A stretch of 64,000 nt of DNA. It comes from an uncultured Thermoprotei archaeon (GTDB taxonomy: Archaea > Thermoproteota > Thermoprotei > Thermofilales > B15-G2). The stretch spans positions 178,391 to 242,390 of the forward strand of contig CBDUKN010000001.1 of NCBI GenBank assembly GCA_965367815.1, written 5' to 3'. Shown in pieces: positions 1 through 64,000 of this stretch (positions are counted from its first letter, which is position 1; each line of letters opens with the position of its first letter). The notes under the pieces were generated by a model. The model was not told the origin of the DNA. It worked only from the letters and a program-made list of their open reading frames with translations, and ran no database searches. Both the position numbers and the translations under genes were made by a program.

Positions 1-389
1 AAAGCAGAGAGTATCAGAGGGTTCCACGAATTATTTGGAAGATAAAAACCTTGAGGATGGACATTAAATGCCTTTACTACTGTATCTCGATTGACTGCTA
101 AGAGAGATTCTAGAGCGTAGGGTGATAAAGCCTCTATATTTAGAGGAGAGGAAAAGGTAGTAACTATTTCGATAAAACTTGAAGCAGCCAAGTCTTCTAG
201 TAGGTCTACAAGTCTACTTCTCTCTTTCATTAGGAAGTCAATAGTGTACTTAGTTACAGCAACGTTTACAGGTATTTCAAGAGAATAAAGCTCTTCGAGA
301 GCATCTTCAAGAGCTCTTGCAGCATAATAGCGCGCAGGTTCAGGAAGGCTTAGTAGATCAAAATATAGTATTTGAGCTAAATATATCAC
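1..389 (-). CDS. GH57-like (beta/alpha)7-barrel protein, N-terminal part only (runs off window)
   Basis: Not in ORF track. Manual translation from GTG at 389 is open to the window edge: MIYLAQILYFDLL...FIEIVTT...AFNVHPQGFYLPNNSWNPLIL, resembling the GH57 'FG..P.GFWLPE..W.P' motif. Confidence 0.55.
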   Translation of the reverse strand, partial: MIYLAQILYFDLLSLPEPARYYAARALEDALEELYSLEIPVNVAVTKYTIDFLMKERSRLVDLLEDLAASSFIEIVTTFSSPLNIEALSPYALESLLAVNRDTVVKAFNVHPQGFYLPNNSWNPLILSA

Positions 390-438
390 AAGTACTTTTA
401 CTCAAGCAGTGATATATAATCTTCTTTACTTGGCTTCA

Positions 439-1446
439 CTAATATATTTCCTTAATATCTACAGGTCTCTGTTCTTTACTCGACTTGTAGGCAGCTTCAG
501 TAAGCGCTATTACTTGAAGAAAATCTTCTGCAGGCGATTTATTTTCCTCTAAGCCCAAGACACAATTAACGAAATTGTCATCAGGTGAACTGCCTTCAAT
601 AAGCCAGCTTCGAGTGTTAAACACTATTCTGTTGCCGTTTTCGTCAATAAACATCGTTTTGCCGTTTTCTATCCTCACAGCCGATCCTGTCTCCCCATAA
701 AAGGTTTCGATTTCGTACATGCCGGGAGGGCTATTTCCACAAATATTTAAGCTAGCTAAAACTCCGTCCTCGAGCTCTACAGTTACCAAGGCATATAAAT
801 CGACTTCAAAGTCTCCGCAGTCTACTTGCGCGTAGACTTTCTCAGGCTTTTTACCGGTAATCCAGAGAAGTATGTCTACTACATGGCTTCCTGAATCAAA
901 GAACATACCTCCGTAGCCAAGTTTCTTCGATGCTCTCCAAGTACCTTTAGCTATGCTCTTCCAATTCTGGTCAAGGCATATTGTGACGAACTTAAGTCTA
1001 CCTAGTTTTTCTCGAACAAGGTCTCTTGCTTTAATAAAGTTCTCAATAAATCTCCTCTGATAAGACACCAATACAACTAAATCTTTTCTCTTAGATACCT
1101 CTACGATGTCTTTTGCCTCTTTTACAGTACAGCATAAAGGCTTCTCTGACAGTACATGAAGTCCTCTCTTTAGTGCATACATTATCTGAGGATAGTGTAA
1201 GGTGTGAGGAGTGAAAATACAGACAGCGTCTAATCCTGCTTCATCGATCATTTGCTTATAGTCGCTATACAGCATATTCTTTGAGCGAGATGTATAGCCG
1301 TAGATTTCACTGTAAAGTGCTTTAGCTTTATCTAAAACTACGTCGCAGAAACCGGCGATCTCTACATGAGGGTTTCTTCGGAGTCTTAAAGCATGGCCCC
1401 AGCTTATGCCGCCGCACCCTATTATTCCTATTTTTATTTTCCTCAT
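439..1446 (-). CDS. Gfo/Idh/MocA family oxidoreductase
   Basis: N-terminal GIIGCGGI Rossmann motif, TPHTLH, EKP motif, GGMFFDSGSH. Confidence 0.9.
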   Translation of the reverse strand: MRKIKIGIIGCGGISWGHALRLRRNPHVEIAGFCDVVLDKAKALYSEIYGYTSRSKNMLYSDYKQMIDEAGLDAVCIFTPHTLHYPQIMYALKRGLHVLSEKPLCCTVKEAKDIVEVSKRKDLVVLVSYQRRFIENFIKARDLVREKLGRLKFVTICLDQNWKSIAKGTWRASKKLGYGGMFFDSGSHVVDILLWITGKKPEKVYAQVDCGDFEVDLYALVTVELEDGVLASLNICGNSPPGMYEIETFYGETGSAVRIENGKTMFIDENGNRIVFNTRSWLIEGSSPDDNFVNCVLGLEENKSPAEDFLQVIALTEAAYKSSKEQRPVDIKEIY

Positions 1447-1532
1447 TCTACCATTAATGCACTTCTGTTTCCGAGAATAAATAACTACCAGCTATAGCTA
1501 AACTCTATTAATATTTTTCGCGAACAATTTAT

Positions 1533-2615
1533 GTGAAGCCTGTCGAGTTAGCCGTAATAGTTGCAATAATACTTGCTCTACTCTTTATTATAGCGATTCT
1601 CGCTTTAATTATTTTAGAGAAAGAAAAGAAAAGAGAAAAGGCAGATTTCACAGAAATCATCAAGGCTAACAGCAGACTTGAGAAGCTTAAAGTATATTTC
1701 ATGGGATGGGTCGTTGAATACGATTCTAAAAGCAAGGATAATTTTTACCGTTATCACGATAAGTTTACATGGGTTTCGCCAACGTGGTATGTTTTTGGCG
1801 AGAACTTAAAGCTAATAGAGAAAGTCTACGATGAAGAGTTTGTGTCGAATTGTAGGAAATGGAGTGTTAAAATACTGCCTTTAATAGCGAATAAAGATTT
1901 TAGTCGAGGAATAGTCCATAAAATTCTCTCTGATCCTGAGGTTCGGGAAAAAGCAGTAAATCAGATAGTTGAGATGGTGTTGAGTAGGGGATATGACGGT
2001 GTCAACATAGATTTTGAAAACATACCTCCCGAAGACAGAGAAAATCTTACACTTTTCATGAAGCTTCTCCACGAGAAACTACATCCGCTAGGAAAGCTTG
2101 TCACAATAGATGTACCGGCTAAAACTCAGCCCACGTATTCTGGCTGGAGCGGAGCATATGACTACAAAGCGCTAGCAAACTACAGCGACTTAGTAATTAT
2201 TATGATATATGATTATCATTGGGCGGGCGGAAGTCCGGGCCCTATTTCGCCGCTAGATTGGTTCAATGATGTACTTGATTATGCTCTTCAGACTATTCCT
2301 CGCGAAAAAATAGTGGCAGGTATACCCTTCTATGGATATGACTGGCCTGAAGGAGGTAGGGGAAGAGGAGTAACTTATGCTATGGCTATTCGAATAGCTA
2401 ATGAGAGCAAGGCATATGTGCACTTTGATTCAGAGAAAGGAGAAGCCTATTTCACTTACTATAAAGACAACATAAAGCACTATGTGTGGTTCCAGATCGC
2501 TAAAAGCACTGAGCTTAGAGTTAAAGCGGCTTTAAGTAAGGGTATAGATAAAGTAGCTGCGTGGAGAATAGGTCAAGAAGACCCGCTTACTTGGAACGTC
2601 ATAGATAAGCCCTAA
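1533..2615 (+). CDS. Membrane-anchored glycoside hydrolase family 18 (YaaH/SleL-like)
   Basis: N-terminal hydrophobic helix; GYDGVNIDFE catalytic motif; MIYDYHW, GIPFYGYDW and AAWRIGQEDP motifs. Confidence 0.88.
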   Translation: MKPVELAVIVAIILALLFIIAILALIILEKEKKREKADFTEIIKANSRLEKLKVYFMGWVVEYDSKSKDNFYRYHDKFTWVSPTWYVFGENLKLIEKVYDEEFVSNCRKWSVKILPLIANKDFSRGIVHKILSDPEVREKAVNQIVEMVLSRGYDGVNIDFENIPPEDRENLTLFMKLLHEKLHPLGKLVTIDVPAKTQPTYSGWSGAYDYKALANYSDLVIIMIYDYHWAGGSPGPISPLDWFNDVLDYALQTIPREKIVAGIPFYGYDWPEGGRGRGVTYAMAIRIANESKAYVHFDSEKGEAYFTYYKDNIKHYVWFQIAKSTELRVKAALSKGIDKVAAWRIGQEDPLTWNVIDKP

Positions 2616-2654
2616 AGTCTTAGACTATATATAGTTTAAGAGAGCGTTTTCTTT

Positions 2655-3764
2655 ATGAGCACAGTTTACCTGTTAAGCTACATTATTAAGGAATTTAAAG
2701 CTGAGTACAGTCCTGTAGCAAGGCTTAGAGAATTAATGTATAGAGCCGGTATAAGAGATGTTATCAGCGAAGGAGATACTGTAGCTATAAAAACCCACTT
2801 TGGCTCGCCCGGCGGATTTCGTATAGTTAGACCAATTTTCTTGAAGAAAATAGTCGAGGTAGTTAAAGAACTAGGCGGTAAGCCTTTTGTAACTGATACA
2901 TGTAGGCCTCCTGCACTAGACTACTTGGAGATAGCCAACGCTGAGGGAATAAATCACTTGTCTGTAGGAGCTCCTGTCATTATAGCTGATGGACTCAAAG
3001 GAAACGACTACAGGTTAATGAAAATCAACGGTGAAGTACTGAAGGAAGTAGAAGTAGCTTCAGCTATCTATGAGGCTGATGCAATGATCGTAGTTTCGCA
3101 CGTTAAGGGCCACCGTATGGCGGGCTTTGGTGGCGCACTTAAGAACTTAGCTATGGGATGTACTGCCAAGCCCGGGAAGAGGAGAATACACGATGTTCTG
3201 GGAGGAGAGCCGCCAGTCTGGCGCGAAGAGAAGTGCACTAGGTGTGGCGCATGTGTTTCAGCATGTGACCACAAGGCTATAGCGCTTGTAGACGGAAAAA
3301 TAGTCATTGACGAAGAGAAGTGTGTCAGGTGCTACAGATGTGTATGGGTTTGTCCGAACAGAGCTCTAGTATGGGATAGGAGAGGAGTAGAGAGATTTCT
3401 TAAAGCTATAGCTGAAGCGGCAGCGGCTGTAGTAAATACATTTAAGGAGGGGAAGATACTTTACTTGAATTTTGTCTGCGATGTAACAGTAGCCTGTGAC
3501 TGTACGCCTTGGTCTACAAACCCTCTAGTACCAGACATAGGTATACTCTCGTCGAAAGATGCAGTAGCCATAGACACTGCTTCACTAGACTTAATCAATA
3601 AGGCTGAAGGTATTCCAGGGCAAACGCTGCCAGGGAAAGTAGAAGTACTGCCAGCTAATGTCAATAAGTTTCTCGAAGTCCACGGCATAGACCCATATAT
3701 ACAAGTGTGTCACGGAGAAAAAATAGGACTAGGGTCAACTAAGTACAAAATAGTAGAAATCTAA
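2655..3764 (+). CDS. DUF362 domain protein with 2x[4Fe-4S] ferredoxin insert
   Basis: VAIKTHFG, SHVKGH..AGFGGALKNLAMGC, two CxxCxxCxxxC motifs, C-D-C motif. Confidence 0.85.
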   Translation: MSTVYLLSYIIKEFKAEYSPVARLRELMYRAGIRDVISEGDTVAIKTHFGSPGGFRIVRPIFLKKIVEVVKELGGKPFVTDTCRPPALDYLEIANAEGINHLSVGAPVIIADGLKGNDYRLMKINGEVLKEVEVASAIYEADAMIVVSHVKGHRMAGFGGALKNLAMGCTAKPGKRRIHDVLGGEPPVWREEKCTRCGACVSACDHKAIALVDGKIVIDEEKCVRCYRCVWVCPNRALVWDRRGVERFLKAIAEAAAAVVNTFKEGKILYLNFVCDVTVACDCTPWSTNPLVPDIGILSSKDAVAIDTASLDLINKAEGIPGQTLPGKVEVLPANVNKFLEVHGIDPYIQVCHGEKIGLGSTKYKIVEI

Positions 3765-4612
3765 AGTTTTAAGAGAAGTCGAGAGAGTTCTTCGAGAGCT
3801 TTAGCTGAAGGCGAGTCAGGATAGGCTTCTACTACGGTTTTTCCCTGAATATACGCTTTAACTAACTTATCATCGTAAGGAATCTTATAGCTTTCAGGGG
3901 CTATTTCTTCGAGCTCTTTGTAAGTTCCTCCAGGCAGACCGTACTTATTCACTACAACAATAAGCTTTTTCCCGTAGAGGTTCACTAGTTTCTTAAACTT
4001 TGCTAAGTCGTGGACTCCTAGTCTACTGGGCTCGGTTACTGCTATAACTAAGTCTGCGTGCTTAATAGCCTCGGCTACCGAAAAGCCTGTTCCTGGAGGA
4101 CAGTCTATTAGCGTAATACCGTAGTGGCTAGATTTTGCAAGAATTTCTCGCATAGCTTCTTCAGCTACTTCATGGTATTTGCGGCTACCGGGCTTCAGCT
4201 CCCCTATAATTAAGTCTAAGTTTTCTCTACTGCCTGTCTTTAAGTAGCCTATAACAGTTCTTCCTTCACGTATAGCCTGATTAGGGCATACAGCTTCACA
4301 TAGACCACAGCCTTCGCACAGTGTTTCAACGAAAATAATCTTTTTCCCTGGAATAACTACAAGTGCGTGTACAGGACAGTAGCTTGCACATAAACCGCAT
4401 AACTTGCACGTAGATTCATCTATGATTGGTCTGTATGCGTACACTTCTCTAAGTAGTTTGGGCTCTATACCTAGCAAAGTGTATGAACATGGATTATCTA
4501 CATCGATGTCTCCCAATAGAACTTTAGTCTGCTTAGATAGTAGAAAAGCTAGAGAAGCTGTTACAGTAGTTTTTCCTGTTCCTCCTTTACCACCAGCTAT
4601 AGCTACTATCAC
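3761..4612 (-). CDS. MinD-type P-loop ATPase with ferredoxin insert (COG1149-like)
   Basis: GKGGTGKTT, DIDVDNP, two CxxCxxCxxxCP motifs, DCPPGTG. Confidence 0.88.
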   Translation of the reverse strand: MIVAIAGGKGGTGKTTVTASLAFLLSKQTKVLLGDIDVDNPCSYTLLGIEPKLLREVYAYRPIIDESTCKLCGLCASYCPVHALVVIPGKKIIFVETLCEGCGLCEAVCPNQAIREGRTVIGYLKTGSRENLDLIIGELKPGSRKYHEVAEEAMREILAKSSHYGITLIDCPPGTGFSVAEAIKHADLVIAVTEPSRLGVHDLAKFKKLVNLYGKKLIVVVNKYGLPGGTYKELEEIAPESYKIPYDDKLVKAYIQGKTVVEAYPDSPSAKALEELSRLLLKL

Positions 4613-4709
4613 TTTCTCACCTGCTTTCTCTAAGCTTTCTTAGTAGCTGAACTGACTTAAATAGCATATGCACAGAATTAAGAAACTAGTGTACTATACT
4701 AAGTTAAGG

Positions 4710-5585
4710 CTACTTGCTTACAATATCTAATATCTTCTCAAAAGCGTTTTCTAGAAGTGGCTTTAGAGAGCTCTTTGTAGCCAAGAGTGGCGTCATCATA
4801 GAATATGACTCGACAATGTCTCTGCTATAAGGCACTTTCCCGACAACTTCTATTCCCAAGAGATCGCCTATTTTTGCTGAAAAATCGGGGTTTATGTCGT
4901 ATTTATTTACTATACAGACAGACTTTACTCCAAGTGTTTCAGCTACTTTGAGTAGTCTTTGGGAGCCTTTAACGCTCTGAGGTGTTGGTTCGACAACAAT
5001 AACAAGGAGATCTGCTCCGCTAATACTTGATACTACTGGACACCCTATTCCAGGCGCTGAGTCGACAATAACGTATCCTGAGTTAAGAAAGCTTCGTGCA
5101 AGTTTTTTAAGCTCGTATACTAGTCTGCCGCTAGTCCCTCCACCTAACTCTAAGTCGCCGGTAACAACTTTTATTCCGAAGGCAGATTCAGCTACGTAAA
5201 TTACTCCCGTTTTAGCTTCTTTCAGCGAGATTGCTTGAGCAGGACATATTACGGCACACGCACCTAGACCTTCGCACTTACTGTAGTCTACTACAGGGCC
5301 TTTTTCTCCTATAGTGATGGCGCCGAATTTACAGAAATTGACGCATTTCCAGCACTTAGTGCATTTAGTGTAATCTATTACGGGCCTATATGAGCCATAG
5401 TATTCTTCGGCAGATATTCGGCTTTTTTCTCCACCTAAAGCCAGAATCAAGTCTGGGGCTTCTACATCAGCGTCTACTGCAATTACTTCTCCTAGCTTTT
5501 TGCGGATAAAGTAAGCTAAGTTAGAGGAGATAAATGTTTTTCCTGTGCCTCCTTTACCGCTGGCAACTGCTATTTCTTTAATCAA
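4710..5585 (-). CDS. MinD-type P-loop ATPase with ferredoxin insert (COG1149-like), paralog
   Basis: SGKGGTGKT, DADVEAPDL, Cys clusters (second one reads CEGLGAC, one Cys missing), DSAPGIGCPV. Confidence 0.88.
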   Translation of the reverse strand: MIKEIAVASGKGGTGKTFISSNLAYFIRKKLGEVIAVDADVEAPDLILALGGEKSRISAEEYYGSYRPVIDYTKCTKCWKCVNFCKFGAITIGEKGPVVDYSKCEGLGACAVICPAQAISLKEAKTGVIYVAESAFGIKVVTGDLELGGGTSGRLVYELKKLARSFLNSGYVIVDSAPGIGCPVVSSISGADLLVIVVEPTPQSVKGSQRLLKVAETLGVKSVCIVNKYDINPDFSAKIGDLLGIEVVGKVPYSRDIVESYSMMTPLLATKSSLKPLLENAFEKILDIVSK

Positions 5586-5884
5586 CGTGTCTCACCGAGT
5601 ACTTTATCTATAGCTTCCTTTACTTTAGCAGGATCTGCTTCTCTCAGAAAAAGTATTTTCTCTCTGCTTCTCATACCTTTAATAATAGCTATTTGACTTA
5701 CATTTAATGCTTTCCTGAGAAATCGAAGTAACTCCATGTTTGCTTTTCCTCCAGTAGGAGACGCTTTAACTTCTATTACAAGGTAATCTCCTTCAACGCC
5801 GACTATTCTATTTTCTTTAGCGCGAGGCTTAACTAGTACCCTCAAGAAAACACCGTCTCTATCTTCTATAAGATAATTTGCCAT
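5582..5884 (-). CDS. DUF167 / YggU-like protein
   Basis: V+PRAKEN...V+ASPTGGKAN.EL and G.+SREK motifs. Confidence 0.85.
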   Translation of the reverse strand: MANYLIEDRDGVFLRVLVKPRAKENRIVGVEGDYLVIEVKASPTGGKANMELLRFLRKALNVSQIAIIKGMRSREKILFLREADPAKVKEAIDKVLGETR

Positions 5885-5924
5885 ACATATTAGTTAGGAA
5901 CTAAAGGTATAAGAAGCTTATAGT

Positions 5925-6602
5925 TTAAAGAAAATGACCTAAGAAAACTCCTATAAGCGATACAAGTAGCCCTGAAATTAGCATACATAGTCCGTACTTC
6001 AGTACATTTTCGTCGGAGACTCGCGCTAAGAAAGCTCCAAGCGAGAACAGCAAGATGCTTGTTAAAGTAACTGAGCCTATTAAAGCGTAATCTATTGGTA
6101 CAATAGAGTATATTGCTAGAATAAAGGGAGCTACCGATATTACTGAGAAAAGCATTGGGGCAAAAGCGTCTATTAGTGCGGCTAGAATAGTCACTACGTC
6201 TACTGCCTGCTTAAGCACGCTGTCTTCTAGGCTTGTAAAAAGACTTCTCTCTAAATCTTTTATTTCTCTGATCCTTTCGGCTCTCTCGGTAATAAATGCT
6301 CCTACGAAACCTGAAATACTCATAGCTATGCTCGCGCCTATACTAGCTCCTACAATGAACTTAGGGTCCAGCGAGTGCGTCATATAGGAGCCCATAATGA
6401 TGCCCATTACTGTCATTATGCCGTCAAAGCCGTTCATAATGAAGTATCTTCTCAGTATTCCTCCAGCGTTAAGTAGGTTTACGTAGAGTTTAAGGTTTTT
6501 CAGCAGTGAGTTATTTAAGGCTAAGCCGTTTCCCTTATTTCTTCTTCTCCTATTAATAGAATCTGTGTCTTTAGACATAAACCTGAGTCCTCTGCGCGTC
6601 AA
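5925..6602 (-). CDS. VIT1/CCC1 family membrane protein (true start probably downstream)
   Basis: RRYFIMNGFDG motif, E.AER.RE motif, about 5 TM helices. Confidence 0.8.
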   Translation of the reverse strand: MTRRGLRFMSKDTDSINRRRRNKGNGLALNNSLLKNLKLYVNLLNAGGILRRYFIMNGFDGIMTVMGIIMGSYMTHSLDPKFIVGASIGASIAMSISGFVGAFITERAERIREIKDLERSLFTSLEDSVLKQAVDVVTILAALIDAFAPMLFSVISVAPFILAIYSIVPIDYALIGSVTLTSILLFSLGAFLARVSDENVLKYGLCMLISGLLVSLIGVFLGHFL

Positions 6603-6666
6603 GCAAATATATAATAGGTTTAAAAGATTTAAGTTTTATTGCTTCAATCTCTCATAAAAACTATGT

Positions 6667-7110
6667 CTACGTTGTTATTCCTAACCGTCTTAGAGCCTCT
6701 GAGAGCGGTATACCCGGCGGAACAATCTCTACTCTCACTCCTGCTTGCTGCAAAACAAAGCTTATATTTGGGCCTAAACGGGGAGCTATTACTAGCTTAA
6801 CTCCGCTTGCCACAATCCATTGTCCTAACCCCATTCCTGCTCCATGAGGAGCAGTAGCGTAGGGGTTTTCTAGAATTTTAAGGTTTACTACTTTGCCTCC
6901 AACTGTGTCTACTACAGCTATTAACGGTGCTCTAGCGAACCTGAAAGATATGGGTGAGTTTAAGCCTACATTGGAGTCTACTGTAGCCACGATTCTTAGT
7001 CCATTAGGAGGCGGGGGAGGAAGAGGCGGTAAAGTGGGCAGAGGTCCCCATCCTCTTCCTCTACTCCATCCTCTTCCAAAACCTCTTCCGTAGGGAGGAG
7101 GGTATGTCAC
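6667..7110 (-). CDS. NifB/NifX (COG1433) family protein with N-terminal Gly/Arg- and Pro-rich tail
   Basis: IS.RFARAP, ENP....HGAG, GPN motifs; GRGFGRGWSRGRGWG and polyproline at the N-terminus. Confidence 0.8.
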   Translation of the reverse strand: MTYPPPYGRGFGRGWSRGRGWGPLPTLPPLPPPPPNGLRIVATVDSNVGLNSPISFRFARAPLIAVVDTVGGKVVNLKILENPYATAPHGAGMGLGQWIVASGVKLVIAPRLGPNISFVLQQAGVRVEIVPPGIPLSEALRRLGITT

Positions 7111-7140
7111 AGAAAAATATGCATTTGCACATTATTAAAA

Positions 7141-9018
7141 TTAGCGTACTTTACTCAAGAGTTTTTCTCCTATTTCTTTTAAGCCGAGGTCTTCTAAAAG
7201 CTCTTTAGTGGGAACGCCGTTTTCGTCCCATTTGCGGTACTCGTAGTACTCTTTAAGCATAGGCTCTAGCTCGACAACTTGACCAGCAGCTCCTCCTTCT
7301 TTAAGAGGCTCTTTGAGAAGACGTTCTGGCAGAGTGTCGTCTTTAGACGTGTAGCCGCAGGCTATATTGAATAGTCTCTTTAGGTTAAACGACCTAGCGC
7401 CTGCCTTGAGTAGTTCTGGTAGGAGTGTTTTTCTGCCAGTAACCATGCTGTACATGGCTGCTACGTGCGCTGGAGGTATGGCCAGGAACTTGCATATTAT
7501 CATAGACTCTAGTACTTCGTGCCAGTCCTGCATAATAGCGACTATTCTGCCTTTACCTTCTACAGCGAAGCGGTCTACTCTCTCGTATATTTTTAAGTCG
7601 TGCATACGTTCTCCCTGCTCTATTCTTAGGACGAATCCCTGGAGGTGGCAGGCACCTCTATTTGATGTAGCGTACTGGAGCCCCATACCTTTAAAGGCGC
7701 GTGGATCATGCATAGGTACTTCAAGTCCCTTTACGTGCATAGCGTATTTCTCAGAGCCTCTGCCTATTGTCTTAGAGGCTAGCCTACTTCCCTCGCCTAA
7801 AAGCTTACCGAATCCTTCACGTTCACTGATCATTTTAATTAACTTAAGTAGTAGTTCTCCGTCGCCCCACTTCAGCTCTAAGCCTCCAGTATCCTCTTTA
7901 GTTATGATTCCTTTCTCGTAGCACTCAATAGCCCAGGCTATAGTTACGCCGGTTGAGATAACGTCTATTCCGTATCTATTGCAGAGCTCGTTTGCCTTAG
8001 CTATTACATGCGGATCATCTATTAAGAGAGTAGAGCCTAGCGAAGCGACAGCTTCGTACTCGGGGCCTCTGACTTTAAGTCCGTCTACTTCAACTACTCT
8101 CCAGCAACCAATAGGGCAGTTATAGCATGCTCTATGCTTAACGACAATTGTTTTAGCGAGGCTTTCGCCCTTAAGCTTCTCTATTCCTTCCCACGCTCCT
8201 AGGCTAAAGTTCTTTATAGGCATGTCGCCATACTCGTAGAAAACCTCTACTTCGCCCGCAGTACCGTAGGCAGCCTGTATTTGTGTTGAAGGGAAAGACA
8301 TTATGAGCGGAAGCAGTCTCCTAATAAGGTGTCTTAAGCGGTTCGGGTCGGCCATAGAGATAGAGCCGGAGCCTTTGACAGCTATCGCTTTGAGTTTCTT
8401 AGAACCCATTACGGCGCCCATACCTGTTCTGCCGGCTACTCGAGGGCCTTCAGGCTCAGGCTCAACTGTAATGCAGGCGTAGCGCACCAGTTTTTCTCCA
8501 GCAGGTCCTATACACGCTACTTTGACTTTATCGTCGCCAGTATCCTGTTTTACAAGTCCATCTGTTTCACGGGTATCTTTACCCCATATTTTAGAAGCGT
8601 CTCTTATCTCGACTTCAGAGTCCTTAATGTATATGTAGACAGGGTCCTTTGAAGACCCTTTAACGACTACTCCGTCAAAACCAGCCTTTTTAAGCTCTAT
8701 TCCCCAGAAACCGCTTGAGTGCGCTTCACCCCAACCTAGTGTTAAAGGAGATTTAGCAGCAACCGCGAATCTACCAGTACACGGAACATATGTCCCTGTG
8801 AGAGGGCCTGTCATGAAAACAAGAGTATTCTCGGGACTAAAGGGATCTATTGAAGGATCTACTTCCTCACAGACTATTTTCGCCGCTAAGCCCGTGCCTC
8901 CTATAAACATTAATTCTTCTTCTTCAGAAAGTTCTCTAACCCAAGTTTTCTCCTTAGATAAATCAATATAAAGTAATTTACCACAATACCCCAAAAGCTT
9001 CCCGCCCATGTAGCTCAC
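7141..9018 (-). CDS. aor: Aldehyde:ferredoxin oxidoreductase (W-containing AOR family)
   Basis: KSPLT, AGRTGMGAVMGSKKLKAI, C..CPIGC, GPEYE, D.IS.G, RGACHL motifs. Confidence 0.93.
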   Translation of the reverse strand: MSYMGGKLLGYCGKLLYIDLSKEKTWVRELSEEEELMFIGGTGLAAKIVCEEVDPSIDPFSPENTLVFMTGPLTGTYVPCTGRFAVAAKSPLTLGWGEAHSSGFWGIELKKAGFDGVVVKGSSKDPVYIYIKDSEVEIRDASKIWGKDTRETDGLVKQDTGDDKVKVACIGPAGEKLVRYACITVEPEPEGPRVAGRTGMGAVMGSKKLKAIAVKGSGSISMADPNRLRHLIRRLLPLIMSFPSTQIQAAYGTAGEVEVFYEYGDMPIKNFSLGAWEGIEKLKGESLAKTIVVKHRACYNCPIGCWRVVEVDGLKVRGPEYEAVASLGSTLLIDDPHVIAKANELCNRYGIDVISTGVTIAWAIECYEKGIITKEDTGGLELKWGDGELLLKLIKMISEREGFGKLLGEGSRLASKTIGRGSEKYAMHVKGLEVPMHDPRAFKGMGLQYATSNRGACHLQGFVLRIEQGERMHDLKIYERVDRFAVEGKGRIVAIMQDWHEVLESMIICKFLAIPPAHVAAMYSMVTGRKTLLPELLKAGARSFNLKRLFNIACGYTSKDDTLPERLLKEPLKEGGAAGQVVELEPMLKEYYEYRKWDENGVPTKELLEDLGLKEIGEKLLSKVR

Positions 9019-9019
9019 C

Positions 9020-9667
9020 TTAGAACCTGTAGAGCTTACGGTAAAGCTCTACTTCGCGCTCAGGTATAAGCGGAGGCTTCTTGCCTAAAGCATAGCAGAC
9101 GAACTGAGCGATAGCTACTTCCTCCATTGTTTCTGCTACAGCTTCAGCTTCAACCAGATTAGAGCCCATGGCTATAATACCGTGGTTCTGAAGAATAATA
9201 GCCCTACATCCCTTAGCAGCAGTCTCAGCCACTAGCTTAGCGAGCTTATCGGTTCCAGGAAAAGCAAAAGGCACTATTTCTACTTTCCTTAAAACCATTA
9301 CTTCCTCTACAGTAATAGGCTCAATAGACAGCCCCGCTAAAGCCAGACCCAAGGTAAACGGATTATGTGCGTGAACAATAGCATTTACATCAGGTCTAGC
9401 CTTATAAATAGCCGCATGCACCGGAGCCTCTATTGAAGGCCTCAGCAGGCCGTCAACAACATTACAGTCTAAATCTAGTTTAACTAAGTCATCTGGATTC
9501 AACTCACCCTTGAAGACGCCACTAGGAGTAATCCAAAACTCCTCAGAATTAGGTATACGTGCACTAACATTACCGCCTAAAGCAGAAACAAGCCCTCTCC
9601 TATACAGAGCACTCATAACTCTGCATATCTCTTGCTTCAATTCTTCCTCACTAAACAGACTCTCCAT
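9020..9667 (-). CDS. Class II aldolase/adducin family protein (FucA-like)
   Basis: GNVSAR, ITPSG, PSIE..VH..IY..RPD..AIVHAH, LQNHG. Confidence 0.9.
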   Translation of the reverse strand: MESLFSEEELKQEICRVMSALYRRGLVSALGGNVSARIPNSEEFWITPSGVFKGELNPDDLVKLDLDCNVVDGLLRPSIEAPVHAAIYKARPDVNAIVHAHNPFTLGLALAGLSIEPITVEEVMVLRKVEIVPFAFPGTDKLAKLVAETAAKGCRAIILQNHGIIAMGSNLVEAEAVAETMEEVAIAQFVCYALGKKPPLIPEREVELYRKLYRF

Positions 9668-10100
9668 ACGCTAATACCACAAACTACACCAGTTTAAAAC
9701 TTTTCACAAATAGATAACCTAGAATTGAAGTAGTCGCCGAAAACAAGATACTTTACTACAAACAGTAAACAATCTATAACATTTTATCATAAAGACTCTA
9801 CATAAATTTAATTTAGAAAGTAAGTGCCGAAAGCCATGCGCTGTGCATACCTGCAAAACCGAAATACTACTAGAGGCTTATTAATCATAGTTAATAAGTA
9901 TTATGTGAAACTGTCAACCACAATTAACATCATAATTAGTTAAGTAGCCGTACAAAAATCAAAGCTCTTCATTCTCAAAACTACACTAAACCATTTTACG
10001 AGAAATAAACTAAGCACACTGCTTCTAAAATAGCAGTCAATAATACTAATCTATAGGAAAATACAATAATTGCTAGACGGACGCAATTAATTTACCATCC

Positions 10101-10129
10101 GTATACAATATTCTTATATTGCTGTATAC
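10101..10129. promoter_or_regulatory. Candidate autoregulatory operator (two GTATAC palindromes) upstream of vapBC
   Basis: GTATAC at 10101-10106 and 10124-10129, immediately upstream of the antitoxin ATG at 10145. Confidence 0.35.
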
Positions 10130-10144
10130 AAAGCTATATCGTAT

Positions 10145-10371
10145 ATGTCAACGGAAGTCTTCAGTATCAGAATAAGAAAAGATTTAAAAGAAATAGTTAA
10201 AAATACAGAGAAGTCAATTGGAGAAAACTTATCGAAGAACTTATAGAAGAAGTAGCAGCACGTAAAGAAATTGAAGAATCTTTCAAAGAACTGGATCAAT
10301 TATTCAAAAATATAACTCCTTCACCCGAACCAGGATGGGTTACGGTTAGAGAAGCTAGAGAAACAGAGTGA
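10145..10371 (+). pseudogene. vapB: VapB-type RHH antitoxin, frameshifted
   Basis: MSTEVFSIRIRKDLKEIVK, then a shifted frame gives KYREVNWRKLIEELIEEVAARKEIEESFKELDQLFKNITPSPEPGWVTVREARETE*. Adding one A to the A5 run at 10199-10203 joins them; the stop overlaps the vapC GTG. Confidence 0.8.
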
Positions 10372-10805
10372 TAAGTATGTACATTATAGATGCATCAATA
10401 TACGCTAGTGTAGCTGTTAAAGACGAATTCTATGAAAAAAGCCGCAGCTTCCTCACTCAAAGCAGAAGCTTTAGATGTATAACTCTAGACATAGCTCTCA
10501 TTGAAGCATACAATGCTCTATGGAAACACGTCTATTTACTAAAAAGAATTCCTATAAAAAACTATAGAAATATAGCCGTAAATCTAAGAAAAATATTCGA
10601 AAAAAGCGTAAGAAAAATATTTAATGCAATCGATATAGCTGACGACGCTCTTAATATAGCTATTAACTATGGAATAACAGTCTACGACTCAGCTCACTTA
10701 GCTCTCGCCGAAAAAACAGGATATAAACTAATAACTTACGATAAAGAACTAAAAAGAAGACTTGAAAAAACAAATTTAGAGAAAAACATATATGTCTTTT
10801 ATTAA
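10368..10805 (+). CDS. vapC: VapC PIN-domain toxin
   Basis: IIDAS, E in ALIEAYNA, YDS..LALA, LITYD: PIN acidic residues present. Confidence 0.88.
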   Translation: MISMYIIDASIYASVAVKDEFYEKSRSFLTQSRSFRCITLDIALIEAYNALWKHVYLLKRIPIKNYRNIAVNLRKIFEKSVRKIFNAIDIADDALNIAINYGITVYDSAHLALAEKTGYKLITYDKELKRRLEKTNLEKNIYVFY

Positions 10806-11009
10806 AGTAAAATAACTAGCAAACAATTTTCCTCTACCAATTACGACATTATAGCTAATGTCTCAAACGAACCCAAATAATAAAATAAAGTCCTATGGAC
10901 TCCCAAACATATATTCCTGCTAAATGTAAACAAAGCTCCCAAACATCAATATAGCATAATTCAATTTCCCGCAGAAAAGCTAAAATATTTACATAATTTA
11001 ACAAACTCA

Positions 11010-12066
11010 ATGGATAAATACAGAATAGTTAAAATAACTACCTCAGCCATCTCACTAATTCTAATAATATACCTACTATCAGCAGGAATATCCGCAGCAC
11101 TGATCGAAATAGACTACAACAATATAGAAACACGCATCGAAAACACGTACATTGTAGCAGAAGTACCACTACACAACAAAGGATTCTACCCTATCAAAAA
11201 CATGAAAATATCATACCAAATACTAACACCCGAAAACGAACTAATATACAGCGGAGAAACAGTTATCAAGAAAATAAAGCCAAAAGAATACAAGAAAATA
11301 AAAATAGCAATACCAATAGCCGAGCTCTTATCAGGAAAACTAATTAAAGAAATATTAAAAGAAACATATTTAAAAATACCAGTCAAAATAACACTAATTT
11401 ACGCTTAGTTAATAAAAACACAAGTACAGCTGACAATAAAAGTACCTATCAAAAAAGCAATCACCATACATGAATTAGAAATAAAGAACATAGAAGTTTC
11501 AGAAAAAGGAGTAATCATAACATACGTATGTACACTGACTAGCTCATTTACACTAAAAGATGTAACTCTTCTCATCGTAGCTAACGGAGCTCAATTGAGT
11601 GCAGATAAAATAGACATATATATAGGAACAACAACAATAGAAAAACAAGTAACAATACCGCCAAACATAATAAAGCAGGCGTTATATAATTCAATACTTC
11701 TAGAAATATACTTATCAAAGAATAATATAAAAGTACCTCTCAAAAAAAATAACAATAGGACCAATACTAGTGAATAAAATAAAAGTAATTAAAGTAAATG
11801 TAGACATATTTCAAATGAAAGTATATGCTGAAATACTAGTTCCACTAAACAAAACAATAGTACCGGAAAACATAATTCTGCCTTTGATAATAGTTCAGCG
11901 CAATGCTCAGGGGGCAGTAGTCTCGAAAACAAGTCTTCAAATAAAGCCTGTAAACAATGTAATTAAGCTTGAATTTAAGGTAGCATTACAAACAAGAGCT
12001 ATTGAAATAATCTTAGAAAACCCCTTCAACATAACTCTAGTAAAATATGGTATAGGAGGCGAATAA
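11010..12066 (+). pseudogene. Disrupted membrane-anchored beta-rich (LEA-2/Ig-like) surface protein, about 350 aa
   Basis: ORFs 11010-11408, 11595-11777 and 11770-12066 form one gene. In-frame TAG at 11406-11408 is followed by open coding sequence; removing one A from the A8 run at 11742-11749 gives LKKITIGPILVNKIKV into the last ORF. Confidence 0.7.
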
Positions 12067-12068
12067 CT

Positions 12069-12569
12069 ATGAAAAAACTAAAACTTTTACTATCTACAGT
12101 ATCAGCAATAATATTTTTCATTGTAGCCGCTTATCTACCATACGTACTGTTTACTAAAAACCTTAAAGAAATAGCTACGTTACTGCAACCACTACTTAAC
12201 ATAAATACTGAAGAAATACCGCCTATAACAATATCGGTAGACAGAGATCTCAATTTAATACTAGCTGTGGGAATAATATACACCATAGTAGCACTAACGG
12301 CAAGCATAGTGTGCTACTTTAAAGAAGCCCGCGAGAGTATATTAGAGGTAGCTAAAGCGACTTTAATGACGTTGTTTAAAGCTGTATGGCTAATTGGATC
12401 AAGTGGAGTAGGAGTATACGTAATTAAAATACCTCCTACAGAAATATTTGAATCGGAAATACAGCTAACATTAGACATGTCAATAATAGCTATAGTACTA
12501 CTGCTTTTGTCACTGCTAGAAGTTGCTTTTTCAGTACTGCAAATCAAGAAAAACAATAAAACATATTAA
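12069..12569 (+). CDS. Hypothetical membrane protein (4 TM)
   Basis: GGAGG SD upstream; four hydrophobic segments; directly follows the pseudogene. Confidence 0.65.
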   Translation: MKKLKLLLSTVSAIIFFIVAAYLPYVLFTKNLKEIATLLQPLLNINTEEIPPITISVDRDLNLILAVGIIYTIVALTASIVCYFKEARESILEVAKATLMTLFKAVWLIGSSGVGVYVIKIPPTEIFESEIQLTLDMSIIAIVLLLLSLLEVAFSVLQIKKNNKTY

Positions 12570-12788
12570 TTTACATTGATTGTCATCTAAAGAAATATGT
12601 TTAGGACAAAGTAATTTAAGAGATTACTAGTATTAAATACTTAAGGAAATGATTTATTTCTAAGTTCAAGTAACTTAATTTATCTTCATATGTAGATACT
12701 TAAGCCACTTAAAGGATACTATTTAAGAATGCTAAATTTACTATGAAGTATACTTCAACTAAGCATGTACTTTACTGAACGTGAGTAG

Positions 12789-14279
12789 CTAGAAGAGAAT
12801 TCTTGCTGTTATTTCGAGTAAAGGCTTTACCTTATTCAATATAAGTGACGGAGTTAACGCGTAGACTATTAACTTTACTTCATTTTTTGATATTAAGTTA
12901 AGTTTAATGTACATTATATACGATAGTATTATAATTAATGGTACGCCTATAATCCATTCTTGTCTAAGTATAGTCCAGGCGACGCTTGATAACGCTAGTG
13001 GGACTGCTGCTAAGCAGGCTATTGTCTTGTATGAGGGAGTGAAGCCTATGTTTTTCGCTATAATTACTGATGCGAGAAAACCTGTTATACTTCCTGCCAA
13101 AAAGGATAGTGCTGCGCCGTATCCTCCATAAGGTGGAACTAGTATGAAGTAGAGCACTATTCTCGGAATATTCAGTGCAGCGCCTAAGGCAAGTATTTTC
13201 ATGTACCCATTATAAGCATAGAGGAGGTTTGTGACAGCGCCTACAAAGATTATGAATGCTGATGAAGCTAGCAGTACGAAAAGCGAGCTACTTGCTGAAA
13301 CATATTCTCTTCTAAGCAGTTTTAAAGGAGCCCAGGGATACGTCATTAAAGCGAAAGCTAAAGGCAGTATTAGTGCATAGCATACTTTAAGAGTGCTCCA
13401 GCAGACTCTTTTTCTTCCATCGGTAAGGCTGCTCAAAACTGGGAGAAGAAGCATAGTTATGTTTAGCCCTAGTCCTACGACGACAGAGCTTATTGTAAAT
13501 GCTATGTAGTAAGCACCTGTTTCTACAGCTCCTGTGCTTCCAAAGACTACGAGGACTCCAAGCCACTGACCTAAAAGAGTCACTACATTTGGTAGCCATG
13601 AAACGGAGCCTGCCTTTAGTATTTTGTATACAGCACTTAGAGAGAAAGCTATTCTCTTTTCAGAGTAGAGCCTACTCAAATACAAATATACTAGAAGCAT
13701 TACTAAGTAGTGAAAAACATAGCCAAGGCTTGCACCAACCCAGCTCCAGCCCCAAATAACTAATGTAATTCCTACTGCTAGACGCACAACATTTCCTAGC
13801 GCTGACACAAGTGCGACAATGTTTGTCTTAAGTACTGCCGTAAAAAGAGCCGTGAAATTAGTGTTGAATCCCAGTGCGACGAGAAGTGAGCATATAACAA
13901 AGGCCTGTGGAGAAAATTCCTTATAAGAAAATCCAGACAGCGCTAGAAGCATTAACATGAACCCTGCAGCGAAGTAAACTATCGCTGAAAACAGAGTAGT
14001 TGACCAGAAATAAGTAGATAAACTTTCTCTGTCTTTTTGGCCCCAAGCTTCACCTATGTATTTCTGCAAGCCTATACCACTGCCCATATTTAGTAAACCT
14101 ATGATTATTGAAGCTAAGCCTATAACGGCGCTAGTATATCCCAGTACTGAAGGGCCTCCAATAATTGATATTACAAACCAGTAAACGAACCCAAATATGT
14201 TATTGAGGATATTTGATAGATAAAGCCAAGATCCTCCTTTCAAGACTTTGCTGACGACGCTTTGTTCGCTGGAAGACAT
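12789..14279 (-). CDS. Oligosaccharide flippase (Wzx/RfbX, MOP superfamily)
   Basis: About 14 TM helices, G.Y..A motifs, LVP.YG..GAAL motif. Confidence 0.85.
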   Translation of the reverse strand: MSSSEQSVVSKVLKGGSWLYLSNILNNIFGFVYWFVISIIGGPSVLGYTSAVIGLASIIIGLLNMGSGIGLQKYIGEAWGQKDRESLSTYFWSTTLFSAIVYFAAGFMLMLLALSGFSYKEFSPQAFVICSLLVALGFNTNFTALFTAVLKTNIVALVSALGNVVRLAVGITLVIWGWSWVGASLGYVFHYLVMLLVYLYLSRLYSEKRIAFSLSAVYKILKAGSVSWLPNVVTLLGQWLGVLVVFGSTGAVETGAYYIAFTISSVVVGLGLNITMLLLPVLSSLTDGRKRVCWSTLKVCYALILPLAFALMTYPWAPLKLLRREYVSASSSLFVLLASSAFIIFVGAVTNLLYAYNGYMKILALGAALNIPRIVLYFILVPPYGGYGAALSFLAGSITGFLASVIIAKNIGFTPSYKTIACLAAVPLALSSVAWTILRQEWIIGVPLIIILSYIMYIKLNLISKNEVKLIVYALTPSLILNKVKPLLEITARILF

Positions 14280-14535
14280 CAGTGTTGTACAAGTAAATTT
14301 TTTTATAAAAATTTCGGAAAAATAGTCTACTTTTAGCTAAGGTAGAGAAGTCAGTAAAATTTATGGAAAATTCGCTACAGCTAGAGTATTGTTCGTTTTT
14401 CAGCAGCTCTGCTTTTCTCTAACCATGCATCCTTTCCATAAACTAATTATACTCACATTTTACCGAATAATGATGCTGAAATAATAATTTAGTGTCAACT
14501 AGGGTTTAAATATCTGCTTAGAATAATGTGCTAAT

Positions 14536-15369
14536 GTGTACGTAATTAAAGCAAACGGGGAGAAAGAAGAATTTGATAAAAGTAAAATAATAAGAACTTG
14601 TTTAAGAATGGGGGCTTCAAGAGAATTAGCTGAAGAAATTGCTTCTGAAGTAGAGAAGAGAGCTTATGACGGAATTCCCACTAAAGAAATCTTAAAAACG
14701 ATACTTAAGTTACTAGAAGAGCGCTACCACCCAGCATTTAAACATAGAGAAGACTTGAGATCTGCGCTTAGTCTACTTAGGCCTAAACCAGATTTCGAGC
14801 AATATGTGCGAATAGTTCTAAGAGAACTGGGATACTTTGTTTTACCTAATCAAATTATTAGAGGTAAATGCCTTGAATACGAGCTAGACGGGATAATTGA
14901 AAAAGATGATAAGAGATATATGCTTGAAGTAAAACATCACGTAAATCCTCATACACCTACTGGCCTAGAAGTATGTTTAGCTGTGCACGCTAAGCTACTG
15001 GATATTAATGAAGGATATAGACTAGGCTTAACTACAGTCAAGCTCGATGGAGCAATAATAGTGTGTAACACAAAGTTTTCCTACCATGCACGAAAGTACG
15101 CTGAATGTGCAGGCTTAATGCTGCTAGGCTGGAATCATCCTTCCGAAAACGGTTTAAGCACTATTATAGAAAAAAAGAAGCTCTACCCAATTACGTGTAT
15201 TAAGGGATTTAGTAGGGACGTTTATGCTAAACTTGCAGAAGCTAGAGTACTACTACTTAGGCAAGTAGCTGAAAGTCCTCTAGAAGAATTAACTAAAATT
15301 ACTGGTCTCGATGAAGATACCTTAAGATTGCTTAAAGATAGAGCATTAAAAATAATGTCTATATATTAA
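14536..15369 (+). CDS. ATP-cone + Mrr-like restriction endonuclease domain protein
   Basis: N-terminal VIKANGEKEEFDKSKI ATP cone; FEQYV...ELDG...LEVKHH (PD-(D/E)xK); NTKFS; C-terminal HhH-like region. Confidence 0.8.
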   Translation: MYVIKANGEKEEFDKSKIIRTCLRMGASRELAEEIASEVEKRAYDGIPTKEILKTILKLLEERYHPAFKHREDLRSALSLLRPKPDFEQYVRIVLRELGYFVLPNQIIRGKCLEYELDGIIEKDDKRYMLEVKHHVNPHTPTGLEVCLAVHAKLLDINEGYRLGLTTVKLDGAIIVCNTKFSYHARKYAECAGLMLLGWNHPSENGLSTIIEKKKLYPITCIKGFSRDVYAKLAEARVLLLRQVAESPLEELTKITGLDEDTLRLLKDRALKIMSIY

Positions 15370-15446
15370 AATCTATTTAATTCATTTTTAAGACAATATA
15401 ACTATTTGATTCTCCAGTGGAAATGACTGATGATAGGAGGGGTTCA

Positions 15447-16145
15447 TCAAATTACTAGAGTCGAGAAGCATAAAAGTATGTAGAGTAAAGGAGGTAGAAC
15501 AATATTATCGTCAATAGGTGAGCATAATTCTCCTACAGCAGATATGAATGCAACTATTAGTGAAAAATAGCCGACAATAGTATACGTTGCTGCTGAAATG
15601 ACTATAAATAATGCGAAAGCACCTTCAATACTCTTATTGAGCAGCCTATGTTTGCCAAAGTGTAAACCTGCAAGTGATGCTATAGAATCTCCAATACCAG
15701 AAATAACTATACTTAAAGTAGAGTACTCAATTTTAATGAAAAACTGAAGAAGAAGTACTAGAAGAGCTCCTGAAGCTAAATTGAGTGCACAGTAGCCTGG
15801 AGGCTCGTTTTCTCGAGAGAACTTATTTATAACGCTTTTAGTTATTTTACCGAGTTTATCTACACGTTCTACTGCTAAAGAACCTATTAAAACTAGTATA
15901 GATAAAGTTAGAAGAGATAAACTGTAGCCAAAGCTGATGTAGAGAAAATGAAGTAGAAGACAGCATAAAATGTGTACTATTTTTCTATAGTATTCTCCTC
16001 TAGCGCTTCTATGAAATAGTATAACTGCGAGAATAGCAAGTAGTAGTACGAAGTATTCTACATATCCTGTTAAAGAAGTTTGAAAGTCTACTAGCGATAA
16101 AGCTAAACCTGAAATAGATATAGTTAGGTAAAATTCTCTACGCAT
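15447..16145 (-). CDS. Dolichol/phytol kinase-like CTP-dependent membrane kinase
   Basis: E.YRK.VH, GDS.ASL.G..FG+H, NKS.EG, IDDN..LP motifs. Confidence 0.8.
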   Translation of the reverse strand: MRREFYLTISISGLALSLVDFQTSLTGYVEYFVLLLAILAVILFHRSARGEYYRKIVHILCCLLLHFLYISFGYSLSLLTLSILVLIGSLAVERVDKLGKITKSVINKFSRENEPPGYCALNLASGALLVLLLQFFIKIEYSTLSIVISGIGDSIASLAGLHFGKHRLLNKSIEGAFALFIVISAATYTIVGYFSLIVAFISAVGELCSPIDDNIVLPPLLYILLCFSTLVI

Positions 16146-17382
16146 ATTCTAGTATTCTTTTCTGTTTCATAAGAAGTCTTAAAATATATGATTTAGGTAA
16201 TATTAGGTTTAAATCTGTTTCAATGAATTTCTTTGCAAGAGAAAGAGCTTTACTAAGATCATCTACTATTACAGGCTTTCCTTTAAGTGCATTTCGCACA
16301 CTTTCTCTTATTTGCCACGAGCCTACGGGTGCGTAGTAGTCTTTTGTTACTTCTCTAATAGCTATGACTGTTGCCTGCCGCTTTTCTCTGTAAAGGTGTT
16401 CTAGTACAGGGAATCTTATGGCGTGATAGCCGCCGTCTACACCGGGTTTTCTCCACTTGCCGTCGTGTAGCTCGAAGTTCACTGTGAAGAAAGGCTCATT
16501 TGATTTAACCCATATGCTTCTAGGAAGCCATATTTCTATCATTTCAAAAGACCAGGGGCCCGGCGCCATTATAATGAAGTACCTGTTTCCCATGTAGCTT
16601 GTCTTATAGACTCTGTACTCGTTTATTTCACTGAAAGTTCTAACTTTTTCGAGTAGTTTATCTCCTAGAATACTGTCTACGGCGGTAATGCTCCACCTAG
16701 TGGGGACAATTTTTCTATCTTTCTTTAATCCGAGCAACCCTAGTGAGAAGAGCCGCACTATGTGGTACACTGAAATACCGCTGAAGTATAGTTCAGCTAT
16801 ACTTTCGCTGGCTCTAGCATCTTCGTCGCTCACTAGCTGATCTACTCTTCTAGGTACAACAGGATTACTTGCCAAGTTAAGTTTGTCTAATACAGCTACA
16901 GGGCCTCGTGGAGCAACTATTCCGTCAAAAGCTAGCCGCGGAGTAGGAGGTTTCTTGAAGACATACTCTGCGTCAACAGGCTCCGTTGAAAGAGAAATCT
17001 CTTTAATGAGATTGAGAAGCCTAGAGCTAGGTCTCCTTGCCTCCGTTACTCTAGCAGTAAAGCTGGAGAAAATAGTTCTAGCTCTAAGCCTAATAATATC
17101 GTCTATTGAAAACCTCCTCCACCATGACTCAGGATCATCGTAGATTTTTGCTTCAGCTCCAGGAACAGGAGCTACATTCGGCCCTAAAGTCACGTAAGGG
17201 TAGTTCTTTTCTCCAACTAAAACGGAGGGAGGTGTAGCTGCATAAAGAGTCTTCTTTCTAATAGTAGGCTTTATTTTGAGTTCTTCTTCTAGCCTAACTA
17301 AAATAGGGCACTTCGGGAAACCACAGAGCTTTCTTACACCTTTACACTGTGCACAAAGAGCAGGGTCTATTTTCTTAGGCAC
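16138..17382 (-). CDS. nreA: Nre family DNA repair protein (NreA)
   Basis: N-terminal CxxCKG..LCG...CP, PPSVLVG, VPTRWSITAVD, PVGSWQIRE, C-terminal PIP-like QKRILEY. Confidence 0.9.
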   Translation of the reverse strand: MPKKIDPALCAQCKGVRKLCGFPKCPILVRLEEELKIKPTIRKKTLYAATPPSVLVGEKNYPYVTLGPNVAPVPGAEAKIYDDPESWWRRFSIDDIIRLRARTIFSSFTARVTEARRPSSRLLNLIKEISLSTEPVDAEYVFKKPPTPRLAFDGIVAPRGPVAVLDKLNLASNPVVPRRVDQLVSDEDARASESIAELYFSGISVYHIVRLFSLGLLGLKKDRKIVPTRWSITAVDSILGDKLLEKVRTFSEINEYRVYKTSYMGNRYFIIMAPGPWSFEMIEIWLPRSIWVKSNEPFFTVNFELHDGKWRKPGVDGGYHAIRFPVLEHLYREKRQATVIAIREVTKDYYAPVGSWQIRESVRNALKGKPVIVDDLSKALSLAKKFIETDLNLILPKSYILRLLMKQKRILEYA

Positions 17383-17432
17383 TCTGTGAAGAAAGCGCAG
17401 TTAAAGTAGATAAAACTGTTGCTTAAATACAT

Positions 17433-17906
17433 TTACTCGATTTCAGCTACAATAACTAAGGCGCATCCGCATTTCTCTACTTTATGCTCGGCTGAGTACA
17501 CTTTGTACTTTGTAATAGTTATTTTCCTAGCTTTAGCCATTTCCTTTAACCTCAGCAAAGCTCTTTCTTCAGCCTCACTTCTACTAATATTGCGTGCAGA
17601 ATACTCAGCTACTAGCGTGGGCCCCTTGTCGGTCCACCCTATAGCCATAGCTGCTGCAATAACTTCACCCCTAGTACTTGAGACAACATAGTCATATATT
17701 GCCGGAAGATTTGCTCCTAAAGGAATCCCCTGAGGAGGCTCTTCAGTAATCTCTATGTCTCTTGGGAGAATACTAGTTAGCTTTATGAGGGATACTTGAG
17801 GCAGACCTGCTTTAATCAAGCAGTTGTCGAATGCATTTAGCTCTGTTTCCCCTTCCGCTGATACAGCGGCTACATAGGCTTTCTTAGGAACAGTTATTAA
17901 ACTCAT
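17433..17906 (-). CDS. pdaD: Pyruvoyl-dependent arginine decarboxylase
   Basis: EGETELNAFD..L..AGL..VSLIKLT|SILP cleavage motif (Thr-Ser), R.L motif. Confidence 0.85.
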   Translation of the reverse strand: MSLITVPKKAYVAAVSAEGETELNAFDNCLIKAGLPQVSLIKLTSILPRDIEITEEPPQGIPLGANLPAIYDYVVSSTRGEVIAAAMAIGWTDKGPTLVAEYSARNISRSEAEERALLRLKEMAKARKITITKYKVYSAEHKVEKCGCALVIVAEIE

Positions 17907-17988
17907 ACTGTTTCCTAAAGCTACTGTAAAAACAGTACTTAAAATTAACGTTCCTAATGCAAGCTAAAAAGAATGTAAGTTATGTAAT

Positions 17989-18237
17989 CTATCTATATTT
18001 AAGAGACTCATCCAGGTAATCTCGGTAGTCTTCTATTTGTTTTCTAATAGCCTGCCTTATAAATTCCGATAAGTGACGGTATCCTTTTAGCTCAACGTAT
18101 TTCTTCATCTTAATGTAAAGTTCCTCAGGTACAGTAAATGTTACTACGCGAGAAGATTTCTTTTTGTTCTTTCTTCGTTCAGAAGAATATGTTTCACTCA
18201 GCATGTGCTCTCTAAGTCCCCTCAGCTCCCCCCTCAT
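17989..18237 (-). CDS. Ribbon-helix-helix (CopG/MetJ) DNA-binding protein
   Basis: VVTFTVPEELY..M..YV...GY..LSEFIRQAIR. Confidence 0.75.
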   Translation of the reverse strand: MRGELRGLREHMLSETYSSERRKNKKKSSRVVTFTVPEELYIKMKKYVELKGYRHLSEFIRQAIRKQIEDYRDYLDESLKYR

Positions 18238-18289
18238 CGAGTAAACATAACCTGAGAGATTTAAAATATTTAGTGTCTATATTTTCTAA

Positions 18290-19408
18290 CTATATCCTAC
18301 TATTAGCCAGTCTACTTGAAACTGCTTCACATAAATCTAGTACATTTAAGTTAAATTCCTTCAATGTGCTAGCATACCTAAAGTTCATTAAGCATACAGG
18401 ACATGCTGTAACAAGAGTATCTACTTTCAGCGGAAGAATTTCATTCACTATTTTTCTTGAAGCAGCTTCAATCGCGAGATCCGTGTACAGTCCCCATATT
18501 AAGCCTCCTCCACCGCAACAAGTAGACTTAAGACCCTGCTTAGCTGGACCAACAATTTTGTACCCGAATTTTTCTAAAACAGCCCTAGGCTCTTCTACAA
18601 CGCCACAGTGTCTAGCAAGTTCACATGGATCGTGGTAAGCGATGTTCTTGACGTTAACTGGTTCTACTTTAATTCTATTAAGAGATTCCTTGAGCAGCTG
18701 TGATATGTGGAGAATTCTGGTAGGGAGCTCTATGCCGAGTACTTCTGGGTAGAGATATTTTAGCGTATGGAAGCAGCTAGGACAGCCTGTTACAAGAGCA
18801 CTGGGATTAATTTCGCTTAAAATCCTCACTATTTTCTCAGCTAGCTTTTTGGCTTCATTAATGAATCCAGCTAATATAAGAGGACTACCGCAGCAAACTT
18901 CGCTTACTGTACAAACACTGTAATTTAAGCTGGATATGAGTTTGAGCTGTACCTCACTTAGGTCTGGCAGCCTATAGTTCATCATGCATCCTCTCCAGTA
19001 CAGGATGTCTCCTCTCTTCTCTCCTTGAGCAGAGGGATTTTCTTCAAAGCCGAATATGTTACCGGTTTTCAGTACATTTCTGACTAGTCTAAGTATGGGA
19101 TTTGGTGCAGTGCCTTTTTCTGAAAGAATTTTTCTTGCAGAAAGAACTAGACTTGGCACATCTATGCCTGCAGGACACTTAACAAGGCATCCCCCACATA
19201 AAGCACAAGTATACAGCTCCTCTAATAGATCTCTGAACTCGAATATGTCTTCGCATACTCCTTTAAGCAGAATTACTCTGCCTCTAGGTCCTCTTACCTC
19301 AAGTCTATTTAATGTATTGTAGATAGAGCAGATAGTATTGCAGAAGCCGCAGCGAGTACAGAGATTAACAACAATATTTCTTAATTCTTCTTGGCTCAGA
19401 ATTTTCAT
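18290..19408 (-). CDS. Fe-S oxidoreductase subunit (GlcF/HdrD-like, CCG domains)
   Basis: CxxCGxC, CxxCxxCxxxCP, CCG motifs, YHDPCELAR, TACPVC; overlaps the glcD-like gene. Confidence 0.88.
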   Translation of the reverse strand: MKILSQEELRNIVVNLCTRCGFCNTICSIYNTLNRLEVRGPRGRVILLKGVCEDIFEFRDLLEELYTCALCGGCLVKCPAGIDVPSLVLSARKILSEKGTAPNPILRLVRNVLKTGNIFGFEENPSAQGEKRGDILYWRGCMMNYRLPDLSEVQLKLISSLNYSVCTVSEVCCGSPLILAGFINEAKKLAEKIVRILSEINPSALVTGCPSCFHTLKYLYPEVLGIELPTRILHISQLLKESLNRIKVEPVNVKNIAYHDPCELARHCGVVEEPRAVLEKFGYKIVGPAKQGLKSTCCGGGGLIWGLYTDLAIEAASRKIVNEILPLKVDTLVTACPVCLMNFRYASTLKEFNLNVLDLCEAVSSRLANSRI

Positions 19409-20802
19409 AAAAACACCTTGTCGGGATTCATTATGTTCTTCGGATCAAACACCTGCTTAATTTTCTTCATTAAGTCCAGTGCTCTAAGAGAGTTTCTTGC
19501 CTTAAGCTCCTCTACCAGTACTTCTTTCTTGACGAGACCTATGCCGTGTTCACCTGCTATAGCTCCTCCAAGCTCTATAGCCGCTAAACATATTTCCTTG
19601 AAGCATTTTTCAGCTTTCTCCCACAGTTCCCTGTCTTTAGGGTCAGTGTAAATAACTGGATGAAGATTACCATCACCTATGTGGCCGAAAACGACTACCG
19701 GAACACCGTGCTTCTCTGCAATCTGGTAAATCTTCTTCAGTATTACTGGAAGCTTTGAAGGAGGAACCGTTATATCTTCTATAAGAACAGCCGGCATAGG
19801 TCTCAGCTTAAGACTAGCAGGATAAGCAGACCTTCTAGCTAAGTAAAGTTTCTCCATTTCTTCAGGGTCATCAGAAGCCTTTACCTCGAAAGCGCCACAC
19901 TTCCTCATAATTTCTTCTAGTCTCTTAGCATACCTCCATACAGCTTCCAGAGGCCCATCTACATCAGCTATAATAGCTGCCTCTGCTTCAGGAAGATCTA
20001 AGCCAGTAGCCTCCTTAACAAACTTTAACACATTCTTGTCGAGAAACTCCATTATAAGAGGAACTATTCTATGTTTCTTGGCTTCAGCTACTACTCTGCC
20101 AGCGTCTTCGACGCTCTTGAATAAAGCCATAAGCCTAACTATTTTCTCCGGAAGCGGCCATATCTTCAAGTAAATCTTAGTTATCACACCCAGCGTGCCC
20201 TCTGAGCCTATAATCAAATGAAGGAGGCTGAGTCCTTGCCTACACTTTAAGACAGGTTCTCCGAGAAACACTACTTCGCCGTCGGGAAGCACTACTTCTA
20301 GTGCTAAAACCCAGTTCCTGAATGTGCCGTATTTTGCTCCTCTCATTCCTCCTGCATCTTCGGCAACACATCCTCCGACACTACATGTACTTGAGCTTGC
20401 GGGATCAGGTGGCACAAAATAGCCATACTTAGCTAGCTCGCTGTTGAGGTCGTCTAGTCTAACGCCGGGCTCTACTACGATGTATCCGTCTACAACATTT
20501 ACTTCAATTATTCTGTTCATGGGCGAGAGATCTAAAACAATAGAGTTTTCTGACGGTATGGAAGCACCTGTAAGGCTTGTTCCACTTCCTCTAACAGTAA
20601 CCGGAATACCGTACTTATACGTTATCTTAAGCGTATTTACTACGTCTTCTCTACTAAAAGCACGTACTACGCATAAAGGCTTGCCTGGAAAGAGGCCGGA
20701 GGCATCAAAAGAATAAGTGTAAAGGATTTTAGGGTCTTCAAAGACCTTATTCTCGCCTAGAGTTCCTTTAAGCTCGTTTAAGGCCTGTCGATAAGAGTCC
20801 AC
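19405..20802 (-). CDS. glcD: FAD-linked oxidase, GlcD/D-lactate dehydrogenase family
   Basis: RGSGTSLTG, PPDPASS, IGSEGTLG.IT, GHIGDGNLHP, GEHGIG, DPKNIMNP. Confidence 0.88.
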   Translation of the reverse strand: MDSYRQALNELKGTLGENKVFEDPKILYTYSFDASGLFPGKPLCVVRAFSREDVVNTLKITYKYGIPVTVRGSGTSLTGASIPSENSIVLDLSPMNRIIEVNVVDGYIVVEPGVRLDDLNSELAKYGYFVPPDPASSSTCSVGGCVAEDAGGMRGAKYGTFRNWVLALEVVLPDGEVVFLGEPVLKCRQGLSLLHLIIGSEGTLGVITKIYLKIWPLPEKIVRLMALFKSVEDAGRVVAEAKKHRIVPLIMEFLDKNVLKFVKEATGLDLPEAEAAIIADVDGPLEAVWRYAKRLEEIMRKCGAFEVKASDDPEEMEKLYLARRSAYPASLKLRPMPAVLIEDITVPPSKLPVILKKIYQIAEKHGVPVVVFGHIGDGNLHPVIYTDPKDRELWEKAEKCFKEICLAAIELGGAIAGEHGIGLVKKEVLVEELKARNSLRALDLMKKIKQVFDPKNIMNPDKVFL

Positions 20803-20833
20803 ATTAAGTCAGCTGTAGGCGAGGTATATAGCA

Positions 20834-22189
20834 TTATGCTGTTTGCAGCTTCTGGTACTCTAGAGGCTGAGGCATGTAGTATTTGTCTAGCTCCTCCATG
20901 GGGTCTTTTTCACCCGGCTTTAAGTGTGCTTTGATCCATTCATTGAGCTTATTTAGCAAGTTATCTAGTATTGTTTGCTCAGTATCTGCTAAGTTAATTA
21001 CTTCAGCGGGGTCTTTTCTAATGTTGTAGAGCTCGAATCCTAGTTCACCTTTCTTCTTAGCTAACTCTATAATGCTTTTGAGTTCAGGTCCGGGTCTTTC
21101 TAGTTCTTTAGGGTAGTGTACAATAAGTTTCCAGTCGCAGTCGATTATTGCTCTTTCGCCCCATGTCTCTGAGACAGCGTATTCTCTTATTTTGCCGCCG
21201 TTAATTAGCTTCATTAAACTTTCTCCATTGAACTGGTAGTCTACTTTTATTCCAGCTAAATCGAGTATTGTTGGAACAATGTCTACTTGCTGAGCGTACT
21301 CTTTTACTCTAACACCTTTAGGTACTTTAGGAGGATACCTTATTATGAGCGGGATTTTTATAACTGCTTCGTGTAGGCCCGCATGGCCGTAGAGTCCGTG
21401 CTGACCTAGTTGTTCGCCGTGGTCAGACGTTATTATTATGAGAGTGTCGTCTAATATTCTGAGGTCCTCAAGTGTATTGATTACTTGCGCTAAGCAGTGG
21501 TCTACATAGAAGATTTCGCAGTCATATAGGTCTATCGACTTTTCTTCATCTCCTTCAAATATTTCGTCGGCTTTACCCCATCCCGGGACGTAGTCGTAGC
21601 CAGCTTCCGTTTTAACTACTTTGAGGTCCGATAAATCGCCTTTCTTATGTCTAAATACTCTGTCGAAGCCTACGGGCATATTGTAGGGCATGTGGGGATC
21701 CCAGTAGTGTATGAAAAGGAAGAATTTCTCGTAGGCATGTTGCTTTATCCAAGGTATTAGTCTAGCGTTTAGCTCTCTTCCTATAATGTGGTGGTGAAGC
21801 CACTTAGATGTCCTAGTTACGTTAACGTAGTACTCGTATCCTCTAACGAAGTGCTTGGGATGGGACCTGAAGTTAATAAGGTTGTCGAAAGCAGCTGTAG
21901 TGTACCTGTGGTCCCAAAGTATTTCGGCTAAAACGGGGATATTGTCGTCTAGCTGGTAAGTATTAGGTACGTTCCATGGAGTAATGTAGTACTTTGACCT
22001 AATAGGGTAGAGCCCGGTAATAATTGACGTGAAGCCTGGCCCTGTAGCTATGCCTGCGGCATACGAGTTTTCGAAAAGTACTCCTTCTTTAGCTAATCTA
22101 TCGATAGTTGGACTAGTTTCTCTAAAGTAACCATAGCAGCTGAGGTGGTCTGCTCTTAAAGTATCAATAACTACTAAGACTATATTCAC
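20834..22189 (-). CDS. Sulfatase-like / alkaline-phosphatase-superfamily hydrolase
   Basis: IDTLRADHLSCYGY, HYWDPH.PY, TSDHGE..G.HG..GH, DP.E..NLA; lacks CxPxR (has TGPGF). Confidence 0.85.
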   Translation of the reverse strand: MNIVLVVIDTLRADHLSCYGYFRETSPTIDRLAKEGVLFENSYAAGIATGPGFTSIITGLYPIRSKYYITPWNVPNTYQLDDNIPVLAEILWDHRYTTAAFDNLINFRSHPKHFVRGYEYYVNVTRTSKWLHHHIIGRELNARLIPWIKQHAYEKFFLFIHYWDPHMPYNMPVGFDRVFRHKKGDLSDLKVVKTEAGYDYVPGWGKADEIFEGDEEKSIDLYDCEIFYVDHCLAQVINTLEDLRILDDTLIIITSDHGEQLGQHGLYGHAGLHEAVIKIPLIIRYPPKVPKGVRVKEYAQQVDIVPTILDLAGIKVDYQFNGESLMKLINGGKIREYAVSETWGERAIIDCDWKLIVHYPKELERPGPELKSIIELAKKKGELGFELYNIRKDPAEVINLADTEQTILDNLLNKLNEWIKAHLKPGEKDPMEELDKYYMPQPLEYQKLQTA

Positions 22190-22270
22190 ATTAAAATAAT
22201 CTAATCAGCATATATAATAGTAATGAAAAGCTTCGCTAACCCTTATAAGTTTTTGTTGAGAAAATAGTGT

Positions 22271-22477
22271 ATGGAGGTATACAAGTACATAGAATTAGTC
22301 GGAGTTTCTGAGAAAAGCTGGGAAGACGCTATTAAAACGGCTTTAAATGAAGCAGCTAAAACAGTCCGGAATATAGTTGAAATAGAAGTAGTTAAGCTCA
22401 CAGCTGAGGTAGAGAAAGGCGAAATTAAGAAGTATAAAGCTGTAATGAAAGTGTTATTTGGAGTCGAGAGACCTTAA
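22271..22477 (+). CDS. Dodecin family protein
   Basis: VYKYIELVGVSEKSWEDAI..AL.EAAKTVRNI; 68 aa; TATA-like TTATAA near 22243. Confidence 0.85.
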   Translation: MEVYKYIELVGVSEKSWEDAIKTALNEAAKTVRNIVEIEVVKLTAEVEKGEIKKYKAVMKVLFGVERP

Positions 22478-23905
22478 TTTCTTTCTCACAGTAACATCGC
22501 TTGGATCAATACTGCTCCATATAATTTCGAAGCCTTTTTCTTCGAGAATTCTTACTACTTCTTCGCTACTTAAATTATATTTCTTTAGCTCATTTAAAAT
22601 TGTTGACAGCTTAGCTACCTGAACTTTCTTTAAGAATTCTTCAGCTTCCTCAGGTAAAATAATTTTATTTGATGGTTTTACTACAGCTTTTTTCTTAGTA
22701 GGAGTTCGGGGCTCGTATTTCTTTAAAATAAGATAAACTTCGGGTGCAGGAAGTTTTCTCTTGTAGAAGATAACATTTTCGAATTCTTTTGCGAAAACTT
22801 TAGAACATGAAAGTTCTTCATTTACAGCTAAAATAATGTTCTTTTCTTTAAGTTTTCTTAACTTATTTATTTTTCTTTCTAAATAGTCTTTTGTCCAAAA
22901 GCCTACAATCTCTAAATATACCTTAACTCCGTTTTTAACGAAGGCGAAATCCGGTATGAAAATACTTGTGCCTGCGACAAGTGGTTCTGGTTCGCGTATT
23001 ATTTTCCATCCACTTCCTAAGGTCTGAAAGCGTTTGTAAAATGTTTCTTCTACATCGCTATCATATTCTATTAACTTTAATTCTATTTTTGGAAATAAAC
23101 TAGAATATTTATCTGTTAAATAAAAATTATACACTCTATTCTGTTTTTTGATTTTAGCGTAGATTCTCCATCTAGGAAGAGAAATAATGTAAGGTAAGAG
23201 TTTTGCTAATCGAGTGCCATAGCGTTCTGTTTGCTTAACTGCTGAAGCAGGCCCGTCTATTGTAAGTTTGATTCCTTGAGGAACCTGTTCTGCAGTATAC
23301 ATTAGGCCTAGGCGCTTGACATTAAACAATATGATTTTGGCTTGTGTACCAGTTGCCTGTATCTCGGCGTCTATATTTAGGGCTTTGAAGAGGAGTGTTT
23401 GTGCTAGTGAAAGATTGTAGTATTTGAGGAGGTCTTCGGGGCTTATTTCTTCAAAAAATTCTACTACTTGCTCTTCTTCATGTACAGCTTTAAATGCCTT
23501 AATGAGCTCTTCTACAGGTATTTTGAGTCTTTCTGAAACTTTTTTAAAGACAATCGCTCTTTCTCCCTCATTTAAAGTAAAGCCGTATAGTTTCGATGCT
23601 TCTGTAAAAATTTCTAATCTGGCTTTAATAGGGTCTATTTTTGTAGCTGGTTTAGCGAAACTAGTTCTTTTTAAAAGTAAGTGAATTAAGCCTCTAGCAA
23701 ATCGATAATCTAAGCCTAGCTTAAAAGCCTCGTTTTCGATTTCTTTAGCTTTTTCTTCTAGTTGTTTCTTCTTTAACCCAATTGATTCTTTAAATACTTG
23801 AATGAGCTTGCGTGCAACATATAGTTCTGTGTCTGTTAAATGAGAATACTTCGGGTAAATAAAATATCCTCTGGTTCTGGCTACGAGTAAATTTGATGGA
23901 AGCAT
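22454..23905 (-). CDS. bax1: Bax1 endonuclease (DUF790)
   Basis: MLPSNLL start, YNLSLAQTLLF, RLGLMY, DGP.S..KQT..YG.RLA, DS.VE, REPEPL, IPDF, EIVGFWT..YL.+K. Confidence 0.9.
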   Translation of the reverse strand: MLPSNLLVARTRGYFIYPKYSHLTDTELYVARKLIQVFKESIGLKKKQLEEKAKEIENEAFKLGLDYRFARGLIHLLLKRTSFAKPATKIDPIKARLEIFTEASKLYGFTLNEGERAIVFKKVSERLKIPVEELIKAFKAVHEEEQVVEFFEEISPEDLLKYYNLSLAQTLLFKALNIDAEIQATGTQAKIILFNVKRLGLMYTAEQVPQGIKLTIDGPASAVKQTERYGTRLAKLLPYIISLPRWRIYAKIKKQNRVYNFYLTDKYSSLFPKIELKLIEYDSDVEETFYKRFQTLGSGWKIIREPEPLVAGTSIFIPDFAFVKNGVKVYLEIVGFWTKDYLERKINKLRKLKEKNIILAVNEELSCSKVFAKEFENVIFYKRKLPAPEVYLILKKYEPRTPTKKKAVVKPSNKIILPEEAEEFLKKVQVAKLSTILNELKKYNLSSEEVVRILEEKGFEIIWSSIDPSDVTVRKKLRSLDSK

Positions 23906-24002
23906 TCCGCTTTAAATACTTGTACTTACACATAAAGAGTTCTTTTACGCACCGAAAGTAATAGTTCCGTTAATCTTTTAACGCTAGGGGTTTAAGCAAG
24001 TT

Positions 24003-25031
24003 GTGGTAAAAGAAGAGCTACTAGCATTCGGCGCTCTTTTACTGATGTATATTTGCTCTTTTGCCGTAGGTAAAGAGGCGTCTATTATAGCTGGCTTTGT
24101 TCTAGGAGTATATCTAGTTTTTAGGGCAAGCGAGCTAGCTGTAGAAGGTTTAGACAAGCTAGCCCTTAAAATAGGTATTTCCAAGCATTTAGCTGGAGTA
24201 ATATCGAGTATAGCGTCGATTCTCCCTGAAACTCTTATAGCTTTATTTTTAATCATGAAGGCTTCTGCAGAGACTATAGAGACGGCTGTTTTGTCTACTA
24301 TAATCGCAGCTGGGCTCAATGTATTTTTACTAGGAGTATTTATACTGATACTAGGTAGCAAGAAAGGAGCCATAAAAGTGAGCTATACTGCGATCGAGCA
24401 TGAAAGTGAGTTAATCAGATCGACTATAGTCGTATGCTTTCTAATAACATTAATGGGGCTTGTAGAGGACTGCGAAGGCTACTTACCTCAAGGAATAGGA
24501 ATCTTCTTGTTGCTTGTTTATGCAGCGTACATAATAAACATGGTGAGTAAAACTCCTCTAAAGAAGTCTCTTGAAAAAGAAGTATCTTCGCGTAAAATAG
24601 CTTTACTTATTGCCTTAGGCTTCGGGGGAGTAATTGTGGGAAGTAAACTAGTATCGGATCTCGGAGAATATGCTGTACACACATTAAATCTCTCTCCAGC
24701 ACTAGCAGCCTTAATCTTAGCGATCTTTGGAACAATACCAGAAAACGGCATAGCTATAATTGGAGCACTAAAAGGGCATCTCGAGTTAGGCTTAGCTAAT
24801 CTTCTAGCGGGAATAACTCAATGTATCTTAATAGTCCTAGGCATAGTAGCTTTATTTACGCCAATTCCTCTCGACGGCTATATAGTCTTCCAGTTAGCCT
24901 CAGTAGCAGGCGTACTATGGTTAGTCAACAAAGCAATACTAGACGACAACCAGCTGACACTAGAAGAAGGAGTATTCATTGTGCTTCTACAAACACTGGT
25001 GCTAGTTCTCTTCGAAGAACTGAGAATTTAG
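24003..25031 (+). CDS. Na+/Ca2+ (CaCA) cation exchanger family protein
   Basis: Two alpha repeats (ASILPE and GTIPEN), about 10 TM helices. Confidence 0.8.
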   Translation: MVKEELLAFGALLLMYICSFAVGKEASIIAGFVLGVYLVFRASELAVEGLDKLALKIGISKHLAGVISSIASILPETLIALFLIMKASAETIETAVLSTIIAAGLNVFLLGVFILILGSKKGAIKVSYTAIEHESELIRSTIVVCFLITLMGLVEDCEGYLPQGIGIFLLLVYAAYIINMVSKTPLKKSLEKEVSSRKIALLIALGFGGVIVGSKLVSDLGEYAVHTLNLSPALAALILAIFGTIPENGIAIIGALKGHLELGLANLLAGITQCILIVLGIVALFTPIPLDGYIVFQLASVAGVLWLVNKAILDDNQLTLEEGVFIVLLQTLVLVLFEELRI

Positions 25032-26386
25032 TCAGACTTAAGAACACGGCGCCTTTTACTAGAGACTCTGGTTTCAGAGGTTCCTGATGTAACTATCTCA
25101 TATAGAACAGCTTTTCCCTCCTTAGGTCTCAGTATTCTGCCAAGCCTTTGAATAAACTCTCTCCTACTTGCCGTGCCGCTTAAAACTATTGCTACGTTTG
25201 CGTCTGGGACATCTACTCCTTCTTCGAGAACTCTGCTTGTCACTATTGCCTTGAACTTGCCTAGACGGAAGCCTTCGAGAATAGCTCGGCGCTCGACAGG
25301 TTTAGTCTTATATGTTATTTCAGGTATAAGTAGTTCCTCGGAAATTCTCCTAACCATTTCGTTGTTCTCGGTAAAGATAAGTATTTTATCGCCCCTGTGT
25401 TTAGCTAGAATTTCTTTAAGTACTTTCATTTTTTCAGAAGCATTGAAAGCTATTTTTCGTGCTTCACGCCAGGCGAGAAGAGCTTCTCTAGCCTCTCTAT
25501 CAAGTCCACTTCTCATTATAATTTTTTCAAAATCACTAATAGATTTTATCTTAATATTATGTTTTCTAAGATATTCTTTGTATTTCTTTACAAGCTCTTT
25601 ATATATTTTTCTTTCTTTTTCAGATAATTTAACTCTTATTGTCCTTACTTCAAAGTCTGCTAGGAAACGTCCTTTAAATTCTTTAACTACTTTACGGTAG
25701 ACAATTCTTCCTACAAGGTAATCTAAGTCTAAGTGTAGGTTATCTTCTCTCTCGGGTGTCGCTGTAAGACCTAGTCTGTAGGGAGCGGCATTCAGTTCTG
25801 CTATTTGCCTATAGCCGGGGCTCGGCAAATGGTGAACTTCATCGAAGATGATTAACTCGAATTTATTGCCTAGTATTTCTGCATTAATGTACGCTGAATC
25901 GTATGTAGATATCGTTATAAAGCCTATGTACTTGCTTCCTCCCCAAAATCTGCCTATCTTTACCTTGAAGAACTTTTTCAGCCGTTTTTCCCACTGCTCC
26001 ATTAGCTCTATTGTCGGAACTACTATCAGCGTGGGCTTCTTTAAGTAGTTTAAGGCGGCTAGTGCAACTCTAGTTTTACCGGCTCCTGTAGGAAGTACGA
26101 TTACTCCTCTGCACCTGGCTTTAATCCAGCACTCAAGCGCTTCTTTCTGGTAGTCTCGAAGCCTAAGGTTCTCAGCTAACGTTATTTTTCCTTCAATAGG
26201 CTTTAGAACACTATCCTGTACTTCAACTCCCTTCTTTTCAAAGTATTCAAGAGCTTGCCTGTAGTGTATAGCTAGTGCTCTGTAAGCATTTATTCTTTTG
26301 TCATATTTGAAGAAAGAAGGTAAACTTAATGGCTCTAGTAGCTCAGCTACTATTGTTCCCCTGTCATAGTATAGCTTAACGACCAC
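25028..26386 (-). CDS. xpb: XPB/Rad25 SF2 DNA helicase
   Basis: LRDYQ, LPTGAGKT, DEVHH, LGLTATPERED (RED motif), EGVDVPDA, QRLGRILR. Confidence 0.92.
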   Translation of the reverse strand: MVVKLYYDRGTIVAELLEPLSLPSFFKYDKRINAYRALAIHYRQALEYFEKKGVEVQDSVLKPIEGKITLAENLRLRDYQKEALECWIKARCRGVIVLPTGAGKTRVALAALNYLKKPTLIVVPTIELMEQWEKRLKKFFKVKIGRFWGGSKYIGFITISTYDSAYINAEILGNKFELIIFDEVHHLPSPGYRQIAELNAAPYRLGLTATPEREDNLHLDLDYLVGRIVYRKVVKEFKGRFLADFEVRTIRVKLSEKERKIYKELVKKYKEYLRKHNIKIKSISDFEKIIMRSGLDREAREALLAWREARKIAFNASEKMKVLKEILAKHRGDKILIFTENNEMVRRISEELLIPEITYKTKPVERRAILEGFRLGKFKAIVTSRVLEEGVDVPDANVAIVLSGTASRREFIQRLGRILRPKEGKAVLYEIVTSGTSETRVSSKRRRVLKSD

Positions 26387-26440
26387 TGTCTATAGTGATG
26401 TTCACCGAATTAATTAAGTTTAAGAAATATATTGAAACTA

Positions 26441-27448
26441 TTAGCGTTTAAGCACTTGCGTATTTTCTCCACTTAAGTTCGCGCCGCAGTAGGGGCAGAA
26501 GCGCGCGTCTACTGGTACTTGTCTTCCACACTTGGGGCATACTTTAGTTCCTCCTAGTGGAGAACCGCAGTACATACAGAATTTTGCTCCCGGAGGATTT
26601 TCTCTACCGCAAGAGGGGCACTTTACTCCTGTAGCTATGGGAGGAGCTGACGGCGGCTGCTGAGGAGGCTGGGCTGGCTGCTGCATGAGCTGTGGCAGTA
26701 AGACCAGACCTGTTCCGACAGCAGCTCCACTACTTTTGCCCAGCTCTTTTGCTACTTCACGTAAAGTCTGCATTTGTAAAACATAAGTCGCCTGTCCTGT
26801 TTGTCTCAGCCAGAAGATTTTTTCTCTCCATTCATCAGTAGTGTTTATTCCCTCAAATTTCAGGTCTATTAGCTCTAAGCCTATTCTCCTGAAGTCTGCG
26901 AGGAGCTTGACTTTAACTTCCATAGATACTCGATCTAAGCTCTGGTAAACATCAAATATACTGTATGTACTTAAGTATTTCATGAGGTTTTCATTAAAGT
27001 ATCCTCGGAGGAACTTAGAGAGGTCGCTTGACTCGTAAATGCTTCTGCCTCCGACGACTTCCATTATGAAGAGGCGGGGATCAGATACTTTAAACCAGAA
27101 CGTTCCGTGAAACATTAGTGGAGCAAGTTCTATTGTCTGCGTTCTCCCTCCAAATTTTCCTTGAAACTGTTTAGTTGAGACAAATATTACGGTGGCTCTA
27201 AAAGGTATTTTATCGAAGCCGGCGATAGCTGAAAGAGCTCTCGTAAGTAACGGTAAAGTGAGCGTTGTTAAGGTATGTCTTCCGGGACCTAGGACATCGT
27301 ATACTTTTCCGTCTCTGAAGAATACTGCTACTTCGTACTCCTTCACTATAAGCTGGCTGCCCCACTCAATAACTTCTTCAGGGTACTTCCATATTATCTC
27401 GTCTTCTCTAGGATTAACCCACTCAATTACCTTAGGCATTAACAGCAC
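26441..27448 (-). CDS. SPFH/band-7 domain protein (YdjI-like) with C-terminal double zinc ribbon
   Basis: GSQLIV+E.E.AVFFRDG+..D..GPGRHTL.T..LP; Q/P-rich linker; CPSCG..N...AKFC..CG and CPKCG....ARFCPYCG. Confidence 0.88.
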   Translation of the reverse strand: MLLMPKVIEWVNPREDEIIWKYPEEVIEWGSQLIVKEYEVAVFFRDGKVYDVLGPGRHTLTTLTLPLLTRALSAIAGFDKIPFRATVIFVSTKQFQGKFGGRTQTIELAPLMFHGTFWFKVSDPRLFIMEVVGGRSIYESSDLSKFLRGYFNENLMKYLSTYSIFDVYQSLDRVSMEVKVKLLADFRRIGLELIDLKFEGINTTDEWREKIFWLRQTGQATYVLQMQTLREVAKELGKSSGAAVGTGLVLLPQLMQQPAQPPQQPPSAPPIATGVKCPSCGRENPPGAKFCMYCGSPLGGTKVCPKCGRQVPVDARFCPYCGANLSGENTQVLKR

Positions 27449-27935
27449 CTCCTACTGCAACTTCACTTCTCTTACTAACTACTAAATCGAGCTCCAGTAC
27501 TTTAGACTTTACTTCAGCTATCCCCGCTACAAGCCTGCTTTTCTCGCTTAGAAGTGAAGCAAGATTCTTTACAGATTTATTTATCTCTTCAGCTAAAGTG
27601 ACCAACTTGTAGTCGTAATCGAGAAGTTTCCTTAGCTCTTCTTCTCTAATCTTCACTCTATCAAATAGTCCTCTATACCCTAGTGAAGCATGACGTATCT
27701 TCTGAGCCAAAGCCTCTAGGTCTTTTCTTAAAGAATCCATTTTTTCTAATACCTCATAGTCTCCACTATAAGAAGGCATTACTTCCTCTAAAAGCCTCTT
27801 AGCTTCATCTATTTTTAAAGCAGCTTTTTCTCTCACAAGTCTATCGTCTTCTCTTATTAGTTCCTTCTGCTTATATCCTCGGTAGCCAGGAATAAGCATC
27901 GAGAGGCGCTCAATTAAATCCAGTTTTTTCCCCAC
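27432..27935 (-). CDS. Conserved helical/coiled-coil protein
   Basis: IPGYRGY..KE..RE.D+LVRE and GY.GLFD..KI.E.EL..L..YD motifs; overlaps the SPFH gene. Confidence 0.7.
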   Translation of the reverse strand: MGKKLDLIERLSMLIPGYRGYKQKELIREDDRLVREKAALKIDEAKRLLEEVMPSYSGDYEVLEKMDSLRKDLEALAQKIRHASLGYRGLFDRVKIREEELRKLLDYDYKLVTLAEEINKSVKNLASLLSEKSRLVAGIAEVKSKVLELDLVVSKRSEVAVGGAVNA

Positions 27936-27965
27936 AGCCTAATTCTGCTAAACTTACTTATAGTT

Positions 27966-28892
27966 TTATGCTTTATGTTCTCTGATTTCAGATGCTTTCA
28001 CTTTAAGCTGAACGCTTCTAGTGAGAAGTGGGACTGCTCCGGCTATACCTGAAGCTACTGCGAACAGCGCTGCGAGCAGCGCGTCTCCGCTTGCCTTAAG
28101 TGCGGTTATAATGACTGCTGCTAAGCCAAAGCCTGTGGTCAAAAATACTCCGCCTAGCGTCAGCTGAAGAGCTCTACTCTTAGCAGCCAAGGGATGCTCA
28201 GCTAAAATAACTGTACCTGTTACGCCGTCGACGTATGCTCTATAGTTTTCTTCTCGATAAGTATACTCGATTTCCCATACTGGATAGTGGACAAGGCCCT
28301 TGAATTCTACTTTAAATACTTTGTAGTCTGCTGAAAGAATGTCTTCAGCCGTATTTTCTATTTCGTAACTTAGCTTTTCATTAAGCTTTCCTTCAGCTAG
28401 GCTTTGAGCGTACTCTAAGCTAAGAGCGGGCTTATAGAATATTTCGCTTTTCATCGTCTTTTCGTCTAAAAACTTCTTGCCTCTTAGTGGGAAAGGATAG
28501 TCTTCGAGCAAGAAAGCTACTTCGTTATCTACTGCAGGAATGCCTATTTCTCTAACTTCTTCTACTGTAGTTGTGAAAAATCCATATTTTCTTGAACGAG
28601 CTTTTACTTCTACAACACCGTGCACGTGGAAGAAATATACTGGAATCATGTGCAGTACTCTTTTCTTGTAGCTAGAGTTCTCTCTAATGTCTTTTGGGAC
28701 GCCGTACTGGCGCTCAATAAATCGCATTAAGTAGTCATAGGGATTAGCTACAGTAGGAGGGAAGTAGAAGTGTTCGGTGCTTTTAGAGCCTGTTTCTGTA
28801 TTGAAGACTGTTCCACAATAAGGGCACTCGACTCTTTTAACTGTTTCTGGAACCTCTAATTCAGCTCCACAGACAGGACATCTAGCTTTCAT
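27966..28892 (-). CDS. Zinc-ribbon membrane protein (YdjG-like)
   Basis: CPVCGA...CPYCG, P.YFF and YPVW..Y.Y....Y...VDG.TG motifs, two C-terminal TM helices. Confidence 0.72.
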   Translation of the reverse strand: MKARCPVCGAELEVPETVKRVECPYCGTVFNTETGSKSTEHFYFPPTVANPYDYLMRFIERQYGVPKDIRENSSYKKRVLHMIPVYFFHVHGVVEVKARSRKYGFFTTTVEEVREIGIPAVDNEVAFLLEDYPFPLRGKKFLDEKTMKSEIFYKPALSLEYAQSLAEGKLNEKLSYEIENTAEDILSADYKVFKVEFKGLVHYPVWEIEYTYREENYRAYVDGVTGTVILAEHPLAAKSRALQLTLGGVFLTTGFGLAAVIITALKASGDALLAALFAVASGIAGAVPLLTRSVQLKVKASEIREHKA

Positions 28893-29860
28893 ATTCTCTC
28901 CTCTATTCTTACGCTTTTGAGAAAGCTACTTGAAAAATGATATGCTCCTGTAAGAGCTAGAAGAGACAGTATAAGGAGCTCTGGTCTAGTGCTCGAGGCA
29001 ATTATAGCGAAGATAGGTGAAGCAACAATTGAGGCTAATGCGCCCAGAGCATAGGCTATTCTTCTTAAGGCCGTAACAGGCTCTGTCTTAACGAGTAGCC
29101 TAAGGTTCCATCCGGTGAAGAAAGCTGAGTAAAGTGATTCTCTGTACTCGTAGCATATTCTCCATACGGGAACCAAGTATAGTTTAAGGTCCTGAGGTTC
29201 AGAAGCAGCGACATTAAAGCAGTCGATAGTACCTTTGCTACGGTAATAGCTCCTTAAATGGTCTAGAGCACTATCCTTCATTTCGAGAGAAACCATTTTC
29301 TCGTCAAGCTCTGTGTTTAGCACTTCAAGCTTCATTTTATTCCACTTTTCTAAATCTAGGTCAAGAAGCTTTTTAGCATACTCTGCAGAGTTGCTCGACA
29401 CTACTTCTTTAGCAACTTCTTCTGTTCCGAGCCTAAAGTACTGGCGACGAGCTACAACGGGTACAGTATATGTCTCATCGATAGTCACAGTCCTATATAC
29501 TCGCCTTCTACGCGTCTCTACTCTCTTGTCTCTTTTCTTGTACTCTGTAACATAATAGTAGTAAGAAACATAGCCCTTCAAGTATATTTTACCAACCCAA
29601 ACAGGAATATAGACTCCATCAATGCTTCTGACACTAATCTCGCTTTTAATCGACTGTAAATCGAAGTCTCTTTCAATTGCAGTCCAAAAAGCTTTTACTA
29701 TATACTCTCGAGGATACGTCGGTAGAACAAAAATTTTATTCAAGTCTACTAGGCCCGCTACTAAGTGAGGCTTACCACAATATTCACAGACAACTACTAC
29801 GCTTTCGGGAGTCACTTTAAGCGGAGCACCACATCTGTCACAAAGATAGCCTGTGCTCAT
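28889..29860 (-). CDS. Zinc-ribbon membrane protein (YdjG-like), paralog
   Basis: CDRCGAP...CEYCG, YIPVW and LVPVW motifs, two C-terminal TM helices; 4-nt overlaps at both ends. Confidence 0.72.
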   Translation of the reverse strand: MSTGYLCDRCGAPLKVTPESVVVVCEYCGKPHLVAGLVDLNKIFVLPTYPREYIVKAFWTAIERDFDLQSIKSEISVRSIDGVYIPVWVGKIYLKGYVSYYYYVTEYKKRDKRVETRRRRVYRTVTIDETYTVPVVARRQYFRLGTEEVAKEVVSSNSAEYAKKLLDLDLEKWNKMKLEVLNTELDEKMVSLEMKDSALDHLRSYYRSKGTIDCFNVAASEPQDLKLYLVPVWRICYEYRESLYSAFFTGWNLRLLVKTEPVTALRRIAYALGALASIVASPIFAIIASSTRPELLILSLLALTGAYHFSSSFLKSVRIEERI

Positions 29861-30756
29861 AGCTTCTTCAGCCTGTCAGCTACTCTAGAGTACTCTGCGT
29901 TAATAAACAGCATACGGTGTGTTTCAGGTGAATAAAATCTTGTTTTCACACTTCTCTCATCTAGAGTCTTCCTTACATAGTCTTCTTCGACATTTTTTAA
30001 GTCAAAGTAGTCTGAGGCATAGGTAAATGTCCACAGATCCATGAACGAGGGCACAAAGGCGCCGTAAATTCCAACATACTTGAAGTACTTTTTAAGCTCA
30101 CTAACTATTTTCTGCTGGGAACCTAAGTGTTCAACTAAACCGAAAGTCTGGAAAACAACTACACTTTTTTCTCGAAGAGCGTTTTTTAGCTTCTTTACGA
30201 ATTCTTCTCCATAAATAGGGCTATCAGGAGAATCTGTTAAATCTATGTAAGCTATGTCAAATTCATTTCTAGGCTTTTCAATGTACTTAAAGCCGTCTTC
30301 AATAACTATTTCTGCTCTAGGATCGCTGAATGAACCTTGAGGAACAGATGGCATGTATTTCTTAACTACTTCTATTACGCGTTCATCTATTTCAACTAAA
30401 ACGGCTTTTTTCACTGTATTATGTTTAAGTACTTCGCGCAAAACACCGCCGTCTCCTCCACCTACTATCAGTACTTTTTCGGGATTTGGGTGAGTAATCA
30501 TGGCTGGATGAACAAAAGCCTCGTGGTAAATATGTTCATCACCCTCAGTAATCTGCATACTTCCGTCGAGGAAAAGACAAAGACCATAGTGTTTTTCTCT
30601 GACAACATCTATTTTCTGATACTTACTTTCTTCTGAGTGAACAATTTCATCTACTTCTTCAAGAACATAAGTGTCTTCTCTTACTTTCTGTACATAGAAA
30701 AGACGTCCATTTATTTTGCGAAGACCAGTTTCAAGCACAAAAATACATACTGGCAA
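29857..30756 (-). CDS. speE: Polyamine aminopropyltransferase (spermidine synthase family), GGGDG type
   Basis: SKYQKI, LDG..Q..E.DE.IYHE..VHP, GGGDGGVLRE, VEID, DLTD. Confidence 0.9.
   Translation of the reverse strand: MPVCIFVLETGLRKINGRLFYVQKVREDTYVLEEVDEIVHSEESKYQKIDVVREKHYGLCLFLDGSMQITEGDEHIYHEAFVHPAMITHPNPEKVLIVGGGDGGVLREVLKHNTVKKAVLVEIDERVIEVVKKYMPSVPQGSFSDPRAEIVIEDGFKYIEKPRNEFDIAYIDLTDSPDSPIYGEEFVKKLKNALREKSVVVFQTFGLVEHLGSQQKIVSELKKYFKYVGIYGAFVPSFMDLWTFTYASDYFDLKNVEEDYVRKTLDERSVKTRFYSPETHRMLFINAEYSRVADRLKKL
30452..30501 (-). repeat. 50-bp exact inverted repeat, copy 1 (inside speE-1)
   Basis: Reverse complement reads ATGATTACTCACCCAAATCCCGAAAAAGTACTGATAGTAGGTGGAGGAGA, identical to 33868-33917. 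Confidence 0.9.
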
Positions 30757-30762
30757 TAATAC

Positions 30763-31035
30763 TTAAGTCTTATGTGAATTTGCTGTAGAATTCATAGTAA
30801 CTTCATACCTCAATACAGCATCGCCTAAATCTACTTCTATTACAACTTTATTTCCATTTTTCTCAATTTTTGTTCTTTTAACTAAATCTAGAGCCTCACT
30901 ATAGGATAATTGATGCTTTCTATGAGATATTTCGTAAAAAATATCTAAGAGAACTTGAGCTACTTTATTCTCATATTCTTCTTCCAAAGACTCTTTAATA
31001 ATATCTTCAACAATTTTTTCTACAAGAGAGCTCAT
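30763..31035 (-). CDS. Hypothetical protein
   Basis: 90-aa ORF packed between co-oriented neighbours. Confidence 0.55.
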   Translation of the reverse strand: MSSLVEKIVEDIIKESLEEEYENKVAQVLLDIFYEISHRKHQLSYSEALDLVKRTKIEKNGNKVVIEVDLGDAVLRYEVTMNSTANSHKT

Positions 31036-31450
31036 GACGTATCCTCTCTATAACACAAATTATGTATAAAAGAATACCAGAAGGATCTCCTCTCCATTCC
31101 TCTAAAATAGCTTCCTTTTCTCTAGCTATTTCTTCTAAAGGAATACCTGTTTCTTCAAGAAAGTATTCAATAAGGCTTGCATCGCTATTTTCTTCGAGTT
31201 GCTCATTTCTCTTCAACAAAATTGTTATCTCAGATAAACGTTTGCTTCCAAAAATACTGCTAATGCTCGCTTCAGCTAGCTCAATTCCCTTAAAAATTCT
31301 CGTCGCTATGAGAGCGGCGTCAGCAGCATTGTTTATGTTCTTTCCTCTAGCCTTGATCGCTATTTTTTCAACTCCTATGTAGAAATTATAAAGCACTTCT
31401 GCAGCACACCTTAAGGCTGATTCTCCGCAGTAAATAATTTTACACTCCAC
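31007..31450 (-). CDS. Alba-domain protein with C-terminal helical extension
   Basis: G.EKI.IKARGKNIN.A.DAA.I and +LSEI.I.L.+ match Alba motifs; about 60 extra acidic residues follow. Confidence 0.65.
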   Translation of the reverse strand: MECKIIYCGESALRCAAEVLYNFYIGVEKIAIKARGKNINNAADAALIATRIFKGIELAEASISSIFGSKRLSEITILLKRNEQLEENSDASLIEYFLEETGIPLEEIAREKEAILEEWRGDPSGILLYIICVIERIRHELSCRKNC

Positions 31451-31508
31451 TGGCTTTTATTCATCGTGAAACTTAATTAAATTTTCTTACTAGCAAAACC
31501 CTGTAACA

Positions 31509-32213
31509 CTAAGTTAATACAATACCAGAAACTATTGCTAGAGCAGCTGGGGCTAGGTCTCTGTAGTCTTTCACAATAGATAGCAAATTGTTTTTGACAA
31601 GATACTGTATTAAATCTATGTAAACTATAATAGGTTTACCTGACTCAGAGATAATTCTCCAATAACGTTTTTTGTCATTTTTTATTTTATTTAAACGTTC
31701 TTCAATAAGCTTAGAAAAGTCTCCTCCCCTGAGCCATAATTCGATTATTTTAGCTGAATTTTGAGTAGACCATGAATAAAAATCTAGTGTAGTATAGTCA
31801 GCAATCCTCATGTGGAGTTTCCAATTTTTATCACTTAGCTCTTTATTTGTTTTAATACAGTCTACACAGATAGACTTTAGTGACTTGAAAGCCTCTTCTC
31901 CTACTATAAATATCGGTGAGACATATATAGAGGCCACAGCTACATGTTTAGCGCCAGCGCCTATCTCTTCTCCTATTTTATCTAATAGTTCTTTTAACGC
32001 AGTGATAGGATAGTGGAGTTTAATGAAAGGCTTTCCTTCATATTTCCCTATTATAGGATATTTTTTAGCAAGGTCTTCTATGTAACCTAAATTACGGTAA
32101 CGAAATCTTTTAACAAGCCACTTAATTTTCTCTTCAAACTCTTCTTCAGAAGCCTCGCTGTAAACAACACCTCTCAAATTCTTTACAATAGCTGCATACA
32201 GGTGAAACGACAC
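31509..32213 (-). CDS. Hypothetical protein
   Basis: 234-aa ORF in a co-oriented run; no motif recognised. Confidence 0.6.
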   Translation of the reverse strand: MSFHLYAAIVKNLRGVVYSEASEEEFEEKIKWLVKRFRYRNLGYIEDLAKKYPIIGKYEGKPFIKLHYPITALKELLDKIGEEIGAGAKHVAVASIYVSPIFIVGEEAFKSLKSICVDCIKTNKELSDKNWKLHMRIADYTTLDFYSWSTQNSAKIIELWLRGGDFSKLIEERLNKIKNDKKRYWRIISESGKPIIVYIDLIQYLVKNNLLSIVKDYRDLAPAALAIVSGIVLT

Positions 32214-32225
32214 ATTATAAAGAGC

Positions 32226-32870
32226 TCAGGTACTTATTTTCTTTAACTCTACATCGACTTCTTTGTCGTCAATATGTGCTACGGCATAGTACTTTTTAAA
32301 GAGAGGGCCTGGATTAACTACAATAGTTTCTTTTATCCTGCAGACTCCTCGGCCTTCATGAATGTGGCCGCACACGCTTAAAACAGGTCTCTTTTCTTCT
32401 ATAATTCTCCGTACAGAAATACTTCCTGCATGAGTACCGAAAAGGACTCTATCTAGGTCAGTGTTCTTTGGAGGAGCATGAGTAAGCAGAATATCCCCCG
32501 GTTCAACTATGCTCAGCTTACTGAAGATTTCATCTTCGCTGAACTCGAGAGGAGTATTAAACGGAGTTGGAGAAGAACCTCCGAAGCCCGCTACTCCGAT
32601 GTCTTTGTAAATTACTCTTTTGCCGTGAACAGAACAATTCTTTTCTTCTAGAGCACGAATTACCTCGATAGTGTCACAATTGCCTGGCACACAGAGTATC
32701 TTAGAGCCTATTTTCTCTAATTCCTCTACAATCTCGAGTGCTTCAGAGTATCCGCCGAAGTCTGTCAAGTCTCCGGCTACGAGCAATAAGTCTACACTAC
32801 TTACTTCAGAGACAAGTTTCTTTACTGAAGAAAGTTTTCCGTGAATATCGCTTACACAAACTATTTTCAC
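32226..32870 (-). CDS. Metallophosphoesterase (Icc-related)
   Basis: SDIHG, AGDLTD, PGNCD, THAPP, CGHIHE, NPG. Confidence 0.9.
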   Translation of the reverse strand: MKIVCVSDIHGKLSSVKKLVSEVSSVDLLLVAGDLTDFGGYSEALEIVEELEKIGSKILCVPGNCDTIEVIRALEEKNCSVHGKRVIYKDIGVAGFGGSSPTPFNTPLEFSEDEIFSKLSIVEPGDILLTHAPPKNTDLDRVLFGTHAGSISVRRIIEEKRPVLSVCGHIHEGRGVCRIKETIVVNPGPLFKKYYAVAHIDDKEVDVELKKIST

Positions 32871-33005
32871 GCAGTAGAGTACTGAAAACAGCCTCTAATA
32901 CTTTATCTATGCTTTTTAACTAGTATGCTATCAAACTATTTCTCATTAAATAGTAGGTAGTTTTCTACAAATAAATTTATATAGAAGGAGGTAGAAGCCT
33001 ATAGC

Positions 33006-33473
33006 ATGGATAAACCACTAGATACGGTCAAAGAGTATTTAAAGCAAATGGGGCTGAGCGAGGAGAACATTAAAGAAGGACCTTCAGGTATAACTGCTCA
33101 TTTTGAAGTAGAGGTTTCTGGCGAAGGAGAGGGAGAAAAAATATCAGTTGAAATACCGATAAGCTTTTTCGCTCTAGAGGACTGGGTGAACTGTTTCACT
33201 ATACTCTTAGATTTATCTAGTATTCCTGAGGAGACAGATCTTCAAAGCTTTTTGCTTTCTTTGCTAAGAGCAAACATGAGTATTCCTGAGCTGAATTTCG
33301 GCATAATAGGTAACTACTTAGGACTTTATGCATGGATGCATTCTTCTGCACTATCATACGAGAACTTTGTCTCAGAAGTAGAGGGAATTATAAATGGAGC
33401 AGTAGTTTTCGCTACAAAAATTCTTCCAGGTTTTCCTGAAATTCAGGAAAACTTAGTTGAAGAATGTAGTTAG
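33006..33473 (+). CDS. Acidic YbjN/CesT-like chaperone-fold protein
   Basis: Acidic 155 aa; LLRAN......FGI..N.L.L pattern followed by a C-terminal amphipathic helix. Confidence 0.5.
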   Translation: MDKPLDTVKEYLKQMGLSEENIKEGPSGITAHFEVEVSGEGEGEKISVEIPISFFALEDWVNCFTILLDLSSIPEETDLQSFLLSLLRANMSIPELNFGIIGNYLGLYAWMHSSALSYENFVSEVEGIINGAVVFATKILPGFPEIQENLVEECS

Positions 33474-33648
33474 TGTACGTCTAAGTTCTCGAAGAATAGC
33501 TGTTTCTTTTTAAGGTATTTCTTTAACAACTACTTAGCTGAAAATTTATTAGCATAAGCAGCTCCATGCTTAAACCGCTGGTTATTGCTTTAAATCACTT
33601 ATGAAGACACTATTTTTATATACCATACTGCAAGAAGAGTACGGGACG

Positions 33649-34530
33649 ATGTCTCAACTCAAACCATTTGTAATGCTACAGCCTGTCTCAAACAAGACTT
33701 GGCTCATAATGAAGTTGAAGCATATTCTAGTAAGCAAGAAAACACAGTACCAAAGTCTAGCTATAGTAGATTTTGAGGAATACGGGCGAAGCCTCGTTCT
33801 AGATGATCTTGTTCAGTCAAGCGAGGAAGACGAGTACATATACCATGAATCGCTTGTTCATCCTGCTATGATTACTCACCCAAATCCCGAAAAAGTACTG
33901 ATAGTAGGTGGAGGAGAAGGAGCTACGCTGCGCGAGGTGCTGAAACACAGCACTGTGAAAAAAACTGTGATGATAGATATTGACAAAGACGTAGTAGAAT
34001 ACGCCAAAAAATACCTACAGAGTTTTCATCAAAACAGCTTTAGCAACCCTAAAGCCGAAGTAATAATAATGGATGGAAGAGAATACGTAAAGAAAATTGA
34101 AAACGAGTTCCAAGTAATAATACTCGACTTAACAGACCCCTATGGGCCCGAAATCTCTCGTGCACTGTACTCCGAGAAATTCTACCGCGAAGTTTACAGA
34201 GCACTAACAGAAGACGGCTTAATGGTTACACAGGCAGGCTCATCGTTTTACTTCGAGGAAGTCTACGACGAGGTATTATCAAATGTAAAAAAAGTATTCC
34301 CTATAGTAGTAGAGTACAATGTCTGGATACCCTGCTTTGGCTACGCTTGTAACTTCATTATAGGCTCTAAGAAATATAGTCCCCTAGACTTAACAGTAGA
34401 AGAAGCTGAAAAAAGACTTAAAGAAAGATCTGTTAAAACACTATTTTACAGTGGGGCGACTCACTTAGCGCTACTTCATACACCTATTTTCAGAAGAAAA
34501 AGCTACCTACTGAAGAAGACATGTCATTAA
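33649..34530 (+). CDS. speE: Polyamine aminopropyltransferase, GGGEG type (start likely ATG 33649 rather than 33601)
   Basis: TQYQ, LDDLVQSSE.DEYIYHESLVHP, GGGEGATLRE, DLTDPYGP; TATA-like TTTTTATA about 30 nt upstream of 33649. Confidence 0.9.
   Translation: MSQLKPFVMLQPVSNKTWLIMKLKHILVSKKTQYQSLAIVDFEEYGRSLVLDDLVQSSEEDEYIYHESLVHPAMITHPNPEKVLIVGGGEGATLREVLKHSTVKKTVMIDIDKDVVEYAKKYLQSFHQNSFSNPKAEVIIMDGREYVKKIENEFQVIILDLTDPYGPEISRALYSEKFYREVYRALTEDGLMVTQAGSSFYFEEVYDEVLSNVKKVFPIVVEYNVWIPCFGYACNFIIGSKKYSPLDLTVEEAEKRLKERSVKTLFYSGATHLALLHTPIFRRKSYLLKKTCH
33868..33917 (+). repeat. 50-bp exact inverted repeat, copy 2 (inside speE-2)
   Basis: Identical to the reverse complement of 30452-30501. Confidence 0.9.
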
Positions 34531-34809
34531 GCCAGGTCTATACCTAAATTTATTTTAAATTCGTTTCGATTAAACGAACTAAACAGCTATTTTAATCAGT
34601 CTGGAGTTAATGCTCAACTTAGCTCTATTATTTCACTTGCTAACACTCGACAAAGCTCTTCTAAAGCACTCTATATAATCACTTTTCTCAAGTACACTTC
34701 TCCCCTAGTTTACTTAGCTTCCGATATAATAAGACTTATTTATAATGCTGTTACTAATCTACAAATTAAAGACATTATTTTCTTAACGGTAATTACTCTT
34801 CTATATATT

Positions 34810-35445
34810 TTATTTACCTGAAAATACTTTACGAATACTTAACAATAGTATAGCTCTTAGTCTCAAAGAACTATAGTCTTCTCCCACAAGTACTCGCTTT
34901 TTCCTCAGCTCAGCTACTCTTCTACCCAGCTCACTTATTTCCATGCCTAGTTTTACTGCAGCATCGCGGAAAGAGTCTGCTTCAGCTATAGCTTTAAGAA
35001 CTCTTACGTCTTCAGAAGAAAGCTCTACTTGAGGAAGGGTCAACAGCTCAAGCAGTACTTCTTTCACAGCGCTCTTAACACTGTAGACTAATTCCTCGGG
35101 AGTCACAAAAACTAGAAACTCTGGTAAAAACAGTACTTCTACTCCCAGAAGCTCAGCTGTTTTTCTCGCAGCTTCATCAGAGAAATCTCTACAAACAATC
35201 AGCGGCTTAGCTTTAAGCAAAACAGCATTAGCATAAACCTGTCTCAAATCAGTTACCGATACTCTACCTGCTTTAACTTCAACAGCATATCTCTCGCCGT
35301 CTTTTTCTGCTAAAATATCTACTTCAGCAATATCTACTCCCTCCACTTTAATCCTATACCTTTTACCAACTATCCTGTACCCTCTCCTGGTCAAAACTTC
35401 TTCAGCTATATTTTCGATAGAAATTCCTTTAATCTTTGGCTTCAT
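34810..35445 (-). CDS. YraN/RecB-like PD-(D/E)xK nuclease with C-terminal HTH
   Basis: G...E......L...GY.I, EVDILAEK.GE.YAVEVKAG, Q...NA; C-terminal SFRDAAVKLG HTH. Confidence 0.8.
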   Translation of the reverse strand: MKPKIKGISIENIAEEVLTRRGYRIVGKRYRIKVEGVDIAEVDILAEKDGERYAVEVKAGRVSVTDLRQVYANAVLLKAKPLIVCRDFSDEAARKTAELLGVEVLFLPEFLVFVTPEELVYSVKSAVKEVLLELLTLPQVELSSEDVRVLKAIAEADSFRDAAVKLGMEISELGRRVAELRKKRVLVGEDYSSLRLRAILLLSIRKVFSGK

Positions 35446-35491
35446 AATTTAAAAAACATTTAGAAGACTAAATGCTTAAGCACTAAAAAGG

Positions 35492-35541
35492 TCAGCGACG
35501 TCGTAGCCCTCGTCATTTATCAGTCCCAGGTTCTTCATCAC
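35492..35541 (-). ncRNA. Box C/D 2'-O-methylation guide sRNA
   Basis: Minus strand: C box GTGATGA, guide AGAACCTGGGA, D' CTGA, C' ATGACGA, guide GGGCTACGACGTCG, D CTGA, then a T run. Intergenic, about 50 nt. Confidence 0.85.
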
Positions 35542-35613
35542 AATCAATATTTTCTCTGTAAGTAACCTATTATTTAATATTTTTGTTTTTGTTAATGAAT
35601 AGTACTTAATATA

Positions 35614-36363
35614 CTATACTAAAAGTAAAGTTTTCACTATATCAAGTAGCTTAGTCATGTTGAATATAACGTAGTCTGGTTTATAGAAAGGAAAGTCTAC
35701 TTTTAAGGAACATTTCTCATTCAAGTACTTTTTTCTAAGAAATTTCTCTAAATTGAGAACATTTTCTCTAACAACGAGCACCACAGGGAGCCCTGCATTT
35801 TTTGCTCCATATACGTCGAAGAAGTAACTATCTCCTACAGCTAAGGCTTTGGAAGGCATATTTTTAAGAGCCTTTTCATAAGCCCTCCTATCGGGTTTGC
35901 CGTAGCCTAAAAGATCAGGTGTTGCTATTTTATCAAAATACTCTAAAAGATTAAGTTTTCTAAGTAAGGGTACTTGGTAAATAGAGTATCCGCTCGAGAA
36001 AGCAATTAAAGCTACTGGAAGTTTCTTAAGTCTCTTTATTGTGTCAATAGCATCTGGATACACATGTAGATATTTTTCTACAAGGTAATTTTTCAGCATA
36101 ATTGCTAGCTGCGGAGGTTTTTCTTTTAACCCATATTTTAGGTAGATTTTTTCGATAATATCTTGATAGTCATAAGCTCTTACATAATCCTTAGAGGCTA
36201 TCCTAGCCAATCTTTCTCTTCTAATTTCCTTTAAGAAGTCTTCTTTCGAGATTCCGGTATCTTTAGATACTCTCTTAGCTATATCATTAATTAAGTATGC
36301 AAGAGGATTTCTTTTGATAATAACTTGATCTATGTCCATTAGGATTGAAAGCTTTATTGTCAT
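35614..36363 (-). CDS. HAD-superfamily hydrolase
   Basis: MDIDQV (DxD), FSSG, GKPD, VGDS.FFDV.GAKNAGL. Confidence 0.85.
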   Translation of the reverse strand: MTIKLSILMDIDQVIIKRNPLAYLINDIAKRVSKDTGISKEDFLKEIRRERLARIASKDYVRAYDYQDIIEKIYLKYGLKEKPPQLAIMLKNYLVEKYLHVYPDAIDTIKRLKKLPVALIAFSSGYSIYQVPLLRKLNLLEYFDKIATPDLLGYGKPDRRAYEKALKNMPSKALAVGDSYFFDVYGAKNAGLPVVLVVRENVLNLEKFLRKKYLNEKCSLKVDFPFYKPDYVIFNMTKLLDIVKTLLLV

Positions 36364-36597
36364 ATAGTTGGACTATACACAGGCCGATAAATACCTCGCT
36401 CCTTTTTAGATATGTTTCTAAAGGAGTCGTATTTGATTTACTAAGTATTATAGAAAAAGGACTATCACTAAGATCAGCCTATTAACTCGGTATATAAGGC
36501 AATATATACTTCTTTGAAGATAGAAATAGACTTCTAAAAACTATGGTATATAAATGTTTCTATAAAGTATATAAACTCTCGAGCGCGGAAAAAATCT

Positions 36598-38637
36598 GTG
36601 GGATCGGAAAAAGTTGAAATAACGAGAGGGCTTACTTCTCGAGCTATTGTGTGGAGCCTTATACTTTCAGTAATAATGGTATGGCTGTGTACTCAAGTAT
36701 ACTTCACTACAGGAGCTTTCGCTTTCTTTAATCCATGGCCATATAGCCACACAGTAGGAGCTCAGATAGTAGAAACTGTTGGACTATTAACGTTAGTGGT
36801 TCTACTGACCAGTTTAATGGGTAAAGCATTTAGACTAACTTCACAGGAGCTAACTGTAATAATGACAGCTTGCCTAATAGCTGCAATGCCTGTAGGACCA
36901 TATGTTGCTCACTGGACAATGAATTTTGCTCTAGGAGCAAATAAGCCTGGTATAGCGGAAGCGGTTGCTCATTTAGTGCCCAAAATATGGGTTCCTCCAG
37001 CTGAAGCCACTACTAATTACCTAATAGGAGGTCCTGTCCCATGGGGTATCTTAGCTCCCTTCATTATCACCTGGATTATAGCTTGGACTCTATGGGGATA
37101 CTTGAATATAGCGTTCTCTCTGCTGTGGAGGAGAAGCGTAATAGATGTTGAGAAGCTTCCATTTCCTTATGCTGTCGCTGGAATAGAGTTCATTAATATA
37201 GCTACTGGAGAAGATAAACCAAAATTCCTTAATCTCAAAGAGTATGTGGGGAAGTCCTTCTGGATATCATTCATTGTAGGTTTCTTTGCATATCTGCCTC
37301 TAGCCATAAGGATTGTAGTGCCATGGTTCCCCGTACCTGTAATGAAAGGCTCAGCTTACCTAAGAAACTGGTGGATGATAAACTTCTACGATGAACTCAA
37401 AGGTCTAGCTCCATGGGCTCCTTGGGCTATATGGCCTATACCTGAAGTCACAGCACTAGCCTACTTAGTACCAGTAGATATTCTATTCACAGTAGTCGCA
37501 GCTTACATATTTTTCTTTTATATATTTCCACCAATAGAGTTTTCTCTCGGAATAGCTCCTCCTCCGCCACCTGGAGGCTTTTCTGACTGGTACAATGCCT
37601 ACAAATTCTATGCACGTAAAGTAGGCTTAAAGCCTCAAGCTATATTTGAAACAGGAGGAATATGGGCATTTGCTATCTTCAGTATAATCTTCCACTGGAA
37701 ATATATCAAAGAAATAATAAACTATATCAGGAAGCCTCCTGCCGATGAAAAAGAGGCTGAGCCACTTTCATACAAAGCTATGTTCTCAATGTTTGTTCTC
37801 TTCTTCATAATATACTGCGGTTTCATGGTATCCATGGGCGTCCCAGCGGGACTAGCCCCTATATTACTTATGCTGACTTGTCTGATATTCTATGCGGAGC
37901 TATTAATGAGAGCTGAAGCCGGGCCCTTTGGTTATTGGTGGAGTGAACCTACTCAAATATTCTACGCGAACATCGGAGGAACTTTAGGTCTGTGGTCATG
38001 GCCAGCCTCAGATAATCCGGCAGCTTATGCTACTGCCTACTGGGCGGTACAGTTCCACGGGTACAACCTTGGAGCACAGCCAGGAGTTGTGAGCATGGAT
38101 GCATACAAGATAGCTAAGTCCACTAAAACAAGTCCACGCGAGATACTCATAACCCAGTTGATCTTCACTCCAATAGTATTCGCCCTAGCATTTCTCTTTA
38201 CAGCATACAGTAGCTATGCTCTAGGAATAGAAAAGGCATTCAGAGGAAGACCTATAGTTACTTCATGGCCTAAATCTTGGGTCTACGGAGTTCTCAAAGA
38301 GCCGTTAATGAAACACGCTTATTGGGCTGGTCCAGGAGATCTGCCTTTAGCTCTCTCAGCTTTCATAATATTTCCGATAATAATGTTACTGAGAATGAAG
38401 TTCCCGTGGTTCATTATCAATCCAGTAGGCTTAATACTGTTCTGTGGTCACGAAGCCAAGCTCTTTGGGCCATTCTTCATAGCACTGATAATTAAGTACG
38501 CTGTATTAAAGCTAGGAGGAACAAAGCTGTACCGTAAGGGAATACCAATAGTCCTAGGATTCATTTCAGGTTGCGCTATATCAAGAATAGTCGTAGCTCT
38601 CTGTTATCTTGCAGCAGGTATTCCAGCACCTATTTAG
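36598..38637 (+). CDS. OPT-superfamily-like membrane transporter (DUF6785-like)
   Basis: About 16-18 TM helices; LT.QEL, W...IDVEKLPFPYA, R.KFPWF.INPVG, K.AVLKLGG.KLY+ motifs. Confidence 0.75.
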   Translation: MGSEKVEITRGLTSRAIVWSLILSVIMVWLCTQVYFTTGAFAFFNPWPYSHTVGAQIVETVGLLTLVVLLTSLMGKAFRLTSQELTVIMTACLIAAMPVGPYVAHWTMNFALGANKPGIAEAVAHLVPKIWVPPAEATTNYLIGGPVPWGILAPFIITWIIAWTLWGYLNIAFSLLWRRSVIDVEKLPFPYAVAGIEFINIATGEDKPKFLNLKEYVGKSFWISFIVGFFAYLPLAIRIVVPWFPVPVMKGSAYLRNWWMINFYDELKGLAPWAPWAIWPIPEVTALAYLVPVDILFTVVAAYIFFFYIFPPIEFSLGIAPPPPPGGFSDWYNAYKFYARKVGLKPQAIFETGGIWAFAIFSIIFHWKYIKEIINYIRKPPADEKEAEPLSYKAMFSMFVLFFIIYCGFMVSMGVPAGLAPILLMLTCLIFYAELLMRAEAGPFGYWWSEPTQIFYANIGGTLGLWSWPASDNPAAYATAYWAVQFHGYNLGAQPGVVSMDAYKIAKSTKTSPREILITQLIFTPIVFALAFLFTAYSSYALGIEKAFRGRPIVTSWPKSWVYGVLKEPLMKHAYWAGPGDLPLALSAFIIFPIIMLLRMKFPWFIINPVGLILFCGHEAKLFGPFFIALIIKYAVLKLGGTKLYRKGIPIVLGFISGCAISRIVVALCYLAAGIPAPI

Positions 38638-38683
38638 AAAATATATTAAATTTTTTACATATTTTTCCCAAAGGTGATTCAGC

Positions 38684-41600
38684 ATGAGGAAGTTTACTGC
38701 AATAGGATTCCTGTTCTTTATACTCATTATAGCAAACTGTTGTTCAGTTAAAGGATCCGACGAAAATAAAAATATCTATAAAGAGTCCGCCCAAATGGTT
38801 TTTCTCTTAGACTTAAACAAAATACGTACTCATGTAGAGTACCTTTCTTCAGTAAATTCTAGATTTACTGGGTATCCTGGCTTCTATAAGGCTAGAGACT
38901 ATATTGTAAACTATTTCCGGAAGCTAGGTCTCAAAGTAACACTTCAGAATATTTCAGTTTTAATTCCGCTGGAGAAATATGCTTACATAAAAGTAGGGGA
39001 AGAGAAAATCGAGGTACACGCTGTATATCCTAATTTAGTATGCTTACCTAATGCTGAAGGATTAGAGGGAAGACTTGTATACACTGGTAAGTGTTCACTA
39101 AAAGAACTCGAAGGACTAGAGGTAAACGGATCTATTCTTCTAGTAGATTTTGACTGCGGCTGGAATTGGCTTAATGGTTTCCTTTTTGGAGCAAAAGCAG
39201 TTATTTTTCTGGAGACACGCGGAGTAAACAGAGTAGAGGCCGAGAAGAAATACCTGCCTTACCCAGCTAACTTGCCTAGGTACTATGCTGATAAAGAGGC
39301 CGCCGCTAAACTATTGGCGGCGGCAGAGAAGGGTTTTAAGGCTAAAATCTATGTTAGAGTCGAGTGGAAGAAAGTTGAAGTGAGCAATATTATTGCAGTA
39401 CTTGAGGGAGAGAAAAGTGATGAAATTGTAGTCTTTATGAGCTATTATGATGCGTTTTCTGTAGTACCAGCCTTAGCTCCAGGGGCAGAAGACTCTCTCG
39501 GGATATCGCTGTTGCTAGAGATTGCTCGAGTCTTATCTTCTAAGGGAAAGCCTTATAGAACTATCTGGTTTGTAGCTCTAGCTGGACATTACCAGGGAAT
39601 AATTGGGGCAAGAGAGTTTGTAGAAGAATACTTCTTTGGGAAAATGTCTAAGAAAACTGGCGGAGATGGACGCTATGTAAGAGTTATCATGGGACTGGAT
39701 ATAGCATCTGATAGCGACTACTTGGCGCTAGTTGCTGGAAGAAGTGATGGAGAGTCCTTTTATGCTCTCTCGAGACTGGACTTTACTAGCATTTACGGAA
39801 TAATGGAAGACATAGTGTTTTACGGAGGTGCAAAGCTTTCTAAATATTCTTCACCTCTACAGGAAATAAGAGATCAATCCTTCCTGCACTATCTAATGCT
39901 ATACACAGGAAAGAGGTACAAGGTAGCTGATGGTCTTAGGCTAAGTGAAGGGAAATACTTTAAAGAAGCGGCGGCTTCTCCAATAGGACTCATGTTAGAT
40001 AGTGAGGCTCCGGCAATAGCCGGTGCATATGCTTTTTCGCTTTCAACATCGCTTTCTCTAAGACTAAACAGATGGTCTCCTCTGGATAAAATCAGTTCAG
40101 TGAACTTCACTAATATAGCTCCTCAAGCCGAGTTCGCGATTGCTTTTGCATACTTCTTGACTAACTGGAAGGAGCTCAGCAAGAAAATACCTGTTCTTTC
40201 TGCAAGCAAGTTTCTTGGAGGACAGAATAAGGGATTCATAACACTTAAAGGCAGAGTAGTTGAGTATGATTTAAATAAAGGAATATATGTTGCTGTCCCT
40301 AACGCTATTATACATATAGTTGCTAACTCCTACAAGCACGAAATTCTTGTGCAGACAAATGAGAAAGGGCTTTTTGAAGTGCATGGACTTTCTCCTTCGG
40401 CTCTTTATTTGATAGAAGCTTTTGCAGTAGACCCGAATACAGGAAATGTTGTATACGCCCCTGATTACGGGGAATACGGAGGAAAAGTCTTTCCTCTTAG
40501 ACGTACTTCCTTCATAGATCCTGAGGTTGAAATAACTACAGTGGTTTTCAAAGCAGGCTCGATAGTGTTCATTGACGCAATAGACCCTAGGAGTATCATG
40601 GGAAGAGTTTTCACTATAATAGTGAACGACGTTAGGTCGCATACTCCAACAATAAAATATGGGTCATCAGAGTTGCTAAGCCAAATAGTCTATGAATACT
40701 TGTCTAGAAAAGCCATGCCAGCTATGCCGATTTTTTACATAGAGCCTCCAGTAGCTGTAGCCTTTGTGCCAGAAGATGTTCCAGTAGAAGTTATGTTTAA
40801 ATTAGGTGCTGTTTTCACAGGAGTATACAATAATTTAGGAAGAGGAATAAAAGTAAGTACTGGAGAGCAGGTCATAGTAAATACACCTCTAGTGATGGCT
40901 AGAGACTTAGTAAAACTTGATGAAGATAGACTAAGCCTACTACACTCTTATGGGGTCTATAGCGGCGGAGAAATAGCAGAAAAGTATCACGCGAGAGCTC
41001 AAGACTGTTTAAGGAAGGCTCTAGACTACTTAAATAGAAAGAAGTATGCGAAAACCTATGTTTACTCAATTAGATCATGGGCTATAGAACTCAAAGCCTA
41101 TAGCGAGACTAGGAAACTGATATCGGATACGGTCAATACTGCGATCTTTTTCTCATTCATGTTAGTTCCCTTTGCTTTCTTCTTAGAGAGACTGGTTTTT
41201 AGTAGAAGAGGTCTAAAACAGTTCTTAGGGACTCTAGCATTCTACATAGTGTTTACAGCACTCTTTGTGGCTACTCATCCAGGCATAGTGGTAGCTTCAA
41301 GCGGTTTCATGATTATACTTTCTACATCTGCTTTGATCTTAGTAATACCAGTACTCGGCATTATGCTGAGTGAAGTGCAGGAACGCTTTAGGGAGCTGAG
41401 GGAAAGACTTCTAGGAAGGCATGAAGCTGGAATAAGCATAGCCTCAGCAGTTACTCTCTCATTTTCTTACAGCACTCTAAGTATGAGGAGGAGAAGAGCG
41501 AGAACTATTCTTACATTAGTCTCTCTGATAACAGTAGTCTTTGGCATGATAGCTCTATCATCTGCCTATGCTTTCAGCGTAGTTCTCCCTAAGCCTCAGC

Positions 41601-43138
41601 AGGCCGAAATAAAGCCGTATTACGGAATACTGATAAGAAATCCTGAGAGAGCTGTCTTGCCCGAAGTAACGCTTAAGTTCTTTAAAGCTTGGTTTGAGGA
41701 AGAAGGAGTAGTTTCAGCTAAGATATGGTGGTATCCTAGATATCTGTTTAAGCCAGAGATGAGTGCAAAGTTTGGAACAAATGCTTCTCTTCGTGCTCTC
41801 TGGGCTCTAAGTAAGGAAGGTATAGAAATTTATAACTTTTCAAATGCAATTGTGCCGACAGAAGCTCTTGGCATAGTGTCTGAAGGATCTATGGCGTGTA
41901 TAGTCAGCTCTGATATAATTGAGAGAGGTATTAAGGTAGGAGACGAAATTCTGCTTCCAGGAGGAATAAAGCTGGTAGTAATAGGTCAGACTATCAAGGG
42001 AATGAAGCTTCCTCTTGATCTAGATTTAGACGAAATATCTCCAGTAGACCCTATTGCTTTAGTAGAGGCAGGTGAAGAGATACAGACTTATCCTAGGCTA
42101 AAGAACTACTTCGCAATAGTTCCGCTAAGAGTGCTCAAGCTATTAGGAGACTACGGTATCTACTCTATATCGGTTAAGTTCACAAAGAAAGTTGACTTAA
42201 AGAGCTTAGCTGAAGAGCTAGTGGACATCATGGGAGTAGATGTTTATGTAGGATCAGAAGAAGGAACACTAATCTACCGTCAGGCGCTTGCGTTTACTTT
42301 CCACGGATGGCAATATCTCATGATACCGCTTGTTATCGCTATGTTCACAATACTGAACACAATGCTAGGAAGCATATATGAGAGAACAGGTGAAATCAAA
42401 ATACTAAGCGCCTTGGGATTATCTCCCACACAAGTGTTCTTTGTGTTTCTAGCTGACGCGATAGTCATGGGCGTAGTCGGAAGCTTTATAGGTTATCTTA
42501 TGGCGACAGTTTATGCCAAGGCTTATGCCATAATAGCTGCGGAAAAACTTGCATTTAACTATACGTCGTGGTTCGTGATGATAGTGGTAGTGCTTTCTAT
42601 AGTAGCTAGTCTTCTCTCAACACTCTATCCGGCTTTTAAGGCGTCGAAGCTCGTAACTCCGTCTCTAGCTAGAAAGTGGAAAGTAGCAGGACCTAGGGGC
42701 GACACCTGGGAGATACCATTACCGTTCGTGGCGGAGGAGGCAGAGGTAGAAGGAGTTCTTGCTTTCATGAAAGAATATTTCTCAGCGCATAAGGGAGAGA
42801 GGCTAGGCAAATTTATGGTCACAAGTGATGTTGAATACCACGAAGAAGAAATCGCTGGACAGTACACTAAATCAATAGTCTTCACGATGTCTCTAGCCCC
42901 CTATGAGCAAGGTATTTCTCAAAGAGTAGAGCTAAATGCTGTCTGGAACCAGGCCATGCGAAAATACACCTTTACAGCGAACTTAAAGCTCCTCACAGGC
43001 TCGAGGAAGCTGTGGACAAGTCTAGCTTATGGAGTAATGGACGATGTGAGAAAGCAGCTTCTCCTCTGGAAGATACTGAAGCCCGAAGAGAGGAGGAAGT
43101 ACATTAGTCGTGCTCGCGAGATCTTAGGGGTGAGATGA
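38684..43138 (+). CDS. Giant fusion: signal peptide, PA/M28-like peptidase fold, carboxypeptidase-regulatory-like beta sandwich, TM block, MacB/FtsX-type permease, C-terminal domain
   Basis: SR.TGYPG, YYD.FS.VP.LAPGA, AGHYQG..GAREF; GRVVEY...PNA.I...TNEKGLF.V.GL; RRRRARTILTL; YERTGEI.ILSALGLSP; YPA.KAS+L.TPS. Confidence 0.8.
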   Translation: MRKFTAIGFLFFILIIANCCSVKGSDENKNIYKESAQMVFLLDLNKIRTHVEYLSSVNSRFTGYPGFYKARDYIVNYFRKLGLKVTLQNISVLIPLEKYAYIKVGEEKIEVHAVYPNLVCLPNAEGLEGRLVYTGKCSLKELEGLEVNGSILLVDFDCGWNWLNGFLFGAKAVIFLETRGVNRVEAEKKYLPYPANLPRYYADKEAAAKLLAAAEKGFKAKIYVRVEWKKVEVSNIIAVLEGEKSDEIVVFMSYYDAFSVVPALAPGAEDSLGISLLLEIARVLSSKGKPYRTIWFVALAGHYQGIIGAREFVEEYFFGKMSKKTGGDGRYVRVIMGLDIASDSDYLALVAGRSDGESFYALSRLDFTSIYGIMEDIVFYGGAKLSKYSSPLQEIRDQSFLHYLMLYTGKRYKVADGLRLSEGKYFKEAAASPIGLMLDSEAPAIAGAYAFSLSTSLSLRLNRWSPLDKISSVNFTNIAPQAEFAIAFAYFLTNWKELSKKIPVLSASKFLGGQNKGFITLKGRVVEYDLNKGIYVAVPNAIIHIVANSYKHEILVQTNEKGLFEVHGLSPSALYLIEAFAVDPNTGNVVYAPDYGEYGGKVFPLRRTSFIDPEVEITTVVFKAGSIVFIDAIDPRSIMGRVFTIIVNDVRSHTPTIKYGSSELLSQIVYEYLSRKAMPAMPIFYIEPPVAVAFVPEDVPVEVMFKLGAVFTGVYNNLGRGIKVSTGEQVIVNTPLVMARDLVKLDEDRLSLLHSYGVYSGGEIAEKYHARAQDCLRKALDYLNRKKYAKTYVYSIRSWAIELKAYSETRKLISDTVNTAIFFSFMLVPFAFFLERLVFSRRGLKQFLGTLAFYIVFTALFVATHPGIVVASSGFMIILSTSALILVIPVLGIMLSEVQERFRELRERLLGRHEAGISIASAVTLSFSYSTLSMRRRRARTILTLVSLITVVFGMIALSSAYAFSVVLPKPQQAEIKPYYGILIRNPERAVLPEVTLKFFKAWFEEEGVVSAKIWWYPRYLFKPEMSAKFGTNASLRALWALSKEGIEIYNFSNAIVPTEALGIVSEGSMACIVSSDIIERGIKVGDEILLPGGIKLVVIGQTIKGMKLPLDLDLDEISPVDPIALVEAGEEIQTYPRLKNYFAIVPLRVLKLLGDYGIYSISVKFTKKVDLKSLAEELVDIMGVDVYVGSEEGTLIYRQALAFTFHGWQYLMIPLVIAMFTILNTMLGSIYERTGEIKILSALGLSPTQVFFVFLADAIVMGVVGSFIGYLMATVYAKAYAIIAAEKLAFNYTSWFVMIVVVLSIVASLLSTLYPAFKASKLVTPSLARKWKVAGPRGDTWEIPLPFVAEEAEVEGVLAFMKEYFSAHKGERLGKFMVTSDVEYHEEEIAGQYTKSIVFTMSLAPYEQGISQRVELNAVWNQAMRKYTFTANLKLLTGSRKLWTSLAYGVMDDVRKQLLLWKILKPEERRKYISRAREILGVR

Positions 43139-45042
43139 TGTCTCTCTTAGGAGATGTATCTAAATGGAAAGAAGGTTTCACTTATCGAGTAGTCTTTGCC
43201 GCAATATATGCGGCAATAGTTCTTCAGCCAATAATACTCTTTAGCCAGCTGTATTCAGGAGTAGCGCTGGTCGGAGCAGCAACTTACTTAACGCTAGTGC
43301 TTTTCGATCAGATAGGAAGACTTTCAGGAAAACCTCTCAGCAAACAAGAATTATTTACTCTGCAGATAGCAGCTGAAACAGCTGCAGGAGACATAATATT
43401 CCTACAGCTACTGTGGTTTGCTTTCCTTAGAACAGGTAGTGTATCTAAAGCATTCGGTATAGCCGACAAACTACCTTTATGGATAGCGCCTCCGGAAACA
43501 TCGCCAGTATATCTCTACAGAACAATACTCCATAGTGACTGGCTCATGCCAATAGCCCTCTTAGTATTATCCTACGTCTTTTACAAAATATGTAATGTAT
43601 CACTCGGACTTATAGCAGCACACCTATACGTCGAAGTAGAGCGCCTGCCATTCCCGTTAGCTCAAGTATCGGCAGAAGTGATAGTAACGCTAGCCGAAAG
43701 AGAGTCTGAAAGAGTAAGAGTTTTCAGTATAGCTACTTTCATAGGAGCCATATACTCTCTCGTGTTATATGGAGTACCCCTGCTAAGCGAAGTTTTCGCC
43801 GGAACAGCTATTCGAATACTTCCATTTCCGTGGTACGATATGAATAATTTCATAGAGACATGGCTCCCTGGCGCAAGCTTCGGAATAGCCACAGATATAC
43901 TAGTACTGGGAACAGGTTTTGTCATACCCTTCAACGTAGCTGTAGCACAGTTCTTAGGAGCATTTGTAATATACTTTATAGGAAACCACCTACTAGTGGT
44001 AAACAATCTTTTCCCACACTGGCTCCCAGGAATGAACATTACACTCACCTGGAGCAATTCAATACTAGACTTCTGGGCAAGCTTCATAATAGGACTAGGC
44101 ATAGCAGCTGGAATAGCACCTTTCATAAAACACCCAGAGTACGTTACATCAACTATAAGGAGCTTAGCCAAGCTCTCTAAAGCCTCTAAGGAAGCAGGAT
44201 ACTTATCAATTAAAGTCCTTGGAACACTATTCCTCTTCGGTAGTCTTAGCTTAGTAGCAATAGCACTATTACTCGTGCCCAGCTTTATGCCCTATGCCTG
44301 GGTACTTCTCCTCCTCTCGCCTGTATGGGCCTTCATATCAACTTTAATAGCAGCAAGATCTCTTGGTCTCACAGGATACAATCTAGCAATACCTTATGTG
44401 AGAGAAATAGCATTAGCTTTAACACCTTACAGGGGAGTAGACATATGGTTTGCTCCAATATATACACCGTCTAATATAGGCTTTGTCTGGCCTACTGGAG
44501 GCTCAAGCTGGGCCGCAACTCTTAAAATATGCTGGATAACAGAGACTAAGTTATCAAGTATATACAAGGCGTGGATACTGGCAACAGCATGTGCCTGGTT
44601 AGCAGGACTTTTTTACGTAGACATTTTCTGGAGACTAGCTCCAGTGCCCTCTACATTCTACCCGTGGACTGCTATTTACTGGCCAGTTCAAGCAATATAT
44701 ACAGGGCTATGGATTACTAAACAAATATTCGTATTTAACCCAGCGTTGCTATTAATAGGACTATTTGGAGGACTAGCTCTTTCTGCATTAGAGTATTTGA
44801 AAATACCTTTCTCCTTGATAGGATTTGCTTTTGGAGTAGCATCACCTATACCGACAAGTGTGACAGTTCTTATAGGTGCTCTACTAGGAAAGTACTTTTT
44901 CTCAAGAGTCTTTGGAAAAGAGTGGTGGAAAAAATATAAAACAGTAATTGTGGCCGGATTCACTTTCGGAGAGGGAATAATTGTTGGAGTGACAATATTA
45001 ATAACACTTATAGCGAAGTCCGTGTGGACTATGCCTTATTAA
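43135..45042 (+). CDS. OPT-superfamily-like membrane transporter
   Basis: LSKQEL, VEVERLPFPLA, about 16 TM helices, C-terminal AGF..GEG; 4-nt overlap with the upstream giant gene. Confidence 0.78.
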   Translation: MMSLLGDVSKWKEGFTYRVVFAAIYAAIVLQPIILFSQLYSGVALVGAATYLTLVLFDQIGRLSGKPLSKQELFTLQIAAETAAGDIIFLQLLWFAFLRTGSVSKAFGIADKLPLWIAPPETSPVYLYRTILHSDWLMPIALLVLSYVFYKICNVSLGLIAAHLYVEVERLPFPLAQVSAEVIVTLAERESERVRVFSIATFIGAIYSLVLYGVPLLSEVFAGTAIRILPFPWYDMNNFIETWLPGASFGIATDILVLGTGFVIPFNVAVAQFLGAFVIYFIGNHLLVVNNLFPHWLPGMNITLTWSNSILDFWASFIIGLGIAAGIAPFIKHPEYVTSTIRSLAKLSKASKEAGYLSIKVLGTLFLFGSLSLVAIALLLVPSFMPYAWVLLLLSPVWAFISTLIAARSLGLTGYNLAIPYVREIALALTPYRGVDIWFAPIYTPSNIGFVWPTGGSSWAATLKICWITETKLSSIYKAWILATACAWLAGLFYVDIFWRLAPVPSTFYPWTAIYWPVQAIYTGLWITKQIFVFNPALLLIGLFGGLALSALEYLKIPFSLIGFAFGVASPIPTSVTVLIGALLGKYFFSRVFGKEWWKKYKTVIVAGFTFGEGIIVGVTILITLIAKSVWTMPY

Positions 45043-45208
45043 GTCTTATCTAAAATTTTATAAAATTTTTACATAACTGTTTTTATTAATTTTGTAGTGG
45101 TAGTTATTTAAGCATTCTAGTATTGCTTAGCCTAATTGAAAGTTAGGTCATTATATTTTAAGCGTAGAGACTATATAACTATAATAGAGAGTAATTGAAA
45201 TAACATAC

Positions 45209-45973
45209 GTGAAGGTACCAAAAATAGATTTTCATGTTCATACAGCAGAAAAACCAACCTTGACTTTCATTCCTCTAGAGGGCTTAATCAAGGAAGCTGA
45301 AGAAAGAGGCTTAAAGTACTTGGCGGTAACTGATCACTGGAAAGATGATACGGAAGTAGCTATCTTTGTTGAGGAGAGGAGAAAACTTAGTCGCCTCTCT
45401 CCTAGACTTGAAGTATTTTTGTCTGCTGAAGTAGAAATAGTAGACGATAAAGGTTCATGTCCCATAAACCCGAGGAAGCACTATGAAGTACTAGAAGCAT
45501 TAGACTACTTATCGGCGGCCCCTCATTTAGGCGAACTTATACCCGAGGGGAAGAGGCCGAAGACTAGCGACAAGTACATTGAATATGTTCATAGAAAATA
45601 CATAAGTATTCTTGAAAACGAACTGTTTAAAGTAATACTTCACCCTGACTACGGTGTAAGAGATGGTGTTAAATGGGGCTACTTCAAGACTTCTTCTTTG
45701 AAAAATATACCCGAAGAGTTGCTAGATGAGTTCTGTGAAGTAGCTGCAAGCGAGGACAAAGTAGTTGAAGTGAATGAAAATACTGTTAACGCTGTAGAAG
45801 ACTACGATATTTTAGTAAGGAAGTTGGTTGAGAGAGGAGTGAAGCTGACTGTAGGGTCAGACTACCATTATTTTGAACAGAAAGATTTTCCTGAATACTG
45901 GGTCGGCAGAACTCAAAACGCTTTAAAGACTATAATTAGGAATCATGGTCAGAAGCTATTGTGGATACCGTAA
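45209..45973 (+). CDS. PHP-domain phosphoesterase
   Basis: DFHVHT, VTDH, AEVE, LHP, EVNE, GSDYH. Confidence 0.85.
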   Translation: MKVPKIDFHVHTAEKPTLTFIPLEGLIKEAEERGLKYLAVTDHWKDDTEVAIFVEERRKLSRLSPRLEVFLSAEVEIVDDKGSCPINPRKHYEVLEALDYLSAAPHLGELIPEGKRPKTSDKYIEYVHRKYISILENELFKVILHPDYGVRDGVKWGYFKTSSLKNIPEELLDEFCEVAASEDKVVEVNENTVNAVEDYDILVRKLVERGVKLTVGSDYHYFEQKDFPEYWVGRTQNALKTIIRNHGQKLLWIP

Positions 45974-45997
45974 CCTCGACGAGTCAATATCCGAAAT

Positions 45998-46726
45998 TTA
46001 CTTCAAGGCTATTACTGCTATTATAGGGTAGTGATCGCTTAGAAAAATATTTTTCTCTGGAAATACTATGTTTTTGTAAACAGAATACTCGAGAACAGTC
46101 TTCAATACTCTTCTATGAACCCACACATAGTCTACGCGTAGTCCTCCAAGAGTAGTCGGCTCTTCTCCTTTAGCTACATCAATGTATCCTCTCGGCAACA
46201 TGTATTCGTAAACTGGTCCATGAGGAGGCTCATTGAAGTCGCCAACAAGTATGTCTGGGTCTTCTCCTTCGCTGAAAACTTGTTTGAGATTATGAAGCCT
46301 ATACACGAGAGATTTTTTGCCTAAGAGGCGGCCTGAAGGCAAATGTAGATTGCATAGAGTTATAGTTTTACCTGAAGCTAGCCTAATTGACAGCTTCTGC
46401 CACATTCTCGCTACATTTTTCTGCGAATATTGGTACTTCAGCGCCTCGATGTTCTTTTTCAGGAAAATAGCTCCACCGTAATCTGGGAATAGAACTCCTT
46501 TTGCATAAAAACACTTCATGCGGAGTTTTTCTGCTATTTCTTTGACTGCTCTCTTAGACTGTACTTCTTGTAGACATAGTACATCGGGACTTAGCTGAGA
46601 ATATATTCCGATAAGTCTTTCTAATATTTCTCCTAAAGGGTCACCTGGCTTTTCTTCAATGAAAGAAGACCCTTGAAACCAGTAAGCATTATGCGTAACT
46701 ATCTTCAGAGTTAGATTATTAGTCAT
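45998..46726 (-). CDS. Endonuclease/exonuclease/phosphatase (EEP) family protein
   Basis: VTHN, DVLCLQEV, NLHL, GDFN, RVDYVW, SDHYP. Confidence 0.88.
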   Translation of the reverse strand: MTNNLTLKIVTHNAYWFQGSSFIEEKPGDPLGEILERLIGIYSQLSPDVLCLQEVQSKRAVKEIAEKLRMKCFYAKGVLFPDYGGAIFLKKNIEALKYQYSQKNVARMWQKLSIRLASGKTITLCNLHLPSGRLLGKKSLVYRLHNLKQVFSEGEDPDILVGDFNEPPHGPVYEYMLPRGYIDVAKGEEPTTLGGLRVDYVWVHRRVLKTVLEYSVYKNIVFPEKNIFLSDHYPIIAVIALK

Positions 46727-47969
46727 AGTTCAGTATCCTGATTCTATACATGTAGAGAGGACTTCTTATGATTAAGTCGCCTTTATCTCCTCTTTCACCG
46801 TACCTCGCCATAAATAGCACTATGTCCCCTGTTTTTCTGTCTTGATAGCAGCGGAAGTTAGATAACTGGACCATAGGAGAGTCTTCGGGTCTCTTAGTGT
46901 CAATAATTGCTACAGTTTTCTTCATGACCACTAATTTCTCCTCATCTATTTCAGCTATGCATAGAGGATATCTAGGTCTATTTCCGACAGGATTTTTGTC
47001 AACAATATTGGCTATCCAGTATACTTTGCCCGTTTTAATGCTTCGAAAGAGAAGTGAGCAGGAAGAAGGAGAGTATAAAGAAGAGCTGTCATCATATTTG
47101 AGAGGCTTCGGCGGGGTCCAAGTGTAGCCGCCGTCTTCTGAGATACTGTACCACTTGTAGCCTGGCTTCTCGGGAAAAGCACCATTATCTCCACGCATTA
47201 CTGCGAAAAGCCGGCCGTCTTCCAGCTCGACGACTGTTGGTTCGCAAAGCCTACATGATACGTGAGGATCTATGGTTATTTTCTCGCTTATTTCCCACAC
47301 TATTTCTCCACGCTTCCATTCTCCTATAAGGAATGCTGATTCGTAGAATGGGCTGAAGTAGTGTGGAAACGGGAACCAGATATTTCCTTTCTCGTCTACG
47401 GCTTTGAGCTGACACGGTACAAGAATTTTTCCTTGCCTAGTTTTAATGGGTCTTGAACAAGAAACAGCTAAAGAGCCTCGCGGGACTCCGGGAAAAACAT
47501 ATTTGTCATCGGCAATACCGCAGGCCTTTACTTTTCTTTCTGGACTCCACTCAAAAGTACTTTTGTCTAGTATGCGCCAGTATACTTGCCATAGAGCTTT
47601 GGTGGGAACATCTTCGGGATAAAATCCTCTATTATAGAGCATGAGTAATACATCTTTTTCTTTGTCGAGAAAGTAGGTTAAACCCGAGTACCTGTAAACA
47701 CCCTTTTCTCTCTTTTTAGCTGAGAAAAGGTAGCGAGTTTTAGTCCAGGTTTTGCCGTTATCGTAGCTGAAGACTTCACGCCACTTATCGTAGCGGTCGC
47801 TCCCAACTATGACGCCATACGATAGAACGAGAATATCGCGGTCTCTGTGCACATAACATACGTCGCCTACAACAATACCTCCTTCAGGTTCCTCGGGTAT
47901 AAGAATTTTCCTAGAAACTTTTACTCTCACGCAGTAGTTTATTAAAGTCATCGATATAAAACACTTCAC
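46719..47969 (-). CDS. Sialidase-like BNR/Asp-box beta-propeller (true start probably slightly downstream)
   Basis: Asp boxes SYDNGKTW and SEDGGYTW, CEPTVVEL.DGRL..VMRG, PRYPL.IAEID, QLSNF. Confidence 0.8.
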   Translation of the reverse strand: MKCFISMTLINYCVRVKVSRKILIPEEPEGGIVVGDVCYVHRDRDILVLSYGVIVGSDRYDKWREVFSYDNGKTWTKTRYLFSAKKREKGVYRYSGLTYFLDKEKDVLLMLYNRGFYPEDVPTKALWQVYWRILDKSTFEWSPERKVKACGIADDKYVFPGVPRGSLAVSCSRPIKTRQGKILVPCQLKAVDEKGNIWFPFPHYFSPFYESAFLIGEWKRGEIVWEISEKITIDPHVSCRLCEPTVVELEDGRLFAVMRGDNGAFPEKPGYKWYSISEDGGYTWTPPKPLKYDDSSSLYSPSSCSLLFRSIKTGKVYWIANIVDKNPVGNRPRYPLCIAEIDEEKLVVMKKTVAIIDTKRPEDSPMVQLSNFRCYQDRKTGDIVLFMARYGERGDKGDLIIRSPLYMYRIRILNYD

Positions 47970-48044
47970 TCAAAAACTGTATTCGGGCGACATGCTCGGT
48001 CTTCATTAATATCTAGAAATGTTTATGAGCAGTAGGCTTTAATT

Positions 48045-48911
48045 TTGCATGTGCGAGAAGCAGTTTTATGCTTAACTGTTTTTGTAGTTCTCGTAAGCTT
48101 AGCTTATGCTGAACCCAATGTTGTTAAAGTACTTGAAGTACCTTACATTAATCAGAAATACGATGTACCGGAATGGTTTGATGGAAGGTATTCATGTGGA
48201 CCTACGTGTGTCGCAATGGTTCTCGCATACTATGGTGTTTTACCGCCCTGGCCTCTTAACTGCAGTAAGCCTTTTCCTCATGAAAGCCTCTACGGCAAGT
48301 ACATTGTTTGTAAATTTAAGGTAGGAGACTTTGTTTTTGATGAACGTCAGCCAGATGCCTCGAGAATGCACTACGGCTACGGTATACACGGCTACGTCTA
48401 TGAACCAGGGGTAGGAGCAGTGTGGAGCAAGATAGTAGAATTGTTCAAACTATTCGGTTTTGAAGCCTATGTTGATACCACGCCTATGTGGGAAGAGCTT
48501 GTAGCCGAAATAAACGCCGGCCGCCCCGTTATATTGGGCACTGAGATTACGAGCAGCGGGCATCTTGTAGTAGCAGTAGGGTATACAAGTGATAAAGGCG
48601 TAGTAGTAAACGATCCAGCTGGAGACAAGAGTTTAGGCTACTTTAACTACAATGGAGCTAAAGTAATCTACGACTGGCCGGGCGTAAACAACGGTAGAGT
48701 CAACTTAAAGAAAATAAAGGTCTTTATTACAGTAAGGCCTACTAAGCATTTAAAGAAGGCAGAGCCAATTGAGCCTTGTAAGCCAGAAGGACTGGAAAAC
48801 TACATGCCAGTGTACATTTTTCTAGCAGTTTCGCTAGTAATTTCAATTATAGTAGGCTTAATTGTAATTAAAAAAGAGTACTCTAAAATATATTCACAAA
48901 ATAAGCAATAG
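48045..48911 (+). CDS. Secreted, C-terminally anchored C39-like cysteine peptidase
   Basis: Signal peptide (..SLAYA|EP), VPYINQ, SCGPTCVAMVLAYY, GHLVVAVGY, VNDP, C-terminal TM followed by basic residues. Confidence 0.82.
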   Translation: MHVREAVLCLTVFVVLVSLAYAEPNVVKVLEVPYINQKYDVPEWFDGRYSCGPTCVAMVLAYYGVLPPWPLNCSKPFPHESLYGKYIVCKFKVGDFVFDERQPDASRMHYGYGIHGYVYEPGVGAVWSKIVELFKLFGFEAYVDTTPMWEELVAEINAGRPVILGTEITSSGHLVVAVGYTSDKGVVVNDPAGDKSLGYFNYNGAKVIYDWPGVNNGRVNLKKIKVFITVRPTKHLKKAEPIEPCKPEGLENYMPVYIFLAVSLVISIIVGLIVIKKEYSKIYSQNKQ

Positions 48912-49061
48912 CATAAAAATAGCATATATATTGCATAATTATAGACAAACTATATTCTGTAGAAGTGAATGCAAGTTTTCGAATAATATTAGCTGATATT
49001 AAATCAGAAAGCTAAGCCACTAGCTACCTTAATATATTTGACAGAACAATTTTATGTGAGA

Positions 49062-49394
49062 ATGAGTAGTGCTGCCGAAATAGTTGAAATGTTTCGTAAA
49101 GATAAGGCTGCTAGAAAAGAGCTAGTAGAACTTCCTGTAGCAGAGCCTGATCTACGTCTTATCATAGTCGAGGCGGCTTTACGTGAAGTAGCGACCAAAC
49201 AAGACTTAAAAGAACTCGAAGAGAGACTGAAAAATGAGCTCGACTATAAGATAAGTGCTTTAAGAAGCGAGCTTAAAGCGGATATTGTTGGTCTCTTAAG
49301 AGAATTAGATAAACTATACAAAATAATGATGACTACACTAATAGGAATAATGATAACACTAGCAACAACAATAATAACAAAAATAATACCATAA
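49062..49394 (+). CDS. paREP-like coiled-coil protein with C-terminal TM (start likely ATG 49062)
   Basis: EPDLRLII.EA.LREVATKQDL motif, heptad coil, hydrophobic C-terminus. Confidence 0.6.
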   Translation: MSSAAEIVEMFRKDKAARKELVELPVAEPDLRLIIVEAALREVATKQDLKELEERLKNELDYKISALRSELKADIVGLLRELDKLYKIMMTTLIGIMITLATTIITKIIP

Positions 49395-49504
49395 ATGACA
49401 TACTATTAAAGAAAATAAATGTAAATAAACTAACTTAAAGGTGATACAATATTTTAGTAAAAGTCTTCAAGAAGAGGTTCGGAAAACCTTAATATAATTT
49501 TATA

Positions 49505-49521
49505 TATGTGAATTACACATA
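49505..49521. promoter_or_regulatory. Candidate antitoxin operator (TATGTG-N5-CACATA)
   Basis: Inverted repeat between the AT-rich TATA region and the antitoxin ATG at 49530. Confidence 0.5.
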
Positions 49522-49529
49522 GTGCACAG

Positions 49530-49823
49530 ATGGCAAATATTACACTTAGAATACCAGATGAACTATATGAGTTAATGAAGGAGTTCAAGGAAGTAAATTG
49601 GTCTGAAATAGCTAGAAGAGCTATTCTGCGTGAATTGCTTAAATTAAAGGCTAGGAAAAGAGGATTAACGAGAAAAGAGGTTTTGATGTATATGTCGCTT
49701 ATAGGAATGAGTACAGAAATAAAAGCCTATAGCTATGATAAGGAAATAGAGTTATTGAATAAAATAAAGGAACGAGAAAAGTATAGATTGATGCTATTAA
49801 GCGAGTTAGAGAAAGGTAAGTAG
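49530..49823 (+). CDS. vapB: VapB-type RHH antitoxin
   Basis: MANITLRIPDELY..MK.F.EVNWSEIARRAI; directly upstream of a PIN gene. Confidence 0.85.
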   Translation: MANITLRIPDELYELMKEFKEVNWSEIARRAILRELLKLKARKRGLTRKEVLMYMSLIGMSTEIKAYSYDKEIELLNKIKEREKYRLMLLSELEKGK

Positions 49824-49825
49824 TT

Positions 49826-50155
49826 ATGATATTAGATACTTCTGTTGCAATAGAGAAAATAAGAAATAATGAGGATATATATGAGAACATAACTTCTATA
49901 ACTTTAAACGAGTATCCTCCAATACTTTACTATGAAAAGTTTCATGGAACAGTAATATTTGCTGACGAAAATGATCAATTGCTAGCTGCTGTACTTCAAG
50001 AGAAATTAAGGAGAATAGGAGCTCCTAAGAGTGTAGGAGACTTAGTAATAGCCGCTATTTGCATAAATAGAGCAGAGGAGCTAGTGACAAAGGATAAAGG
50101 ATTTATTGAAATAAAGAAAATAGAGCCCAGATTAAGAGTAATATTTCTTGAATGA
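49826..50155 (+). CDS. vapC: VapC PIN-domain toxin
   Basis: ILDTS, ITLNEY, GDLVIAA, LVTKD.GF. Confidence 0.85.
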   Translation: MILDTSVAIEKIRNNEDIYENITSITLNEYPPILYYEKFHGTVIFADENDQLLAAVLQEKLRRIGAPKSVGDLVIAAICINRAEELVTKDKGFIEIKKIEPRLRVIFLE

Positions 50156-50885
50156 TTTTAAGAGCAATTTGAATAAAACTATGTTCAACGAAATATATGC
50201 TTATCTAAAGAAATGGGATTTAAATAAAGTAGACTTGTTGTCGAGAAAAATAGCTGAAAAAACATACTTAGATAAGATATCGAGGCTATCTGAAGGCGAA
50301 ATATATTCTCTGATAGATGGGATAACAGGAGGACTAGGCTACCGCAAAGGAGACTTTAATGTCATGAGAATGGGGTACTGTGGCTCACTAATAGCTTGGC
50401 CTGAAGCAATACCAGAAGGAGGGAAAGTCCTAGAAATAGGAACTGGACTAGGGAGAACGTGTTACGCGGCAGTAGAATGGGCAAAACCATCACTTTTCTT
50501 GACACTTGATAATTCGCCAGAAATACTGGCAATAGCACTCTACAGAAACCCTGTTAAAGCATTCTCTGAAGCTCTTAAACGAAGTATAGTTAAAATAGCT
50601 TTAGTAGATGCAGTTAAAGCAGTAAACATTATTTCAGAAAAATTCGACCACATCATACATGATGGAGGACCAAACCCCGGGAAAAACCCTAGACTGTATT
50701 CAAAAGAATTTATCGAAAAATTATTACAGCTACTGAAACCCGGTGGAACACTGTCAATTTTTGCTGGCCGGAATAAAAAGTGGCAAAATAAGATATACTT
50801 TGTGTTAAAATCCTTAGGCTTTACTATAGAAACAGTTTCTTTCCCAGAGACACCTACTTTAGTTTTTCATGCTCTAATGAAGTAA
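50148..50885 (+). CDS. Class I SAM-dependent methyltransferase
   Basis: VLEIGTGLG, DAV, FDHIIHD, LYS.EF...L..LLKPGG. Confidence 0.8.
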   Translation: MNDFKSNLNKTMFNEIYAYLKKWDLNKVDLLSRKIAEKTYLDKISRLSEGEIYSLIDGITGGLGYRKGDFNVMRMGYCGSLIAWPEAIPEGGKVLEIGTGLGRTCYAAVEWAKPSLFLTLDNSPEILAIALYRNPVKAFSEALKRSIVKIALVDAVKAVNIISEKFDHIIHDGGPNPGKNPRLYSKEFIEKLLQLLKPGGTLSIFAGRNKKWQNKIYFVLKSLGFTIETVSFPETPTLVFHALMK

Positions 50886-50887
50886 AA

Positions 50888-51310
50888 TTATTCGTTGTGT
50901 TTACTGTATATAGTTGTTAGTTGTTCTGGTCCATTAAGTCTAATATCAAGGTCATTTAATATGTCTCTACCCAATATAGGGTACTTTATCGTATGTGATG
51001 AGTACACGCAAACTAATTTTCTGTAGATTTTAGGGATCTCTATGTAAGCTTTAGCCTTTTTAAGCTTTGAATAAAACCCTATGCTTGTGACTACGTAAGC
51101 TGGTTCAAGCGATTCGATTATAGAAAGTCCTATTTTTTCGTAAATAAATATGGGTACGATAATAGTTCCTGAGAAACCTGTATCTAGTAATGCTTCTAAG
51201 CTGATTTTTCTTTTAGTAACAGGATTCTCTAATTCTAGTTCTACTACTGGAGCAGGGGGAGTAAAGTCTTTTGAGTACTTAATCTGATATAAGTTCAAAA
51301 CTTCCTCCAC
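50888..51310 (-). CDS. Clan AA (retropepsin-like) aspartic protease
   Basis: PPAPVV, ALLDTGF, ILGRD.LN, L.GP. Confidence 0.85.
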   Translation of the reverse strand: MEEVLNLYQIKYSKDFTPPAPVVELELENPVTKRKISLEALLDTGFSGTIIVPIFIYEKIGLSIIESLEPAYVVTSIGFYSKLKKAKAYIEIPKIYRKLVCVYSSHTIKYPILGRDILNDLDIRLNGPEQLTTIYSKHNE

Positions 51311-51659
51311 CCCATTCTAAAACTTCTTTTTCTTCGCCTATTTCTGTTAAAATTGCTTTTCGTACTCCTTCATTCCATAGTTTTCTCAAGACTATTATAG
51401 CTTCATCAAGTGTATCATATACTCCCATAACTTTTCCTTTAGCTACGACTAGATACTTACCTTTTAAATGCTTATTTTTCTCAATAAATGCCCTAGCAAC
51501 TCTTCTGTTTTCTTCTTGTTCGTCAAAAAAGTCTTCTACCCATGCCTTTAACGCCATATTCACAGCATCTGATACACGAATGCCTAGTAGGGAAGCTTTA
51601 GCTTTTACTTTACGGTAAATTTCTTCATCAACACCTTTTACAACTATATTTTTCTTCAC
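51279..51659 (-). CDS. RHH + DUF5678-like protein (start likely GTG 51659)
   Basis: IVVKGVDEE.YRK.KA.A...G..V..AVN.AL..W RHH-like part; GKYLVV..GKV.G.YD..DEA DUF5678-like part; overlaps the protease gene. Confidence 0.7.
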   Translation of the reverse strand: MKKNIVVKGVDEEIYRKVKAKASLLGIRVSDAVNMALKAWVEDFFDEQEENRRVARAFIEKNKHLKGKYLVVAKGKVMGVYDTLDEAIIVLRKLWNEGVRKAILTEIGEEKEVLEWGGGSFELISD

Positions 51660-52013
51660 AGGTAGAAAAGTATAACTAAGCATAAAAGTTTTCCTTTCTA
51701 CTTCGCCGTGCATACGAGGCTATTTGTCTTGAGTGAGTAGGGTTAGGTTACTTGACCTCACTCATGTAGGTGGGCTAGTGTTGGTGAGTACCCCGGATCT
51801 CACTCCAATATATTGAAGCATTAAACAAATATACATAATATATTAAAGCATACATATAAATGAATATCAGATAATAATTTTATTTTATAGAAAAACAGAA
51901 TACAGCAAGTGCTTTGATTACGAGAATAGTGTTAAAGTAACTTATTGTAATTAATTTGAGTTAATAGCTTATTTACATGCAAATTTGACTTAAAAATAGT
52001 TAGGTAAGTGCAA

Positions 52014-52764
52014 TTAAGTTACTATATATCTTATAAACTCTCTTTCATCTGAGTATACTACTATTTCTTTTTTAAGAAAAGTACCTGCGTCTATTTCGCT
52101 TGGACTTAGTAGTGATCTGTGAGTGTGACCGTGTATTATTAGGTCTACGCCTCTTTTCTTTCGGTATTCTTCGGCGTTTTGTCTAAAGGCTTCTGTTAAT
52201 TGAGATACTTCTTGGGCTTTACTTTGGTCTCCTTTTTCGAGTGCTCTTATTTTAGAGCCTATTGTTTCTCTACTATTTATATTGACGTTGTTTAGAATAG
52301 GGTCTATTAGCTGTGTCCATAGAGGTCTAAGCATTTTATTTAACTGTTCTAAGTGTGTTCCAAAAGCTAGCCAAGACTTGTAGACTAAGGGGTTCATTCG
52401 GAGAAGCGGGTCGAATTGATGGCCATGAACGTAGAGAGTTTTCGTTTTCCAGTCATAGTATTCTATTAAGTAGAGGGCGTCGATATCTAAGTCTGCTAAA
52501 GACTCCCATATTTGTCAGTCGTGGTTTCCTACGATATAAAAGAGTTTAGCTGACTGAGCGTATTCTCTCATAAGACTTATTTCCTCCTTATATTTTTCGA
52601 GAATTTCGTTAATTGGGCAAATCCAGAAATCGAATATGTTTCCTAAGAGAAATATTTTATCGAATTCTAGTCCCTTCGTGGTAGAAAAAGTCTAGGAAGA
52701 TTTTTCTAACTGAGTCGTAGTCTGGAGTCTTTATATGTATGTCTGATATTACGAGGTATTTCAG
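52014..52764 (-). pseudogene. LpxH-like metallophosphoesterase pseudogene
   Basis: Manual translation: YLVISDIH, frameshift near 52670-52690, LLGNIFDFW, GNHD then in-frame TGA (52515-52517), HGHQFD, continuing into ORF 52014-52397 with HGHTH. Confidence 0.8.
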
Positions 52765-52821
52765 GGGGGCGACACACCTCTTGAACTAGTGTTTACTATA
52801 AATGAAATAAAGTTTACTTAA

Positions 52822-54051
52822 TTAGTTTCTTTTAACACATATTTGAACAATAAATTCTGCTACAAGGTCTATGTCTTTGAGGTATACGAACTCGTTTTCT
52901 CCGTGGAGATTGTTGTTTGGTCTATGTGTGCCGAAGCCTACACAGGGTATTCCTTTATTGAAGAAGTGTGTTCCATCGTTTCCGCCGAGCTGAGCAATAG
53001 TGCCTAGCTTAAAGTCTATGCCATAGACTCTCCTATATGCTTCTTCGGCGGAGAACAGAGCTTCAGCTACAAGATTTTTGTCTGTAGCATACCAGCCATT
53101 TCTGCAACAAGTTATTTCGAGTTCTGCTGTAATGCCTGTCTCAGACACAACTTCATTAAATACTTTCTTCAGCTCTTCTACAGCATTCTCAGGCTTTTCT
53201 TCAGGTATAAGCCTTATATCAAAGCCTGCTAGAACCTCGCCCGGAATTCTATTTAATTTCTCGGGTTCTCTAGGCCCTAACTTAACTACTGTCACATTGA
53301 ATCTACCCCATGTTTTAGGCTTAGGAGAGTCTCGTGGAGCATTATACTGCGAAATTTTTCTTTCTCTCAGTGGCTTGTACTTGGAAATGAACTTATGTAG
53401 AAACTTGATAGCTTTTTCCACAGCATTATCTGCTCTATGAGGATAGCCTGCATGTCCAGCTTTTCCTTTAACTTTAATCCATCCGTGAATAATTCCGCTG
53501 GCTGCTACAACGATATTATCGGCATCTGAGTCTAATATGACGGCTTTATCGAAAGACATTTTCTTTAAAAGAAGCTCTACACCAGTACCCCCTACTTCCT
53601 CGTCTCCTGTAATGACCATAAAGGGCCTGTACTTTAGTTTCTCTTTCATTTTAACTAATTTACTTAAAGCAATTATTGAAGACACTATAGCTGATTTGTC
53701 GTCTGAAGCACCTCTTCCATAGATACGGTCTTCGAGTACAAGAGGCTTGTATGGGTCTACTTCTTCTCCATCAATTATCCACGGGCCTTTAGCTGGAACA
53801 ACATCGTAATGACTGACAAAAGCTACCGAGGGAGCATCAATATCTATTGAGGCAATAACAGCAGGGACTTTTTCTCCGCTACTTGTTCTTAAGTCTAAGA
53901 TTTCTACATATACTCCACTTATTTTATTGAAGAAATCGGCTATTACTTCAACTATTTTCTCATAATTTTCTCGAACTATTTTCCCTTCTTCAACGCGAAC
54001 TTCGCTCGGAATAGAAACAAGCTTTCTAAGAATTTTTGTGGAATCGAGCAC
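52822..54051 (-). CDS. M20 family metallopeptidase (ArgE/DapE-like)
   Basis: SHYDVVP, YGRGASDDKS, DEEVGG, GGNDG, HGENE. Confidence 0.9.
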   Translation of the reverse strand: MLDSTKILRKLVSIPSEVRVEEGKIVRENYEKIVEVIADFFNKISGVYVEILDLRTSSGEKVPAVIASIDIDAPSVAFVSHYDVVPAKGPWIIDGEEVDPYKPLVLEDRIYGRGASDDKSAIVSSIIALSKLVKMKEKLKYRPFMVITGDEEVGGTGVELLLKKMSFDKAVILDSDADNIVVAASGIIHGWIKVKGKAGHAGYPHRADNAVEKAIKFLHKFISKYKPLRERKISQYNAPRDSPKPKTWGRFNVTVVKLGPREPEKLNRIPGEVLAGFDIRLIPEEKPENAVEELKKVFNEVVSETGITAELEITCCRNGWYATDKNLVAEALFSAEEAYRRVYGIDFKLGTIAQLGGNDGTHFFNKGIPCVGFGTHRPNNNLHGENEFVYLKDIDLVAEFIVQICVKRN

Positions 54052-54198
54052 GCTTTCTAAGTGAACCGGAGATATATTAATTTATCAAGGTATGCGCCTA
54101 ATTTCCGGTTAAGTTTAGGGAGAGATTTACTTATTGATAAAACTTATATAATGGTTAGCCTCTATATCGATGTAAGCCTAACCAGAAGAGGTGGTTAG

Positions 54199-54906
54199 AT
54201 GGAGTTGCCACCTATGATTAGTAGGATAGGAGGACTAGCTGTAAGACCTAAAGAGACTCTGAGCATTATTGTTCAAGAGAGAAGAAGTACTCTCAGTGCA
54301 CTGCTAGTAGTGGCGCTAGTCTATTTAGTCAGAGGCTTAATGCTGTCAGCGTTCATAGTAATGTTAGCAAAATGGGTGTTAAGCTTCGCTGAAGCTTTTT
54401 CTTCAGTAGGCCTTCCCCTAATAGTCTACGGCTTACTTAATGTAGCGTGGATATCTGTAGTCTCACTAGATGTTCTCAAAGGCATTGCTGTGTGGATAAT
54501 ATGGAGTCTTGGTATATACCTATTTAGCAGAGTTCTTGAAGGAGGAGGCGGCTTAGAAGATACTCTTGTAGTTGTAGGCTACTCTACAATAACAAGTGTT
54601 CTCATTGTAGCAGGAGGAATGGTAATGCTAGTTAAGCCATTTTTAGGGCTAGTAGCTGTCCTAGTACTCTACATAATTGCGAAAATATGGCAAATATATC
54701 TCATTACTCTTGGAGTAGCTGAAGTACATGGACTTTCTTTAGGAAAAGCATTCATGGCTGTAGTGCTGCCCATAGTAATTGTACTAGCGTTAATAGGTAT
54801 TTTTGCAGCAGCAACCATGATTTTTGCCATTAAGGGTGTAACTATATCGTCATTAGTGAGCATGTTTTCTCCATTCTCTTTATTCACATGCGGGTGGTGG
54901 TTATGA
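54199..54906 (+). CDS. Yip1-domain membrane protein
   Basis: RPKET, about 5 TM helices, GG.G..E.TL...GYS, G+.EVHGLS.GKA. Confidence 0.8.
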   Translation: MELPPMISRIGGLAVRPKETLSIIVQERRSTLSALLVVALVYLVRGLMLSAFIVMLAKWVLSFAEAFSSVGLPLIVYGLLNVAWISVVSLDVLKGIAVWIIWSLGIYLFSRVLEGGGGLEDTLVVVGYSTITSVLIVAGGMVMLVKPFLGLVAVLVLYIIAKIWQIYLITLGVAEVHGLSLGKAFMAVVLPIVIVLALIGIFAAATMIFAIKGVTISSLVSMFSPFSLFTCGWWL

Positions 54907-55784
54907 GGAGGGAGGAAGTAGTAGGTTTAATTATAATAGCAATATTTGTTGCTGGCGCAGTGGAGGCAATAGTACTCCCACACGTATACACTCCACAGCC
55001 ACTTGAGTTTCTGCACAAAATACTGCCTTCAAAGTATTGGAGCCCAGAAGTATTCGAGCTGAAGTTCAAGAACTTAGTGCTAGTTAAAAACTATCATAAG
55101 ACTGTAGAGGACTTGCCTAAAGTAACGAAACTACTAGTAAAAATATATGCTAAGTCTTGTGTAATATATATACATGAAGCAAAAGAAGGTATTTTATACA
55201 ATATCTCAGCATATAGATCTGCACACATATTTGCTTCCGGAACACCAGAGCTTGAGATCACAGAGACAGAGTTAAGCAAAGACACTTATTTAATTGATGT
55301 ATCTGCTCAAAAAGGAGTAATAATAATAGAGGTATCACCAGAGTTAACTAAAGAGCTCGATATTGAAGTGAAATCAGCTGTAGCTGAAATAAAGTTAGCT
55401 TCACCGAGTTTATCGAAGTTAAGTATAGGCATTCACTCTACTACATCGAAAATCTACTTATCACAGCTAAACAATACCAGTATTTCACTAAAGTGTTCTT
55501 CATCGACTTTCTCTGCAGAAATAGCTTACAGCAACTTGACGCTGACTTCACTCGACATAGAAGTTAGATCAAGCACAGGTAAAGTAGGAATAAAGATACC
55601 TGAAAACACTTCAGCGCAAGTGACAGCAAAAGAAGTTCTATCATCTTCAGTGAGAATAGAAGTGCCAGGATGCAGCAAAACACTGACAATGGGATCAACT
55701 ACAGTAGGCAAAGTTACTGATAAAGGTCTTTTAGTTAATATCAAAGTTTATTCAAGCATGTTGACGCTTGCGGTGAGGCAGTGA
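54888..55784 (+). CDS. Membrane-anchored repetitive beta protein (DUF4097/Toastrack-like)
   Basis: N-terminal TM followed by Ser/Thr/Ile-rich L.I...S...+I repeats. Confidence 0.5.
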   Translation: MRVVVMRREEVVGLIIIAIFVAGAVEAIVLPHVYTPQPLEFLHKILPSKYWSPEVFELKFKNLVLVKNYHKTVEDLPKVTKLLVKIYAKSCVIYIHEAKEGILYNISAYRSAHIFASGTPELEITETELSKDTYLIDVSAQKGVIIIEVSPELTKELDIEVKSAVAEIKLASPSLSKLSIGIHSTTSKIYLSQLNNTSISLKCSSSTFSAEIAYSNLTLTSLDIEVRSSTGKVGIKIPENTSAQVTAKEVLSSSVRIEVPGCSKTLTMGSTTVGKVTDKGLLVNIKVYSSMLTLAVRQ

Positions 55785-56443
55785 CGCTCATAATTCCTTG
55801 GAATAGACCATTTAAAGCAAAATTAGCAATAGAGGCACTAAGCAGTCGAACAAGACTAAACATAATAAAAATACTCCTAGGAAACCGCAGAGGACTAACG
55901 GCACAAGAAATATCAAGAAAACTGGGGTTAAGCCTACCTACAACACTAGAACACCTCGAAATCCTAGTCTCCTCAGGAATAGTTCAAAGAGAGTGGAGAG
56001 TTGTAGGCAAAAGAGTACTTAAAGCATATAAGCTAGTAGACTCGCAGATAGACCTAAAAATAGATTTACCCAGCTTCGTCGAAACACCAGAGAAAAAAGA
56101 ACTAGAAGAACTAGCGCACCTCTTCGTAGATAAAGTAAGAGAAACAAGAGAACTAGATACAAGGCCGTCGCTGGAAACTATAGAGAGAACACTCAACATA
56201 GATAGAGCAAAAGCACTCTCAGTACTAGACTACATACTATCTTCAGAGGAAGAAATAGTAGATCACCTTGCTTCACAAGCACGAGCACTCCTAGAAAACA
56301 TTGAAACAATAACTGTAAGAGAACTGTCCAAGAAAATGAAAATACACGAATACTGGGCATATGCAGTAGCTAAAAAGCTAGAAGAACAAGGAGGCTACAT
56401 ACTAGAAGGAAGTGTTCTCAAAAAAATAAAAGAAGAAGAGTAA
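55781..56443 (+). CDS. ArsR-family wHTH regulator with additional C-terminal HTH domains
   Basis: ALSS.TRL.II..L, EIS++LGLS.PT..EHL..L..SGIV; 4-nt overlap with the upstream gene. Confidence 0.8.
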   Translation: MTLIIPWNRPFKAKLAIEALSSRTRLNIIKILLGNRRGLTAQEISRKLGLSLPTTLEHLEILVSSGIVQREWRVVGKRVLKAYKLVDSQIDLKIDLPSFVETPEKKELEELAHLFVDKVRETRELDTRPSLETIERTLNIDRAKALSVLDYILSSEEEIVDHLASQARALLENIETITVRELSKKMKIHEYWAYAVAKKLEEQGGYILEGSVLKKIKEEE

Positions 56444-56465
56444 TTAATTCTTTTTATCCAATAAT

Positions 56466-56711
56466 TTATTTTGCAATAACATTTAATTTACTAGAATATT
56501 TATTTAAAGCCCATATAAATAACTCAGCTCCTTTACGTCCAAAAATATCAATTAAGGCTTTTCTAAAAGTATACTCATCTTTGAAAAGTTCATCAAAACT
56601 ATTAATGTTAGCTTTGACTCTAGCATGATATAAGAAAACTTTAGCAGTTTTAGGGTCATTTTTCATTAATAGTAGAAAGCATTTCTTTAACCTTTCCATA
56701 TGTTCACCCAA
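56466..56711 (-). CDS. Small DUF3227/NitrOD5-like helical protein
   Basis: A+VFLYH......F.ELF+D...F+KAL.DIFG.+GAE pattern. Confidence 0.5.
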   Translation of the reverse strand: MGEHMERLKKCFLLLMKNDPKTAKVFLYHARVKANINSFDELFKDEYTFRKALIDIFGRKGAELFIWALNKYSSKLNVIAK

Positions 56712-56881
56712 TTTTACCCATTATTATTTAAAGCAAAAGAGAGTAATTTTAATATAAATTTTTCCAGTCGATTATCATTATTGAAAATATATCTTTCTTG
56801 TAGCCCTACTAAGTATGAAAAACTTTTTTCCAATCCATCTATTAGGTAATTTTTCCTACAAATCATCATAATTACATACCA

Positions 56882-57076
56882 CTACCCAGATAAGGGATCT
56901 GGATCCGGATAAGGATCGCCTCCTGGCGGGGGTCCTGGGTCTGTTTCACTCGACGGCTGTGTGCATGGTGCAGCGTAGACTTTTATGGCAAAAAGCGCTA
57001 TTATCAGAAGTATCATTAAGAACTTTTTATTTCTGAATAATTGTTTTACAAATAATTTAAGCCAGCTCACTTTCAC
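56882..57076 (-). CDS. Small secreted peptide precursor (signal peptide + 29-aa Pro/Asp-rich tail)
   Basis: Basic n-region, hydrophobic h-region FLMILLIIALFAI, VYA|A site, then APCTQPSSETDPGPPPGGDPYPDPDPLSG; TATAAA-like element upstream on the minus strand near 57100-57105. Confidence 0.65.
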   Translation of the reverse strand: MKVSWLKLFVKQLFRNKKFLMILLIIALFAIKVYAAPCTQPSSETDPGPPPGGDPYPDPDPLSG

Positions 57077-57313
57077 ATGATAATATTTGTTGGAGGGTAT
57101 TTATATTTTGCGTTTGTTCCATATTCTTCTTGAAGTTATGGTATACTTGCAAAAATTGGTTCTTTTTAAGAATACTTACATTTACTTGTGTTCGACAAGA
57201 AAAATATTCTAAGGCAAGTAAATGGAGGCACTAAGCTAATATTAACTATTTCATGTTTTTAGATAAGCATGTAAAGAAAAATGAAGAGATATGCATACAT
57301 ATTGCTAAGCTTT

Positions 57314-57970
57314 TTAATACTCTACAGGAACATTATATGTGATCTCTACAGTAAATCCTTTTTCTTCTTTTCTCGGCGACTTTTCTTTAACGTAAATATA
57401 TCCTACGAGTGCGCCACCAAGTATACCGCCTAAGTGGCCCAGTATATCGACGTTTCCGGCAAAACTATTCATTAAAAATAAGAAGACGAGGTATGCTATG
57501 GCTTTTCCAGGGCTACCTAAAGTAAACGAACTTATTACAGCTAATGTCGCTGCAATACCCAATATTGCTCCCGATGCTCCAGCTGAAATAGTGTAAAGTT
57601 TAAGGTTAAATACTAGCAAGTCTGCTGCTAAAGAAAGAAGATTTCCTGCGAGGCCGCTTATAAAGTAGGATACTAGGAGAAACTTTGATCCGAGGCTTTT
57701 CTCGAAGCTCGCTCCTATTATGGCTAGCCAAAACATGTTTAGTAGCAGGTGAATCAGATTTAAGTGCACAAAAAGCGAGGTTACTAGCTGCCACCACCAG
57801 CCGTACTTAATTATGAGAATATTGAATTGCCCTAAGAGTACTAAGAGTCTCCAGTTTATTGAAATAAAGTTTCCTCCAATGATTCCCAAAATCAAATACA
57901 CTATAATATTAATTGCTACGAGAAGTACTGTGAGAGGAGCTGATTCAATGAAACTTGACTGAGTTTTCAC
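57314..57970 (-). CDS. Rhomboid intramembrane serine protease
   Basis: WWQLVTSLFVH...HLLLNM, GASG (catalytic Ser), GHLGG (catalytic His). Confidence 0.9.
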   Translation of the reverse strand: MKTQSSFIESAPLTVLLVAINIIVYLILGIIGGNFISINWRLLVLLGQFNILIIKYGWWWQLVTSLFVHLNLIHLLLNMFWLAIIGASFEKSLGSKFLLVSYFISGLAGNLLSLAADLLVFNLKLYTISAGASGAILGIAATLAVISSFTLGSPGKAIAYLVFLFLMNSFAGNVDILGHLGGILGGALVGYIYVKEKSPRKEEKGFTVEITYNVPVEY

Positions 57971-58270
57971 AGCTACTCATTCTAGTGAGTTTAAATAAGT
58001 TTGACTGTACTACTTCGAAGACATGTTTTGAAAAAACAGTTAACTTAGAACAGCTTTAAAGATAGTGTTTCTTGTAGTGTAGAGTCTAAAAATATATTCT
58101 TTTTTGGTTAATAGTGGCTATAATTTATATTATATTCTGAATATACTTTATGTTTCCTTGAGTTTCTTATCATTTATAAGACTGGTACTGATATTTTTCT
58201 ACTATTAATTGCATTTATACATTATTACTGATAGGAATTGTGTTTTGAAGCAGAGTTAGAAAGGAGTTTA

Positions 58271-58305
58271 GCGAAACATTTATAAGTCGATTTATAATAT
58301 TATAA
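58271..58305 (+). promoter_or_regulatory. BRE/TATA promoter and 14-bp palindrome upstream of the ABC operon
   Basis: GCGAAA-CA-TTTATAAG followed by the perfect palindrome TTATAATATTATAA (58292-58305). Confidence 0.45.
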
Positions 58306-58337
58306 TAGAAACTAATTTATAGTAGCGGTAATCTGAG

Positions 58338-59834
58338 GTGGGAATTATGGCAGGTAAGACAACTTATTACCTATTAGCTGGCCTCATTATAGGAATCATT
58401 ATTGGCGCTGTCATCGGTTACATGGTAGCTCCTAAAGGAGTGTCAATGGAGGAGTACCAGAAGTTAAAAACTGAAAACGAGAGCTTAAAGCAACAAGTTC
58501 AAGACCTTGCTACCAAGCTTAAGGCTGCTCAAGTCAAGCATATTAAGTTAACTGCCTGGAGCGCTGGTTCTCCTGTAGACTACTTCCGGGCAAAGAACTT
58601 AGAGAGAGCAGCAAAGCTTCTAGAAACACTACTCAGATCTATTGGAGTCAACGTAACTATTGAAATTGACTCCTACTATGAGCACGTAAGCGACTGGGGT
58701 GCATGGAAGAGCAAGTTCGTAGCTGCTTTTGAGGCTGGCCAAGCACCCGACATCATTTCTGGAATCGACATGGTAGAAGCTGCTGAAGCAGGATGGATTG
58801 TACCACTAGACCAGTATGTCGAGAAATATAAGGACCTAGTAGCCGATATACCAGAGCAGCTATGGAATGCTATGAAGTATAAGGGCAAGATATGGGGTGT
58901 ACCACAGGACGTAGCATGCCAAGTATTCTACTATAGAAAAGACGTGCTAAGACAGCTAGGCTGGAGTGAAGAAGAAATAGAGGCTCTGAGAACAAAGATC
59001 ATTAAGGGAGAAATAACTTGGGACGACTTAGCGCAAATAGCTAAAGAAGCTATGGAGAAAGGCCTAGTAGAGTGGGGCTTCTATCACAGACCAAACTGGG
59101 GTACAAGCCTAGAAATACCCTACTATGAGGCAGGCGGAGAGTTCTATGACCCAGATACAGGCAAACTCATCATCGATAAGTCAGCTCTACTAAAGATGTA
59201 CGAACTCTACTACAAGCTGGCACAAGAGTATAAGGTGCTGCCACCGACAATGATTGGTACAAGCTGGAGAGAGATACACAAGGGCTTCGTTAACGGAAAA
59301 GTACTATTCTGGCTAGGCGGAAGCTGGCACTGGGGTGAGTGGCAGAAAGTAGCTTACCACGAAAAGCTAGGTAAGCTAAGCGAAGAATACGAGTGGCAAA
59401 ACATTGGATTCGCTCCATATCCACCACTAGAGAAGGGCGGAAAGCCTCTAGTAACAATGGGTCCATGGAAGTACCTCATAACAAGCCAGTCAAAGTACCC
59501 TGAAATAGCCTTCCTAATTTGTGTCTTCGCTACACTACCACCATACGACACAGACCACGCTATTACAAGCAGCCACCTACCAGTACGCTACTCAACAGTA
59601 AACTACCCACCATTCGTTGAGAAAGGAGGATTCCTCTACCAAGTAAGCACATTCGCCACAAAGTACGGTGTAAGCAAACCAGTACTACACCCGAAGTGGG
59701 GTGTACTCAAAGAAATACTGCTAACATACTTAACTAAAGTAGAGAAAGGAGAACTCACGCCAGTACAAGCTGTGGACGAGGTAATTAAAGTAGCTAAAGC
59801 TGAGCTAGGAGATGAAATAATTACAAGAGACTAA
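58338..59834 (+). CDS. Sugar ABC transporter substrate-binding protein
   Basis: N-terminal TM plus short coiled coil, AG.APDI, G..VPLD, Y.GKIWGVP, YYRKD motifs. Confidence 0.88.
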   Translation: MGIMAGKTTYYLLAGLIIGIIIGAVIGYMVAPKGVSMEEYQKLKTENESLKQQVQDLATKLKAAQVKHIKLTAWSAGSPVDYFRAKNLERAAKLLETLLRSIGVNVTIEIDSYYEHVSDWGAWKSKFVAAFEAGQAPDIISGIDMVEAAEAGWIVPLDQYVEKYKDLVADIPEQLWNAMKYKGKIWGVPQDVACQVFYYRKDVLRQLGWSEEEIEALRTKIIKGEITWDDLAQIAKEAMEKGLVEWGFYHRPNWGTSLEIPYYEAGGEFYDPDTGKLIIDKSALLKMYELYYKLAQEYKVLPPTMIGTSWREIHKGFVNGKVLFWLGGSWHWGEWQKVAYHEKLGKLSEEYEWQNIGFAPYPPLEKGGKPLVTMGPWKYLITSQSKYPEIAFLICVFATLPPYDTDHAITSSHLPVRYSTVNYPPFVEKGGFLYQVSTFATKYGVSKPVLHPKWGVLKEILLTYLTKVEKGELTPVQAVDEVIKVAKAELGDEIITRD

Positions 59835-59848
59835 GAGAGGTGATTTAA

Positions 59849-60841
59849 ATGAAAAATATTTTTTATATTTTTTCTGATATTTCTGAGAAATTAGGTTCAC
59901 CTAAATCTAAAGCTTTTAAAGCTATTAAAAAATATACTCGTAAGCTTCTCCCTTATCTTTTTATGGCTCCCTTCTTCGGATATATTATACTTACTTGGAT
60001 TGCACCAGTACTAATTACTATTATTTTATCTTTCATGAAAGCCCAGTGGACTATTACTAGAATGCAGTTTATAGGATTAAAGAACTTTGAACGAATATTC
60101 ACTCGAGATATTTTCGCGTTTCAAGCTCTCAAAGTCACAGTGCTCTACGTCTCTACAGTGCTAATAATAAATGCTTTCTTTAGTTTAGTGCTGGCGATCT
60201 TCGTAACATACTTTGTTAAAAATGAGACTATTGCAGCAGGAATAAGACTTATGTGGCTTATTCCGAGAATTACACCTGCTGTTATCTACGCTCTTCTCTG
60301 GAGATGGTTCATAGACCCCCGCGTAGGAATGTTAAATAAAATACTAGCCTTCTTTGGATTGCCGACACCCAGCGACTGGCTGCTCACTTCGCCTTACTCA
60401 CAGATACTCATGATTGTTGTAAACGGCTACGTTGGAGCATCATTCGGCCTTATTATCTACTCTGCTGCAATAACATCTATTCCAAGAGAACTCTTCTATG
60501 CTGCTTCAATTGACGGAGCGTCAGACTGGCAGATAATACGTCACATAATTATTCCTCTCCTCAAGTGGCCAATATTCTTCGTTACAGCTTGGCAGGCTCT
60601 TAGCCTAATATCTTCATACGAGCACATTCTAGCGCTGTGGGGAGGAGCCGGTGTAGCCAGGGCAGCTGAAGTAGAAGTATGGGCGCTATACGCTTATGTG
60701 AGGGCATTCTATTCAGCTGAGTACGGATATGGTGCAGCTCTCTCTGTATTCCTAGTAGTCATAGGTCTTGTTCTCATAGCCATATTCTTCAAGATATTTG
60801 GCTTCAAGAGAATGATGCAGCCTTCGAGAGTAGAGGTGTGA
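59849..60841 (+). CDS. Sugar ABC transporter permease (MalF-like)
   Basis: FIGLKNF, EAA-loop variant ELFYAASIDGAS.WQ. Confidence 0.9.
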   Translation: MKNIFYIFSDISEKLGSPKSKAFKAIKKYTRKLLPYLFMAPFFGYIILTWIAPVLITIILSFMKAQWTITRMQFIGLKNFERIFTRDIFAFQALKVTVLYVSTVLIINAFFSLVLAIFVTYFVKNETIAAGIRLMWLIPRITPAVIYALLWRWFIDPRVGMLNKILAFFGLPTPSDWLLTSPYSQILMIVVNGYVGASFGLIIYSAAITSIPRELFYAASIDGASDWQIIRHIIIPLLKWPIFFVTAWQALSLISSYEHILALWGGAGVARAAEVEVWALYAYVRAFYSAEYGYGAALSVFLVVIGLVLIAIFFKIFGFKRMMQPSRVEV

Positions 60842-60845
60842 GACT

Positions 60846-61742
60846 ATGAGTAGTCGAAATGATTATGTTTCTAAAATAAGGAAATATAAAATCAAGAGAA
60901 CTTTGACGCTAATTTTTGTATACGCAGTTCTCTTAGTGCCCTTAATACCTATACTACTAATGGTGGGATGGCTCGTTGCGCAGAGTTTCAGTGAAGGGCC
61001 TACTGACAGCATAATACCCAACGGCTTTACCTTAAATAACTTCAGGTTTCTCTGGGCTCCGATACGATTTGGTCTTTCAGAGTACCCGAACATATGGCCT
61101 TTAGTAATGAACTCTCTCTTCTTAGCTCTAGGTACTACGGCTTTCGAAATACCTGTAGCCGCTTTAGCAGGATACGCTCTCTCGAGAATGGATTTCAAGG
61201 GCAGAATGTTTACGATGAGACTTATAGTTGCTCTACACGCTTTTCCCGGAGTGATACTCTTAATAGCCTTATTCTATATTCTAAATAGGCTAGGGCTCTA
61301 CGGCAAAGGGTTCTTAACACTAGTAGGTGTCGCCTTAATTAAAGCAGGACTAGGCATACCAATGGATACTTGGATACTGAAAGGTTTCTTTGACGGCATA
61401 CCCTGGGAACTAGAGTGGGCAGCTATGGTCGATGGAGCTACCCGCTTTAAAGCATGGCGCAAAATACTGCTACCTATAGTTGCTCCAGGAATCTCTGCTG
61501 TAGCAATATTCTCCTTTATGAGCGGCTGGGGCGAGTTCCTAATAGCCTACACTTACATCAAGAGAAAGGAGTTCTACCCACTCTCAGTATTTCTGTACAG
61601 TGTCATAGGAGAATTCGTTTACGTTGACTGGGGACTACTAGCGGCGATAGCGCTCTTCTACATGATCCCAGTGCTGATCTTCTACGCGCTATCGCAAAAG
61701 ACTCTCTTGAAGCTACAGCTAGTGGGAGCTGTAAAAGGCTAA
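60846..61742 (+). CDS. Sugar ABC transporter permease (MalG-like)
   Basis: AGYALSR..FKG, FFD.IP.ELE.AA.VDGA. Confidence 0.9.
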   Translation: MSSRNDYVSKIRKYKIKRTLTLIFVYAVLLVPLIPILLMVGWLVAQSFSEGPTDSIIPNGFTLNNFRFLWAPIRFGLSEYPNIWPLVMNSLFLALGTTAFEIPVAALAGYALSRMDFKGRMFTMRLIVALHAFPGVILLIALFYILNRLGLYGKGFLTLVGVALIKAGLGIPMDTWILKGFFDGIPWELEWAAMVDGATRFKAWRKILLPIVAPGISAVAIFSFMSGWGEFLIAYTYIKRKEFYPLSVFLYSVIGEFVYVDWGLLAAIALFYMIPVLIFYALSQKTLLKLQLVGAVKG

Positions 61743-61809
61743 TTTAAACCACTCATATAAAATTTAAGTTGTTTAAGACAATACATAAATGAAGTCTGGT
61801 GGTGATAAT

Positions 61810-62895
61810 ATGGTTCGGGTTAAACTGGTCAATCTCTGTAAGTATTTTGGAAAAGTTAAGGCAGTAGATAATCTCAACCTAGAGATAAAGGATGGAGAGT
61901 TTGTGGCACTATTAGGGCCAAGCGGCTGCGGAAAAACGACAACACTGCTCATGATAGCGGGAATCTACAAGCCTACCAAAGGATACATCTACTTTGATGA
62001 CCAGATAGTAAATGACCTACCACCCAAGGATAGGAACATTGGAATGGTTTTCCAGAACTACGCGCTTTATCCTCACATGACCGTGTACGAGAACATAGCT
62101 TTCCCACTTAAATTAAAAAAACTACCTAAAAAAGAAATAGACAAGAGAGTAAGAGAAGTAGCCCGCTTCCTTAGAATAGAGGAGCTTCTCGATAGAAAGC
62201 CAGGCCAGCTCAGCGGAGGCCAGCAACAGAGAGTAGCTTTAGCAAGAGCACTCGCTAAAAGACCGCAGCTCTTCCTCATGGACGAGCCTCTAAGCAACTT
62301 AGACGCCAAGCTCCGTGTAGTAATGAGAGCTGAGCTAAAGAGACTACAAAAAGAACTCAAAATAACGACTATCTATGTTACTCACGACCAAGTAGAAGCA
62401 ATGACTATGGCCGACCGAATAGCAGTAATGAATAAAGGCAGACTACAGCAGTATGGTGAACCCCACGAGCTATACAATAAGCCAGCAAATGTTTTCGTAG
62501 CAGGCTTCATAGGCACACCCCCAATGAACTTTCTTGAAGGATCGCTAGTAGACAAAGGAGACTTCATGATAATAGACTTCGGTCCATTTTCCCTAAAACT
62601 GCCCCAAGACATAGCCGACTTACTTAGAAAAATGAATGTCTCAGGAGAAGTCATATTCGGCATTAGACCAGAAGACGTAATTATAGGAGATCAAGGAGAA
62701 CTTGAAGGAGAAGTATACGTCGTAGAGCCATTAGGCAAAGACATAATAGTCCACGTCAATTTAGGCGACAATAAAATAATAAGAGCTGTAACGACAGTAG
62801 AGAAAGCTCCTCCAATGGGTAGCAGAGTAAAAGTATCATTTAACATGAAGAAAGTACACATTTTCGATAAGAAAACAGAGAAAGCCTATATTTAA
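61810..62895 (+). CDS. Sugar ABC transporter ATPase (MalK-like; start likely ATG 61810)
   Basis: GPSGCGKTT, LSGGQQQR, MDEPLSNLDA, VTHDQ, C-terminal TOBE domain; GGTGGTGA SD before 61810. Confidence 0.93.
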   Translation: MVRVKLVNLCKYFGKVKAVDNLNLEIKDGEFVALLGPSGCGKTTTLLMIAGIYKPTKGYIYFDDQIVNDLPPKDRNIGMVFQNYALYPHMTVYENIAFPLKLKKLPKKEIDKRVREVARFLRIEELLDRKPGQLSGGQQQRVALARALAKRPQLFLMDEPLSNLDAKLRVVMRAELKRLQKELKITTIYVTHDQVEAMTMADRIAVMNKGRLQQYGEPHELYNKPANVFVAGFIGTPPMNFLEGSLVDKGDFMIIDFGPFSLKLPQDIADLLRKMNVSGEVIFGIRPEDVIIGDQGELEGEVYVVEPLGKDIIVHVNLGDNKIIRAVTTVEKAPPMGSRVKVSFNMKKVHIFDKKTEKAYI

Positions 62896-62920
62896 CCTAG
62901 TAAAAAGTAGGATAGTTTAG

Positions 62921-62970
62921 ATGATGAGCCTTGGACTGGCCTGAAAGATGAGGAATCTTCTCGCCACTGA
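62921..62970 (+). ncRNA. Box C/D 2'-O-methylation guide sRNA
   Basis: C box ATGATGA, guide GCCTTGGACTGGC, D' CTGA, C' AAGATGA, guide GGAATCTTCTCGCCA, D CTGA. Intergenic, 50 nt. Confidence 0.85.
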
Positions 62971-63026
62971 TACCACTGGTTCAGGTAGCTAAAGATATAT
63001 ATACTTTAATAAACAGTCATCTACTT

Positions 63027-63758
63027 GTGGTGAAAAAAGAAGACTACGATAAGGCGGTGACAGACTTTGTTAAATATCTCTCTGAAGAACTAGGCGAATA
63101 TATTAAAGCCATTTATGTTGCTGGAAGCTATGCTCGAGGAGATTTTGTGCCCGGTAAAAGTGATATTGATATATATGTTGTATTAAACAAAAGAGATCAG
63201 AATATCGAAAATAAAATTATTGAGATAGCTAAAGGAATTGAAGAAAAGTATCTTAAGGAAGTTAAATATTATCACTGGACACCCTTCTCAGCTGCTATCA
63301 CAGACATGGAGGAGATCAAGTCTGGGAAATCATGGCTCGGTGTTGGATGGGAATACTATATTTTCATAAGAGAGGGAAAGCTTCTCTACGGTGAAGATAT
63401 AAGAGACACTATTCCAAAGCCTTCTAACGAGGCTATTATTACTTTAGCTAAAGATTTTATAGAAAATGGAATTCCTACTCGAGGACAGTCAATTAACCAA
63501 TGCTTTTCACTTATATTCAGAAGTGCCGCAATATTCCTTTCTCTTAAAGGCAAGTATGTGGCATCTAAGAGGGAAGTAGTTGAAGAATTTGAGAAAGAGT
63601 ACGGTAGCCACGATATTGTTAAAATGCTCAAAAAGGCATATGACCTGTGGACTATTTGGAGTAAAAGAGATCTTAATGACGAAGAATATGCTAAATTAGC
63701 ATTACTTGCAGTAAGAATAAGTGAAGAACTTAAAGAATTGCTCAAGAGTTTCGCTTAG
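63027..63758 (+). CDS. Minimal nucleotidyltransferase with C-terminal HEPN-like helical domain
   Basis: GSYARGD....SDIDI MNT motif; helical C-terminal half. Confidence 0.8.
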   Translation: MVKKEDYDKAVTDFVKYLSEELGEYIKAIYVAGSYARGDFVPGKSDIDIYVVLNKRDQNIENKIIEIAKGIEEKYLKEVKYYHWTPFSAAITDMEEIKSGKSWLGVGWEYYIFIREGKLLYGEDIRDTIPKPSNEAIITLAKDFIENGIPTRGQSINQCFSLIFRSAAIFLSLKGKYVASKREVVEEFEKEYGSHDIVKMLKKAYDLWTIWSKRDLNDEEYAKLALLAVRISEELKELLKSFA

Positions 63759-63930
63759 TGTAGCGAAAGTCGGAAACCTATTCTTAAATTATCTGATATC
63801 TCTAGGGAGTCGAAAAGTATATTTATAGGGAGAAACTAATTGCCACGAAAAATGTGTTTTGAAATAGCATAGTTGTACACTAGTTGATTATATAACATTA
63901 ATTTAAGTAGTTTTACCTTTATAATAGTAG

Positions 63931-64000
63931 CTGTCTCTTATACACATCTGACGCTGCCGACGAATTAGACGGTGTAGATCTCGGTGGTCGCCGTATCATT
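63931..64000 (+). other. Illumina Nextera adapter contamination (mosaic end, i5 index, P5)
   Basis: CTGTCTCTTATACACATCT + GACGCTGCCGACGA + 8-nt index ATTAGACG + GTGTAGATCTCGGTGGTCGCCGTATCATT. Confidence 0.99.

Follow-up and report, generated by a model that had tools for sequence, protein, structure and literature searches.

Three adjacent genes in a 64-kb window of archaeal DNA (the whole stretch that we analyzed, and whose numbering we use) represent one copy of a conserved, uncharacterized archaeal module, in which two OPT-like carriers accompany a giant protein with a MacB-type FtsX domain. A cognate MacB-type ATPase is present elsewhere in the genome and is co-inherited with the giant protein. 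We favor a model in which such triads are exchangeable modules for capture and import, all relying on a single ABC core, and our confidence in this model is evenly balanced.

Organization and conservation of the triad

We refer to the first, middle, and third ORFs of the triad as P1, P2, and P3. The features in the window are as follows.

36598..38637, + strand: P1, a polytopic membrane protein of 679 aa with DUF6785 and DUF6784 (ORF list, Pfam)
38638..38683, + strand: P1–P2 spacer, 46 nt, AT-rich (sequence read)
38684..43138, + strand: P2, a giant protein of 1484 aa (ORF list, translation, Pfam, 11-sequence alignment)
38810..39721, + strand: PA plus M28-like ectodomain of P2, about residues 43–346, with a degenerate active site (2ek8 alignment)
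41486..42658, + strand: MacB-type FtsX module of P2, about residues 935–1325 (Pfam, Foldseek, structure alignment)
42683..43135, + strand: cytoplasmic C-terminal alpha/beta domain of P2, about residues 1334–1484 (alignment conservation)
43135..45042, + strand: P3, a predicted OPT-fold carrier of 635 aa (ORF list, AF2 model)

The ORF list (36598–45042) bears out the layout given in the preliminary description, that of three co-oriented genes, the first two separated by 46 nt and the last two overlapping by 4 nt; this overlap, between the P2 stop and the P3 start, reads ATGA. P1 starts with GTG, and GGTGA is placed 8 nt upstream of the P2 ATG, inside the spacer (sequence read). The E[KR]LPFP.A motif said to be shared by the outer proteins is present in the translations as EKLPFPYA in P1 and ERLPFPLA in P3, and the reported combination of M28-like and FtsX regions in one 1484-aa protein was recovered by Pfam, with both Peptidase_M28 and FtsX matching P2. 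A Pfam scan of 10 flanking ORFs found no ABC ATPase; the closest ABC_tran match on the contig lies ∼17 kb downstream (window ∼61.8–62.9 kb), in an ordinary permease–permease–ATPase operon. The window flanks encode HAD, PHP, EEP, a BNR-like protein, and a C39-like peptidase (Pfam), and these flanking genes point to no particular substrate.

The three genes proved to be co-conserved, as their treatment as one system had presupposed. P1, P2, and P3 occurred together in 57 of 80 homologous loci and in 28 of the 31 that were fully flanked, meaning that at least 4.5 kb was available on either side. The order was P2-P3-P1 in 14 loci and P1-P2-P3 in 13, P1 was divergent in 7, and other arrangements were also seen; P2 stood without a neighboring P1 or P3 in 11/80 loci (3/31 fully flanked). 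The source genome (G000) carries ∼7 copies of the triad, its ORFs including eight P2-like, six P3-like, and seven P1-like members plus one P1 fragment, mostly in triads, and the copy number is high and variable, with up to 16–17 matches per genome. Because the arrangement recurs as paralogs in G000 and in the 57 homologous loci, it is not due to chance. We found no fused forms of the triad proteins, a weak negative. A full-text literature search turned up no characterization of an OPT–FtsX triad, in agreement with the preliminary description, which knew of no functional study.

Predicted folds of the three proteins

P1 matched DUF6785 (PF20581; E 5e-20, 71.9 bits, Pfam cut-off 25) and DUF6784 (PF20580; E 5.9e-12, 46.1 bits, cut-off 26.4). 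In G000, these families gave seven matches above cut-off, corresponding to six P1 paralogs and the fragment that opens contig C19, and an eighth (C14) that scored under it; matches were found in 0/14 control genomes. The distant paralogy of P1 and P3 claimed earlier was confirmed by comparison of the two families (hhalign probability 99.6, E 1.7e-24, 581 columns). The AF2 model of P3 (pLDDT 91.3, pTM 0.89) aligned with barley YS1 (7wsr_A) at Z 25.8 over 545 residues with an rmsd of 3.6, the next best match having Z 5.3, and Foldseek related the same two structures at E 1e-10 and TM 0.69–0.72. Neither P1 nor P3 matched Pfam OPT (PF03169) at E ≤ 1; a P3 paralog (G000:C3:121891-123291), which P3 matches at E 2.6e-81 (phmmer), scored 60.7 bits against the OPT cut-off of 25.8. 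The YS1 match and this paralog uphold the original view that the flanking proteins are OPT-like: P3 is predicted to have the OPT/Yellow-Stripe fold, and P1 is, as judged by homology, a divergent OPT-superfamily carrier. P3 has the YS1 fold (PDB 7wsr/7wst) in common over those 545 residues, but the sequence identity is only 13–16%, and here two diverged paralogs occur in association with an ABC system. The homodimeric state of YS1, a proton symporter of the elevator type (PMC9691689), makes a P1/P3 heterodimer plausible, and by this analogy P1 and P3 probably pair with one another.

From its N terminus onward, P2 consists of a signal or anchor, an ectodomain, three additional TM helices, the FtsX module of MacB type, and a tail in the cytoplasm. 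Peptidase_M28 (PF04389) matched residues 235–346 (E 2.6e-11, 44.1 bits, Pfam cut-off 21.3), and residues 43–315 aligned to the PA-M28 aminopeptidase 2ek8 (E 3.5e-11). In M28 enzymes, the pattern HxD, D, EE, D/E, H supplies the co-catalytic zinc ligands and the general-base Glu. When P2 was aligned to 2ek8, 5gne, and 2anp (a mutant chain of the Aeromonas aminopeptidase), the HHD/HLD of the enzymes became YYD and their EE became HY, leaving the window copy without the first zinc-binding His. Among 76 P2 sequences, the position of this His is occupied by His in 49, Tyr in 17, and Arg in 7; the first Glu of the pair is His in 67, the second is Trp in 44 and Tyr in 20, and D256 is kept in all 76. 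P2 as an M28 protein with full catalytic residues was ruled out, the Glu–Glu pair having been replaced by His and an aromatic residue, and because of this replacement the PA/M28-like domain is probably noncatalytic. The ectodomain also matched Nicalin (E 2.4e-4) and NAALADL (E 1.4e-4), whose M28-like ectodomains are noncatalytic; nicastrin and the transferrin receptor provide further examples of the kind. P2 resembles this class in matching its members together with true aminopeptidases and in having lost the catalytic Glu–Glu, but the P2 family differs in retaining D256 (76/76) and a His at the general-base Glu position (67/76). The ectodomain may contain a residual or altered metal site.

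The FtsX domain was matched at residues 1216–1322 (E 1.2e-13, Pfam), within a region (residues 800–1484) modeled by AF2 at pLDDT 86.4. The FtsX module consists of TM1, an extracytoplasmic MacB-like domain, and TM2–4 with a conserved YERxxE coupling-helix motif, whose E1233 is nearly invariant and R1234 invariant in an 11-sequence alignment. Foldseek matched the C-terminal model to MacB (5lil, E 3.5e-10) and also to LolCDE, YtrEF, HrtBA, BceAB, and FtsEX; structure alignment of the module gave Z 14.2 for HrtB, 13.6 for FtsX, and 13.3 for MacB, and the extracytoplasmic domain aligned with YknZ at Z 12.1 and also matched the MacB periplasmic domain. Against the NCBIfam whole-protein cut-offs, P2 fell short for LolC (35.3 bits, cut-off 473), ADOP (34, cut-off 622), MacB (25.9, cut-off 966), and FtsX_Gpos (24.8, cut-off 225). 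The tail contains the conserved motifs PSLERKWK...WEIPLPF and RKQLLLWR and gave only middling fold matches (KA1 and START/AHSA1-like, Z 7–8.4); the last ∼100 positions of the P2 profile are unmatched by shorter FX2 relatives, which marks the tail as P2-specific. The FX2 proteins bear enzyme-like ectodomains of their own, e.g., Phospholipase_B/AAT-like.

ATPases and mini-FtsX encoded elsewhere in the genome

The preliminary description had called the cluster ATPase-less while raising the possibility of an orphan ATPase elsewhere in the genome. The label holds locally, for the flanking ORFs, but not at the genome level, and the orphan was found. A MacB-type ATPase is encoded in G000 at C4:10332-11063, with RLI, PolB, and a THUMP gene as neighbors, and a second, 74% identical to it, is encoded at C9:63012-63734 and adjoins a 212-aa mini-FtsX (C9:63737-64375). 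The ATPase motifs are all invariant in 30 aligned sequences. There are 18 FtsX matches in G000, of which three are canonical permeases beside an ATPase, one is the mini-FtsX beside its ATPase, and the remaining 14 are large ORFs without an adjoining ATPase. Any ABC ORF lay within 3 kb of P2 in only 5/80 homologous loci, and one (in L017) of the 17 ABC ORFs in these loci was of the co-occurring ATPase type. The complete genomes G085 and G221 contain a compact supercluster made up of two adjoining operons, mini-FtsX–ATPase–ATPase and P2–P1–P3–GH57.

We examined co-occurrence in a phylum-wide sample of 251 genomes, each at least 85% complete. We detected the ATPase in 51 genomes, the large FtsX module in 50, both together in 49, one only in 3 (the discordant genomes are G118, G260, and G269), and neither in 199, so that 49 of the 52 genomes with either had both. 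The mini-FtsX was found in 50 genomes, 49 of them within the ATPase set. P3 was found in 44 genomes, all 44 with the ATPase, and in none of the 200 genomes outside the ATPase set; the ATPase/FX2 set occurred without P3 in 7/51 genomes. Presence and absence split concordantly within families f5, f13, f25, and f34. Within the order, a C4-type ortholog (79–100% identity) occurred in 22/25 P2-bearing genomes and in 0/15 without P2; no C4-type ATPase was detected in the P2-bearing genomes G010, G019, and G027 (83–93% complete), and G002 has a C9-type ATPase with no P2 detected. Related genomes are not independent, and these counts therefore overstate the number of independent events.

A predicted complex of P2 (residues 915–1484) with the C4 ATPase had an ipSAE of 0.36 (runs 0.36, 0.35, and 0.37), a weak pass, with the best of three controls at 0.00; partner pLDDT did not fall under 76, and the runs agreed in 61% or more of their contacts. 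The ipSAE mark is reached by 58/80 solved complexes and 2/110 mismatched pairs, and values up to 0.60 comprise just 7 of those 80 complexes plus both passing mismatches, counts that hold only roughly because we used our own alignments. Structures of MacB and LolCDE complexes are already available, so the predictor may have passed this pair by recalling them, and docking on P2 might work equally well for any MacB-type ATPase.

Proposed transport system and alternative readings

In the model that we favor, each module would consist of a surface-exposed P2, anchored by its single MacB-type FtsX domain, and a P1/P3 pair of OPT fold. The modules would not be self-sufficient and would depend upon a common energizing core of mini-FtsX, C9 ATPase, and C4 ATPase. 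P2 and mini-FtsX would pair as an asymmetric dimer that sits on the two ATPases, and ATP hydrolysis would act on the ectodomain through the FtsX stalk, in the way known from MacB, LolCDE, and FtsEX. An extracellular oligomer would be captured or released by the ectodomain and then moved over the membrane by P1/P3, in contact with P2. To our knowledge, no characterized MacB-type system acts as an importer.

Elements of this scheme have counterparts in known systems. As in the type VII systems MacB, LolCDE, FtsEX, and HrtBA, P2 has a four-helix FtsX module, in which TM1 and TM2 are separated by an extracytoplasmic domain, and a conserved coupling-helix motif, and the ATPases are of MacB/LolD type with intact motifs. 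Unlike in those systems, the ATPase genes lie in trans, and their products are apparently common to many permeases. P2 additionally bears an ectodomain of ∼800 aa, a further three TM helices, and a tail domain on the cytoplasmic side; its gene is linked to those of two OPT-fold carriers, and its NCBIfam scores are far under the LolC, LolE, MacB, and FtsX cut-offs. BceAB-type permeases have two FtsX domains in one polypeptide, with a large extracellular domain on only one. The putative pair of P2 and mini-FtsX would have the same asymmetry, and BceAB is among the P2 fold matches, but here each FtsX domain would have a gene of its own, and the one lacking an ectodomain is proposed to be common to the modules. 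In Group II ECF transporters, a shared EcfA–EcfA′–EcfT module serves many scattered S components; likewise, two distinct ATPases and one small membrane protein are encoded once here, with many putative specificity modules elsewhere, and the gene counts and co-occurrence suggest an ECF-like sharing of the core. There is, however, no EcfT or S-component homology, and the membrane parts are of FtsX and OPT folds. ADOP (TIGR03434), which we take to be the "orphan" duplicated FtsX permeases of Acidobacteria, has likewise expanded into a large set of FtsX paralogs that have no adjoining ATPase genes. ADOP proteins have two FtsX domains whereas P2 has one, the P2 score of 34 bits, where the cut-off is 622, means that P2 is not an ADOP member, and we know of no OPT partners of ADOP. 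The SusC/D loci of Bacteroidota, TonB-powered capture-and-import sets for polysaccharide utilization, offer a functional analogy only, as many paralogous sets beside glycan-degrading enzymes and sugar regulators; the proteins, membrane, and energy source (TonB versus ABC) are all unrelated.

In G000, the surroundings of the modules include GH130 and GH76-like genes as well as a sugar regulator of the TrmB family, and GH57 sits inside the G085 triad operon. The recurrent neighbors in the 80 loci were GFO/IDH/MocA (16), URO-D-like (15), MR_MLE (8), aldo-keto reductase (7), and CBM_4_9 (5). A random 142 of the 210 flanking ORFs were diverse (150 Pfam families), the commonest being GFO_IDH_MocA (9), AKR (4), URO-D (4), and PfkB (3); sugar enzymes were the largest neighbor group, without forming a majority, and Peptidase_M20 was found in 2/142.

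The preliminary description had envisaged a peptide or glycopeptide cargo, and the same architecture and core could work with an ectodomain that binds peptide termini and an OPT-like pair that imports oligopeptides. The PA and M28 aminopeptidase matches, the P3 paralog above the Pfam OPT threshold, and the two Peptidase_M20 neighbors would suit such a cargo, as would the fact that characterized OPT members carry oligopeptides; recognized OPT substrates are peptides, glutathione, and metal chelates, not glycans. We nevertheless judge it improbable, as gene context favors sugars over peptides (the recurrent neighbors are sugar dehydrogenases, dehydratases, kinases, and glycoside hydrolases, not peptidases) and the peptidase-like domain is without its catalytic Glu–Glu pair family-wide, and in the window copy also without the first zinc-binding His. 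Transport might instead be directed outward, by a LolCDE/FtsEX-like surface machine in which ABC-driven P2 extracts, processes, or remodels an envelope component (S-layer glycoprotein, lipid-linked glycan, or lipoprotein, the copies serving different envelope substrates) while P1/P3 export or recycle an associated molecule. All solved structural neighbors of the P2 FtsX module are exporters, extractors, or external-hydrolase regulators, enzyme-like ectodomains such as Phospholipase_B/AAT-like occur on related FX2 proteins, and the core genes lie among the housekeeping genes RLI, PolB, and the GGGP synthase homolog PcrB, which keeps this reading in contention, if on the unlikely side. Against it, the modules adjoin sugar-catabolic enzymes, the TrmB sugar regulator, and glycoside hydrolases, their high and variable copy number (up to 16–17 matches per genome) recalls nutrient-uptake repertoires, and YS1, described as the only solved OPT-fold protein, is an importer (PMC9691689).

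The lack of an ABC ATPase in the window cluster and its flanks, together with the 5/80 loci with an ABC ORF within 3 kb of P2 and the 1/17 ABC ORFs (L017) of the co-occurring type, could also indicate a hybrid that has no ATPase at all and in which OPT-like subunits, coupled to protons, energize the FtsX module, as first proposed, or act alone with P2 FtsX. This is very unlikely in our view: the OPT-like subunits need not energize the FtsX module, since a dedicated ATPase pair and mini-FtsX co-occur near-perfectly with the large FtsX proteins and P3, and these adjoin the triad in G085 and G221; furthermore, the coupling-helix motif is conserved in P2, and the ATPases retain all catalytic motifs. 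We see only the slimmest chance that the three genes are mere neighbors with independent functions, encoding an ABC permease and, unrelated to it, two secondary carriers. Independence would accommodate the 11/80 loci with P2 lacking P1 or P3 and the 7/51 genomes with the ATPase/FX2 set and no P3, but it is hard to reconcile with linkage kept across the classes of the phylum despite shuffled order and orientation, with the translational overlap (ATGA) of P2 and P3, and with P3 in 0/200 genomes without the ATPase set.

Under the preferred reading, that of capture-and-import modules drawing on one shared ABC core, the triad in the window would be one of ∼7 exchangeable specificity modules in a multi-component transport system belonging to part of the Thermoproteota. 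The substrate class would vary between modules, with glycan-derived oligomers the candidates that gene context favors.

The three-gene cluster and its surroundings

ORF calls and the sequence itself confirmed the layout reported in the preliminary description, with three co-oriented genes separated by a 46-nt gap (P1 to P2) and then joined by a 4-nt overlap of the P2 stop and the P3 start, ATGA:

36598-38637, plus strand: P1, ORF of 679 aa, Pfam DUF6785 and DUF6784
38684-43138, plus strand: P2, ORF of 1484 aa, Pfam Peptidase_M28 and FtsX
43135-45042, plus strand: P3, ORF of 635 aa, no significant Pfam match

The motif E[KR]LPFP.A, said to be common to both outer proteins, appears in the translations as EKLPFPYA in P1 and ERLPFPLA in P3, and the two Pfam matches of P2 bear out its reading as an M28-like protein with an FtsX module. 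As had also been stated, there was no ABC ATPase in or beside the cluster: the 10 flanking ORFs scanned comprised spermidine synthase, Mrr-HTH, HAD, metallophosphoesterase, PHP, EEP, BNR-like and C39-like proteins and two without a family. The earlier account of the locus was thus right in every particular. A 242-aa and 416-aa pair at 45998-47969 (minus strand) was considered as an ATPase plus FtsX and rejected, being EEP-family and BNR-like proteins.

The flanks of this triad name no substrate. Just downstream lie a BNR/sialidase-like gene (46719-47969, minus strand) and a Peptidase_C39-like gene (48045-48911, plus strand), whose products could be extracellular enzymes for the substrate of this module. 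Elsewhere in the window, 34810-35445 (minus strand) encodes a 211-aa protein in which an Mrr/UPF0102-type nuclease domain is joined to a LysR-type HTH, and positions ~10000-16000 have low GC (0.31-0.37 versus ~0.40 elsewhere) and a strong positive AT skew. An ordinary ABC importer operon at ~59900-62900 contains two permeases and a 368-aa MalK-like ATPase. No other ABC ATPase lies on this part of the contig, and this one, which shares 39% identity with the orphan ATPase described below, does not belong with the MacB type. An Rfam scan of the window gave no match, and a sigma-70 promoter scan gave 19 sites versus 19.0 expected by chance, a model that does not apply to an archaeon.

Folds of the three proteins

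An AlphaFold2 model of P3 built from 61 homologues (pLDDT 91.3, pTM 0.89) matched a single solved fold, that of barley Yellow Stripe 1 (YS1; VIA-align Z 25.8 over 545 residues, rmsd 3.6; next match Z 5.3), and Foldseek gave E 1e-10 and TM 0.69-0.72 for the same pair. An hhalign comparison showed homology between the P1 and P3 families (probability 99.6, E 1.7e-24, 581 columns), and a P3 paralogue in the source genome passed the Pfam OPT cut-off (60.7 bits versus 25.8), which the window's own P1 and P3 did not reach. Because of this fold match and transitive sequence evidence, we retain the label "OPT-like" first given to the outer proteins. The P3-family profile gave only chance-level PsaK matches among PDB sequences, and the finding of no fused, longer P3 relatives among 8000 candidates scored is weak evidence. 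YS1 forms a homodimer (PMC9691689).

P2 residues 43-315 align to the PA plus M28 aminopeptidase 2ek8 (E 3.5e-11), and in this alignment the HHD of 2ek8 is replaced by YYD and its EE by HY. Among 76 full-length P2 sequences, aligned with the fast setting of MAFFT, the Glu-Glu pair is retained in none (first position His in 67, second Trp or Tyr in 64) and the first zinc-binding His in only 49, with residue roles that we take to be those of the Aeromonas enzyme. P2 therefore fails the test for M28 catalytic residues, and Nicalin and similar noncatalytic relatives are also among the ectodomain matches. A model of residues 800-1484 (pLDDT 86.4) predicts three extra helices, a MacB/LolC/FtsX/HrtB-type module, and a conserved cytoplasmic alpha/beta domain with middling KA1- or START-like matches only (Z 7-8.4); an ESM Atlas look-up with the C-terminal domain returned no usable match. 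The FtsX coupling-helix motif is kept, and P2 falls below the curated thresholds of LolC/E, MacB, FtsX, and ADOP. We also considered P2 as an S-layer protein; the available portion of a paper on colossal Thermoproteota S-layers (10.64898/2026.08.21.746120) mentions neither FtsX nor M28.

Conservation of the triad and its putative ATPases

The source genome (2.45 Mb, 99.4% complete) contains eight P2-like, six P3-like, and seven P1-like ORFs plus one P1 fragment, mostly in triads, so that seven modules of about 8.4 kb each take up ~60 kb; relatives have up to 16-17 matches to P2 per genome. When species-representative genomes were scanned by pattern plus tblastn, 162 stretches were confirmed; we used the best 80 loci, which come from MAGs labelled Thermoprotei/Thermofilaceae, Bathyarchaeia, Brockarchaeota, Caldarchaeales, Nitrososphaerota/Thaumarchaeota, and one Desulfurococcaceae. 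These were scored with HMMs from the paralogues of the source genome, using mechanical ORF calls and best-HMM family labels, so individual calls may be off. All three families were present in 57 of these best 80 loci. When only the 31 loci flanked by 4.5 kb or more on each side were counted, 28 held P1, P2, and P3 and three held neither P1 nor P3, so the three genes are strongly co-conserved. Gene order and orientation are highly variable, and we argue from linkage kept despite this reshuffling, together with the P2/P3 overlap, that the triad is a functional unit.

One P2 subfamily, from MAGs labelled Caldarchaeales or Nitrososphaerota and mostly 1510-1590 aa long, is solitary, without P1 or P3 within 10 kb (L049, L055, L090, L046, L048, L060, L065, L077, L086); two conserved proteins of 339 and 296 aa with no Pfam family come after it. 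At L098, from a genome with this solitary type, P1 and P3 lie elsewhere, adjoining an FX2 gene, a mini-FtsX, and an ATPase. FX2 is a second family of large FtsX proteins (1012-1312 aa) without an ATPase alongside. FX2 genes of the source genome (loci L101, L103, L104, L108):

C3:116339-119941
C3:130739-133777
C7:57961-61071
C5:48748-51909
C20:33626-37564

FX2 ectodomains differ (Phospholipase_B/AAT-like, CarboxypepD_reg), the P2 tail domain is absent, and the genes are often in the same clusters as triads; some genomes have FX2 and the ATPase pair without P1 or P3. One P2 paralogue (C5:40313-44269; L103:4313-8266; 1318 aa) matches P2 only to about residue 1220, with no FtsX match by tblastn, and since P3, P1, and FX2 follow, this may be a split module variant. 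At L106, an internal TAG interrupts a P2-like gene (C12:18651-22883) and an internal TAA its FX2-like neighbor (C12:22907-25357); both are possibly decaying copies.

The lack of an ATPase held locally, for the paralogues as well as this triad, but did not hold genome-wide. Of 18 FtsX matches in the source genome, three are canonical permeases beside an ATPase, one is a 212-aa mini-FtsX beside an ATPase, and 14 are large ORFs, none adjacent to one. There are five MacB/LolD-type ATPases, and the search for an orphan among them succeeded: C4:10332-11063 has no permease neighbor, sits among the genes for RLI, PolB, and a THUMP protein, and shares 74% identity with the ATPase (on C9) adjoining the mini-FtsX. 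Its orthologues within the order share 79-100% identity, versus 29-55% among P2 proteins. They occur in 22 of 25 P2-bearing genomes of the order and in none of 15 P2-less ones, counts that include related and hence nonindependent genomes, as do those for the phylum below; one further genome has a partial P2 match only and no orphan-type ATPase.

An even phylum sample of 251 genomes, each at least 85% complete, was scored for the ATPase (E <= 1e-90) and the large FtsX module (profile A3, E <= 1e-40), found in 51 and 50 genomes, respectively: both in 49, ATPase only in two, module only in one, and neither in 199. Full-length mini-FtsX frames (~200 aa), often adjoining an ATPase, occur in 50 genomes, 49 of them within the ATPase set, and the P3 family in 44, all within it. 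Concordant presence/absence splits inside four families of the sample (f5, f13, f25, f34) indicate that a single ancient clade does not by itself account for the pattern. The most telling evidence on the ATPase question comes from G085 and G221, both of them complete genomes of 1.58 Mb with only one copy of P2, in which an operon of mini-FtsX, C9-type ATPase, and C4-type ATPase directly adjoins a P2-P1-P3-GH57 operon. Across 30 aligned sequences, none of the ATPase motifs varies.

Using our own alignments, complex prediction for P2(915-1484) with the orphan ATPase scored 0.36 (best of three controls, 0.00; partner pLDDT at least 76, contact agreement at least 61%), passing a mark that 58 of 80 solved complexes and 2 of 110 mismatched pairs also reached; of those 80, however, only 7 passed at 0.60 or less, as did both mismatches that passed. 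The prediction lends weak support to binding of the orphan ATPase by the P2 FtsX module, and since similar complexes are already solved, the pass may reflect likeness to them.

Proposed mechanism, cargo, and significance

The best-supported reading, which we hold at about even odds, is a modular system with a shared energizing core (two ATPases and the mini-FtsX) and many specificity modules (P2, P1, and P3). P2 would pair with the mini-FtsX in an asymmetric FtsX dimer. Mechanotransmission of the kind used by MacB, LolCDE, and FtsEX would then let ATP hydrolysis move the ectodomain, and the path for translocation would be provided by P1 and P3, plausibly paired as a heterodimer comparable to the YS1 homodimer (PMC9691689).

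Import direction and cargo, which would be glycan-derived oligomers and perhaps peptides for some modules, are suggested by gene context. Of the 80 loci, 16 have a GFO/IDH/MocA oxidoreductase as neighbor and 15 a URO-D-like protein; other recurrent neighbors are enolase-superfamily dehydratases (8 loci), aldo-keto reductases (7), a CBM_4_9 protein (5), and B12-radical SAM enzymes (5). Among 142 ORFs drawn at random from the 210 that flank modules or lie within them, the most frequent Pfam families were GFO_IDH_MocA (9), AKR (4), URO-D (4), and PfkB, ABC_tran, QueT, and xylose-isomerase-like TIM (3 each), with Sulfatase, GH129, GHL10, SIS, MFS, and M20 at two each; with 150 families in this tally, the trend amounts to a plurality rather than a rule. 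The C24 module of the source genome has a TrmB sugar regulator, a GH130 phosphorylase, and a GH76-like protein on its flanks, and the G085 operon contains GH57. The URO-D-like genes (uroporphyrinogen decarboxylase/MtaA-like; e.g., L035:5697-6785) do not fit a simple sugar-catabolism picture.

The boldest reading, which we hold at well below even odds, is a primary/secondary hybrid in which an asymmetric MacB-type pair (P2 and the shared mini-FtsX, with two shared ATPases) loads or gates a heterodimeric OPT-fold elevator by ATP-driven mechanotransmission, one core serving many exchangeable capture-and-import modules as a Thermoproteota counterpart of polysaccharide-utilization loci, with no described precedent. 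An outward-acting envelope machine would suit the MacB-type module of P2, and the carrier fold of P1 and P3 and the catabolic neighbors point to import; we regard it as unlikely. A peptide-specific version of the same architecture, consistent with the M28-like ectodomain and the M20 neighbors but less so with the sugar-related flanks, seems less likely still. The ATPase-less hybrid first put forward agrees with the local gene content, and given the genome-wide co-occurrence and the adjoining operons of G085 and G221 we think it improbable. That the triad genes are mere neighbors is the least probable reading of all; the loci with P2 but neither P1 nor P3 nearby would allow it, and the linkage retained despite reshuffled gene order speaks against it.

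All the parts are of types already known, namely OPT-superfamily carriers, permeases of type VII ABC systems, and M28-like domains. Group II ECF transporters are alike in having a shared A/A'/T-like core and Bacteroidota PULs in having many capture-import sets beside catabolic genes, in neither case with homology. Full-text literature (supplements and subscription journals lie outside its coverage) yielded no paper on DUF6785/DUF6784 and no description of the system under FtsX combined with OPT or M28, with archaeal taxa or orphan permeases, or with mechanotransmission, in keeping with the earlier statement that no characterization was known.

DUF6785/DUF6784 thereby gain a fold and a context, and the case cautions that the dedicated ATPase of an "orphan" FtsX permease can sit far off in the genome. 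In sediments and hot springs, members of Bathyarchaeia, Thermofilales, Brockarchaeota, and related lineages are abundant as degraders of organic matter, and their uptake of polymers is poorly known. If physical, OPT-ABC coupling would make the system categorically new. If the model is true, it would define a major nutrient-acquisition system in these archaea, extend the MacB-type mechanotransmission principle to import, and reveal ECF-like sharing of an energizing module in an unrelated transporter class.
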